A DNA stretch of 63,504 nt, filler included, from Craspedostauros australis (Eukaryota), in assembly GCA_030167865.1 (NCBI GenBank). It is 15 parts of 15 records of this genome, joined end to end, with 100 filler letters (N's around TTAATTAATTAA, not from the genome) between each part and the next. Parts side by side here need not be neighbours in the genome. Positions count along the whole stretch, not along the records: positions 46,250 to 50,101 come from JALAGF010003213.1; 14 more parts are not named here. The stretch is one strand, 5' to 3'. The notes beneath the pieces are model-generated. The model saw only the letters and a list, made by a program, of their open reading frames with translations, was not told the DNA's origin and ran no database searches. A program made the translations under genes and the position numbers. Positions 1 to 63,504 of the stretch are shown piece after piece; position 1 is the first letter of the stretch, and every line of letters begins with the position of its first letter.

Positions 1-545
1 ACATGTAGGGATGGCACCACCAATGCTTTGCTGCTTGACACAAAACCGGCAGGAGGAAACACCCAAAGGAGCCAAATCACCAACGTGAGCAACCGACATG
101 GCACTGGACCTGTCACAACATCACCATCCACACCAATGAATACAGTTACGGTCTGTCATCAACCGTCAATGACGTCATGACTGTTGTCCGCGTTGAGGAC
201 ACGCCAGCCAGTATTTGTGTCGTAGACGCTAGCTAAATATGTCTAACCCTAGTTGACAACACGGTACATCGTTTGCCAAGAAAGTAGTGTTGTCCGATTC
301 GCTATATTCAGGAAAACATGACGGTGCCCAGCATGGGGCTTACAGAAAACACGATGGTACCCAGCATGGGGCTTACAAGAACCACTGAATTGGCAGCAGG
401 AGAATTGTTCTTGCTCACTACGACCACCTTCCGTTTGTGAAACAGTCGTCTGGCTCATGCAACCACGAGTTTTGCGCCCAGCGGTTGGTTGTGGCGAGTT
501 GACGCCAGGAGGATCCATTCACGAATTGTGGACAGCAAAACCGAT

Positions 546-742
546 GAAGTGCATTTAATGCACTTCAAGTGCATTTTTTGCACTCCAAATGCATTTTTTG
601 CACTCCAAATGCATTTAATGCAGTCCAATTGCATTTAATGCACTCCAAATGCATTTAATGCACTCCATTTGCATTTAATGCACTTCAAATGCATTTTTTG
701 AACCCCAAATGCATTAAATGCACTCCAAATGCATTAAATGCA
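546..742. repeat. Tandem array of about 10 x 20-bp units (consensus TGCATTTAATGCACTCCAAA)
   Basis: Exact 20-bp period visible from 551 to 742; each unit holds the near-palindrome TGCATT(T/A)AATGCA. Confidence 0.95.
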
Positions 743-1373
743 AAAGGAAGCAGGTTCGACGGGACTCGATGACACTTCAACCAAACGGAAGCAATGACTA
801 TATTTGTCCGAGTAACACCGATTGATAAAGTAGTAATATCAATGCATCAAACGAAGACGTCGCTGCGACATTTGCTTTGTCAACATGTCACAAACAACGA
901 AGAAACACAACAAATGACAAAAAGCACTTTGGGGTCGTACTAGTCGTAATCTGCAGTATTTGATGCACTTGCCGGGTGTCCCTGATTCGCATCTTCGTTC
1001 TTGCTCGTCTTTTCGTTTTCATTCCCGCAGATCCTTTTGCGGGATTGAAACGTGATTCGTAAACGATCTTCATTTTCCTTCTCAACCTCTTTTCAGGCAC
1101 TTATCTGACAAACACAATAACATCAGACCTACCCCTATGTCCACGATCTGGACCACACAAAAAGAAGCCAAACCCGTCTCCACGAAAACAATCCACCACC
1201 CAAACACAGACCATCATCGTTGGCCCAAGACCTTATTGCGATCTTTGCCATCGTCACTCTCTCGCGATCTCGGTCACCATCAACGCCAACGCCTACACCG
1301 ACGCCGACGCCAACGGCAAATCCAGGGTCATAACCATCGGTGCATGATACAAGAAGCGTGAAGACTCGAAACG

Positions 1374-2570
1374 ATGCCGTTCTCTCTTGCGCGAGTGTCC
1401 GGGCTGGCATCCGTGAGCAACCGTCTCATCACAACGAGTGCTCGTAGTGCGCGTGCTTCGCATCCCGCAGCACTGCCAGTGAGGCGGTGCTACCATCATC
1501 AGCCTCGCCCACAGCAACAGCATGGGCAGCTTCTGATCCATCAACAACGGCCGAATAGCGGCTCTATCAGGAATTCTGCCGTCTCAACACGGGAAGCAGT
1601 GACCAACACTCGTGCGCAGCGCAAGACGTTCGCCACCAAGCCACCATCGTCTTCTGAAGTCGCATCCAAAAAGAGCAGCAAGAGTAGCAGCAAAAGCGAA
1701 GAACTGCCGCCGCTGCCTGTCTCGCCTTTGAAAGCGAAGCAACGGTACCTGGAGAGCAAGAAGAACCTGGATTCTGCCAAGAGCGATCTGTCTGACGTCA
1801 ATGCGCGCATCCTTCAGCTCAACAAGGAGCTCGATGGCGTGCGCGAACGCAACGCCAAGCTGCTCGACAAGGAGCTCAACAAGCCGGCCTGGAGGAAGCT
1901 CGTTGATCCCTTGAAGCGGTACAGGCATTCCCTCTACAACGTTCTCGCCATCTCCTTGGCCTACGTGCTGGCGCACAAGCTGTTCATGGCGCGCAAGGAA
2001 GAAAAGCAGGCCAGCGCATCGCTGGCGGAGGCCGTGGAAGAACAGACCAAGCTCAAGCATCTCCTATCCTCGCTGATGGATGACGACTCCGTGTCGAAGA
2101 TTGCGTCGGAGTGTTTGGAGGCCATCGGATCAGACGGGGGTGATGGCCAGAGCGCCGCAGTTGTTGGCAGCAACAAATCGGGTGGGTGGTTCTTTGGGTC
2201 CAAGCCAAGTCACGGAGGTCTTCAAACTGGCAACGGATACCTCGCTGATCTAGAACGGCAGGAGGTGCTGCAGCAGAAGCTCATCCCAATCATCCGACAG
2301 GAATTGCAAGACATGATCGGCGATGCGGCACTGTCGGAGAACGAGCTGAAGGAAAAGATGATGCAGGAAGTCATCGAAGAAGGCAAGGCACAGGTGGAGG
2401 AGCTGTCCGACAATCCTGAAAAGTTGCTGCGAGAAGTCCTGGCCGGTGGTGATGCTGGTGTCGAAGGTGTCGCTGATGGCGCAAACCCATCGTCAAGCCT
2501 CAACGTCGTTTCCAGCGAAACAGATGCACAGGGCAACAAGGTGGTGAAGAAGCGTGTGTTCAGCATGTAG
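1374..2570 (+). CDS. Hypothetical coiled-coil protein with one TM helix, probably mitochondrial
   Basis: 398-aa ORF; R/S/A-rich N-terminus, heptad region (LDSAKSDLSDVNARILQLNKEL), hydrophobic segment LYNVLAISLAYVLA. Confidence 0.8.
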   Translation: MPFSLARVSGLASVSNRLITTSARSARASHPAALPVRRCYHHQPRPQQQHGQLLIHQQRPNSGSIRNSAVSTREAVTNTRAQRKTFATKPPSSSEVASKKSSKSSSKSEELPPLPVSPLKAKQRYLESKKNLDSAKSDLSDVNARILQLNKELDGVRERNAKLLDKELNKPAWRKLVDPLKRYRHSLYNVLAISLAYVLAHKLFMARKEEKQASASLAEAVEEQTKLKHLLSSLMDDDSVSKIASECLEAIGSDGGDGQSAAVVGSNKSGGWFFGSKPSHGGLQTGNGYLADLERQEVLQQKLIPIIRQELQDMIGDAALSENELKEKMMQEVIEEGKAQVEELSDNPEKLLREVLAGGDAGVEGVADGANPSSSLNVVSSETDAQGNKVVKKRVFSM

Positions 2571-2900
2571 GAGCAAAATCCTCGAGGACGAGTATGGCAA
2601 CACGCTCAGATTGAGCCTGAGCAAGTGCTTCGGGCCCTCCACATTTCCTCTCTCATTCTCTCTCGCTCCTCATACTCAAAGAAAGGCACGATGAACATAA
2701 GTACTTAGCGAAGTGAATTGGTTGATCTTTACATTGAGAAAGTGGTTGCCGCCGTCCTTTGGAAGTCTTCAGCTTCGAGGATCCTTATTTGCTACTGACG
2801 ATTCGACAGTGTTGTGCTAGTTCTCAACTCGATGCGGCTGTACAAGTAGAGACACCAGATGAGCGTTGTACCAGGTAGAAAGTGCGTCCCACCTTCCATC

Positions 2901-3908
2901 TCAGCACGGCAAGAAGCTCGTGTTTTGGAAGTCGCTTCCGACGATCATGTTCTCTGCCGTCGATTCCAATAGGACGGGCTTGATCGACCGATCCACAAGC
3001 TTCACCTCAAAGATCTGCGTCGATCGGTCCCCAAATTCCTGACAGCATTCTGGGACGACCCCATCCTTCAGAAACTCGATCGGTTCGATCTTTCGCGTCG
3101 CAAATCCCAACTCCTTTGCCATCGTGAAGAACATGTCAAAGACTGTCGTGGCGCGGTTGACGATTCCCAAGATCATGGCCGGCTGCTTCGCGGTGGACGA
3201 CGACCACAACAACCGCTTTACGGTATGCAGCAGAGGCTCCACGACGGCAGGCCATTGCACGACATCGGCGGCCAAAATGACGTCCACCGTACCGATGCGT
3301 CGCAGGAGCTCTTCCATCTGAGCCGTGTCGCCCCAGCAGAATTGCTGCGACCAGGCTTCGCAGTGGCGTGATGCGGCATCGATGTTGCGTTGCAAGAGAT
3401 CCGTCACGATACCGTTGCCATCTGTGAGAACCATCATCTTGGCGAAGTGGGATGCTACCAAGCCCGGCAGGCCACAGCCGGCACCCAATTCGACAACGTT
3501 TCTGTTGCGCAGAAGGTGCTGCCCCATTTTGGATGCCACGAAATATGCCAAAAGATTGGAAACAGGCCAGAGGATTTGACCCGTGAGGTCGAAATCGGTG
3601 GATGCGGATTGGCTCACAGCGAGGTTGACCGTGAGCATGTGTGGCTGTGAAGGTTCGGTCGGCTCCGTGTCGGACTGTGAAGGTTTGGGTATATCTGATG
3701 CAGCTGTGGCTTGCAATGGCAACGATGAGGCTGGCGATACTATCGCATTTGCCGCAGATCCTTCACCATTGTTTGGATCATCCGCTGTGTCATTCTCATC
3801 GGTGGCATCTCTGGCATCCACATTGCAGTCTCCGATCTCCAAATGGCATGGCAACGTGACCTGGATCGTCTTGTAGTCTGTGTTTGTGAACAGCGTGTCA
3901 AGATCCAT
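2901..3908 (-). CDS. SAM-dependent lysine methyltransferase, family 16 (METTL21-like)
   Basis: Motifs DLTGQILWP, VVELGAGCGLPGL, LTDG, F(C)WG and DVILAADV. Confidence 0.9.
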   Translation of the reverse strand: MDLDTLFTNTDYKTIQVTLPCHLEIGDCNVDARDATDENDTADDPNNGEGSAANAIVSPASSLPLQATAASDIPKPSQSDTEPTEPSQPHMLTVNLAVSQSASTDFDLTGQILWPVSNLLAYFVASKMGQHLLRNRNVVELGAGCGLPGLVASHFAKMMVLTDGNGIVTDLLQRNIDAASRHCEAWSQQFCWGDTAQMEELLRRIGTVDVILAADVVQWPAVVEPLLHTVKRLLWSSSTAKQPAMILGIVNRATTVFDMFFTMAKELGFATRKIEPIEFLKDGVVPECCQEFGDRSTQIFEVKLVDRSIKPVLLESTAENMIVGSDFQNTSFLPC

Positions 3909-4470
3909 CGTTGCCCTTACGAAGTCAATTCCTGTTGGCGCTTTGATGCAAATGAGCAGGAGAGGGCTACTCTCTCGATCTCTCTCTCCCTCCTCTCAGT
4001 GGATTGCGGGAAGGGTGCTGCCCTTCTTGCATGTTTTCGTGCGCCATGATGTTTGTCCCACGTTGCTGAGAGGAGTGATGCGTTTTCTTTCACAGAGTCT
4101 CGTCATTTGTTGCGCGGAAGATTTTTGGATGGATGTGGTGTTGGTCGAAGGAGTCAAATGGATACCATCGACATCCACGTTCGTGTCCACTTTCATTCTT
4201 GTGATGCAAGTACGTGGTCATTCGCTGTGTGTTCGGGTATCGATGCATCACTCGCCTCCCTTTTCTTCTCCCCTCTCTCCAACAACGCACATGGCGTCAA
4301 CCAACTCCCACCACATCACCCAACACAAAGGAAGAGGCCATCGATCGTTGGCGCATTGGAGCAATTCCACTGGCAAATGCAATTGCAATTGGCAACTCAC
4401 AATTCCACAAGGTGTCACTCAACGAGTGTACCAGCACATACATCTGCATCCCGACAAGAAGACATCCACC

Positions 4471-6270
4471 ATGCCGAAGCCAGCCTTCAAGTGAGTGCCT
4501 CCACCTATCGACGCCCATGCCGACAGGACCGCACTACGATGTGCTCCATACGCGTGGTGTAATTGACCAGAACGAGACAGAATCCGTTTACTCGTCTGGA
4601 ACACACTCAGAATCCAAGACAGTGCGACAGAGGGATGTCCATCGTATGACCTTGCCCACTTTGCCAATGCATCAGGAAAGCAATGTGCACGGGAGTCATC
4701 AATCTGAGCGTGCGAGGGAGGGAGGGTGATCCAGCAAGCAGAACGCATTCAATATCTCACAGCAGATTCTCCTTCGTTCCACTCTATCTCTGCCGCGTTT
4801 CATTTCTCCACACGCGCCAATGGAACCGTATCCGCGACCAAACCAAACGACGCCGCCATCATCGTCGTCATCTGATTACCACCACGACTACATCCAACGC
4901 TGCGCAGCCCCGTCCGTGATCTCATCAGCGGCGTCATCATGGCGGCGACGTCGGTACCGCAATTGATTGCGTACGCAGAAACAGTCGGATATGCTGGATA
5001 CCGTGGACTCGCCACGGCTGGGCCACCTCTGTTCGCTTGGGGCCTCGCAACAGGAAGTCCATACATGAATTCTGGCGTCACTTCCATGACAGCGCTGATG
5101 GCCAAGTCGGATTTGGATGGCGAAGCCTATGTGCAGGAACACGGCGAAGAGGCATACGTGCGATTGGTGGCAGCGTATTCTCTCTACGTCGGGATTGCAT
5201 CCATCGTGCTGGCGGTTGTTGGATTTGGCAAGCTGGCGCAGGCTGTTCCGACGCCCGTCAAGAAGGGCTTCAAGTGGGGATGCTCCTTCGGTGTGCTCGT
5301 TTCGGCTTTGCCCAATGGAATCTTCGCGGGTGGATCCAAGCAATTGAAAAGCCTCGTGGCGGACTCCAATGAGTTCCGCCAGTTTGTCACCAGGCTCAAG
5401 CAGGACGCACCGGCCGCCAAGAGCGCCGTCAATGTCACCAACTTCTTCTTTGCCGTTTCGCATCCGTGGATGTGGTCCCTGATACCGGCCGCCATGTTCC
5501 TCGCCGGGACTTGGTTCGTCATGGAAGGCAAGAAAGCGCTTCCCAAGTTCCTGCCGCCGGGTACGGAGGTGATTCTGGTCACCGGAATCGCAACATGGTA
5601 CAGCATGAACTATGAGTACGAAGGGGGCATCGTTGGTGAGATCCCCACGCTGGATGCGGACTCTGGTATTCAGGTGATGGGATTCAGCCTCCCAATCGAA
5701 TTGCTGGACGTGCAGAGCATCCTGGATGCGCCGTTGGCAGAGCAGTTCGGAGGGTACCCGGTCATGCTGATTTCTGCCACCCTCTTCGCAGCGGTCAACT
5801 TCCTCAGCATCATGGGCATCGCCTCCGGATTCGAGGCCGAGGACGGCATCACGTGGAGCGCACCACGCGAACTGATCTCGCAGGGTGTTTCGTGCGGCGT
5901 TGCCGCCTTGGTGGGATCCGCGCCAGTGTCCGGCAGCATGAGCCGTTCCTTGGTTTCCAGGATGACAGGCACCACGTCCCAACTCGCCTGCATGCTGACG
6001 GCGATGCTATGGATCCTCGCGCTTCCATACATGTCCATCATGACGCCGACGCCCAAGGCTGCGCTTTCCGCCATCATCGTGAGCGCCGTCATCAAGAGCA
6101 TCATGATCCCCAAGGACCTCATGAAGCTCACAGGCATTGATTTCGTTGTTGGCTGGGGATCCGCAATCATCACAGCGGTGACTAGCCCGACCATTGGGTT
6201 CGGAGTTGGTCTGCTCCTCTACATCGTCACGTATCCAGCTCAACCGCCCAAGAAGGCGAAGGTTGCCTAG
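4471..6270 (+). CDS. SulP/SLC26-family anion (sulfate/bicarbonate) transporter, no STAS domain; 2 exons
   Basis: Exons 4471-4490 and 4908-6270, intron GTGAGT...GCGCAG; spliced N-terminus MPKPAFNPVRDLISGVIMAATSVPQLIAYA; motifs ELISQG and SGSMSRS; many TM helices. Confidence 0.85.
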
Positions 6271-7015
6271 AGAGAGAGAGTACAAACATATAATATAATA
6301 AATACCAATAAGACCCCGCAGAAGCAATCACGCTTTTTCTTGGTTGCGTACGAGCTGCCAGCAGCGTCAATGACAGTTGGCAGCGCCCACCTCGTTGTCA
6401 TGGATCCTTACCCATCAAAAACTGTCACGAGGATAGGTGCTCTACTCAATCGCGACTGGTTCATCCATCTTCGTTCGCTCTCTTGACCTCCAATGTAGCT
6501 GTGGCTTGGATGATCCAACGTGATCATGGTCAGCATCGTGGCTGCAGGAAACAAGACGAACCGTGTGACAAAAATGAACCAGTCGTGACAACGAGGCTTG
6601 TGCCGTGGTGCCACACGTGGATAGATCACAATCGACAGTTTTCGTGGCCAAAACCAATCAACCAACGTCTGCGCCTTCCTGCGAGAACAGGGGAAGGCGA
6701 AGATCTCAGGCGGAATTGTCCATTCTCCAGTCACAAATCATCACCATTTCGCATCGTGGATACGTATGGCAACACACTCTAATCATACTCATGCTGCTCT
6801 GAGACACAACCAAATGCACGGCATGACGGAACAACCAACACAGTTCATCGATCGATGGGTACACTTGCTCATAAACTCAATCGATTGACCAGATAACCAA
6901 CCAATCAGTCAGGCTCATACATTGATTTCAGACGCGAAACACACCAACACAACCGCCCAGCAGCCAACCGCCGACTGTCAAGCCAACACGCACATTTGTA
7001 ACGACAACATCAACG

Positions 7016-8002
7016 ATGGTGGCCCATCTCTTCATGAACTCATCTGCAGCACAAGATCTAGATCGTACCATCATGCCCAGGATGGATCCTTCACCGCTCA
7101 GCAAGGCAGCGAGCAAAGCGTCCGGCAACACCGTCGCGTCTCGTTTCATCGGACGCCCGCGCCCAAAATCCGACTCCTTGGCCGACAAATCATCCACCCG
7201 ATTGCCACCCCATCAAACACATTCACAGCCGCTTGGCATCCTCCCACCATCGTTCATGACCGGGCGATTGATGTTCGAGGATGGATCCGTCAACAACGAT
7301 AACCGTGACGACAATGATGGCTGTGATGACTGTGGTTGCCGCGATGGCCTTGATGACGCGGAAGAGTACGACAACGATGACATGATTTCGGTCACATCGA
7401 CCCAGACCAGCGCATCCGACGCCACCGTGACCATCGCCAATATCAGCAACCGCGGCAGACGCAGCGTCTCGGTGGACTTCGATGTTTCTATGTCCACCCT
7501 CAAGGGGCCATCGACGCCGACGTCAGCAGTGACATCCGTCAGCAAATCGGTCTCGTTCTCCACAGTGTCGGTCCGCACCCATGAAGTCGTGCATGGCGAG
7601 CACCTCAAGCCAGAGTACCCCGTTGTGCTTGGGCGAGGCGTCGTTGGCGACGATTCCACCTATGCTAGCATCGAACACTATGAGCTTCGCTGCCGCAAGC
7701 AGGCCACGGAGCAGCGCAGATCCCAAAAGATGTCGCCCGCATCCGTAGAGGAACGCAGACAGCGGCTGCTTGCAGTGGGGTACTCGGACCTGGAGCTCTT
7801 TTTGTTGGAGGGACGGCGTCAAGAATTGAGAAAGAAGCAAGGGGCAGTGCAGGAGGTCACCTGGCCCGGCGTCTCTCCGACGATCCCGCAAGATGCCGAA
7901 GTACCAATACTCGTATCGAGTGCGACATTCGCAAGCCAGGAGAAGGAGAAGCGACGATCGGTGCGTGCATTCTTCCGTCCACTCAGAAAGATGCTGCAGT
8001 AA
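7016..8002 (+). CDS. Hypothetical protein of a common diatom family
   Basis: 328-aa ORF with KSVSFSTVSVRTHEVVHGEH...PVVLG...SIEHYE...EERRQRLLAVGYS, a motif pattern I recognise from diatom hypotheticals. Confidence 0.7.
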   Translation: MVAHLFMNSSAAQDLDRTIMPRMDPSPLSKAASKASGNTVASRFIGRPRPKSDSLADKSSTRLPPHQTHSQPLGILPPSFMTGRLMFEDGSVNNDNRDDNDGCDDCGCRDGLDDAEEYDNDDMISVTSTQTSASDATVTIANISNRGRRSVSVDFDVSMSTLKGPSTPTSAVTSVSKSVSFSTVSVRTHEVVHGEHLKPEYPVVLGRGVVGDDSTYASIEHYELRCRKQATEQRRSQKMSPASVEERRQRLLAVGYSDLELFLLEGRRQELRKKQGAVQEVTWPGVSPTIPQDAEVPILVSSATFASQEKEKRRSVRAFFRPLRKMLQ

Positions 8003-8729
8003 GCTGTGCGACATTCGCAAACCAAGGAGGAAGGAGAGGGGAAGCAACAATCGGTCTTTGTGTGTGTATACCATCAACCAAGAAGTGATCGTGTGACATA
8101 TGACATGCCTATCATTCAAGGAATGATGCAGGGATTGGCTCCTGCAAGTATTACAGGCAGCAGTAGCAACAATACCAACAATCGCAAGAAATAAAAATAA
8201 TCTGCATTTTATAATCATAGCCCACCTTCGGTGCTTATGTCATGAATGCTGCCTGACTCCGGGGTGTCAACATTGGATTGATGTTGGTACTCTCCGCTGC
8301 TCTACACTCATGTCTATGTCCATGAACCTCGTGTGTTGCCCCTATCGTAGAACTAGCGTGCAAATGAAGGCTATCCAACACGAGTCCTGTGTGGAGGATA
8401 CGAATCACGAAATGGTTGAAACTGGAAGATACTCGTGAGGACTTTTTTGGCGCGTTGCTTGTTGATGTCACTTTCGTTGGCACCGGCAAGAGGTCGCTGA
8501 TGGCAGTGATTGGCAAGTGTTCCCATCGGAACAGTCGATCCGCTGCTGCCTCTGCGTGTGGATCTTCGACTCTTCCGCTCGATGTGTCCCGAAGCCGCCA
8601 TTGCGAAACATCTGTCGACACAATTCACGACACATCACAAGACCACAGGAGCAGGAGACCAAAGATCCTATCGTTGTGAACGCCCGAAGTTTGCCGCATC
8701 TACGCACTCCACCATCAGCTGATCGCATC

Positions 8730-9635
8730 ATGAAATCCCTTCCCGCCATCTCCAGTGCCACCGTCGGTTTACTGGCTGCGGTGTTGCTGAACACCGATCA
8801 GGTCGCGGCAGTCCCAACTCCTTCCTCCAACATCCCCTCCGTTGGAGCGTATCAGCACCAGCACCATGCCAAGTCGTTGGCTGGCAGTCTTCGCACGGAC
8901 GCCAACGGCAGCGCTGGCTTGGATTCGGTGCTTGCGCTGCGCGGAGGTAGCACAGGCGATGAATTCGTCGGAGCTGCCTACGACTGGTGCATCAACTTGG
9001 GTGCGCCGGCAGCTCTCGTGGCAGGAGCCGTCGTTGCGACTCTGTACGAAAATGTCCGCGGTGGAGAACTGGAGGTGAAGAAGTCAGATTCGAACTACGT
9101 GAGATTTGCCAAGAAGATGACGACCATCTTACTGGTGACGGCGTTTGGAATGCAGATCGTTTCCATCTTTGTGACCACCGTCACTGGAACTATGCTGCTG
9201 AGCAGAGGACCGCTTGAGACCAAGGCCAACTCTCCGTTGGAGTACCTCCGTGAGCACTTCGAGTTTGAGTACCTCACCTCCCGCCTCAGCTTCTTGCAGG
9301 GATTGCTCAATTGGCTTGCCGCTGTCGCTGTGGAGCACACGATCCCGAGAAAGGGCGAAGGTAAGGCCGCTGTCAAGATGAACCAGTTCCTGGCAAGTTC
9401 GTTGACCACCCTCATCGTCGTGCTGGTGTCATTCTACAACGCCCACATGACCTTCTACGACAACTACTTCGAGATGGTCACGCGTTGGTTCCAGGTGACG
9501 TCGAAGCGCTTCCTCCTTCAGTGGCCACCACGCCCGTTGGCCTTGATCTTCGCCCCCTCCATTGTGTTCTCTGCGTTTCTGTTCGTCCAGGCGCTCAGAA
9601 ACGAGGAGAGGGATGAGGACTACACCGAGAGCTGA
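8730..9635 (+). CDS. Hypothetical membrane protein with signal peptide and LRGG motif
   Basis: In-frame ATG at 8730 (MKSLPAISSATVGLLAAVLL); LALRGG motif; about 5 hydrophobic helices. Confidence 0.8.
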   Translation: MKSLPAISSATVGLLAAVLLNTDQVAAVPTPSSNIPSVGAYQHQHHAKSLAGSLRTDANGSAGLDSVLALRGGSTGDEFVGAAYDWCINLGAPAALVAGAVVATLYENVRGGELEVKKSDSNYVRFAKKMTTILLVTAFGMQIVSIFVTTVTGTMLLSRGPLETKANSPLEYLREHFEFEYLTSRLSFLQGLLNWLAAVAVEHTIPRKGEGKAAVKMNQFLASSLTTLIVVLVSFYNAHMTFYDNYFEMVTRWFQVTSKRFLLQWPPRPLALIFAPSIVFSAFLFVQALRNEERDEDYTES

Positions 9636-10305
9636 ACGCGACAACCATGCCGTCGCGATCACCGCATGGTCGAAAAGGGAAGATGACTACGAGACGATAC
9701 GGTGCGAGACCATACGGTGTGACCTGACACGACACGGCATGAGACGAGCGAAGATGATCCAGCCGCACGGCAAGATCAATTTGATCATCGTGAGGAGCGG
9801 CAATGGTCCAGCGAAAACAATGTGTCAGCAGATCATAGGAGCACTGATTTCCATATGGCGCAAAGGTACGAGTAGCGTACGAGAATAACATACGTGTAAC
9901 GCGGCAGTACTCTAGAATAGTAGTAATACGTTTCAACATCTTCGGCCTCATGTTCTGTCACAAGCTGCTGTTTGCCTCCGGTTGTGCCATTGTTGATTTC
10001 GTGGATAATCTGCACTTCCATACCCCACCCCACCCTCCGTCGTCTTGCCTTGTCTGTGGCCTGCTCTCTGGAGTGATGCAGTCGTCGCCCCTCGCAGGCA
10101 TCAATGAGCATGCTTCCATTGTAGACACTTTTCGTTCGCAGAACTTAGGGAGGCGATTGTGGGGCATCGCAGGAGCACTGGTACTTTATTCGGGCGGTCT
10201 TGGCTGTCTTCGATTCGTTCTGCACCAACGTGCAATGCTGGAGAGCACAAGGAGTGGAGTGGAGCAGAGTGCTTGCGGAGTAGCGTCAAGCCGACTGGCA
10301 TGTTC

Positions 10306-10806
10306 CTACAGAATCCTGGTGATCACCAGCCAAAGCATCGCGAGGAACAGGAAGGGCCCGAATTGAGACATGATCGCTCCCGTCGAAACGAATCGACCCT
10401 TGACGAAGACGAGGAAACAGAGCTTGACCATATCCCATTTGGTGATGCCGCTGACTTCCAACGGCATGCGGTTCAGCGCGTTGGCGACATGGGAATGGCA
10501 GTTGTCGCACAAGATGTTGTGAACGCGCTGTCCGTAAACCTGGTTGGCCTCGACGATGGCCTCATCCCACCGCTCCGCCCCGCCCGGCAAGTCGCTGATG
10601 TCTAGCTTGAGGTATCGCGTCACAGGACCGAACGCCATGCGGTTACGGCCTTGCGTTCCCACGTAGTAGCTTCCCTGAAAGTCGTTGGCCATGCCATGGG
10701 AATCGGCGATGCCCATGTGACCGATGATGGGGATGAACCACGTGATGATAGGCAGCGGGCTCCAAAGGATGGAGAAGGAGAGGTCGTTCACGTGACATTC
10801 GCCCAT
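10306..10806 (-). CDS. TMEM222: TMEM222 / RTE1-like membrane protein
   Basis: SILWSPLPIITWFIPIIGHMGI, DFQGSY, MAFGPVTRY, WDEAI, HNILCDNCHSHVANALN; start may instead be at 10929. Confidence 0.9.
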   Translation of the reverse strand: MGECHVNDLSFSILWSPLPIITWFIPIIGHMGIADSHGMANDFQGSYYVGTQGRNRMAFGPVTRYLKLDISDLPGGAERWDEAIVEANQVYGQRVHNILCDNCHSHVANALNRMPLEVSGITKWDMVKLCFLVFVKGRFVSTGAIMSQFGPFLFLAMLWLVITRIL

Positions 10807-11826
10807 CGTGTCTGTGTGGTTGCTCGTCAAAGATAAGGCGCTGCTACTGTCGCTGCTGCTGTCGCTACGATCGTTGTTGTTGTTGCTGTTGTTGTTGTGG
10901 GCTTTGTCGGTGAGCTGGATGATGTTCATATCCGATACGATGAGAGCATTCCATGAGTACGACTGTGTACTGGTACGAGCTATTACCACGCGGTGGTTGT
11001 TGATGGTCTGCGCGCAAACTGTTTCGATTTGTTCCCCCTTCGTTGTTGTTTTTGTTTTCGCCGAACTCTCAATTTCGCGCCTCGCTCGGTCGCAACACAA
11101 TTCTGGTTTTGGTCTCTTTTCGTGACACCGATCGTCAAATCCAACACAGGGAACAGCACTCGGCGCCATCACCAACATGGAACACACTCACGGGGGCAAC
11201 AGCAGTTGTGACAACATGACCAGCTATTCTTTGGCGAGGTTTGTTCTAGAGCCACTGTACTTGTTCAGTTGTGCTGAGCATCGGTTCGCCGCACCGAGCG
11301 AACGCGGATTATATAATGAGTACGAGTATGTGTATACTCTACTATAATAGTTTTGAAACGTAATCTGTTCGCCATTGTATGATTGTAGTAGCGTCTCATC
11401 TTGGGGATCTCCACCACATGGTGGAAGCTTATCATTGTCCTTCATGCTTCAATGATATCCGTTTGACATTGCTTTCATGGTCTCCTTCAGAATCGCACGG
11501 AAAGAATCGAGAGACGTGCGAGTATGGTGGGAATGGCTGGTGACAACGTCCATACTCGTGCAATGGACGAGGCTTGCACCTCCATGGTCTACATGCCCTT
11601 CTATTCCATCTGCAAGAGGAAGCCGTGCGATGCTCCCTTCACACCGTGTCACGTTGGGATGCACCTTCTCCGATTTGCTTTTATCTTCATCCATCCGATA
11701 CTCTGTGAAGTCACGCATGCGTGCATGCATGTAGAGCAAATGTGTCTATGATTCTGCGCCTCTTGTGAATAGCAAGTCTGCGAGGGTGACATCGAAAACA
11801 GTGCCGACCATGATGCGGATCGCAAA

Positions 11827-13356
11827 TTACAGCGGGTTGCCGTCAGCGCCAATCAGTCCAGTGTCGCCGCCGTCCCTCTTGAGCTGTTGTCCGTCAGCGC
11901 CCAGCAGTGTTGGGCCACCGCCAATTCCTGCCGACATGACTTCGACGAGCGTTATCTTGAAGAAGAGAGTAGATCCGCCTGGAATGCGTCCATCGGGTGT
12001 TCCTTCCTCGCCGTAGGCCTGCTCCGGTGGCACTCCCAGCATGGCGGTCTCGCCTTGGTGCATGGCGAGCACACCATCTCTCCATCCTGGGATGACTTGA
12101 GCAAGTGGGAACTTCACTGGATCACCGGCCAGTGTGGAATCGAAGACAGTGCCATCGGCGAGAGTTCCATGATAGTGAATGAGCACGGTGCTGGCCTGGG
12201 TTGGTCGCACGCCGGCTCCTGGGCCCTCGGGACCGTTGTCCAGAACATGCAGCACAACGCCGGTGTTCAACACCTGGACGCCCTCCGTCTCTGCCATGTT
12301 CTTCAACATTTCACGGCCATTCTGCTCCAGTCGGTTGCGGATTGTCTCACTATTGCACGGTATGATACGTACGTTCGTTTTGTCGATGGTGGTGTTGGCG
12401 TTGGCATTGGTTCGGTGCACGAAAGAAGAAATCGTAAGTATGCGGTGAAGAGAAGAAAGCGAGTCGGTCAGTGAATAAGAAATCGTTCACACAAGCATCG
12501 ATGGGAATGCTGGGACACTACTCGACGAGTGCAAAAGCAACAGTTGCAGCAGCAAGAAGGGCGCCAAACTTACGCTCTGCCAACGATCATATCATTCAGC
12601 TCCTTGCCTCGTCTGGAAAGCAATTCGGTCTGCCCTTCCTCGTTCAACCTTCCGACGACAGTATCGAGCAATCCTTTGGCGAGCTGCGCAAGCTCTTCGC
12701 CGTTCTCAACGAGCGGCCGAACATCGCCTGTTGTTCACAGACGGATGTTGGTTTCAGTGGAGGATGATACAGATTGAGGTTGGGATGGAACGCACATAAC
12801 AGTGCCGCATGCAACCAGTTGAAACGTATGTAAGGGCAAGCAAAGTGCAGCATTTCACAGTTTCGTTTTGAGAAGCGGGACGTTGCGTTGTGTTGTGGGA
12901 GCGGAGCAGGGCAGAGGATGTGAGAAACCTGGCGCGCTATGTTTCCTTGTGTTTGGCCCGTACATGGTACCTTTATACAACAAATCTAACAGCACATGGC
13001 AGACATAGAACCATCCATGAAGAAGGCCAAGGAAGGCACAACAGAGTGAGTGCGGCCTGCAGTCGCCGTTTGTCCTGTATGTGCCGTCATTGCCGTTCCT
13101 GCTTACCAAGATTTCTGGCGAGGTTGACTCCCAACGCGTACATCAATTCCTCATGGGAATCCTTCTCCACTCGGACGAATTGGGTATCATCGGGGACGCT
13201 GCCATCTCCTTCGGCATGCACCGCGGTTGGGGCACGACCAGGGGTGGAGAAACGTGCGGTGGACAGTGAAGGTGAGAACGCAAATCCAGAGACGGAGGTG
13301 TGCTGCTGAGCGCCCTGAAGAAGGAAGGCCACGAGGCAGGAAAGGTTGATGTTCAT
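11827..13356 (-). CDS. FKBP-type peptidyl-prolyl isomerase (FkpA/Mip-like), probably plastid-targeted; 3 exons
   Basis: Exons 13356-13107, 12727-12574 and 12349-11827 splice in frame with GTAAG/AG sites; YALGVNLA, HYHGTLADGTVFDS, VIPGW, IPGGSTLFFKITL; signal peptide followed by SGFAF. Confidence 0.9.
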
Positions 13357-14209
13357 GGTGGTAGATGTGTGATGAGTTGTTCTTCCAAAGAGAGAGAGAG
13401 AGAGAGAGAGGAAGTGTCGTTGGCTGTTGCTGTTGCTATTGCTATTGCTGTTGTCGCCGTTGGTGATGGCGATGGTGACGGCGGGACGCTTGTTATCTCT
13501 TGTCGTCAGGCAGGAAATGGGATCGTTGGTCGGAACTGTTGGATCCTTGATGGCACTTTTGGAACGGAGATCGATCAGGCGGCGAGGGTCTCTGATGGGT
13601 CAAGAACGCGGAATCCTGTTCCGCCTCCGTCTGTCCAAGAACGGACTTGAAAATGAAACACAACAGCCAACAGAAATCGCGTGTGTCACCCAGCCCCGCC
13701 ATAATTATTGAAGCCAAGATCCGTGTCACTCCGTTGATGTGCTCGCTGCAAACGTGATGTGACGTCAGTACTGCTCAGTGGCTGGCGATAAAGCGTGTAA
13801 ACCCGAACCTCAAACAAAGGGAACCGCCTGGTTCGGGCGTTGTCCAGACGTAATTTATGGATTTTAGGATGCTCCAATATCCATGAACCAAAACTAGCCA
13901 TCCATCACCAACCATCAACCACAAACAAACAACGAACAAAAACATCGAGAGCCAGAAAGAACACAGAGAACAGAACCTCCCAGGGGTGAACTTGTGCGGA
14001 CACGATGGTGTGGTGTTGGCAGACCTGCAAGTGTTCTCTGTTCTTGATGTGGACCAGCATCCACTTCCCACTATCTTCCGGAGAAACTTACAAGTATAGT
14101 CGTAGTGCATTCGCAGGAGACACCTCAACAGACCAGCAGTTGGTGCAATAAGTGTCCAAACAAAGCACGGTGCTCTATCATACTCTGTCATATAATAGAA
14201 GATTTGACG

Positions 14210-15814
14210 ATGAGACTTACGTCCATGAGCTCCAGCTCACGAGGAGCTTTGCATTGCCAGCCAGCGCTACGGACGTTGGCGATTGCGGCTGTGTCTATTG
14301 CTATCTTGTGCACAGACCATCAACACGTTTGCTCAGCATTCATCCCCTTATCAATCAGTCATGCTGGCCCTCCCAACAGCGCTTCTACCATCGCCGCCGA
14401 CAGAATAGGCTCCATCGCACGAGCATGCGCTCCGCTGAGCATGGCGAGGCGCTCCGCAAACACCAAGACGAACGGCAAGAAGAAGAAGAAGAATGGTGGC
14501 AAGAACTTCGCAAAGAAGAAAGGCGATACCATGAGCAAAGGAAAGGGAAAAGACGCACAAGGTCGTGACCCCCTGTCAGATCAGCAGCAGCAATGGCAGG
14601 AGGAGCAAAAACGCTTGCGACAACAACAGCCAAAGAAGAAAGCTGTTGCGCCGCCGTGGCAGGTCGTCAGCCAGAAAGATATGAAGAAGCAGGTGAAGGC
14701 CGAAAAGGAGCGCCGCCAGATGGCTCAGGAAGGTCAGCATCAGTCGCCGATGGAAGCGCAGCAGGCGCAAGCCGAATTTACCTTGTCCAGCTCCTTCTTG
14801 GACCCTGCCGACAAGGCGCTGTTGGCTTGGAAACGGTACTCACCGTCCCAGAAGCAGCACGACACGGTCGACTTCGTCGGCGCCTACCTCGACAGGCGGC
14901 TGCCAGATCGATTGGGCGTACCCGAAATCGCGTTCCTGGGCCGTTCCAACGTCGGCAAATCTTCTCTCCTCAACAAGCTCGTCAGCTCCGATGCCGCGCG
15001 GGTGGGCAAGACGCCGGGCGCCACGGCGGCCGTCAACCTCTACTGCATCAAACGCAAGCAGAAGCCGGTCCTGGGCTTGGCGGATCTCCCTGGATTCGGT
15101 TACGCAAAATTGAGTAAAGAGACGAAGGAGGCCGTGCAGGAAGCGGCCGAAAATTACCTGGGTCGGCGCAAGGAACTCGCGTTGGGCATTCTGCTGGTCG
15201 ACATCCGCCGCGAACCCAGCGAGGATGACCGGGCGGTCTTGGCGGCATTATTCGACATGGGCGTTCCCATCGTCGTCGTGGCGACCAAGACCGACAAGCT
15301 GTCGGCCACGCAACTCACTTCGGCGTTGGTTACGATCCGCGATGGATTGGGATTGCCAGAAGGCCAGCCATTCTCCGTCAGCAGCGTGACGGGGCGCGGT
15401 GTGAAGGAGCTGTGGAAGATCATCATGGAGGCATGCGAAGAGAGAGTTATGGAATATCGCAAGGAGAAGCTCAAGGATGCATCAGACCCCTGGTACAGTG
15501 ACGACGGATTTGATGCCGAGAATGAGGAAGAAGTCGGTTACGACATGGGATACGATTGGGTCCATGATTCCCAATCGGTCATGTACGAAGGCGACTCCAC
15601 CGATCACGCAACGCAGAGTGGCGGTCAGTATCACGATGGTGAAAACGCGGAGTACTACGATGAAGGCTACGACGGTGATGACGGTTACTACGACGATGAA
15701 GATCTTGATGGAGACGAGTATTACGACGATGCCTCCAACATGGAATCGAAGCCCATGACTATCCAATCGCTTCGGAAGAAGGCGAAGGAAATGGAAAAGC
15801 AAGGAAAGGTGTAG
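14210..15814 (+). CDS. engB: EngB/YihA/YsxC ribosome-biogenesis GTPase, probably plastid-targeted
   Basis: PEIAFLGRSNVGKSSLLN, KTPGAT, DLPGFGYAK, TKTDK, SSVTGRG; CSAFIP targeting motif; acidic Tyr-rich tail. Confidence 0.92.
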   Translation: MRLTSMSSSSRGALHCQPALRTLAIAAVSIAILCTDHQHVCSAFIPLSISHAGPPNSASTIAADRIGSIARACAPLSMARRSANTKTNGKKKKKNGGKNFAKKKGDTMSKGKGKDAQGRDPLSDQQQQWQEEQKRLRQQQPKKKAVAPPWQVVSQKDMKKQVKAEKERRQMAQEGQHQSPMEAQQAQAEFTLSSSFLDPADKALLAWKRYSPSQKQHDTVDFVGAYLDRRLPDRLGVPEIAFLGRSNVGKSSLLNKLVSSDAARVGKTPGATAAVNLYCIKRKQKPVLGLADLPGFGYAKLSKETKEAVQEAAENYLGRRKELALGILLVDIRREPSEDDRAVLAALFDMGVPIVVVATKTDKLSATQLTSALVTIRDGLGLPEGQPFSVSSVTGRGVKELWKIIMEACEERVMEYRKEKLKDASDPWYSDDGFDAENEEEVGYDMGYDWVHDSQSVMYEGDSTDHATQSGGQYHDGENAEYYDEGYDGDDGYYDDEDLDGDEYYDDASNMESKPMTIQSLRKKAKEMEKQGKV

Positions 15815-15988
15815 AGCACACGAAACTACAGAGCGTCTTCTTGAACGCAGATCAGTTGCCACGCGCGAACATTTTCAAATGTCCGTACTCTGCAAACTAG
15901 TCTTCTTGCGCAAGCACTTGTCCCGTAGACACCGGCGTGTACTTATTCGATCGCTGTTTCGTTTCCGAACTACGAGGAGATGATCACG

Positions 15989-18152
15989 TCAGGGTTCTTT
16001 CGGTGGCAACGACTCCACAACACTCTCCATGAAGAGCTCGCTCGTCGTATTCGTATTCGCACTTGCACTCGCAGATGGGTCATTCTTCCTGGTAGTCTCC
16101 TGATGCGTGGCGGCTCCATCTCCATCGTCACCTTCCTCTCCAGCCACGGTTTCCTCGCTTCCCTCCTTAGGTACCTGGCTCGGCGGCACGTCTGCTTCGT
16201 GGAATCCCTCCCAGGGAACAAGCAGCTCCATGAAGTCGTGCGCCACGGCCGTTTTAACGCCATCTTCGGCCACTTCTTCCGCAACCTTGCGCAAATCCAC
16301 GACCTGCCCTGATGAATCAGCCTTGCTGCTCACATGGGTGAGGACGAGAACCTGAGCATTGACTTCTGCTGCTACTTCACCCGCCATACTTGCCGTGGAA
16401 TGGCCCCTCTGCGACGTCAGGTGTGTCATGCATGTCAGCGTATCGAAGCGATGATGCGGCATCATGTAAACATGTGTGTGAGATCCCGAAATTGACATCC
16501 TGCATACGGTATGGCCGTTCGCTGGGGCTGCGGCTCGTCATGCTACTGCGCATTCGATCATGGATCTGCGCGAATCTACCACACTAGTATCACAATCAGC
16601 TATGGAATAATGCCTACGTTTCAAACCAGCACGGGCGTAACGATCGTTTCGGAATACCCTGTGATATCGCGTCATTTGAGTCCGTACGGTACGCATCCGT
16701 ATCAGCTCATAGAGCATCATTTCATTTTGAGCAATAGCGTTCGCCCCGAAGATACATTTGAGACAGCCAAACGCCCACCAGAATAGTAAAACTTACCTCG
16801 ACAAGATCTTTGTCCTCCTCCAACAAGGTGGCCTCGTGCACCAACACGTCGCTGTTCTGTGCCAACGTCTTCATTGCATCCGTCCATTTGGCATTATCTC
16901 CCACGACAGTAATCTTCCGGCTATACTTCGTCTGTGGCAGCAAAACTTGATCGGGCATGACTTCGACTTCACCATCATCAGTGTACACCGAATACCCGTG
17001 CTTGAGGAGCTCGTACTTCTTTCCTGCGGGTGACACCCCCAATGCCTTGGCCTTGGCGGGGTCGATGTTGCGTGCTGGTTCTTCCTCCTGGACCGTAAAA
17101 CCGAACGTCGTCACGTGGGGCACATGGTACATCTCCGCAGCCTGGATGCGGGTGCGTTTCTTGTTTTCCATCAAGGAGCGTTTGCTGGCGTCCAGGAGAT
17201 CGGAGCGCTTGATGGGTTCGTAGTCTTCAATCGTCCAAACACCGTCCACGGGTTTGATGAATTTGCGATGGATATTCCTGTGGCTGAATTCTCTGTAGTT
17301 GGTGTGGAATGGGCTTCGGTGATTGTGTCTCCGCCGCGGCCCCATTTGGCTGCCGATGAGCTCATAGACTTCGATTGTCAGGCGGTTCGGTCTCGAACAG
17401 GAGAGCATGAGATTCGCCACGATAAAGTTGTACAGCCCCACAGGCCCGTATATTTTGACAACGTGATCCTGGGCTGTTTTGCTTTCGTCTCCCGAGGTTT
17501 GGAGACCAAGGAGGAAGCCTGGGAGGCCAAAGATGTGATCACCGTGCATGTGGGTGATGAATATTTGATGTATCTGGCTGGTGCGCGACCGAGTGAACGT
17601 GCACTGACGCTGCACGCCCTCTCCGACGTCAAATAGCAAGGCTCTGCCGCCTAGCCTCAGCAAGGTGGCGGATGGTGCTCTCTTCCGAGTTGGAATGCCC
17701 GCGCTGGTGCCGAGGAAGCAAATGCTCATGCCCGTGTCTGTGGCAATGCCCGCTCCTGTTTCGGCATTTCTGCCGGACAGAGAACAACGGATGTGCTGAT
17801 TCAGGTCTGGATGGATGGATTCGGGATCATTCGCTTTGTAAATGCTTGCGGCTACGCCTGGGTCGTTGTCCGAGTCATCGCCATCGGCCTCACTGGCTGC
17901 GTCGTCTTCTGTGGCAGTAGCGGCTGTGGACATGAATTGCGGACGTTGCGTGTGGGTGGGTTGTGTGCTGAAATGATGAGAATTGCTGCCACGATGTCCA
18001 GCGGCGGAGTTCAGGCCACTTCCAATGTACCTCCTTGGCTGCAAGCCTGCACCAACATGTGGGGGCACATTTGCCACAGAGAGAGATGGCAGAACGAGTC
18101 GCTGCAATTGGCGCCATCCTGCGATCTTTGCTCCCGATTTTGACGCGATCAT
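15989..18152 (-). CDS. rnz: Ribonuclease Z, short form (metallo-beta-lactamase), organelle-targeted; 2 exons
   Basis: Exons 18152-16797 and 16408-15989; FLGTSAGIPT, LFDVGEG, THMHGDH, VLVHEAT, GHST, LVLTHVS; start codon uncertain. Confidence 0.9.
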
Positions 18153-18713
18153 TGTTGTTGTTGGCCACGATTCGTCGCAACAAATACAATGTGATGGGAA
18201 ACGATCCACTGCCTCTTGGAATGCTCCGCTCGATGGTAGTTTGATGTGATGTGCGTACGACTACGATGCACGTGGATTGTCGTGCGCCTTGCCCCTGGAA
18301 CCGATGTCCTCTTGTAGCCTGCGAGTGTGAGGCTCGACGATCTTGACTTGGCAGAGCGTTCGCAGCACCCAAACAAACCATTGGACCCAAACACACACCG
18401 TTGTTGTTTTGATGTCATGTTCGTGAATCAGCCTTCGTTCGTGATCACATCCAATTTTCAGTCATGCATGAAACCAACAAAACAGATCACGCAAGCACAG
18501 GGAGGAAAACTAGATTCCAATTGTTGGTTAGGGGGTGGCCGAGTAATTAGGATACATACCATCATGCCAAAGCGTAAGACGGTACTCTCCGAGTGTATTG
18601 TGCATGTATAGATGCATGTATAGATTCAGGTGCTCATGTTGTCGCAATTCATGTTGATGGGCTGCGTTTTGGAGAGGAAGTTGGTACAGAAATATGCATC
18701 CAGGTTTAAGCTC

Positions 18714-20772
18714 TCAGCAACCTGCAAGAGAATTTGGAGTCGAATCAGAGGGGTGACGTCGCGAATTAGCAAAACGGAAAGAGTGTTGTGAGATTGGATG
18801 ATGGGGAGTCGCAGTACTCGTAGTAGTGTGAGGGAATTCACACACACGGGTACAACCAGGCACAGACGTTGCTTGGTGCTGGGTGTCGGAATGCACGGCG
18901 AATAGTAATCCACGGGAACCGATCCAGACGTCGTTTTAACCGCCATCGCGGTGGAAGTGGTGGTTCTTACCTTGTCCTCCGTTTGCCACAGCTCTGTAGT
19001 ATCGACTGTCGCAGTATGTTGGGCGGCCAAAGCTCTGTTCTTTGACGACGTCAGTTAAGCTGTCATCGTACTGCAAGCGCTCGAGGATAGCTGGGTCGTA
19101 CTGGTTGAAGATTGGCTTCATCGAGGTGGCCGCGTTCAATGCGACGCAGGATCCAACCCACAAGGCTGCCGCTGACAGGGTGATCACTTTCAGCCTGTCC
19201 TCCACAGGCTTCACCTTACTTTGGTAGAGGAATTTGTCTCGCTTGTACTCCGACTCGGTCTTTGGTTCTGTGGTGCCGTCGTACCATCCGGTCTCTTCGT
19301 ACTCGATTTCCTTGGCTCTCAACCGCGAGCCGACGTACCCCCAGCCGGAATACAGACGAATGAGGACGACAAGCACAAGACCAAACGATCCAACGTTGCT
19401 TGCGGCGATTTTCTGCAACATGTACCCATCCTGCGTGAAGGTTGCCCCAGCAATTGGGTACCCACTGTAATTGCGTATCGCAAATTCCGATGACGGTGGC
19501 GGTGATGGTGACGATGTCATCGTCGTTGTGAAAAATGTATGAATGAAGATGAGTCGATGTCGTCGCATGTGATGGGCACGTGCCACGGTACGAGCATGTT
19601 GAAAAGTAGAATAGATGAAGATCAACCAATTTCACGCCCCACCATGTCGCGGTACGTCGCATCAAATCGAGTGGAATGTGCGCATGATAAGTGCAGCAGC
19701 AAATTACGCCCGGTTTTTCATTTCAAGTAGATGTCGCAAACACAGGAGGTGAGTTTCTGTCGAAGCGGGTGTACGTATGGTACAGCTACACGCAGAGTAC
19801 ATTTGGCATCGAAGACAAAGAATGAAAGGCTCCAGTCACACAATGAGAGCTACATACATGTGCACGCCAATCAGCGATGGTAGAATGAAGCAGTATGTGA
19901 GTATGGCACGGCATGATGCTGGTACTTACACGAGGCCAAAAACGACCGCATACAAGATCCCCAATCGGAGCAAGAGCTATTCGTGAAAGTGTATCACAGC
20001 ATGAAAGAACGAGAACGGATGTACTTGTACAACGTAGACATGATAGATGGAACAAGAGAATCGTTGTGAGCATATCATGGTATGTATGGTACAGGTGTTT
20101 GAATCTTCTTGACACACACTTGGCTTGTTCGGTTTTGCCACGTTGGTTGGTTCGTGCTTGCACATTCGACTCCATCTGATTCTTCTCATGTGTTCTGTTT
20201 CGGTAAGGCGCAAAAGCGCAACGTTGAACCACATTGATTCGCATCGCGCAATCGTACAAGTATGGTGAACTGCGCTGTCTCCATCCCGCGATGGGACTCC
20301 GCAGCAGTATGGAACAGACGGTTTGCTGTCACCACTGTTATTGAGGCACTCGTCGAAGATCCAAGTGTTGGAACGATTACGACGCTCCATACTGCAGACT
20401 TCATCGAATCTGGCTCCTTGGATACATGCCAGGCAGTTCGATGTGCAGTCATCGATGATGCATAGTGCGCGCGTGCGGTTCGATACTCACCCCGTTGGTT
20501 CCCGTATCTTGAGATGCCCACCCAAACAAGGGTGCTTGGATCATGTTGAGGTACTCATTGACAGGTCGTTGACCCTCCGGCACGACCTCGGCACCGAAGG
20601 CTGTTTCTGGTGACAGCTCGTCATTGTTGGCCTTCAGAGCAGTGCTTGTTGGCACCGTTTGCCCGACGATCGCGAATCCGTGAGACGGAGCGCTCTGGAA
20701 GGCAGCGGCAGTGCCCACATTTGACAGAAGCAGGACGAGGGCCGCGGAGGCTGCGAATGCGGCTGTTTTCAT
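18714..20772 (-). CDS. CGLD27: CGLD27 / Ycf36 (DUF1230) plastid membrane protein; 4 exons
   Basis: Exons 20772-20491, 19977-19930, 19464-18971 and 18721-18714 splice in frame; VPEGQRPVNEY, RLYSGWGYVGSRL, YEETGWYDG; signal peptide plus AAAF. Confidence 0.88.
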
Positions 20773-21407
20773 TTTTTGATTGCGTGGTCTGGAAAAAGGA
20801 CTCCGCTGTGATCAAATCGGTCTTGCGCCAATTGTTGCTTCCCCGGGATCACTTCTCGATGATGATCGCAAGTCAACCTGTTGCTCTCAAATGGTTTCAC
20901 TGCGGCCAGTGTCTCTTTGTTGCCTCTCTGTGTTTGCCTTTGGGTCTTCCAGCATGCGCGACTTTGAGCTTGTGAGTCTGTGTTGGTCTCGTTGCTGTCT
21001 CCTCCTTCTCTTTCGCAGAATCCCTTCGGGGAGTTGCGTGGCAAGCAATGTGTTGATGTGCGTTGTGAGAGATGACGTTTTGTGTGTGCCAAACATGTTG
21101 AACACGCGCGCAATACCGAACCATTCGACTGCAACGTCGCCATCTGCTCGAAGACGTTTTGTTGTTGGTGTCGTCAGCAGCAACTACATACAGGTAGACT
21201 AGAGAATTGCGTAGACTAGACAAGAGATATATGCTCTCTCCCGATCATCACAGTACCATACAGAATGGACTGCAGCACTGGTCTGTTCAAACTACCTACA
21301 ATACATGTCCTGTGAAAAGAGGGCTCTATGTATCACTACAGAGCGCTCTACTATGTCTGGTTTAGTCCCCTCTCCCCGTTGGCCACCTGCATCCTCCAGC
21401 AAGCGAA

Positions 21408-24400
21408 TCACTCTGGGACGTCCGCAGGGAGCAAGACGGAAATTTCCGATGGCGGCCCCCATATCTCATCGCGCTGTGCCATGAGCTCCACGACCTTGGC
21501 GTGCGCGCCCCAATCTTCGTGCAGCCGAATGGCTTCGTCGAATTTGAACTTGGCACGGTCCTTGTCACCCTGCCGAATCCAAATGTTCCCCATCCGCTCG
21601 TTGGCCAACGCCTGGTCATGGATGCGCCCGGACCGTCCCGCAATCCAGATGGCTTGCTCATAGTGCTTCATCACCTTGTGATGTCGCGAGGCTGAAATGA
21701 CACCAAGCTTCGACTTCGCCAACCGCTTCTCGGCTTCCAGCATGGCGAGTTGGTGGGGCAGGTTCGGATTGCCCCCGCGCGTCCACGCTCGAATCATTTT
21801 GTGCGCGCGGGTGGCGAGACGGCGGTACTTGTTCAGCACGCCCGATGAACGCCTGCGTCTCGAGATGGAGATGTAGCATGCGTACGCACAGTAGAACGTC
21901 ATCTGAATGCACCCGGGTTGTCCTGCCAAGTGCTTGTTGCATAGATCGAAGTAGGCAAGCGCCAGATCGGCTGCCACTTCATATTCCCCTAAGAAAACTG
22001 ACGCGAAGACCTTAAACATCTGTGTCGATGCGATCATGAAGGTGTTGTTTGTTTCATCGTACTTCTGCATGGCTGTGTATTCGTTGAATGCGTCGCCAGC
22101 CAGCACGGTACGTCTGCTTGATTCCCCCTGAAGGTTCAGAACCATTTGCCACAACATCGACAAGGTATCATGAAGGCGATCCTGTTTGAAGTCTTTCGCA
22201 GTCTTCGTGTAGGTGGAAAGGTCGGCTTCAAGTGTATCTAGATTGCTTCCGCAGTACAGTGACATGGCCAGGTAGTAGTATATGCATATCAGAGCTGAGT
22301 AAGTTTCCCCCGCCGACATGCCGGCTATGTACCCTGATGGGAATGGCTGTCTGCACCATTCCAGTGGCTGTGACGTATGCAGGATGAGCGGGTACGCGGC
22401 TGTGTACACGCGAGAAAGGATGGCGCCATCATGCGCTTCGTGGGCCATGCCAATGGAATGCTTTGCATAAACCGTCGCTGCATCCCATTTTCCCAGAACG
22501 CATCCAAGCAGGAAGCCAATTCCGGCGTACACCGGAGGCGAATACGGTGTCGTGCCATGCTTGAACATCCGCTTCATGGCGCAGATGAGGATTACGGGAA
22601 TGAGTGAAGGGTCAGTGACGTATGCGTAGCTGCAAACAGTATCCAAGGTCTTGGCGATGGTGTGCTCATTTGGATCATTGGTGTCGCTGAGAAGAGCCAC
22701 CTTGTCAGGCGCCCACTTTTCGACACATGATTTTAGCTTCATCACTGCGCGAGCAGCTGCAAAAGCCTTTCCGAGTTGTGATGTAGGAAGGCGGTAGCCA
22801 AGGAGACTCAACACCTCCAGGCCAACGCCCGTTGAGCCACGTGATGCCACGTGAGTGGTGTTTCCACTTGTGGCTGCATTTATCAGGACGTGGTACGCTC
22901 TCATCTTGTCCCAGATTGGTTTGTCGAGGTCGATCACGGTGTAAGCATGAAAGAACATTTGATCGTGGTCAGAGCACGCGAATGCTGCTTCTGCTGTTGA
23001 TGTGAAGAGATCCAGGCTCATCGAGTAATGCGTTCGCCAATGATCGGCAGGCAAGAGCTCTATTGCAGTTTGGAAATGCGTTAGCGCTGCCCGGAATGCG
23101 GCGCGTTTAATCGCCGTGTGGCCAGCTGTCCGGTTTAGTTCAGCAGTGCGAAAGCGCATATGATTACATTCTTCGGAAGGGACTGATGCGTCCAATGTGT
23201 TGCGCTTCTCTTGACTTGGCGCCTTCAGGGTTGTGGCGGACCTCGACGTGCCCACACTTGCTGCCATGCTTGCGTTTGCACATGATGACACCTCGCTTCC
23301 CATGCTTCCGTACGGCTCGAGCAAGCCAAGGCGTCTGTTGATGAGGTTCACAACAACGAATGCGTGTTGATCAAGCTCGTCCGCAGGCAGGCTTTCCATC
23401 AAGATGCTGCCAATGTGAAATTGCAGGTTGGGGAGCATGTCACCATTGATCAATGCAAGGGCAGCTTCTTGCACCTTGTCGTGGATGAATGCGAAGTCTT
23501 GAGGCAAAGAATCCGATGACCGCCGCGACGAGCCGTTGTCCATCTGGGCAGCGCCATGATCTAGATCAGGGTCATCGTTGTCGTCGTGAAGAAGCTCGAT
23601 CAACCCTTCTTGCTTGTAGACCGACAGGATGTCCGACCATTCGTCCTCAGTGATCGGAGGGGGGAAGCCGAATATCTCCTCGTAGATTGCGCGGCTCTTC
23701 TTATCCTTGACGAATCCAAGCATCGTCAGGCGGAGGAGTGGCCATGAAAACGTCGATCCCAAGCACGCTGCCAACGGCAGCAAGTACTTTGAGCTGTGGA
23801 TCCTTTGCATCTTGAGCTCCATGAGCTGGACCACGTTGTTCGTGGCAGGGCTGTCCCTCCTGATCCTGCCATTGTCCCACTCCCACTGCATGCGGCCAAT
23901 ATTGTACGTGAGGAGATCTTCCTTGACGAGCAGTTGGATGAACTGCTGAACGAAGAATGCATTCCCACCGGTCCTCCTGTGAATGATGTCTGCGAGTTCT
24001 CTGCAGGCCTGAGTTCTGTCACCGTCGCTCGTGTGCGAATCGTGACCATCGTCATAGCATCCCAGTAGCCGGGTGAGCATGGTGTAGACGTTGTCCATCG
24101 TAAGATCGTTGACAGTGACTTTCACGTTATGAATGCACCGCTCCCTCTTCGAATGTTCGATGGACCGGAGGAGCTGATGCACGATGTCGGCATCGCTCTC
24201 TTCGACCAAGTTGGATCGGTACGAAGCGATAACCATGAACGACGAAATAGATGTGTCCAGGAGCCATGACTCGACAGTGCTCAAAGAGGCCTTGTCAGCC
24301 CATTGGATATCGTCGAGAACAAGGACCAGCGGGCAGTATCCGGTTATGATCTGCATGAAGCGCAGGAAGGCGAATTTGAGCTGGTTGGACTGTTCCCTGT

Positions 24401-25712
24401 ATCCTCCCGACACCGACGCTGCAGATGACTGGTTCTGGAAGGCTTGCGAGTTCGTGCCTGTGAGGCTGGCTGATGTGGATGTCGATCTCGATGTTGCGTT
24501 TAGCTGTCGAAGGCTTTGCGCTTGTTCAGATGGCAAAGCAGTCGTTTGCAGCAGTGCGTGAGTGCCGATGACGTCAACGAGGTTAGGTATGACCTTTGAC
24601 AGCACTTGGAGCTCGATACGATTCATCCCATCCACAATCTGTTTTTGGAGATCTTCGAAGTACCCAATCTTGCAGGTGCTTTTAGTTTGTTGATTCCTCG
24701 GAAGTCTGGTGATCTGGCTGCACAGCTCCGTAATGGAGCTTTTGATGCCAAGGAATGGTTCTTCGGTTTGCTTGAGGTCGAATTTGCAGGAGATGATGAA
24801 AATGTGCTGGCGTTCCGAGCGCAGAGCGGATTGCACCAGGGCGGACTTGCCAACTCCTGCAAGGCCCGCAACCGAGATGAATGAGCAAATGGGTGCGCGA
24901 GGATTCGAAGCGCCCTTGACCGATTCCTCCAACGACTCAGCTGAATGGCCGTGCTTGCATTGCTCATGCCGTCCATGCTGCCCGTGCTGCCCATGCTGAT
25001 CACGATACATGCTACATGCCGTGTTTTCGATGGAAGTTTTCCGATGCGTGCTTGGATCACTGGCGCCGTTTTTCATTCGTTGGCCAGCGATAGTCTTCAG
25101 TTCCTTTCGAATGATGCGGTGCTCCGCTTCTCGTCCAACCAGCTGCAGATGGGCAAAGTTGAGCTGTTGGCGAGAGATCGCGGATATCTTCCTGGCGGTG
25201 GACATGCGAGAGGTCTGCGTCGCCAAGAGGGGTTGATGCATACTCGCAGATACGGAAAGGACTTGCGCACCCCCATCAGCACGAATGGGAGTGTTTGCGG
25301 AAGATATTCCAAGGCCATCGTGATGACGCTGGGACTGCAAGGTTGCTGTTGAGGACGAAGATGCTGATACTTGGCGTTTCTGCATGTGTCGAAGGAGCTT
25401 GGGGCTACGGTTCCCAGAGTCAGATGGCTGCGAGCCAGATGCGCTCCATGCGCTCTGCATATCGAAGTCTTCGAAGCAGGCGGTCGACGATCCGTCGGAG
25501 CACATGGTTTGTGATGGTGTTGCATTCGTATCAGCACATCCTCGAGCGAGAGGCCGCTGTGAAACTGCTTTGGGATCGGAGGTTCTCGAAGCAACGGACT
25601 GTCCTCCTGGCTGAGGCAGGACGACAGCACGAATCGTGGCTTTCTCGGCTGCCAGTCCGGACACACGGCCGTGCAAGCTGGATGGGTGATTTTGATCTTG
25701 ATCCTGTATCAT
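21408..25712 (-). CDS. Large STAND-class AAA ATPase (AAA_16/COG3899-like) with C-terminal TPR-like helical repeats
   Basis: 1434-aa intronless ORF; LVGRE, Walker A GLAGVGKS, Walker B LVLVLDDIQWAD, TGGNAFF, FIHDKVQEAA, C-terminal ALANE...WGA. Confidence 0.9.
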   Translation of the reverse strand: MIQDQDQNHPSSLHGRVSGLAAEKATIRAVVLPQPGGQSVASRTSDPKAVSQRPLARGCADTNATPSQTMCSDGSSTACFEDFDMQSAWSASGSQPSDSGNRSPKLLRHMQKRQVSASSSSTATLQSQRHHDGLGISSANTPIRADGGAQVLSVSASMHQPLLATQTSRMSTARKISAISRQQLNFAHLQLVGREAEHRIIRKELKTIAGQRMKNGASDPSTHRKTSIENTACSMYRDQHGQHGQHGRHEQCKHGHSAESLEESVKGASNPRAPICSFISVAGLAGVGKSALVQSALRSERQHIFIISCKFDLKQTEEPFLGIKSSITELCSQITRLPRNQQTKSTCKIGYFEDLQKQIVDGMNRIELQVLSKVIPNLVDVIGTHALLQTTALPSEQAQSLRQLNATSRSTSTSASLTGTNSQAFQNQSSAASVSGGYREQSNQLKFAFLRFMQIITGYCPLVLVLDDIQWADKASLSTVESWLLDTSISSFMVIASYRSNLVEESDADIVHQLLRSIEHSKRERCIHNVKVTVNDLTMDNVYTMLTRLLGCYDDGHDSHTSDGDRTQACRELADIIHRRTGGNAFFVQQFIQLLVKEDLLTYNIGRMQWEWDNGRIRRDSPATNNVVQLMELKMQRIHSSKYLLPLAACLGSTFSWPLLRLTMLGFVKDKKSRAIYEEIFGFPPPITEDEWSDILSVYKQEGLIELLHDDNDDPDLDHGAAQMDNGSSRRSSDSLPQDFAFIHDKVQEAALALINGDMLPNLQFHIGSILMESLPADELDQHAFVVVNLINRRLGLLEPYGSMGSEVSSCANASMAASVGTSRSATTLKAPSQEKRNTLDASVPSEECNHMRFRTAELNRTAGHTAIKRAAFRAALTHFQTAIELLPADHWRTHYSMSLDLFTSTAEAAFACSDHDQMFFHAYTVIDLDKPIWDKMRAYHVLINAATSGNTTHVASRGSTGVGLEVLSLLGYRLPTSQLGKAFAAARAVMKLKSCVEKWAPDKVALLSDTNDPNEHTIAKTLDTVCSYAYVTDPSLIPVILICAMKRMFKHGTTPYSPPVYAGIGFLLGCVLGKWDAATVYAKHSIGMAHEAHDGAILSRVYTAAYPLILHTSQPLEWCRQPFPSGYIAGMSAGETYSALICIYYYLAMSLYCGSNLDTLEADLSTYTKTAKDFKQDRLHDTLSMLWQMVLNLQGESSRRTVLAGDAFNEYTAMQKYDETNNTFMIASTQMFKVFASVFLGEYEVAADLALAYFDLCNKHLAGQPGCIQMTFYCAYACYISISRRRRSSGVLNKYRRLATRAHKMIRAWTRGGNPNLPHQLAMLEAEKRLAKSKLGVISASRHHKVMKHYEQAIWIAGRSGRIHDQALANERMGNIWIRQGDKDRAKFKFDEAIRLHEDWGAHAKVVELMAQRDEIWGPPSEISVLLPADVPE

Positions 25713-26538
25713 CCTCGTAAGATGAGCGGTCGCTACAATCGATTCGATGGCAACGATGATGGGTGGGGTTGTCGTCGATGCTGCTGATTGCGAACGAGTA
25801 CGGTGTGAGAACGGTGCGAGTATGGTACGCCAGGTTTGACACGAAAAGGCCGTGTTGGTTGTTGTGTTAGCAGCTTCAGCCTTCTGTTTCGACAGTCGTC
25901 TTGTTTCTATCTCTATGTGTATGAGCCTGGGTTGATCGCCTCAAGGGGGTGGATACTCGTGGGAACAGTCCGAGTATGTATGGTATGCGCCAAGTTGCCT
26001 CTTGTGGAATCCGCAATGAATGCGGGTGCATGGACGCAATTTCAAACTTTGGTGCGATGCACGCCTGTTGCTTTGGAGGGTTCTGCGGAGGTGCCGCCTT
26101 GGCACGGTGTCGCTTCCTCCTGCCCAAACACGAGACGGGGCTGCGTACGCGGATGATACATTGCTCGTAGAGTGTCGAATCGCTTTCGCCAGGGACATGT
26201 CTGATGTTCTCCAATGGCGCTCGTGTGCCAAGTGAACCCTCCCAAGCAAGTTTGGAAGTACGGGATCGGGAGGTTGATGGCCCCCACAGAGAGAAAGAAA
26301 GAGAATTGAGACTGTCTGGGCACAACGAGTTCCGCGCTTTCTTGTCTTTCCGACGAGCGACAAATCACCAAAGAATGCATGGAACTGTTCCAGTGTCAGC
26401 GCGTCTCTTCCATCGTGAAGAAACGGCGAAGAGGTGCGGCCTGCGGAAGCACGCTTTGATGGCCTGGGAGGCGCGGTATTATTATTATTATTGAAGAAAG
26501 ACCACACAATCAACAGCAAGCCACAAAAATACAAGATT

Positions 26539-26730
26539 GGAGCCCGATCAGTGAGTCGACCAATCGTTTGAAATGGACATTCTAACTTTTCATCTGCGAT
26601 ATCCAAACCAAGCACATATTCGTAATCCTNATAATCTNNTTANAAATAATTAACCGATCGATTTTTGATGTATATCCTGTTTTAAGTTTTATGGATCGAT
26701 CTATATGTTCATTCTAGTCGCGTGGATCCA
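26539..26730. repeat. AT-rich dispersed repeat, copy 1 (probable DNA-transposon end)
   Basis: Aligns with 41744-41934 (AGTGAGTCGACCAA...TTTGAAATGGACATTCTAACTTTTCATCTGCGATATCCAAACCAAGCACATAT). Confidence 0.8.
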
Positions 26731-27076
26731 ACAGCACAAAACCTGTTGTTTTTCGCCGAAGGTTCTATGATGTTCCCATTTATTTATCGTGAGGTGATCA
26801 GTCACGCACTTGCTTCCGAAGGTGTCAGTCGTTTGGTACGCGTTAATTACACGTTAGCATGTGGCNNNNNNNNNNNNNNNNNNNNNNNNNNNNNNNNNNN
26901 NNNNNNNNNNNNNNNNNNNNNNNNNNNNNNNNNNNNNNNNNNNNNNNNNNNNNNNNNNNNNNNNNNNNNNNNNNNNNNNNNNNNNNNNNNNNNNNNNNNN
27001 NNNNNNNNNNNNNNNNNNNNNNNNNNNNNNNATGCCCTGCACACTCGCCCTTTCGCTCCATGCCCGTTCTTGTCAG

Positions 27077-27176
27077 AGTAGTAGTGGCAGTAGTAGTGGC
27101 AGTAGTAGTGGCAGTAGTAGTGGCAGTAGCAGTAGTAGTAGTAGTAGTAGTAGTTGTTGTTGTTGTTGTTGCTGCT
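27077..27176. repeat. Compound trinucleotide microsatellite (GTA/GTG/GCA, then GTT)
   Basis: Seen directly. Confidence 0.9.
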
Positions 27177-27637
27177 GTGGCAAGCTGGTTTGCCTTTCAT
27201 CGGATGCTCTCCTTGCTCACTTCGTCTCAGACCAGTGCACACCATCACATCCACCTAGCAAACAACACTACTCTCCACCAACAATCCCACCATGTTTCCC
27301 TCTGCTGCTGCCAAGGCCCTCTCCAAGGANNNNNNNNNNNNNNNNNNNNNNNNNNNNNNNNNNNNNNNNNNNNNNNNNNNNNNNNNNNNNNNNNNNNNNN
27401 NNNNNNNNNNNNNNNNNNNNNNNNNNNNNNNNNNNNNNNNNNNNNNNNNNNNNNNNNGGAAGCCAACCACCATCACGCAAGTGATCGATGTGAAGCCGAT
27501 GCTCGCAGCGGATGGCGGCCTCGTCCCGAACGGTACGCATGCGCACGCTCGCAAGCTGCACGTGTTCGTACACATCCTTGACAACAACGGAGGCGTCTTC
27601 GACGACTCCAACGTCAGGGTGCGTTCGGAGGGACGAG

Positions 27638-27737
27638 NNNNNNNNNNNNNNNNNNNNNNNNNNNNNNNNNNNNNNNNNNNNTTAATTAATTAANNNNNNN
27701 NNNNNNNNNNNNNNNNNNNNNNNNNNNNNNNNNNNNN
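27638..27737. other. Artificial contig-join linker N44-TTAATTAATTAA-N44 (first of 14)
   Basis: Same 100-bp spacer with stops in all six frames starts at 27638, 30446, 32692, 33997, 38017, 41935, 43085, 44658, 46150, 50102, 51286, 52580, 57606 and 59323. Confidence 0.97.
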
Positions 27738-28238
27738 CTTGACCTCCTTGGCCACCTTCTGAAGGTACCATCGGTACGCCCACTTGGTTGCTGGTGCCTT
27801 GAAGGTCATGAAGTCGAGATCACACATGCCGAATGCGATGGTCTGTGCCCAATCATGTCGCTGGAGTGGCAGGACGTGGATGTGATCCATTGCGTTGGTC
27901 ATGTCGTCATTGTTGCTGTTGTTATTGCTGTTGTTATTGCTGTTGTCGTTGCCCCACCATCCAGCGTCGATGGCTTGCTGTGCGATGTTGGGAACAAGGT
28001 CATCGACGTAGTCGCTGGCTGCGGTTGCGAAGCCTGGNNNNNNNNNNNNNNNNNNNNNNNNNNNNNNNNNNNNNNNNNNNNTGGCGGCTGGTGGCGGTCC
28101 TTGTCGTGTGTGTGTGGTTGATGTTTTTGACGCCGATGGTGTGTTGTGTGTCACCCACGCTTGGCAGTTTGTGATTGAGTTGCACAGGCACAGCAGCGTG
28201 AGTGCGATGAGTGCTGTCGTGTTGTTGTATGCTGTCAT
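27738..28238 (-). CDS. 5' part of a probable plastid-targeted alpha/beta hydrolase (PGAP1-like), cut by contig end
   Basis: Signal peptide plus CQAW; PGF..A.DY, then QRHDW...DF...AYRWYLQKV, resembling this family's N-terminus. Confidence 0.55.
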
Positions 28239-30160
28239 TGCGGTTGCTGTTATTGTTGTTGCGGTTTGTGGAGTGGATGGGTTTGTATTTTGTGAGAGGA
28301 AGGTCGAGCTGTTTTGTTTTGCTTTGCTTTGTTTTGCTTTGTTTCTCACAGACACCACAGAGAGAGGACGAAGAAGGTGCCAGCTTGCCGATTCAGGAGA
28401 GGCAACCTCCGCAATCTGTCATACAGGTTTCAGTCATGGCGGAATACATGCGAGTGCAGAGAACACAACGCCTGGAGCAGTCTCAGCCACACTTCCATCC
28501 CCAAGCATTGGTCTTGTTCGGCACACAGGAAATACACGTGAGGCCACAAGCAGCGAGCACCCGCAAAACACACGAAGTTGTGGTGTTGTGTGGCGAAAGC
28601 GGGCTTGGTGCAAACGTGTGGAAACAGGAACACCGGTTTGTCATGAATTCGTTGCCACGTCTGTCCTTGACGGCCAATCAGAAGCCTCTATCGGTCTTTC
28701 GTCAACTCAACTTCAATGGTCTCACACCCAACCACGAATAGCACGCAACGAAAGACAACATCCCTTCTCCCCACACAACAAGAACAACATGAACAACACG
28801 AGATGCACAGTTGGGCGTGCTGGTTTCGAATGACTTATCCTGCTCATTCCAACTGTTAATTGGCTCTCGGAGAAAAGCCCATAAATCCGCAAACATCATC
28901 ATCATTGCGCTACAAGTACTCAAGAGAACAAGAACAAGAACCACAAGACAACGGGCCTTCACGACTCAACCAGTTCACATTTTCACCAAACGAGATGGAG
29001 CAAACTGGTTGCAGAGCAACTGCAGAGAGGAGGATGGATCGCCTGCATGGTATGCATGGCGAAGATGGTATTGGTCTGTATGATTGGATCCGTATCACCA
29101 TGATGATGATGATGATCAGAAGCACGCGAGACGTCGCATTGCCAGCAGTCTATCAGTGTGCGGGTCTCCGTTCTCGCATTTGCAGTTGCGGATGCTGCCG
29201 CAGTCTCCCGTCACAACTGTACGTCATACTCAGACTCAAATAGCAAGGCAAACAGAGTAGCTGGTCTTCAAGTGTCCCACGATTGGTGATGGTGCTCAAG
29301 CTGCTGTTCCCTGCCAATGCTCCCTCATCACGAAAGCTGCTGGACTACTGGGTTGCATGTACATGCTTCGACCATGTGTCGGTCGTATGTGTGGGGATGA
29401 TGAGACGTGCGCATCTGTCCGAGTATGAATACATGCTGAGAGAGAAGAGGAGGAAGGATGGCACGATCAGGAGGATGTCCGTGGTTCGGACTTGCAGCGC
29501 GCGAGTATCGTGCTGTTTTGTGTTGCTTGGCGTGACGGCATCCATGGACTGGTCTGCATGGTGAGGAGTTTTGCGTTGTCACTCTGCCTTTGCTTGGGCC
29601 AAAGTATGTGGTATGTGGTATGTGGTATGTGATTTGATTTGGGATTGGGATCACCACACAAGACCAACCTCTCCAGATTCAATGGTGTTGTTGCATCATT
29701 ACTCTTGCCTTGTTCAGGCCTGGTTGAGTGTTTGTGTGTGGACACCAAAATGTTCGCCGCTGGCATGAACTGGTAGATGACGTGTTTCGGCAACCAACCA
29801 GATCGCTTCTCCACATTTCGGGATTGGCGATTGAGTTTCGTGGGGAGAACGGAGACGATAAGTGGGGATCGGTCAAACTGGTGACGTTGCTGTGAATGGC
29901 GATTCTGCATGGAGTATTATGACTCCAACACCCACGTGTTGTTCTTCTCCCTCTGTACAGTCTTCTCCATTGTGGTTGTGTTTGTGGATGTGCACGACTG
30001 CCTGTTGGTGTGGATTCGTCCGATGTCCATCCTCTCCTCACAAAATCAAAAGCGACACAAACACAACATCCACAACAACAACAACAACGAAGCAAAAGAG
30101 GACAATCAGACTCTACCAAATCAACAACAAACAATAACACACTACACACACAATACAATC

Positions 30161-30445
30161 ATGAACAGCAACAGCAACAACAAGCCAACCACATCCAGCG
30201 TCAAGCTCTCCCTTTTCCTTGGACTCCTCGTCCTCGCAGCACCATGCGCCAACAACCAAGCACAGGCATTCACCACAAGACAGCCAACATCAGCCAACAC
30301 CCAGCTCTTCGCCACCATGTTCGAGTCCGAGCAACCATCGGCATCCCGTTTCGCATTCCTTCAGAACGCCAGACAAGCCATCGCATCCAATGTGCCACAA
30401 CAATCATTCCAGGATGCAGCCACACCTGCCGATCCTCTCTGGAGC
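30161..30445 (+). CDS. 5' end of a plastid-targeted protein, cut by contig end
   Basis: Signal peptide LSLFLGLLVLAA, AQAF motif, transit peptide ending TQLFA; terminal DPLW is reminiscent of serine acetyltransferase but too short to call. Confidence 0.6.
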
Positions 30446-30545
30446 NNNNNNNNNNNNNNNNNNNNNNNNNNNNNNNNNNNNNNNNNNNNTTAATTAATTA
30501 ANNNNNNNNNNNNNNNNNNNNNNNNNNNNNNNNNNNNNNNNNNNN

Positions 30546-32691
30546 CGTGTCGGAGGACCCGCGTAACCCTTCGGTTGCGGTCACTCCCTTGGAGCGCTTG
30601 ATCACTCCAGGCTTGCTGATGCCTGCCAACTGCTTCCATTGGCCATGATTGGTGCCTGTGGTACCCACCACTGTCTCAAACATGTCATCGCACTTGACGT
30701 GAAATTGCGGCGACACCAGTCCTGTCCTTGGGTTGAGGATGAGCGCCACCGATCTTGCGTGACGAGGAGAGAGTCCAAGGTAGATCCCGATCCTTGCCTT
30801 CGACATCCATTTTGGCTGTGATTGGCCATTGGCGAGTCGAGGGTTCAGGACGTACGTTGGGCATCCGAACGAATGAAAATGCTTCAGCTGGGGCTTGATT
30901 GCGGACCCAGAGAATCGTTCAATAGGTGTGATGTGATTGATCACTGGATTCGGGGTTGCGTTCATCACCTCATTTGCCATGCGCAGAGCGTACGGCCACA
31001 GTGAAATGGATGCGGCCTCCTTCCACCTGATGTGCATGTGCAGCAGCATTGTCCGAGCTGCCTCCTGCAGATCCCTGATGCGTTTCTCCGCCACTCCGTT
31101 TTGGAAGTGGGCGTATGCGGCGCAAAAGGTGATGGTCTGGCCGGAGCGATCGACATGCGAGAGGAATTTGTTCTCTGCGAATCGACCATTGTCGGCGTGA
31201 TAGTGCCGAATCGTCACTCCGTAGGTCTTGGCGTATGCCTCGAATGCTTGTTTGGCATGCAGGGTTTCTTCGGCGTTGGTGCTCTTCTGAAGGTGCACGT
31301 AGCTGAATCGACTGTGATGGTCAGTGAAAATGGTGGCTGCGCGGTACCGCTGGGTAGTCAGCCTGCCTTTGATCTGTCCGATGAACCCCTGTGTTGGTGA
31401 CTCCATCTGGTCCACCGACACACAGTCTCCAGGCCGATTGATTGGCACGAGTTTGCTCACTTGCTGATTGCCTCCCTTGGTCCGCCATGGCCGTCTGGTT
31501 GCCTTTCCATACTCACATGATGCGCATGCGGGCAGTTGGCAGTCTCGGAACTTCGCAGGGATCTCTCCCTTGGAAGCCATGGTCCTCATCTTGTTGAAGG
31601 ATACATGCCCAAGCTTGTAGTGCAGTCGGAGCATGTCGGCTGTTGGAGTAGAGCTGTACTCCGAGGTAGCATCGATGGGTGCTCTGTAGGGCACATCCCT
31701 GAAGTCGATCTGCGTAGGCTCCTTGCTGAGTTGGTCCTCCGCTCCGCTGGTGGTGATTGCTTGCTCACTCTGGTTGATGCTCCCGTCATCATCGTCCATT
31801 ACCACTGACTCCTCGTCGTCGCTGACCAGATTGGCTGCGTCCATTGGTTCGGTAGGAGTGATTTCCTGCACTGAATTTGTCAAGCAGTACTTCCTGAATC
31901 CATTGTAACCCGATGACGATCTGATCATGCCGATGTTGGATGACGTGAGTGGTATGGATCGTCGGTGCTTGCGACGGTCCCAAAAGATCTCCATTCTGTT
32001 GCCGAGGGTGGTACATCCGGTTCCCTCAAGATCCTTGCTGCATTGCGCCCAGTGTTGTGGGCAGAGCAGTCGGAATGGAAGGCTGGGCTCATAGATCACT
32101 TTGTCGAGCTCGATGATGTGCCGGTTTCCGCGGTCGTCCTCGATCTTCCATCTTACCTTTCCTTGCAGGTTCACCTTCCGACTCCCAACTCCCTTCACGA
32201 CCTTGTCGATTTTCGTAGGTTCTCCGATGAAGTCATCCTTGCTGTTGGTGAATGACGTGGATGCACAGTTGTCAACCGCCATCTGAAACGAGTCTGAATC
32301 GAACCGGGCGAGCGGCATTGCGAATGTGTCGTCTGTCTCCGTGTCTGCGGCTGCCCAGAGATGTCGCATTGTTCTTGTGCGCCATCCGGACTTTCGTCCA
32401 ATCCTGGGTGGCCTGATTCCGTTGCCGTGCGCGTAGTATCGCCGGCACTTGTGGTGGTTTGGTCGCCATCTGGTGTGTTTGCGTGGGTGTCCTTGGATTA
32501 GCGCGATGCGCCAAGCTGTCCACGTGACCAGAGCAACCACCACCATAGCCATTCCTGACTCCTCATCTCCGTGCACGAAGGCGGCAACGCAGATGGCTGT
32601 CAGTAACGCCATGATGAGTGGCCTGCAGAGGGTGAGCAACTGTGCCCACACCCTCCGGCCGATCATTCAGTACTCCTCTTCGGCCACATGT
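30546..32691 (-). mobile_element. Copia (CoDi-type) pol fragment: protease, GAG-pre-integrase and integrase
   Basis: MAVDNCAS protease; LHYKLGH...CASC zinc finger; DDE motifs VSVDQ, HADNG, QNGVAE; IGIYLG.SP.HA. Confidence 0.95.
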
Positions 32692-32791
32692 NNNNNNNNN
32701 NNNNNNNNNNNNNNNNNNNNNNNNNNNNNNNNNNNTTAATTAATTAANNNNNNNNNNNNNNNNNNNNNNNNNNNNNNNNNNNNNNNNNNNN

Positions 32792-33332
32792 ATGGTATGC
32801 TGACTTGTCTAGTGACGCCAGGTGCATCAGTGAGCACGTGGTAACAACAATTAGGAAATAGTCCTGTGATGTCAGGGATGATGCAAGCAATCTACTGACG
32901 TCGACGGTTGGGATATATGAGTCCTATGGGATTCTAAGACCAGCCAAGACCAGGCAAGATTAGACAAGATCAGACAGAGATGTAGAAAGACCCAAGAGGA
33001 GAAATAACACGAGTTACTGCGCAAAGCAGACAACATCCTTGGGCAACAAAGTAGACAATATGCACGATGTAACACGAAGACATCGAGCAGATCAGTAGGA
33101 AGACCTGATGATGAATCAGGCAAGATCGTAGAAATGGTGCATGAATGCATCAGATTAGGATGAGTGAGATCTTGTGCTCACAATTTCAAACTCAATCATC
33201 AATTGAACACAACCTATTAGAATAACAACTAACACCAAACATCTCCAACTCCACCTGACGGATTGATGACCCTGGCGGCGTAGTAAGTGCAGTGTTTGGT
33301 GCCCTTTTCCTGTGTGTAATTGCTGATTATCA
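32792..33332 (+). mobile_element. 3' part of a CoDi-like LTR inserted in antisense into another element's gag
   Basis: Ends TATCA like the LTR ending at 43267 and shares CGGATTGATnACCCT..CGGCGTA..GTAAGT with it. Confidence 0.7.
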
Positions 33333-33996
33333 GTCCTTGACAAGCTTGTTGAAGCTGTACCGGACCACCGTGGAGTTGGCAAGGCGCCAGGTCTGGCCCT
33401 TGTAGACCAGTTGAGGAGTATCGTCAGACGAAGAGGTGGACTTGGTCTGAGCGAGAAGGCGATCGATGGCAGTGGACTGGTCACCAGCCTTGGAAGAGTC
33501 CGTGTTACCAGCGGATGGAGTTGCAGAAGGAGTGTCGGTGGTGCCCGAAGATGTGGCAGCGTTGTTGGCAGCTTGGTGGGAGTCAGCCTTGCCCTTGCCC
33601 TTGTTCTTGCGCCACTTTCCCTTTGCTTCGAGGAATGCCTTGCGTTGGTCCTTGGACATCTCACGCCATTCATCATTGGGGATGGAACGACGGTCGTCCT
33701 TGGCNTAGTCCTTGCCATTGCCTTTGCCAGCAGAGCCGCCGGTCTTGGCATTGTTGACCTTGCGCCGAGATGTGGTGCGAGGCTGGTTGGCGTCGAGGGA
33801 TTGTGCCTCATCGCGGACGAACTCAAGGAGGTCTTCGAAGGAGACACCAACCTTGATGAAGCCGCGAGATTGCTTGTGACGTTGACGGGAGTTGGACTTC
33901 ACGTTGGTGTAAGCCCGAGTCAAGTCGACATCGGGACCGATGGCGGTACGCAACCATTGCTGCTTGACCGCCTCATCGACACATGCATCATCGAGC
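33333..33996 (-). mobile_element. CoDi-like gag C-terminal fragment
   Basis: IPNDEWREMSKDQRK and VRYSFNK match the gag at 46925 (IPDDEWKKM, VRYSFNK). Confidence 0.85.
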
Positions 33997-34320
33997 NNNN
34001 NNNNNNNNNNNNNNNNNNNNNNNNNNNNNNNNNNNNNNNNTTAATTAATTAANNNNNNNNNNNNNNNNNNNNNNNNNNNNNNNNNNNNNNNNNNNNGTGC
34101 CTCAAAGAAACAGACCCCAAAAATTGGCGATTATTGGCGATTTTTGGCTACAGTTGGCTACAGATTTTGGACCCATTTTTCCCAAACTCAGACTTAAAGT
34201 TATAGAGACTCAATCGAACATCTCTTTGCATCTACCTAAACTTAAGAGAAAGGGCTATCCAGGCAAGCAATAAAATTATCTTGTTGTTACTACCATCTCG
34301 TCGATCTTTATCTGTTTGTT

Positions 34321-35107
34321 TGTCGAGATGTACATGTGAGTATACGTCAAGATGTACGTGTATATGTGCATCGTTCACCCGCTATTCTCTCATACGCACT
34401 TGGACGGTATAACTACACTCGTGTCGATAGTATATTGTAATTCGTCAGAATTACAGGGGAAATGGAACACACGAAAAGGGGCAAGATATCTGGAGGAAAT
34501 TTTGCAAATAACGATTTCTGGGAGAATCAGAAGATCGTCCGTCCATGCATCAATGGTACCAAGAGAATCTCGAAGGTACTTCCCAACTAAACCTCAGATG
34601 ACGATATCATCTGACAGGCTGCTGCATCACCAATGGAACATGACATCTGGAGAGCAGAAGGACGCCTACTGACNNNNNNNNNNNNNNNNNNNNNNNNNNN
34701 NNNNNNNNNTGTCTCCAAGTCAGAGTAGGAGGCGAAGATACGATGACCCATGAAGATCATGGATACTGAAGGTGAACTTCAAATGGTAAGTACTCATGGA
34801 GTAGGAGCCAGTACTGAACGAATGGAGTGTCGAATGCGGAGTACGCATCGAACACGGAGTATCGTGTAACACGAGTACACGATGTAGAGAGAGAGAGTAC
34901 AGAGAGGAGCGAGAGAGCATCTTGCGTACCGACTCATAGTCGGAGACCGAATCTACGAAACAGATTGAAGTGCCAAGAGCATCGGGCAAGAGAACGGGCG
35001 TACACCGAGAGTATCGGAGTGCCAACGTAATGAAATAGCAAACAGACGACTATTAACCAACACCATCTTCCACGATCGTAGGTTACCGTGAGCGGAACTT
35101 GCCAACA
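34321..35107 (+). mobile_element. 5' LTR of a Copia element (TG...CA)
   Basis: Start TGTCGAG is fixed by an inverted copy ending at 38544; end CTTGCCAACA is fixed by a related inverted LTR starting at 51839. Confidence 0.8.
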
Positions 35108-35189
35108 CGTTTATAAACGATAGATCAGGGCGAGCCCGCGGATCGGATCATGTGAGGAAGACGAACATCATTCAAGAGCAGTAGGCTGA

Positions 35190-38016
35190 ATGAGCGAGGA
35201 AGAGGAATTGAAAGACATCCCTCTGTCCAATCCAGCTATCAAGCAAGAAGAAGGTGCGAGTGAGACTCCACCACGAGAAGAGAAGGAAGTAGCAGCGGCT
35301 ACTGTCCTATCAGGCGCAGAGGCAAGCGCAATCGACAAGACCGAAGAAGAACGGTCTGCAAGACTACAACGCAAGGAGAAGAGGATTCTCAAGGCGGCCA
35401 AACAAGAGGAGACTGGTGTGACGGAGAGCATTCGCACAGCCAAACAGAGTGGGAAAAGTGAGACACCACCAGGAGGAGAATTTGTGAGCAAATCAGTCCT
35501 CGTGAAACAACAAGAGAAATTCGAAAAAGTGACAACACAGAAACAGACGGAAATCAAGGGCGCGAGCGCACCAACCACGAAACAACGAATCAACATGGCG
35601 ACATCAGCCAACATGAACAAGCGACGTATCAAGGCGCCGATGTTCAGCGGTGAACAGGAAGACTACAGCGCATGGGAGTCCCAAGCGAAGACATACGCTC
35701 GTGCACAGAAGACGAGAGATGTGATGTTGGGCAAGACCAAGGTCCCAACAGTGAGTGAGATCGCGGCAGCCGCCGACGACGCGAAGGAAGCGATGGAAGA
35801 AATCTACGAGCTGGGATGCGACTGCTTCAGCGATCTGATCCTCATGATGGATGCAGAGAAAGGAAAAGGCAAGCAGGCCATCCAGTACATCAACCAATGC
35901 GTCTCCAACGACTACCCCGAAGGAGATCCACACGCAGCGTGGAACGTTCTTGCGGAGAAGTTCTGACCATCCGATGCAGCAACAAAGATCAAACTCAAGC
36001 GACAGTTCAATAACAAGAAGATGAAGAGAGACTCGGACCCTGACATCTACATCACGCGACTCGAGGGTCTACGCTCGCGTCTCCACGATGTCAAGTACGA
36101 GATCACAGACAAGGAGATGATCATGCAAATCCTCAGCACGGTGAGCAGCGAATACAGAACCCACATCGTGAACTTCCAACACCAACTCACGTTTAATCCG
36201 GAACTGATTACCATCAACGCGATCAGAGGAGTACTCCGCACAGCATACGCCACTCATCAAGGAGGCAAGGCGTACGTCGACGACTTCCAAGACAGTAACA
36301 CGAAGAGCAACGACACCAGCTTCACAAGCACCGGTAACTTCAAGGGCACCTGTCACAACTGTGGTGTGTATGGTCACAGATCCGCCGATTGCCCAGAACG
36401 CAAGAAATCGAACAACAAGAAAACAACAACAACAACAACAACAAGATGAACGGAAAGCGCAACAACAACCGCAACAAAGGAAACGGCTTCAACGGGAAAT
36501 GCAACTACTGTGGCATCTTCGGACACCGCGAGGCGGAGTGCCGAAAGAAGAAGTTCAACGAGAACAAGAAGGCCAACGGACAAGCCAACACGACAACGGA
36601 AGGACACGACAAGAGCGGGCACGAGATGGTACTCTCGGCAAAGGACACGCCGCTCTGCATGTTGGTGTCCGACGACTACATCGAAGACTCCTTCTTCGAT
36701 AACTTCGAATACGTCGGAAGTGACGACGAAGTGCAGGATGATGAGATCATCCCGGAGTGGCTCAGCGAGGAGCCAATCATCCACGAGGTGGATCCAAGAC
36801 GCGAAGTGAGCTACGAATGCTGCTTCAACGCGCACGACCTGATCGGTCCATACGGCGACGGAGCCGAGATGGGCAGCGAGGCCAACGATAGCGACATCGA
36901 AGAGGCCATGAGTAAAGAGGCCGACGACGAGATCAACGAGAATGATAGAGGCCAAGACGAAACGAACGGCGGCGCGGCGCCGCCTCCTCCAGCGGCGGGG
37001 AACAACAGATCGGGCATCTTTGATGAAGATGACAGCAACGAAACCGAAGACCATCCAGACGACAGCTTCAACCCAAACGAGCGTGTCGTCTACCCAGGGA
37101 ACATTGACTTCCCACCGATTGAGAATCCCAACAACTCAAACTACCTCCATCGTCATGACACCATTCCGTATGGAACGGAAACAGCATTGATAATCCAGAA
37201 GCAACTCATCTTCGATGCTGTAATGGAAGCAGGAGTGAAACTGTTCCCAGGAGTCGCACAAGGAGTGCTCAGATCAATATGGGTGAACATGATGGGATCC
37301 ATCCTATCCGAGAACTTCAGATCAATCGAAGAGATTCTCGCCAATTCGGTCATCATCAATCGCATACTGGAAGCAGCCGAGACAGAGACAATCCCAGAGA
37401 CGGATCTACATTACATCCTTGGAGGATGTATGCGCGTACTCTTACGCGAACGACCACGCGTCAACCCATACGATCCAGTCACCAGAACTCATCGAAACAG
37501 CACAGTTCCATCGGACTATGCACAACTACCCGATGACATGGATGATGAGGATCACCATAATCCATACAGCGAAGATGGAGTTCATGAAGATGACGACGAC
37601 GACAGCTTCGACGATGAGATAGCTGCAGCAGCTGTGGAGCAGCTCCACGAGCTGAGCACCAAGTACAAGGACAAGGACAAAGTCAACAAGGACACCTGGC
37701 TTGCCGACAGTGGAGCTTTGTGTCACATCGTCAATTCGGACGCCGCCCTCTTCAACGTGTGGCACATCAAATCCTTTGTCCAAGTGGGAGACAGCACGAA
37801 GCTGGACTCTCCCAAGATGGGATCCATTCGCTTGAAGGTCAAGCAATGAGACAACACTGGCCACATCATCCAGCTCGACGATGTGAAGTACAAACCAAAA
37901 ATGGTGGTGAACCTTTTCTCAACAAATAAGGCTCTGGGACACGCGGCAAAATGTCGAGTATGACCCCAAAACCTCATGACTTAAATACGAACGACAGTTT
38001 CAGTGATGTTTGATAT
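35190..38016 (+). pseudogene. Degenerate Copia gag-protease polyprotein
   Basis: FSGEQEDYSAW; two CCHC knuckles (CHNCGVYGHRSADC, CNYCGIFGHREAEC); protease WLADSGA; TGA stops at 35964 and 37847; frameshift near 36420. Confidence 0.9.
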
Positions 38017-38389
38017 NNNNNNNNNNNNNNNNNNNNNNNNNNNNNNNNNNNNNNNNNNNNTTAATTAATTAANNNNNNNNNNNNNNNNNNNNNNNNNNNN
38101 NNNNNNNNNNNNNNNNAGCATGAAGCAGCGACGATACAACCAAGAAATGAGCAACAGAGCAAGCAGAACAAAGCGTCTGTTCAAGTGGTTAAGACTTGGG
38201 CGGCATGCATGCCATCCACGTCCAAAAGGGGCGTATTGGAGCGAAACCAGTGACGAGGGCTCAGAGGAGTCACGAGCAGCAGCAGACAACAAAAAGGCAC
38301 AGAAGGTGCACCGCAGAAGAAAGAAACAGATCACAATCCGTCAAACAACACTTTTAGACACGATCTTATACCCAACTACCGTCTCCGTT

Positions 38390-38544
38390 TCAATATGTTC
38401 CATTTCCACTGTAATTCTGACGAATCACAGCATACTATCGACACGAATGTAGTTGTACCGTCCAAGTGCGTATGAGAGAATAACGGGTGAACGATGCACA
38501 TATACACGTACATCTTGACATATACTCACATGTACATCTCGACA
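38390..38544 (-). mobile_element. LTR 5' fragment homologous to 34321-34475
   Basis: Reverse complement TGTCGAGATGTACATGTGAGTAT... is near-identical over about 150 bp. Confidence 0.85.
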
Positions 38545-39875
38545 TGCACTTCTAACTCCATAGCCGGACTCTGTGACGTGTGATTGGAGTGGTTATTGTG
38601 TTGGATCGGAATACGATTGACAGTTCCTATGCGCAGATATCCAAATCACTGTCCAATGCGATGCGTACCATTTAGGACTGCGTGATATCAGCATCCGTTG
38701 AATTAGATCCCTTCCAAAGGGATCGAAGACTTCAAAATCCATGGCTATACTCTTTGGAGCGTGTTTGTAGCTACGCAGTTGGTCAGATCTCTCAAAACGG
38801 CCTGCCAAATGCATAGATATGCGGAATACAGTACAGCGTCGAACGTACCGCAGAGTATGACGAGGTTCATCGATTTGGATGCCGGCATTTCTTCCAGAAG
38901 GATCCAGATCCTCGCAAGCCACCCCCACACCCATTGAAGGTCTGTCGCTATGATGACATTCGTAGAATTGCAGATGTTGAATCGTTCATATGAAGGTTTG
39001 GTCAAAACCTGCACACCGCACACAGCTACTGTGCGGTATCAGGTGATTTGATCGCGCATATTCTGCAACACCTTCTAGATGAATCCAATCACTTTCTTGC
39101 TGGATTTCTACCCATTGCAATGCCCTCGATGCGCTGATCTTGCTGAAATGTAATATGCTTATCCTTTCCGATGAAGGCTTCATCAGAATACGATCCACAA
39201 CGCAAAGAGTTGGAGCAAACAAATGGATGATGCACATCTCTACAACTAATGTAGTCATTATCCCTTCATTAGATGCTACATATTCGTATGGACAATTTAC
39301 ATGCATTCTATGGCGATTTTGACAAACATGTATGATGTGGCTTGTACTTTCCTGTGTGATACAGGTGGTCTACATTGATATACTTACCTTGGAGGTCGAT
39401 GTGAAATCTCCGTGTCCATGAGATGTCGCACAGACATTTGGACGTTTTGTGCCACTAAGTGTTGGAAAAACAGGCTGGTTAGTGCAAATCGGCACTTCAA
39501 AAAGGCTGGTTAGTGAATTTCCTCCTGGAACAACGCAAAGCAGAAAAACGACAACAAATCGGCGCCGACAAACTTGTTCTGGTTGCCTTCGCCTCCCTCC
39601 ATCAGCAATCGAAGGCACTCGAAGAGAACGGCAACAGTGGCGACGGCAACCCAGGCAACCACAACACAGAGAGTGCACAAGAGGCAGAGCCTTCCAGGCG
39701 ACTCGATCACTCCAAATCACATACTATACGAGTATTTGCCACAGTAGTACTTGCTGTTGTTGCCGATAACACAACAGGCACAGCACACACTCCAACAACA
39801 ACGCCAACAAGCGCAGCACAAACGCCAACAACAACAACAACAACAACAACAACAGCATCGCCACCTCCACACACC

Positions 39876-41342
39876 ATGGCGCGATCAAGAACCACCAAGC
39901 TTTCAGGCACGAGAGCCTCATCCACAGTTAGCATGAACAATAAGTATGCCGCCGTCTTCATCTTCGCCATCGCAATCGCATTGGTGAATTGTTGGCAATC
40001 GTTGAGATTGTCGGGGCCTTCCCAAATCGTTGATGATTTGGTGGAAGATGTCATCAACAATCCAGCACAGGTATCAGGAAACAACTCACGTCCGTTCCTA
40101 CCGACTCAAAACGTCGCCGACTTTCCTGCCTTCATGCTACAATGGCCAACTGATCCTTTCGATCCAGATGAATGTGACATCCTCGACACGTCAATACCGC
40201 ACGTCTTCGCCATCACCGACTATCCGAGATCGTACAGTTTAGACGACATCTTTGTTGTCGAGAACAGCAATCTCACTGAGGCATGGAATCAAGTCGGCGG
40301 CATGATGAATGAAGGCAACCAGACGAGTATATCAACGAACCGACAAACAAATCGTCACCAAGTCCAGATGGTCGCATGCAACATGGAGGACGCCTGGGTG
40401 ATGTGGCACTTCCCACATCTGATGCAAAACCTCGTGCCATGCTGGTCGCTGTGGCGGCACTTTCCGGATGCTCAACATCTGATAGTCATAGGGAAGCGCA
40501 ACAGAAAGCGTTTCGGTGTCAAATCCGCGTACAATCGGGGGATCTCCAACCTGCTGCGGGCACACAACATCAGCATCGTGCGCAAGGATGACGATGGACT
40601 CAAGGAAGAATCCAAGGATACAGAAACCTCTCGCATCATCGTCCATGCAAAGATGGATCTCACCACTGGCTATCGAGCGTTCAACGGAGATGACGTACAG
40701 CACCTGCGACGAAGTGTCTTGTCCATGCTGGGCATGGACCACTTCATGGAAAGATCCTGCGGAATGGCTTCCTCATCCAACGAGGAAAGCACGTCGCCGA
40801 CAGGATCCACAGCCAATGATGATCCAGAGATTGAGGATGGATCAAGCACACACCAAATCCGCATACCGCGCATCGTACTTATCAATCGCAAGGGCACCAG
40901 ACGACTGAAGGGCGCGCACAATACTTCCATGCTCTTGCGGGAGGAACTTCGCCTTCCGTACACACCACCTGTTGTGTTCTTCGAGGGCATGACATTCGAA
41001 GAGCAGGTGAATACGTTCGCCAACAGCGATATTCTGCTGTCGCCGCATGGCGCGCAGTTGACATCCATTCCGTTCATGCCGCGCTGCAGCTCTGTGATAG
41101 AGGTGCTCCCGCGTGGTTACGACTGGAACAAGTTCTTTGGAACGTTGGCAGCACTGTCGGGTGTGAATCATTCGTACATCTATCTTGGCAAGAATCCGGT
41201 GAAGGAGACGAAACGCTTGAGAAGTTCAATACGCGACGTAGGCTTGCGTGACGTGATGTTGTGCGCACCTGCGCATCCAATAATAGAGGCCGTGAAGATG
41301 CAAGTTGACCAATGGCAACGATGCTGTGGATTCGCTGCATAA
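39876..41342 (+). CDS. Glycosyltransferase family 61-like (DUF563) type II membrane protein
   Basis: Signal anchor YAAVFIFAIAIALV; HFPHLMQ, INRKGTRRL, FEEQV...ILLSPHGAQLTSIPFM...VIEV. Confidence 0.85.
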   Translation: MARSRTTKLSGTRASSTVSMNNKYAAVFIFAIAIALVNCWQSLRLSGPSQIVDDLVEDVINNPAQVSGNNSRPFLPTQNVADFPAFMLQWPTDPFDPDECDILDTSIPHVFAITDYPRSYSLDDIFVVENSNLTEAWNQVGGMMNEGNQTSISTNRQTNRHQVQMVACNMEDAWVMWHFPHLMQNLVPCWSLWRHFPDAQHLIVIGKRNRKRFGVKSAYNRGISNLLRAHNISIVRKDDDGLKEESKDTETSRIIVHAKMDLTTGYRAFNGDDVQHLRRSVLSMLGMDHFMERSCGMASSSNEESTSPTGSTANDDPEIEDGSSTHQIRIPRIVLINRKGTRRLKGAHNTSMLLREELRLPYTPPVVFFEGMTFEEQVNTFANSDILLSPHGAQLTSIPFMPRCSSVIEVLPRGYDWNKFFGTLAALSGVNHSYIYLGKNPVKETKRLRSSIRDVGLRDVMLCAPAHPIIEAVKMQVDQWQRCCGFAA

Positions 41343-41743
41343 CAAATCGATTGGAGTGGAGTGGAATAGAGCAAATAATAGAATAGAATAGAGTATAATG
41401 TAATAGTAGAGCAGCAATTGTGGTGGTAGCACATATTTTATATGCTTGGCTCGACTCTTCACTGCGATGTGTTATGCCGGACTGCACTCGCTGAACATCT
41501 GTGTGAATCTTCTCTTCTACTGGCATGCTGGTACTACTACGATCTATTGTATGGGCCTGCGCATGTACGAGTCCTTGTGCAGAGTTGTGGTACAGCAGAC
41601 AGTTCCTGCGTTCCACACATTCTCGGCGATGTTCGACCCGGACCATCCAAAATTCAAAGCCGGAGAAATGCCCAGAATTAAGCCCCGACTCGCTGGAATG
41701 TTCGAATCCGTCACGAATCAGCCGCATGGTCATGATGGTCATA

Positions 41744-41934
41744 GGAGCCACCCGAGTGAGTCGACCAACACTTTGAAATGGACATTCTAACTTTTCATCT
41801 GCGATATCCAAACCAAGCACATATACGTAATCCCAATAATCTGATTATATATAATTAACCGTTACATTTTTTGTTAGATCCTTATTTTAAGTTTTATGGA
41901 GTGATCTATGTATGTATAGCAGTCACGTTGGTCC
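41744..41934. repeat. AT-rich dispersed repeat, copy 2
   Basis: Aligns with 26539-26730. Confidence 0.8.
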
Positions 41935-42034
41935 NNNNNNNNNNNNNNNNNNNNNNNNNNNNNNNNNNNNNNNNNNNNTTAATTAATTAANNNNNNNNNN
42001 NNNNNNNNNNNNNNNNNNNNNNNNNNNNNNNNNN

Positions 42035-43084
42035 GGGGTGATCAGGGTCCATCAGCATCGTTCGTCGCGAAGTGTTCTTCAGGTATCCGAAGATGTGGTA
42101 AGCCTGCTCGAGATGTCCAACCCGTGGCATGGCGAGGTGAGATGACAGCAGTGACACTTCCAGCAAGATGTCGACTCTGCCAATCTCAATGGCCCATCGC
42201 AGCACTCCGATCAGCTCCTGGAACCGCCGCAATCCATCTGCTTTGAGTTCTGGCGTCTCATCTTCTGCTGGATGGTAGCTGCAAGTGAATGGTGTCCGGC
42301 ATCCTGATGGTAGTCGTAGTCCTTGCTTGTCCAGCTTCTCCTCGACGTTCTCAATGGCTGCCTTGCAGTATTTCTCCGATGACACGCTCCAACACCGCGT
42401 GCCATGTTCATTGCTCTTCTGACTGAGTGATGCACCAAGATACATGTCTGGCGGCTCAACCTTGTCCCCTTTCAATTTGAAGACAGAAGCAACNCCATCG
42501 ATGACCTCTCTGGGCTTATGGCTCATCGCCATCACGTCGTCAACATAGCAAAGCACGATCTCGTAGTATTCGAAACCGTTGGGTTTGGTAGCCGCTCGTA
42601 ACCATACGTCTGGATCAGCCTTCGATGATCGGAATGAGCTGTCATGAAGTACACCTGCCATTTTGGCCCGAAATGCTGCTCCGGAGGACTTCAACCCGTA
42701 CAGAGCTTTGCGCACGAGCATGATCTGTCCTTCCTCAGCAGCAAACTCNGGTCCCGCCCTGGTCCAGACCTTCTCTCGGCAGTCTGCTGTCAGGTATGCA
42801 TTCTGGATGTCACATGCCAGCACCTCCAGGTCATTCATCGCGGCGATGGTCAGCGCGATCCGCACTGAGTCCCTGGATACCACCGACGAATATGTGATGG
42901 ATGATGGTGTTGTGGTCTTGTGTCCCCCAGCCACGAGCCTTGCCTTCCGTCGGAAGTTCTCGCCCAGCTTCACATCGAATATCAAATGACACTCGATCTG
43001 CTGGTATCCCTTTGGTAGCTTCGACTCGTTGCCTTCGAATGCCTCGAATGCTGGTCGAACGTTCTTCATCTCCTTCAGGATCGA
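42035..43084 (-). mobile_element. Copia (CoDi-type) reverse transcriptase fragment
   Basis: RKARLVAGGH, DIQNAYL, KALYGLKSSG, YVDD, EIGRVDI; open throughout. Confidence 0.96.
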
Positions 43085-43184
43085 NNNNNNNNNNNNNNNN
43101 NNNNNNNNNNNNNNNNNNNNNNNNNNNNTTAATTAATTAANNNNNNNNNNNNNNNNNNNNNNNNNNNNNNNNNNNNNNNNNNNN

Positions 43185-44657
43185 ACTCACCAACCTACTG
43201 CACTACCACGGATTGATCACCCTTCGGCGTACAGTAAGTTACCCTCGTTTTCTATATCGTTCTATCAGATTAACAGTCGCACTCGCTCCACACCTGTGTT
43301 GATCGAGTGAATATCCACTTCCTCTGCTTCAAGCATCCTCAGCTACCCCACGTGACGACGTGACACTCTCTGCCCAGTTCTCTGTGCAGACACACTCTTC
43401 TGTTCGGACTCCACCGTTCAGCTCCACTCGGCTTCGGCCCTCGCGCGCTNNNNNNNNNNNNNNNNNNNNNNNNNNNNNNNNNNNNNNNNNNNNNNNNNNN
43501 NNNNNNNNNNNNNNNNNNNNNNNNNNNNNNNNNNNNNNCTCGTCACAGACGATTGATCAAGTGTGCTTTCCTGCTCTATTTCTTGAATCGTACAACAACA
43601 TCGCCCACGGCGATCTACGCGAGAAACCAGAAATAACAAATCAAACAAACACTCCGCCAACTACAACAAAACAAACACACAACAAACAATCTACATCACA
43701 TCACATCAACCATCACCCATCACCAAACATCACCCATCACCGAACGCTTTCATCATGGCTACCAACACCAACGTCACCGACATCAACGAGTACACCATAC
43801 TCAACCACGTCTTGTCTGTCATCGGCATTCAGGCCCATTCTTGGCAACGTCGCGCTCTCAACGAGGCCGGCATCGCCANNNNNNNNNNNNNNNNNNNNNN
43901 NNNNNNNNNNNNNNNNNNNNNNNNNNNNNNNNNNNACGACGACGACAACACATTCCGTCCCATGAATGTGCTTGTTGTCAACAAGATCCTCGCATTGGTA
44001 CGCTGGATCAATCTCCAACCACGATTGACTCCCGATGAATGGATGAGTGTCGACATGTACGACATCTCGCACCCATCTGTCATCGGGGTCGCGGGTCCCC
44101 GGACCCCGGCCAGCTACCGTCCCCGAGGAGGTGTCAGCATCATTCCTCCCAGTACTCGCACTCGCCGTACTGTGGATGACGACGAGGACATTGAATCTGT
44201 GTCCCCTCCTGATCGGACCAGATTTGCTACTCCGGTGACCGAACCTTCGGCACGTGTCGCAACAGCGGAAACTCCAATCGCTGGTGCTCCTGTGCCAAGT
44301 GTTTCATTCTCTCCNTCGAGCGCTCTCCCAGAGTCGTTCACCAAGGAGTTCAGCCGTGGTGTCAAGCGTGAGGCCCTCGCATTCCCCACNCTGAAGGANG
44401 ACAAGCGTTTCCTTTCGTTCCGGCGCCAATTCGAAGCGATCGCGTATACTCATGGACTTGAGTATCACATCGATCCTTCGTGGGAACCGGGTCCATCGGA
44501 CATGTTGTTCTACAACATGCAGAACAGGTACCTCTACTCTGTTCTGAGCCTCCATGTCAAGACTTCGCGTGGTGACCAGCTCCTTCGCAAGCACCAAGCA
44601 AGCAAGGACGGTCGAGCTGTCTATCAGAGTCTCATTGAGACTTACACCAATGGTGTC
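43185..44657 (+). mobile_element. CoDi-like element 5' end: LTR 3' end (to 43267), PBS, leader and gag start (ATG 43755)
   Basis: gag is homologous to the 46925 ORF (ILNHVL..IGI, KILAL.RW, F.RG.KR); PBS identical to 46696. Confidence 0.88.
43268..43281 (+). promoter_or_regulatory. Primer-binding site GATTAACAGTCGCA (complement of a tRNA-Asn anticodon arm)
   Basis: Directly follows the LTR-terminal CA; identical 14-mer at 46696. Confidence 0.8.
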
Positions 44658-44757
44658 NNNNNNNNNNNNNNNNNNNNNNNNNNNNNNNNNNNNNNNNNNN
44701 NTTAATTAATTAANNNNNNNNNNNNNNNNNNNNNNNNNNNNNNNNNNNNNNNNNNNN

Positions 44758-45203
44758 TATTAGCATTATGCTTTATTCCGCACAGCTCTCTCTCGTGTTC
44801 CAGCTTAGTTGTGCGTATGAACCGTATCCTGAACCAACACGGACCATGAAATGGTCACATTACGAGCGAATAGCTCGACGAGAAACGAAAATGAAGATGT
44901 ACCAAGGTACTGGGTACCAGAGACAAGGTACCACGATACAAGAACGATACTGTGAGATAGCTACTGACCCAAACAAGTTGAACTTGAAGAGATCTAAGGA
45001 TCCCATCCGATGCTTGCAGAACAGAGGAATGCAAGAGCAGAGGCATGGACATGAACAGAGGTCAGAGATTAAGCTCACAACTCTTAAGTTTGTAATAACA
45101 TTTGAGTTCCCAACAGACTACCAGTGAACGCCACCTTCTCGACCTGATCAATCGCAGAAGGACGCGTTCTTCCTAAGTTACAACCAATTCCTCAAGTCTA
45201 ACA
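44758..45203 (+). mobile_element. 3' or solo LTR, 446 bp, apparently identical to 46250-46695
   Basis: Matches the second copy through TCTAACA, then runs into host ODC coding sequence rather than the PBS. Confidence 0.92.
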
Positions 45204-46047
45204 TCTGCTGAGCACTGCCAAGGAATGCGGCTTGCCCGTCGTCGGTGTTGCCTTCCATGTTGGTTCCAACTGCCGCACTGCATCCACTTACAAGACGGCA
45301 CTGAACGATGCCCGCGAAATCTTCGATATGGGCAAGAACGAGTTCGGCTTCGATATGAACCTCTTGGACATCGGCGGTGGCTTCCCTGGCGACACGATCT
45401 CCCCTTGGAATCCGGCCAACCTCTCCNAGGTCCCCAATGAGGATCATCCCAAGGAATTGGAGGAAGATGAAGAGGCGCTNGAGAGGGCGATGTCCCTCAT
45501 GTCGTTCCCCGGCATGGCCGATCAGATCTCGCCCCTCATCGACGAGATCTTCCCTGAGGACAGCGTCCAAGTCATGGGCGAGCCAGGACGATACCTGGTG
45601 TCCGCCTGCTCTGCTGTCGTCGTTTCTGTCACCAGCGTCCGCAGCAACCTTGCCAACAAAGACAATGCCGAGGGCTCAGACAAGACAGCTGTTGCTGCCC
45701 GCGACGACTTCGCCTACTACCTCAACGAAGGCGTGTATGGTCCATTCAACAATCTAATTTGGGACGACACCCTCCACGTGAGACCACGGTTGTTGCGCAG
45801 CAACCCCATCAAGTCTACTAATCACAACGAAGACGTTCTCTACCCCTCCACCATCTTCGGCCCCACCTGCGATGCTGGCGATGTTGTCAACCGGTCGGTC
45901 CTCCTGCCGCAGCTGGAGATCGGCGACTGCCTCTACTACAAGAACCTGGGAGCCTACACTAGCAGCTCGGCGTGCACCTTCAATGGATTCAGTCTGGCCA
46001 AGAAGTACTACACCTGCAGCGTTTTGCCCAAGATGTTGGAGGAGTAG
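45204..46047 (+). pseudogene. ODC: Ornithine decarboxylase (group IV PLP decarboxylase), C-terminal half, interrupted by an LTR
   Basis: [41 protein letters not shown]; the N-terminal PLP-lysine region is replaced by the LTR. Confidence 0.9.
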
Positions 46048-46249
46048 ATTCCAATCAGCGCAAGGGCGGATACAAGAGCAGAGCATGTTTGCGATTGCTG
46101 CGGCGCGGCAATCAGTGGGGATGTCGATGGCATCAAGAGGCGTGGAAACNNNNNNNNNNNNNNNNNNNNNNNNNNNNNNNNNNNNNNNNNNNNTTAATTA
46201 ATTAANNNNNNNNNNNNNNNNNNNNNNNNNNNNNNNNNNNNNNNNNNNN

Positions 46250-46695
46250 TATTAGCATTATGCTTTATTCCGCACAGCTCTCTCTCGTGTTCCAGCTTAG
46301 TTGTGCGTATGAACCGTATCCTGAACCAACACGGACCATGAAATGGTCACATTACGAGCGAATAGCTCGACGAGAAACGAAAATGAAGATGTACCAAGGT
46401 ACTGGGTACCAGAGACAAGGTACCACGATACAAGAACGATACTGTGAGATAGCTACTGACCCAAACAAGTTGAACTTGAAGAGATCTAAGGATCCCATCC
46501 GATGCTTGCAGAACAGAGGAATGCAAGAGCAGAGGCATGGACATGAACAGAGGTCAGAGATTAAGCTCACAACTCTTAAGTTTGTAATAACATTTGAGTT
46601 CCCAACAGACTACCAGTGAACGCCACCTTCTCGACCTGATCAATCGCAGAAGGACGCGTTCTTCCTAAGTTACAACCAATTCCTCAAGTCTAACA
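46250..46695 (+). mobile_element. 5' LTR of a CoDi-like Copia element
   Basis: Followed by PBS, leader and gag-pol; ends TATTAG...CTAACA form an imperfect inverted repeat. Confidence 0.92.
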
Positions 46696-46709
46696 GATTA
46701 ACAGTCGCA
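46696..46709 (+). promoter_or_regulatory. Primer-binding site GATTAACAGTCGCA
   Basis: Begins exactly where identity between the two LTR copies ends. Confidence 0.85.
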
Positions 46710-46924
46710 ATACCCTACGTCCCTAGCTGACTGAGTGAACGAACAACCCCATATCAAGACAGCTGCATCCCAGCTGACCGAACGAGCATCACGTGACGAC
46801 GTGATAGCACCTGAACCGCAATTGCATTGAACGAGTCCGCAACAGCCTGTTGCCGACCAACTGAACCCTCATCACCCGAGCGCATCCGCTGTGAAGAGAC
46901 AGAACGAACCTGATCATCTCCAAG

Positions 46925-49603
46925 ATGACATCCACGAACCCACTGGACATCCTCAACCACGCCCTCAAGGCGGTTGGGATCAAGGGAGACTCCGATGAGC
47001 GTCGAGTCATCACCTCATCTGGCATAGAGGACATCGACGACCTCACGCTGCTGACGAAGGAGGACCTGGATGGCCTCCACATCACCATCTCCAAGGAGGG
47101 TAGCGAACCCTATGACTGCAAGCTTGCTGCATTGCATGTGCGCAAGATCCTTGCATTGGAGCGCTGGTACGAGAACCAAGAAGGCATGGAAGCCAGCACC
47201 TGGCTTGAGCTGAACGCAGCTCGCCTTCAGACCTTCATGAAGAAGGAGAAGAAGGCAGAACCAAAGACAACCGAAGAAGAGGTACCCACACCTGACGTGG
47301 TCCTCTCGTCTACCCCGACCTCGGATGATGTCGCTCTATTCAAGCGTGGTACCAAGCGCAACCTGAGTGACTACCCAACCCTGAAGAACGACGAGCAGTT
47401 CCTGCAGTTCGATCGACGTCTCCGAGCCACCGCAGCTGCTCATGGAATCAAGAACGCCGTCGATCCGGAGTACCTACCAGCGAGTGAAGAGCTTGCACTG
47501 TTCGAAGAGCAACGTACGTTCCTGTACTATGTTCTCTCGAACTCCCTTCGCACCATGAAGAGCCGCAACTGCCTCTTGCCGTACGCCGACAAGGAGGATG
47601 GACATGGCTTCTACATGATGTTGAAGGAGGAGTACGCCTCTGGCGTAGCGGCAACCAACAAGGCCCAGATGATCCAAGCCGAGATCAGGAACCTGAAGCT
47701 CAACAACACCTGGAACAGCAGCCGTGAGACATTTGTCAATAGCTGGTTGTCGAAGGTGAACGACCTGGAGGAGATCCAAGACAGCCCAGTCGCTGATGAC
47801 TGGAAGATGCAATGGTTGCGTGAAGCCATCGCTCCAGACAACGATCTCTGCCGTGCTCTCGATGACGCTGACGCTCTCCAAACCAACATGAGCCTCACCA
47901 CAGGCAAGATGGACTTCTCTCTGGACTTCGATGCGTTCCTCGGTATTGTGCGTCGTTCTGCACAACGCAACGACCTGCGCAACCCGCGAAACAAGACGAA
48001 GCGCAGGATCAACAACACCAACAAGGACAGCGAGAAAGGCGGAGACAACGCCAACAAGAACAAGACCGGAACCCACCGCATCCCGGATGACGAATGGAAG
48101 AAGATGACCTGGCCTCAGAAGAAAGTGCACATGGAGGTGCGTGGTCAATGGGACCCTTCCAAGAACAAGAGCAAGAACAAGTCCCAGCGTCAGGCCAACA
48201 AGACCGCTGGCACTGACAAGACCCCATCAGGATCCTCTTCTGGGGAGACCGGTACCAAGACAAGCACTGACCCTGGTGACGCTATCAAGCGTATGCTAGC
48301 GAACACCCAAACAAGCAAGAGTGAAGAGATCACAGTTGATGGAAAGGTCTATCGTGCTGTGAACATCACTGACGTTCGCTACAGCTTCAACAAGGCAACC
48401 ACCAACATGTCTGGTTCCCTGATTGACAGTGGAGCAAACGGAGGTCTCGCTGGAGACGATGTTGTGGTCCTGGACAGGACCGGACACACAGCGGATATCA
48501 ACGGGATTGGTGATACCACGATTGTCAACCTCGAAATCGGCACCGTGGCTGGCCTCGTCATGTCAACTGAAGGACCCATCATCGCGAAGTTCTACCAGTA
48601 TGCCATTCATGGGAAAGGTAAGACAATCCATTCCTCCAACCAACTAGGAGCGTTTGGGTTGGACGTGAACGAGCGACCAAGCAGCCTTCCAGGTGGTCGT
48701 CAATCCATCATTGTGCCAGATGGGCACATCATTCCTCTTGCGATCCGACAAGGTCTGTCGTATATGGACATGCGTCCACCCACGATCCAAGAGATGAAAT
48801 CCTATCCTCACGTTGACTTCACGGCGGATGAGGTTTGGGACCCATCCGCACTCGATCAAGAAACCCGGGCGGCAGATAGTTCCCAGGATGAGTTTTCTGA
48901 GGAAACTATCGCACCTAACGACGATGTTCCAATTTCTGAGACCCGGATTTTCGAAGAAACCCGGATTTTCGAGAAAACCCGGAAACTAGACGAAGCGGTG
49001 AAACCGTTTTCCATCCAGCGTACACCAATCGACTACGAGGCGCTCCGCCCACGTTTCGGTTGGATCCCCGCTCTACGCATCAGAGACACACTCCGTTGTA
49101 CCTCCCAATGGTACCGTTCCTCCGAGCGCTTTGCGATGCGTAAGCATTTCAAGACCAGATTCCCGGCAGCCAACGTCAACCGTCTCCATGAGACCGTGGC
49201 GATGGACACGCTCTTTTCCGATACACCAGCACACGATGATGGTGTTCCAGGACATGGTGGGTGCACCATGATTCAGATCTACGTTGCTGTGGACTCTCGC
49301 TTCACCGCTGGATTCCCGATGGCATCCGAGAAGCAGGTCTCCAGCACCTTTCAGGAGTTCATCCGGCGCCATGGAGCTCCGGATCTGTTGATGTCAGACA
49401 ATGCGAAGGTAGAGATCGGATTCAAGATGCAAGACATCCTCCGGCAATATGCTATTGCCGACCACCAAAGTGAACCCGAGCATCAACACCAGAACGCCGC
49501 CGAGAGACGCATCCAGGACATCAAGAGGATGACCAACGGCGTCATGGACCGAACTGGAACCCCTGCTTGTTTCTGGTTGATCTGCACGATGTATGTCATC
49601 GTC
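46925..49603 (+). mobile_element. CoDi-like gag-protease-integrase ORF, truncated within integrase
   Basis: Protease LIDSGANGG; integrase VAMDT, MSDNA, QNAAERRIQDIK; homology stops after FWLICTMYVI. Confidence 0.95.
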
Positions 49604-50101
49604 TGTCAGGAATCGAGGGTACGCTTTTACCAAGATACCCATGATTGCCGCACCTCCCAATAACATCATCCGTGACTCACATCCGTGACTCAAACCCGAG
49701 ACTCATCACATACGTGACTCGACCCGTGACTCAAGACAAACGTGACTGATCTCAGTCGTAACAAGACAACAAGCCTGTCCTCCTCTAACAAGAAGAACCA
49801 TGACAACGCAACAGATCAAACGACGACGTCATGGGAGAAACATCGATGACCAACAGGTCTGTGATCACCCCATCAAGAGAAACGAAGCATGCGCCCTCTT
49901 GCGGACAAGAAAAGCCGCAGGTTTGGACCATCAGAAAGATTCAGAAGTGTCGCGGGTTTCAAGACGAAACCTGTGACAAGATGGATGCACGACTGTGGAC
50001 TCCTGCCGCAAGAATGCAGGGCGAAACGAAATACACGATGAAGTGCATGATGAGATGCATGATGAAATGTACATGAAGTACATGCTGCATGACATGATGA
50101 A
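49604..50101 (+). mobile_element. Probable nested LTR starting TGTCAGG
   Basis: Abrupt switch from integrase to non-coding sequence at a TG; internal short tandem repeats; orientation not certain. Confidence 0.5.
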
Positions 50102-50201
50102 NNNNNNNNNNNNNNNNNNNNNNNNNNNNNNNNNNNNNNNNNNNNTTAATTAATTAANNNNNNNNNNNNNNNNNNNNNNNNNNNNNNNNNNNNNNNNNNN
50201 N

Positions 50202-50284
50202 TGTCTCATGTCTGTGTTGTCGGTGATTGGTAGTAGTGGCTATCGTGTAACGCCGTTTCAACGGTTTCGTACATATCCCGGTTT
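50202..50284. repeat. Dispersed repeat, inverted copy at about 54527-54610
   Basis: GGCTATCGTGTAACGCCGTTTCAACGGTTTC and flanks match the reverse complement. Confidence 0.85.
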
Positions 50285-50456
50285 GGTCCCCTCGATGCGC
50301 GGTGGCTGTGCTAGCCGTCGTATCGTCACATTTTGGTTGCATTCGGGATGTACCTGCTGCATGCCCCACATGTGGACACCACAGGGCGCTCAGCCCACCA
50401 ACCATGAGCAGAGCCCATGATTGACCACCCTTGGGTACTGTTGCGCAGCGCCGAGG

Positions 50457-51285
50457 TCAAAAGAGGACCCGTTGTGCTTGTTCTTTTCGTCTCGGTCCTN
50501 GTTGTTGTTTCGTGAGCATGTCGGACAGATTGGTTTCCGATGGTTCATGTTGGACCACCAAGATGCCCGCAGCAATGCTTTCTCTGACGAAGTGGTATGC
50601 GATGGCATTGGCTTTCTTCCGCAATTGTGATTCTGGTAGTGAGGAGTTGTATACCACACTCTGATTGTCGACCCGTACGTCCGCCGGGCCATCCAGCGGA
50701 ATGCCCATCATGCGGAGCTTGTATCTCATGCCGATGATGATCTCGGTTGCAACCTTGAGTGCTGTGAACTTGCTGCTGAATGTGGATGTCTCAATGCTGT
50801 TCTGTTTCTTGCTGTACCATAGTATCGGTGATGTATTCAAGAATAAAAGCACACCAGTGCGTGAGCGTCGCGTGACGCGGTCACCTGCATGATCAGCATC
50901 AACAAAGCACGTCATTTGAACCTCCTTTCCGCGCGGCGATGGCATGTCAGCAGGCAATTGTTCATGAGCATCAGGGTAGAAATCGTTCCAGTTGGGTTGC
51001 ATCACAGGCGGTTTGTCAATGTATGCGTCGTCAAAAACAAGGCGAGAACGATCGTGAGATTTGAGGTATGCGAACATGTGAAAGAGAGCATGTAAGTGAC
51101 CAATTCATGGCGCAACACAGTACGATGCCATCATCGAGGTCTCGCAGCAAATGTCAATGCGCCCGAGTTCAACAGTCCAACGCAGTATACCAATCAGTTG
51201 TTGGTAGAATGTCATTTGTTCGGAGTCACACAATTGTGATCCATCCAATTCCGGTCGGTACTTGTTCGGTAGGACGCTGGGTGCT
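50457..51285 (-). pseudogene. Degenerate Copia RT C-terminus plus RNase H
   Basis: QLIGILRW, ELGRIDI, FVDADHAGD, SKKQNSIETSTF, VDNQSV, HFVRE, NLSDMLTK; TGA at 51105-51107. Confidence 0.92.
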
Positions 51286-51385
51286 NNNNNNNNNNNNNNN
51301 NNNNNNNNNNNNNNNNNNNNNNNNNNNNNTTAATTAATTAANNNNNNNNNNNNNNNNNNNNNNNNNNNNNNNNNNNNNNNNNNNN

Positions 51386-51523
51386 TGTTGGTATACGGTC
51401 GAAGGCCAGACGGAGCAGCAAATGAACCCCTGTTCACAGCCTCAGCAGAGACAACAGAGACGAGTCATAATAACTTCACATCACACACACACACACTACT
51501 CGTATCGTCTCCCGATCATCACA
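51386..51523. repeat. 138-bp repeat (TGTTGG...TCACA), identical at 52680-52817
   Basis: Both contigs begin with the same sequence and diverge after GATCATCACA. Confidence 0.9.
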
Positions 51524-51838
51524 GTATCCATAGCGATGTTTTTCTGCGTCAGGACGCAAAACAGCCACTGTTTGCAAGCTGACGCAAGCTAAGAATGTAG
51601 CACCGTTTGTGTTTGCGCCAAAACGCATCCAGGAATTACTGTGGCAATTTAACACGAAGAGTAGTCGTAGACTCGCCCGATCCATGCGATAAAGATAGCT
51701 CCCAAATACCACCTCTGTTGACTGTGCTTTTTCGGGCATCAAATGCCTCCCGCGCGTTTTCTTCGTGTTGTATTCTTCATTAGGCAGATATCAGTCGTCT
51801 CTGCCCAAGCTACCAGTGAATAGTGAATAGTAAATAGA

Positions 51839-52579
51839 TGTTGGCAAGTCCCGATGTAGGTACCCTTACTGTTGCTTGCGATGAAGATGGTGATGGTGGT
51901 AATAGTCAATTCTCTTGCTATTTCATTACGTAGTAACCAATGCTCTTGGTGCTGACTCCAGTGCTCCTGGACGTCTTGTCTGGTGATCTGTGCCGTGTTG
52001 AGTCGACTATGAGCAAGCTGCAGAGGTGCTCCCTCTCATGTTGCTCATCATCGTCTCTCTCTCTCTTTCTCTCACGCGTAGTCCTCCTACGCTGTTCTAC
52101 ACATTCGATTCGTCGTTCATCATCTCATCCTCCACGAGCACGCTACTACGCCCACGTGTAGATGCTGTCATCTCATGCTGAACTCCTCGTTGACCTTTCA
52201 CGAACTCGATGACGATCGGTCATCGAATCTTCCTTGTTCTCTGCCGGATGTTGAGACAGCTGCCGACGTGGTGACATGATGACATCCTGTCAACGTCAGC
52301 TGCTCTGTTCCATGTATTCCCAGGTTCCTCATTCCGTCATCTTACCCTGGTCAGATGGTCATCTCGTCACCTTAGATAAGTCGCAACCTCCATTTACCCT
52401 TCCTCGATGCCATGTCGGTTGGCGGACATACGAAGGTTCTGATCCTCTCAGATTAGGTTGTCCCAAATCCCCCGCTGGGATTCTTGCATGATTTAGTGTG
52501 TCCGAGTTTGTGTTGTTGCTCTCAAACACGAAACGTCCAGGACACGAATATTGTCGACGCTACCTGGTCGAGTCTAGAC
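51839..52579 (-). mobile_element. LTR related to 34321-35107 (solo or 3' copy)
   Basis: TGTTGGCAAGT, GAAGATGGTG, TAATAGTC and TTGCTATTTCATTACGT are collinear with the reverse complement of 35025-35107. Confidence 0.7.
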
Positions 52580-53000
52580 NNNNNNNNNNNNNNNNNNNNN
52601 NNNNNNNNNNNNNNNNNNNNNNNTTAATTAATTAANNNNNNNNNNNNNNNNNNNNNNNNNNNNNNNNNNNNNNNNNNNNTGTTGGTATACGGTCGAAGGC
52701 CAGACGGAGCAGCAAATGAACCCCTGTTCACAGCCTCAGCAGAGACAACAGAGACGAGTCATAATAACTTCACATCACACACACACACACTACTCGTATC
52801 GTCTCCCGATCATCACAAATTGTACCATGATCGGATCTGCGGTACTTTTTGCGCCCAAGAGTTCCGTTCAGTTGAGATTCACCGAACACGGTGTCTTCCT
52901 CCGATGGGAGAAAATCTTGTTTTGGCGCGAAATCTTCCGACTTGATCGACCACCAAATCTTTTCTCCTCCATTCACGAACCCATCATGACTCAAGCATGA

Positions 53001-53526
53001 CCGACCTGACTCACACCTCACCTTGGGAACTATATGCTCCTCAGATCCTTTTACTACAACACACCTCGATTCCCTCCATGCTGATGACTACTGCAATACT
53101 GCCGTAGCCTTGACGTGTGTATCCAATCTGCTTCAACTCAAGCAATGGAATCCGAGGGTAAGCTCCAACCACAGCCACTGCTTCATGATCGTCACTATTG
53201 AGTGTCATGACCTACACTGCAGTGTATCTACGTGTGAGGAGAGCAAGGAACTGTAATGATCATCTACCCTCAAGCATTGAACCAAGTACATCAGTGCAGG
53301 GTCTCACCAAGTTGTGTGGCATCGTTTCTTCACCCTACTAACACTACAAGCTAACTCATAATAACAGACAAGGATTAGCTACAAAGCACTCTACTACTCA
53401 TCATTACAGTATTAACTATTCAATCAGTACACCTCTCTTGAACTGCATCACATGGCTATCCCAAAGCTGGCAGATTCACAAGGCATCCTTCACCGATTTG
53501 TGCCGAATACGCCCGAATCCTAACTA
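53001..53526 (-). repeat. Inverted copy of 58795-59322 (probable retroelement 3' end and LTR)
   Basis: High similarity, also visible as the near-identical spurious ORFs MGTICSSDPFTTT. Confidence 0.88.
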
Positions 53527-55854
53527 GTTACTGTACAGTTTGATGCGTACCGTACCACAGCATCACATGACATCCTGATCTGTAGATTTCGATCCTTTCC
53601 ACATGGATATATCACTTCGACCTCCATATCCGTAACCTTTGGAGGGGGTTCGGAGTCATTGAAGTGTTGGATTGGAGTATGATTGACGTTTTGTATGCAC
53701 ACAGGCTCAGCATTCTGTACAGCGTGATGCGTACCGTTCAGTACTGCTTGGTATCAGCATCCGTAGAATCTGATCCATTTCAAACGGATATAGGACTTCA
53801 AACTCGGCGACCGTACTCTTTGGGGTGTGCTTGGAGTAGTCCAGCTGATTGGATCTCTGAAAACGGCCTGTGCAATGCATCGATATGCATAATACTGCAC
53901 AAAACGATGCGCACCGTGCAGTCTCGTCCAATACAGTACTGAGTGATATCAGCATCCATAGATTTCGATCCCTTCCAGATGGATCTAACACTGCAGGCTC
54001 CATGGCCGTACTGTTTGGAGTGTGCTTGGAGTGGTGCAGTTGGTATCATCAAATATGCTTGACCTTTTGTATGCACAATACACACAGTGACCGAACGGTA
54101 TCGCAGGAATGGACTACATGTAATTGAAACTCCTCGCAGTTGGGTCTGGACTATCCCAAGGTGGGTGCATGCCCATGGCTGATGTCAGTATGCAAAAGAG
54201 TTGGTTTAACCCTCTACTCGTATTCCAGAGAACAGGATTCATTGCCATTATAAACTTGTCTCGTCCACTCTATTCTACTCAACTCTGCTGGGAAACGGTT
54301 GACGTGTGTATTTCGCGGCTAAATTAGTATTTTCATCGTTGTCGCAAGGACGCGCCTGTCAACAGTCCGGCCATTGTGATTGGTCAGGCACCAAAACGAC
54401 CTGGCTAGTGAACTTTGGCCTCAAAAACGACCTGGTTGGTGAATTTGCTAAAAAACAGGAACACAATTTACCGCAGCTTCCAATTTCACCATTTACTGTT
54501 AAATGCAGTCCCAGGCCATGTCGCAACAAACCGGGATACGTATGAAACCGTTGAAACGGCGTTACACGATAGCCGCCACTACCAATCATGGACGACACAG
54601 CAATGAGACAACAGCACTGATGCATACAACATCGATAAGACTCATAATCTGCATCTTTACTCTTTTTCACTCTAAATCGGTTTCACGTGTGTCGTAACTT
54701 GGCAAAACAAACTCGGACGAGCGGAGTAGCCCTCGAATTCTGTGCGAGTCGTGGAAGAACCTGCCCACAAAAGAACAGAACTCTTGGGTGCAAAAAGTAC
54801 CAAAGATCCGATTGTGAACAATTGGTCCCTGAGCATTCTTCTTGTCGCTCGGCTCTCGACCCAGGCGAAAGAAGCGTTGATCATCAGGCTGGCGAAACTC
54901 AGACGCTACCAGAGCAACATGGAGCGCGTGGAAAGACCTCTCGCCAGAAAAGAAAAAAGCATTCGATGACGTTTTCCTATCGCCCATCACTCATCCCCGT
55001 TGTCGCTTCTCGTTCTTGTGCACCGTATTCTGTATACTCGCGGATTTTTCATGGATGTGTTGTGCGGATCGACAGGTGGAATGGCCCGGGCACCACTTAT
55101 CGAAAGCGCAGCGCCATCCACGACAGAATTGATACGACCCATCCCACTTGCACAACCTCCTGCGCGAGTATGGATCACGAGTTTTGGCACAGATAAATAC
55201 TATGGCAACCCTGCGGCGGCGATTCGTACCAACGTGCTGTCGGCTTTCGCGCCAACCTCCGTCGTCGAAGATCTGAGCCGAGGATCGGGACCAACCACAA
55301 CATCGGCAGGTTCAGCAACGTTCGCCACTGTCCAAGAACTTTACCAAACGGCGAACCTCCAAACAAATGCTGGCCAATCACCGAGCAAATCGTGCTCTGT
55401 TTTGTGCCACCAGGCATTATTGGAACCTCGTGGGTGGGGAGGCGCTCATCCGAGCAGGAGATGAGCATCACTCATGTTGACATGGTGCGTTTGATGTAGT
55501 GTGATGCACCAGTGCAGTAGACATGCACTGGGAGCAGGGGAAAATTCTCCCTCCAAAACAAAAGGCTGTTTCATGCACTTGATCACGGACATTTTCCCCG
55601 CATCAGACTGATACGACCCATGCTGTCTTTAAGTAACCCCCACTGGGGTAGTATCATTCGAGCCAGGGTGCTGCACCTCACAACTCTCTTCTGCGCGACG
55701 CACAGGTGTCGCGCCGTTGTTTTCCGCCGCCTTCGCGTGTCCGTGCTGCTCTGTTTACCTTTGTTGCACCTGTCCTCGTTTCGCGACAATGGCCTCCTTT
55801 TCGATTTCGCTCTTCGTTCCGTGCTGTGTGTTTGCACACATCCGCCACGGAACA

Positions 55855-56165
55855 TGGCACCACACCACAACACACAAAACAAATCGCAACACAACTCGAC
55901 GCAAGCCAACACAACATCGCACAACATCACAGAGCATCACAGAGCATCGCACAGCATCCCACAACGCCATGCCACATCACACAGTATCGCAAAACATCAC
56001 ACAACATCGCACAACCTCACACAACCTCACACACCATCGCACACAACGCAAGGCAACTCAACACACCATCACACAACATCACAGACGAGGCAACGCAACT
56101 CCACACACCATCACTCACCATCGTACAGCCATACAGCATCACAGCGTCACACAACACCACGCGCT
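55855..56165. repeat. CA-rich low-complexity pentamer repeats (CACAA/CATCA)
   Basis: Seen directly. Confidence 0.8.
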
Positions 56166-56443
56166 GATACACGTCGACAGAGAATGTTCGCACTGTCGAC
56201 GTATTGTTCACGAACGGAGTTGGCATCTGCCCCCTCTGTTTTCTGGCTGACCAACTTCGGCACATGTGTGTGGTTGCCTTGCTTGCCTTGCTTGCCTTGC
56301 ATGGTGTTGTTGTCACATCGCTTGCTTGTCCATCTAATCTCCTTTAGATTGAACTCTGCTGGACATCAGGATGCATGGTTCCTGTTCCGTTGGCTCTCTC
56401 CTCTTTCCAGTCCGAATGGTGCCTTTGCTTCATTCATGATGGA

Positions 56444-57605
56444 TGTTGGAAATCCGGGGTGGTGTGATAGTAGAAAGCTAATAGTTTGTTAGAATCTACT
56501 TCTCTGAACTGTGAGCTCTTCATTGCTCTCAATTGCAAAGTTCAATCTCCTCCTGAGATCTCCATGGGTCCCTCTGTTGGTCTAGCAGGCATCCATCTTG
56601 CATCCATCGCAAATTCATCATGGACATGCATGCACCACCAAGCACCCCATGTTCGTGCACATTAGCACATTTTCCTCTGCTGATAGTTTCGATGCCTTAG
56701 ACATCGCCGAGTCGTAGGTATCACACAGATCGGTTCATTCAATCAGATCACAGTCTCCCATTCGTGACAGGAACACCTTGGTTGGGAGCTCATTCAGCTC
56801 CTCAACCATCGCACATCTCCGATCATCTCCGATGCTTCTCCTGTCGTTTCTGCTGGTTTCTTTGCCGATCACTTCACCGGCTTCCTGGATGCTCCTCATC
56901 TCAGGTTTGTTCACAGGCCATCTCACTCTTCGTGACATTGGCCTTCCTCCAGTACTCTTTTCTCATTGGTTGCGACATGGGGGCCATAGTCGCGTGTATT
57001 GTGATGTTGGTCACGATTCCAACATCTCTGCCCCCTGCGACATGCACGTGTGATTGGCATTCCTGCATTGAGGTCACGAACACCAAAGTACGGTTCGCAT
57101 TTGGCACGTGTAGTTCTCCATCACAAAACACGTGCAGCTCACATCTTTCTGTCACAAAGATCCAAGTATGGGAGCTGAGGTAATGCATTATATCATGACG
57201 TCCGGCTCCTTACTCTTGGGAGGTGCGGCAATTCGGTGTTTCAGAACACCCGATTCCTGACAAACCCCGTTTTAACCGTTTCACGTGTATCTGTTGGAAA
57301 TCCGGGGTGGTGTGATAGTAGAAAGCTAATTGTTTGTTAGAATCTACTTCTCTGAACTGTGAGCTCTTCATTGCTCTCGATTGCAAAGTCCAATCTCCTC
57401 CTGAGATTGCCATGGGTCCNNNNNNNNNNNNNNNNNNCATCCATCTTGCATTCATCGCAAATTCATCATGGACATGCATGCACCACCGAGTACCCCATAT
57501 TCGTGCACATTAGCACGTTGTCCTCCGCTGATAGTTCCGATGCCTTAGACATCACCGAGTCGTAGGCATGACACAGATCGGCTCATTCGATCAGATCACG
57601 ATCTC
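56444..57605 (+). repeat. Direct repeat of an LTR-like sequence starting TGTTGGAAATCCGGGG (56444 and 57292)
   Basis: About 310 bp align up to the contig end; a short inverted copy of the terminus lies at about 57775-57789. Confidence 0.75.
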
Positions 57606-58079
57606 NNNNNNNNNNNNNNNNNNNNNNNNNNNNNNNNNNNNNNNNNNNNTTAATTAATTAANNNNNNNNNNNNNNNNNNNNNNNNNNNNNNNNNNNNNNN
57701 NNNNNGTACTCACAGTTCCAACAATGCAATAACATGAATAGGTAACCAGAGACTACTACTAGAGACTGGGGTACCCCGGATTTCCAATACGTTTCGAAAC
57801 GTTATGATTGAAATCCGACGTTTCCACCACCAACACTAGCCAACATCACCATCATCGACATGACCACCATCTACACTCAAGACCATCGCAAGTAATGGTC
57901 CCCTGTGTGAAGAGAGAGGAGAGCAAGCCGCTCTGGAGCATGATGCTCCTTGCCAATGGATGCCAAGATCGGCATGGTAACCCCCACACGAAGGACGATG
58001 TCAAGACGATGATGATGATCGAATCGAGCACCACCGCAAGTCCACCAGCAGAGTGGAGACCGCAGCTGAGGCAAGTACA

Positions 58080-59322
58080 GACACTACATGTATTGCTGAA
58101 GCAAGGAGGCGCTCAGAACCCACGCATTGGAAGAACTGTCCATGGTCATGGGACCATGAAGTCGAGGAAGGCATGGAGACCTTCGAGGCAGTGTTGGAGA
58201 ACGAGAGCAAGCTGCACGCAAGAAGAGATTCGGACGCAGCAGACCACGCTCTCGGATGCATCGGATTCAGCAGACTGCGCCATGAGGGCGAGACAGCTGA
58301 CGGAGCTCAACGAGATGCAATTGAGGAAGCAATGGGAGCTTCCAACCTACCCTGCAAGAATGGAGCTGCCTCATCAGCACTTGGTCGATATGGAAGCCGA
58401 GATGGACGAGGAGCAACACAGATAGCTGATGCTGAATGTCTGTGCGCATGGGGCGCGCGACGCAATCGAGCACGAGCATGCAGACAGGGATGATAAGATG
58501 AAGGACGATCAAGATCTACGCAGGAATGGGCATGGCCCATGATCGTGATCACATCAAGAGTGACGCGAGGAGCAGCAATGGAAAGCATCGAGATGATCAC
58601 GTGGCACCGACTGCCATCGTGTGATACATGCTCGAGTGCTGGCTGCGATTCCTACTGTGACATGATCAAGACGGTAAGGATGCAACCTACCAGGCCAAGA
58701 ATTGGCAACAACAACGAAAACAGCAACACAGGAAGTGTGTGCTTCGATGAGAAGGGAAAGCGCTGCAACAAGCTGGACAGGAGGTCCTTCCGCGAGTTAG
58801 GATTCGGGCGTAGTCGGCGCGAATCGGTGGAGGATGTCTCTTGGATCTGCCAGCTTCGGGATAGCCGTGTGATGCAGTTCAAGAGGGGTGTACTGATTGA
58901 AGAGTTGTTACTGTAACGATGAGTAGATGAGTGCTTTGTAGCTAATCCTTGTCTGTGTTTATTATGAGTTAGCTTGTAGTGTTAGTAGGGTGAAGAAACG
59001 ATGCCACACAACTTGGCGAGACCCTGCACTGATGTACTTGGTTCAGTGCTCAAGGGTAGATGATCATTACAGTGCTTTGCTCTCCGCACATGTAGATACG
59101 CTGTAGTGTAGGCCATGACGCATGTTAGTGACAGTCATGAAGCAGTGGCTGTGACTGGAGCTGATCCTCGGATTCCATTGCTCAAGTTGAAGCAAGTAGG
59201 ATTCACACGTTGAGACTACGGCAATGATGCAGTAGTCGTCAGCATGGAGGGAATCGAGGTATGTTGTAGTAAAAGGATCTGAGGAGCATATAGTTCCCAA
59301 GGTGAGGTGTGAGTCAGGTCGG
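58080..59322 (+). mobile_element. Highly degenerate Gypsy-like 3' region with possible PPT (AAGAGGGG, 58881) and LTR start (58889)
   Basis: KNCPWSWDHEVEEGMETFEAVL and DAADHALGCI resemble the Gypsy RT-RNase H connection and TDASD motif. Confidence 0.4.
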
Positions 59323-60032
59323 NNNNNNNNNNNNNNNNNNNNNNNNNNNNNNNNNNNNNNNNNNNNTTAATTAATTAANNNNNNNNNNNNNNNNNNNNNN
59401 NNNNNNNNNNNNNNNNNNNNNNTCGAGAAAGCAAGTCAGGCGCACGGAAAGGAACCCCTGAGACATGACCAATGACGCCGTGCTGCATCGCGACGTTTTT
59501 TTTTTTTATCGCCAAATAAATGAGTTACTCGAAGGAGTCAGAAAAAAAAACAACCCACTTTCGGGTTTCGGACCGAAATGGGTTTTTTTTTTTTGCAACA
59601 CGGGACATCGTGGAGGAATGTGGGACTTAAGTAGTACGTTGCCATTTTCGGCGACCTTCCGTTTGTCTCCACAGGCAAATGGGGGTCAATTTGTCTGTGG
59701 AGGCAAATTGAGACTTCAATTTGCCTGTGGAGACAAACTACGTAGAGTTTGTCTCCACAGACATGAAAACCCTCATTATGGATATAGTAGTTTGAGAGCC
59801 GTTGATTCTGTTCTGAATCTCGACCAGCATCCCATGAACACCAACTCTGTTCGTAACATGCACTCTGTGGCTCGAACTCGCGTGGTCCGCATCCAGTCTC
59901 AACATGCACTCAACTATTCTACTTGTGTACGCAACTCAGTTCCAAGAATGCTTCGAGCAGAAATATGGAATTATACGATTAGTGAATGCGATCACAAGTC
60001 CAGACCGCCCGTCGGTGGAACAATAATTAATC

Positions 60033-61448
60033 TCATGCGCAGATGCGCTCACCGACGCAGTCTCCGCTCGCGACGGGTTCGGTGTTGTTGACGCACGCCG
60101 CGAAACCGATGCAGGCATCGTCGCTGATCATGCCAGAGTTCTGGCCGCACGAGACTGCGCCGAGGCATGCTTCCTTGCCAACCGCGCCAGTGTTTCGAGA
60201 GCAAGCAGCCGTCCCGATGCATGATTCCTTGCCGATGGTCCCTTCGTTACGTGTGCAGGCGTAGTCATACTTGCAGGAGCCGTCGTCAACACTTGCGACA
60301 TTCCGGAAGCACGCGTCGAATCCCTGGCAGGCGTCTTCGCCGATGGTCCCTTCGTTAGATCTGCAGGCGTAGTCATACCTGCAGGAGCCGTCGTCAACAC
60401 TTGCGACATTCAGGAAGCACGCGTCGAATCCCTGGCAGGCGTCTTCGCCGATGGTACCGTTGTTATCCTCGCATGCGTAGGTCCCGATACAAGATCTCTT
60501 CCCCGCATTGCCCGCATTGTCGCGACAAGAGACATCCCCGTTGCATGCGAAATCAGACAAGTCGCCACTGTTGGCGAAGCAGGCGAGGTAGCCGTTGCAA
60601 TTGAGGTCGCTGAGCTTGCCGGAGTTGAAAAAGCAAGCGAAATTACCATTGCAGGAATCCAAAGGAACCGAGACTTCGACGCCAAGGCACGCGGCTCGAC
60701 CGTTGCAAGAGTAGGGAGCGATCTCGATCGTTGACACCTCGTAGGGGCTGAAGTAGCAGGCGCCCTCACCGTTGCAGGAGTACGGGCACACAGTGATATT
60801 TGTTCTGTTGCCCCAAGCGCATGCGGTGTTGTTGGCGTTCGGTGGAACCGTGCAGCAACTGGCATCGGCTGCTGCGCAGTCGGCAGTGACGACATCGGCC
60901 GTTCCAGAAAAGCAGGTGTCAAAGGCCTTGAAGGACTTCACAGTCTTGGCGGTCTTGGATGCTCCGTTCGGGGATCCGGGCGACTTGAGCTGGCGGCTGC
61001 CGACGTTGAGGGAGTCAACTGTCTTCTTGCGGAGAGAACTTGTGAAGGAGTCCCGTGGTGCGCTGTCCGCACCATTGGCAGTGCTGCCTTGGAGACGTCC
61101 AAGATCGGCGTAGTTGTTGTTGCCGCTGGCAGAGGGACGTGGGCGGCGGATGTTGGCGCTTGTCTTCTCCTGGGACTTGTCGGAGTGACCATCGGTCTCC
61201 GCCCAAACGCTCGTTGGGATGGAGAAGCCGAACTTGTCCTGAGCGTACTGTCTTGCGTCGGCGATCTTCTGGTTGTGTTGGGTACGCTTCTTTTCGCGCT
61301 TGGCTACCAACGCTGCGAACTCCTGCTCATCAGCAGCGACATCAGCGCCGTTCGCGGGGATGTTGGTACCCAGCGAGGCATCGGAACCTTTGACGGTGAG
61401 GCTCTGTGCGATGAAGAGAGCAAGGATTTCCTTCTTCATGATTGGCAT
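60033..61448 (-). CDS. Secreted protein with C-terminal Cys/Gly/Asn repeats (xCxGxxACxxNxGxIG, about 18 aa)
   Basis: 471-aa ORF; signal peptide MKKEILALFIAQSL; about 14 repeats, including a recent 108-bp internal duplication. Confidence 0.88.
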   Translation of the reverse strand: MPIMKKEILALFIAQSLTVKGSDASLGTNIPANGADVAADEQEFAALVAKREKKRTQHNQKIADARQYAQDKFGFSIPTSVWAETDGHSDKSQEKTSANIRRPRPSASGNNNYADLGRLQGSTANGADSAPRDSFTSSLRKKTVDSLNVGSRQLKSPGSPNGASKTAKTVKSFKAFDTCFSGTADVVTADCAAADASCCTVPPNANNTACAWGNRTNITVCPYSCNGEGACYFSPYEVSTIEIAPYSCNGRAACLGVEVSVPLDSCNGNFACFFNSGKLSDLNCNGYLACFANSGDLSDFACNGDVSCRDNAGNAGKRSCIGTYACEDNNGTIGEDACQGFDACFLNVASVDDGSCRYDYACRSNEGTIGEDACQGFDACFRNVASVDDGSCKYDYACTRNEGTIGKESCIGTAACSRNTGAVGKEACLGAVSCGQNSGMISDDACIGFAACVNNTEPVASGDCVGERICA

Positions 61449-63504
61449 GGTTGCGGGTTGTTGTGGTTTGTTTGTGTTTGCTAGCGTGTGATTTGGTTTG
61501 GTTTGGTTTATGTTGGTTTGCCTTGGCTTGGTGATTTATGGGAATATACTTCGTGAGGGATCGCCTTGGCACAGAATACTAGGCACTCCTGCGAAAGCAA
61601 GTCGACGAGAGCGCGTCAGGGAGGAGCATCACGGAGGGGCATCATGGAAGACCGTCATGGGAGAGCATCAGTACCATACCATACGTAGCTCCTACATAGG
61701 ATTTGGATCCTCCACATTCAAATTTTGCTCATGGCAGCTGTTCGTTGCCAATGGTGCGCGTGCACAGGTGTGGATGTTGAAGCCAACACGTTTTCAAATT
61801 TGTGATCTGTTGACCAGCCGATGTTTTTGTGCGTTGCCGTTGGCCAAAATTTGTGTTTCGTGTGGACCAGTGGCGAAACAGAGGGCGGGAACAAATTCGG
61901 CGATCCTAATTTTCCGAGATATTGTCCGTTTGAATAGTTCTCAAACAGTCCTCATTCACGACCTTTTTTCTGTCGCCGCACGGACGGTGGCGAATTTGAT
62001 GTCTTGTTGTTTTTCGGTTCCGTCTGAACGGCCAGACAGGCAGACAAACAGTCGGGCAAACGAAAGACGGAAACGAGGCAACAGACGTTTCCGCAACGAC
62101 CTTGATGTTCACCATGTCCATGATGTGCAGAAAACAAGGAAGGCGACGCAGCTTTCGTCACGATGTTCCCTCGGCCATGTACTTGATGGCATCTCTTGAA
62201 TGCGGATACTCATCGTATGTAGTACAAGCACGAGCACCAATGGCAATCTCCCTTGTCGGAAGTGATGACCCCTTCAGTGTGTTTTCCACAATGACTGAGG
62301 TCGCCCGTCTTCCACTGGGACCAACATGCGTCGGAGCACCGTTTCCGACAAGTGACATTGATTGCGCGTCAACGAAGCATCAGGCATGACAACCTGTGCC
62401 TCAAACTGCGAAGGGACTCTGATGAGGTTGATGTTCGCAGTGTCTCGTCAGAACTCCGAGGAACCAATGCGCAACTTTTGGTCCATCTTGTAATCTGATA
62501 ACGAGTGTTTTATGATTAGTTGCTTGAGGTGCAGGATGCATGGCGAGGTTCAGTGCGGTGTATCGCGGTGCTGTGTGAGTGATTGCGGGCAGACAGAGAG
62601 AGAGGAAGCTGTTGATCGAGATGGAGCGAGATTGGGAATATTTCGCTGGCCGAAGTTTGTTGAGTTCAGCAAGATGACCTTGACAGGATAACGCTCCATG
62701 AACGAACTTAGATAGACGAACGACTTCTTTGTTGCGTTGCCATCCGTACGAAGCTTAGCACTTAGGGCATGGTCCCACGANCGGACCATGCGTTGGATGT
62801 GCAAGGCACCTTCTCAGCGCACAGGTTGCTGATGGAAGGTCTTGGTTGAGTGCGTTTTGGCGCGAATTGGCCGATTGTTGTTTTGTTGTTTTGTGTTTGC
62901 TCAATCGATGTTCGGGTTCGTGGTTCGGATCTGATGTTCGGATTCGAGTCACGAGTTTCCAGTCGTGGTTTCGTGCGCTCACAAAATGGATTGATGGTCG
63001 ACACAAAACCGATTCCGACAGTCCACCACCAAGATTGAAGCAGGCAACTCTTCCTTGGTCTCATCTGTGGCAGGATAAATAGCCACTCTCGATTTTCACA
63101 GGATGAATGATTGCACGCCACCAATCCTTCGCAGCGCACCCATGGATACCAGTGAGAGGAGAACCTGGGCATGCCAATGATCAACCCTTCTGATCCGCGC
63201 AAACAAAACAGTGACGGAGAACTTGCGTTTCGCACGCCCGAAGCCGGAGCGAAGCAGACAAGTCGAAGAGCAAGGAGCGGTTGGCTCGAGCGGTGGCTGG
63301 TTGGATCAGCGAAATCACGCCGTCGCCGTCCCTCTCGTCACTCCACTCCACCGTGTTATCGTCACTCCAGCTCGGCCATCGCCCCAACTGTCCCGATTGA
63401 AGCCCTCCACGCGACCATCTAGATCATCATCATCACTATCATCACTATCATGATCGAACTCCACAGTTTCGTCGTGGACACTTAGCACATCACAACGCAC
63501 ATGG

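Follow-up and report, generated by a model that had tools for sequence, protein, structure and literature searches.

Predicted priming by a 5' half of tRNA-Asn in a diatom clade of Ty1/Copia retrotransposons

Which primer would start reverse transcription in two retrotransposons of Craspedostauros australis that carry the same 14 bases directly behind their LTRs? Both elements lie in a stretch of 63,504 nucleotides (the window), and a preliminary description of this DNA had proposed that the 14-mer, GATTAACAGTCGCA, is paired by a 5' half of tRNA-Asn. Our analysis agrees with this proposal in its main point: the 14-mer is very probably the minus-strand primer binding site (PBS) of a large diatom Ty1/Copia clade, which would be primed by a 5' tRNA-Asn fragment. 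The features of both elements are collected in Table 1.

Table 1: Positions in the window of the two elements, their putative primer binding regions and the neighbouring features.
Feature	Position	Strand	Remarks
3' end of the 5' LTR of element A	43185..43267	+	ends ...TATCA; C3211 starts inside the LTR
PBS of element A	43268..43281	+	complementary to tRNA-Asn(GUU) nt 27-40
Putative PBS extension, element A	43282..43310	+	can pair with tRNA nt 1-26; GTGA at 43307-43310 faces nt 1-4
gag of element A	43755..44657	+	internal N gap; cut by contig end
Second family-B LTR copy	44758..45203	+	446/446 identical to 46250-46695; right-hand LTR; no PBS behind
Ornithine decarboxylase gene, 3' half	45204..46047	+	Pfam PF02784, PF00278
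5' LTR of element B, TATTAG...CTAACA	46250..46695	+	446 nt; solo copies with TSDs
PBS of element B	46696..46709	+	complementary to tRNA-Asn(GUU) nt 27-40; abuts LTR
Putative PBS extension, element B	46710..46738	+	ACTGAG faces nt 11-16; GTGA at 46735-46738 faces nt 1-4
gag-protease-integrase ORF of element B	46925..49600	+	broken off inside integrase on contig
Assembly contig spacers, non-biological	43085-43184, 44658-44757, 46150..46249	.	14 such in the window

The 14-mer at the LTR junction and the host tRNA

The window consists of contigs joined by 14 N-flanked spacers. Element A is on contig C3211 and element B on contig C3213, so their adjacency in the window is no sign of genomic neighbourhood. 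The 14-mer was found exactly at the two PBS positions, which were the sole matches in the window when up to two mismatches were allowed, the chance mean for such matches being 0.42. It had been described as standing behind an LTR ending in CA in both elements, and each CA proved to be a true LTR end. The terminal 20-mer of the LTR of element B (family B) has 20 genomic copies; the 14-mer follows in 5 of these, unrelated sequence in 13 and the end of a contig in 2. For the family of element A (family A), 28 of the 30 copies examined, out of 47 found, diverge directly after the CA and 2 continue into the 14-mer. This divergence after the CA places the 14-mer exactly at the PBS position, with zero gap. 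The LTR of family B, 446-447 nt long, starts with TA and ends with CA, and thus departs from the TG...CA termini that are a common, non-universal Copia trait. Of 5 solo-type family-B LTRs that could be seen together with both flanks, 4 have target site duplications (TSDs) of 5 bp, and so does the insertion described below in an ornithine decarboxylase (ODC) gene.

All 73 exact copies of the 14-mer in the genome were inspected; 6 are in tRNA-Asn(GUU) genes and 67 are LTR/PBS junctions, preceded by CA in 53 cases and by TA in 14. The reversed pattern, searched as a control in the same genome, gave 0 matches. The six tRNA genes are identical and fold into a normal cloverleaf, in which the complement of the motif is nt 27-40, running from the 5' stem strand of the anticodon arm through the loop to the second base of the 3' stem strand. 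The resemblance of the reverse complement to a tRNA-Asn anticodon arm, which had been read from the 14-mer, is therefore exact in the host tRNA-Asn(GUU) (14/14), and the prediction that this tRNA would contain it held in all six genes. Two organellar-looking tRNA-Asn genes carry different stems, and near-identical tRNA-Asn sequences are present elsewhere (assembled contigs, 4 public runs). The 65 junctions with enough downstream DNA belong to 9 Copia families with unlike LTRs and leaders, and the 14-mer is the only sequence invariant across them. A few copies (L304, L343 and L347) have a point-changed site, as expected from the decay of old copies. A PBS of the usual kind for the 3' end of tRNA-Asn, the only 3' end scored, was absent (best match 7-8/12), and the LTR is not followed by TGG.

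Elements that carry the site and their distribution

The tandem element L031 (contig C4353) has a single ORF of 1833 aa with the order GAG-PR-INT-RT-RH, in which DSG, an integrase core (rve, weak, E 0.06), RVT_2 (E 1e-22) and RNase H motifs appear in order. By this predicted pol order, PR-INT-RT-RH, and the RVT_2-type RT, the elements with the Asn site are classed as Ty1/Copia. The polypurine tract (PPT) GGGGAG is ahead of the 3' LTR in L031, L087 and L060. The ORF of element B is 51% identical to that of L031 over 914 aa, covering gag, PR and INT. The gag of element A is 24% identical to the L031 gag (E 1e-18 to 1e-20), and the RT of another member of family A, L063 (C5950), is 75% identical to that of L031. 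Between the two window elements the gag ORFs are 25-36% identical, in short stretches only, which agrees with their description as diverged. At about 49604-50101 the similarity of the element-B ORF is lost inside the integrase and the next sequence starts with TGTCAG, perhaps a nested LTR.

The site is also kept in reduced elements. The minus strand of L060 (694-1355) holds a TRIM-like element with LTRs of about 206 nt and an interior of about 250 nt, in which the Asn PBS and the PPT are conserved, and decayed families retain the Asn PBS as well; the non-autonomous derivatives belong to the same PBS-sharing clade. In L061 and L080, from a 10-copy family with the LTR end TATTA, there are low-complexity open frames of 1185-1656 aa with mere scraps of integrase or RNase H and an intact PBS, and this group may be a large family of non-autonomous elements. 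Tandem elements joined head to tail, with one LTR in common, were observed in the same genome in L031 (its positions 1-10000, on C4353; 100% identical over 3463 nt) and in L195/L196 on a metagenome contig. Between the integrase and the RT of L031 (3781-4128) a chromodomain-like stretch was noted by eye, as described for CoDi-A, and the search of this stretch for a chromodomain gave no Pfam hit and no significant PDB hit. An abundant gag-related family of the same genome, represented by about 10 of the inspected loci, has a long leader, and its LTR junction lies beyond the contigs.

It was also possible to see a second copy of the family-B LTR in the window, joined to the 3' half of an ODC gene, with the 5-bp TSD at 45204-45208. 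The 5' half of this gene, with an identical LTR, is on C2792 (L089), and uninterrupted ODC copies, 97-98% identical, exist (L361-L363 are among these loci). The LTR copies of C2792, C3212 and C3213 match each other at 446/446 positions, so this very recent ODC insertion may have the element at 46250 as its body. Elsewhere in the window, pieces of other Copia lineages (34321-37849, 30546-32666 and 42035-43084) show a zinc-knuckle gag, a gag-pre-integrase and an RT 37% identical to the Asn clade, and tandem arrays of 20-nt and 10-nt units occupy 527-762 and 55879-56137. An ORF with a metallo-beta-lactamase fold and a tRNase Z N-terminal hit (PF13691) is found at 16725-18260, on a contig other than those of the elements, and no link with them is implied.

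Outside this genome, the metagenome scan gave at least 118 stretches with the motif; many of these loci are too short to judge and some are chance matches in bacteria. Related pol or gag was located downstream in 17 of the 131 motif matches listed, a set that joins metagenome and viral matches and has one contig twice. None of the 11 viral matches had related pol or gag or a retroelement ORF, and they were used as the chance control; scanning the viral contigs with the gag protein detected no relative. At least four full-length metagenome elements, on four contigs, have the same PBS and an RT 48-54% identical to that of L031. The motif is then conserved across the family, as had been anticipated, being kept in the 9 families of the genome and in the full-length metagenome relatives. 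The RT-RH region shares 58% identity with one protein cluster that includes Phaeodactylum tricornutum sequences, and 58-62% with clusters that include Mayamaea and Fragilaria sequences; one matching cluster is labelled uncultured bacterium, probably by a binning error. This grouping of the RT with diatom Copia proteins (Phaeodactylum, Mayamaea, Fragilaria) is the one by which elements are assigned to CoDi.

Covariation with other tRNAs and pairing beyond the site

A survey of post-LTR sites for covariation with the host tRNAs had been suggested together with the tRNA-Asn proposal, and within this one genome sites of two further types were found to match their own tRNAs. With one base of the motif relaxed, 105 genomic matches were obtained; among the 100 matches listed, the sites that are not of the Asn type read GATTAAGAGTCG. 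In 34 of 34 examined non-Asn copies the site is GATTAAGAGTCGTG, which is complementary to nt 27-40 of the tRNA-Lys(CUU) of the host, and each of the three bases that differ between the Lys and Asn sites follows its tRNA. The Lys-site Copia lineage has an RT about 37% identical to that of the Asn clade and forms a separate clade with support 100/100, in a tree with midpoint root only and long branches. In this lineage (L311-L342, e.g. on C4418 and C6568) gag and pol are in different frames and at least 34 junctions were observed; L328 and L336, of the Lys type, have two PBSs 250-340 nt apart and look like TRIM-like mini elements. The motif for initiator tRNA-Met (iMet) has 10 matches, namely 3 genes for this tRNA, 6 LTR-like junctions, all in one family (14/14), and 1 partial match (12/14). 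Six copies at the iMet-site loci (L353, L354 and L356-L360) show an LTR-like end, TTA, and in the stretches of this family inspected there was no RT and no similarity to three gag queries.

The iMet site has the register of the Asn and Lys sites and ends at the 39th nucleotide of its tRNA, which we take to be position 40, this tRNA lacking position 17. The idea that the Asn site lies in the register of initiator-Met half-tRNA priming is thus supported by an iMet-type site in the same genome. The proposed direction, a switch from Met, is not supported, as the order of Met, Lys and Asn is unrootable with present data. The three tRNAs, tRNA-Asn, tRNA-Lys(CUU) and initiator tRNA-Met, share U36-A37-A38-Y39-C40, so the PBS always begins with G(A/G)TTA. 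The agreement of each PBS with its own tRNA at the positions that differ is the strongest sequence evidence that the predicted pairing is real.

Taking into account that a 5' fragment would offer more than nt 27-40, we calculated the pairing of the 30 nt behind the PBS with nt 1-26 of tRNA-Asn. The extension of element A (family L004) gave -19.8 kcal/mol, with p 0.004 against mononucleotide shuffles, p 0.02 against dinucleotide shuffles and rank 1 of 36 tRNA 5' parts; that of element B (family L018) gave -18.6 kcal/mol, with p 0.008 and, for dinucleotide shuffles, 0.057. The pairing beats mononucleotide shuffles in 7 of the 9 families (p 0.004-0.02) and is better than that of nearly all downstream windows; with dinucleotide shuffles p was below 0.05 in 5 of 9 families and 0.057-0.063 in 2 more. 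The signal is absent in 2 of the 9. The tetranucleotide GTGA, complement of nt 1-4, occurs at offset 25-30 in 6 of 9 families, and within offsets 11-32 in 8 of 11 clusters against a background of 11%; the families are related by descent, so these counts are not independent. Among the metagenome clusters listed, chance matches included, the pairing exceeds that of the cluster's own downstream windows in 52 of 72 (Wilcoxon p 5e-6), and 9 of 72 have GTGA against a background of 6%; 4 of 10 viral chance clusters pair better than the downstream control.

The extension is not specific for Asn. The host tRNA-Asn ranks from 1 to 25 of the 36 tRNA 5' parts by energy, a wide range because the D arms resemble each other. 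No isoacceptor-specific covariation was detected in mean energy, the own tRNA being favoured in just 3 of 9 Asn and 4 of 6 Lys families, and the metagenome clusters listed showed no enrichment for a helix that continues without gaps behind nt 27 (2.39 vs 2.18 of 6). In element B the same region can alternatively fold back on the PBS through a downstream GACUG, and the extension signal may partly reflect this. With these results, it seems somewhat probable that the downstream 30 nt or so extend the pairing to nt 1-26.

Proposed priming, alternatives and known systems

In the mechanism that we propose, the anticodon stem of tRNA-Asn would be cut behind nt 40, in the way described for initiator tRNA-Met in copia and Ty5. 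Nucleotides 27-40 of the 5' fragment would anneal to the PBS, nt 1-26 would probably add looser pairing with the next 30 bases or so of the element RNA, and the RT would extend the 3' end of the fragment straight into the LTR, giving minus strong-stop DNA. By analogy with the published model for Ty5, RNase P is a candidate for the cut (PMC5371799). Cutting and annealing could also take place in the opposite order, the intact tRNA-Asn being unfolded and annealed first; a nuclease of the host or of the element would then cut it at nt 40, inside the particle or close to it. This variant of our explanation, not exclusive of the main claim, is possible, and we hold it with some reserve. The extended pairing could open both strands of the D stem and the 5' acceptor strand, both orders look the same in the sequence, and a cut at nt 40 falls within the stem, but the published diatom small-RNA data describe stress halves as arising from cuts in the loop (PMC4247016). 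Pairing to nt 1-4, however, would be easier once the 3' half is gone, and the model given for Ty5 is a cut by host RNase P (PMC5371799).

The other readings concern the match itself or its purpose. Chance or an assembly artefact might be invoked, considering that the window is made of concatenated contigs and that large collections contain a 16-mer by chance (12 gut-bacterial matches in one cluster, the 11 viral matches), but the 67 junctions are on independent contigs and always at an LTR end, and the reversed control gave nothing; together with the mapping of the LTR ends they refute this reading, whose probability is practically nil. It is very improbable that the 14-mer is a cis element with another role (hairpin, self-priming, packaging or dimer signal), like the self-priming site of fungal GalEa CHS or Tf1, and that the tRNA match is a relic. 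The GACUG of family B, with a similar motif in several families, can fold back on the PBS, yet this fold-back does not stand out from shuffles (z -0.05 and -0.62), the LTR is without a self-priming complement to the 14-mer (best 8-9/14), and the exact match to the host tRNA has covarying Lys and iMet counterparts. The preliminary description had also linked tRNA-Asn to nitrogen status, so that its use would act as a sensor and starvation-induced cleavage would supply the primer. Loop cuts made by stress RNases do not reach nt 40, and the 3' phosphate that they usually leave is non-extendable. The CoDi element Blackbeard is reported to be induced about 92-fold by nitrogen limitation (PMC2806351), and long tRNA fragments to rise in Phaeodactylum under iron starvation (PMC4247016); against this, the Blackbeard induction is one of transcripts as reported there, and the term 'Asn' is absent from the main text of PMC4247016. 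The Lys and iMet sites of the same genome and the elements of rust fungi have the same register, so the amino acid seems irrelevant. No support for the link was found, three tRNAs for different amino acids serving alike, and we consider it quite unlikely.

Priming by a 5' tRNA-Asn fragment admits a broader reading, which we offer tentatively: diatom Copia lineages might draw on a shared pool of tRNAs cut at nt 40, the Asn clade gripping the whole 40-nt fragment. If true, it would imply a general host cut on tRNAs with U36-A37, presumably those of the t6A modification class, a change of primer would take 1-3 base changes, the Asn clade would hold the fragment down to nt 1 by a conserved downstream box, and diatoms would lend themselves to a search for the nuclease behind half-tRNA primers. 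The presence of three half-tRNA primers in one genome is in any case a built-in comparison for nuclease identity and tRNA choice. The 14 bases are also a tag for locating 5' ends and TRIM derivatives, and PBS finders that seek tRNA 3' ends would miss such elements.

A half-molecule of initiator tRNA-Met is given as the primer of copia, Ty5, Osser, Bryco and part of Gymco-II (PMC10886601, PMC6317226, PMC5371799). As in copia and Ty5, the elements described here are of the Copia superfamily, and their PBS, which follows the 5' LTR directly, is complementary to the anticodon arm as far as nt 40. They differ in that the classical primer is initiator tRNA-Met and was shown by experiment, whereas here it would be the elongator tRNA-Asn(GUU) of a diatom host, as predicted from sequence. 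For CoDi, families without TG/CA ends are likewise described (Maumus 2009, PMC2806351). A PBS of CoDi elements is not described in the main texts of PMC2806351, PMC2774666 (Llorens 2009) and PMC7017206, and the passages of PMC3601003 consulted show none; no report of a diatom Copia PBS was met in the literature searched, which lies outside Repbase, GyDB, subscription journals and the supplement of PMC2806351.

The preliminary supposition that half tRNA-Asn priming is undescribed must be withdrawn. In rust fungi, Helenus and its partner Copia elements are reported to have anticodon-loop PBSs for Tyr, Ile, iMet and Asn-GTT (Kojima 2024, PMC10886601); there tRNA-Asn-GTT was 'chosen once', in a text that names this primer once as Asp and once as Asn-GTT. 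A non-Met anticodon-loop PBS, repeated primer switching, a 5-bp TSD and non-autonomous derivatives that keep the PBS are common to both systems. The host kingdom is different, and Helenus LTRs are described as holding tRNA-like sequence, of which ARAGORN, weak for degenerate tRNA-like sequence, detected none in the window. Halves of Ile, Lys, Arg and Tyr tRNAs are in print as well. FunCo1, a Copia element of ascomycetes, is described with an internal tRNA-Lys PBS (PMC5445492), Lys instead of Asn and in a fungal lineage. Lineages with 1/2 tRNA-Met and 1/2 tRNA-Ile are listed by Neumann 2019 (PMC6317226), plant Bianca being one of the latter and sharing a non-Met internal-fragment PBS with the elements studied here. 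The same applies to Candida albicans elements, reviewed as having internal, partly extensive PBSs for tRNA-Arg(UCU) (PMC4139406), and the 'extensive' homology of some resembles the extension considered above; in Candida and Bianca both tRNAs and hosts are other. The mechanism, although uncommon, the switching to non-Met tRNAs and one Asn case are then already known, and apparently the clade-wide use in diatom Copia is unreported. Our results would extend half-tRNA priming, with no new mechanism, to a major and widespread clade of diatom retrotransposons, and they contribute the covariation of three primers within one genome and a probable extended pairing.
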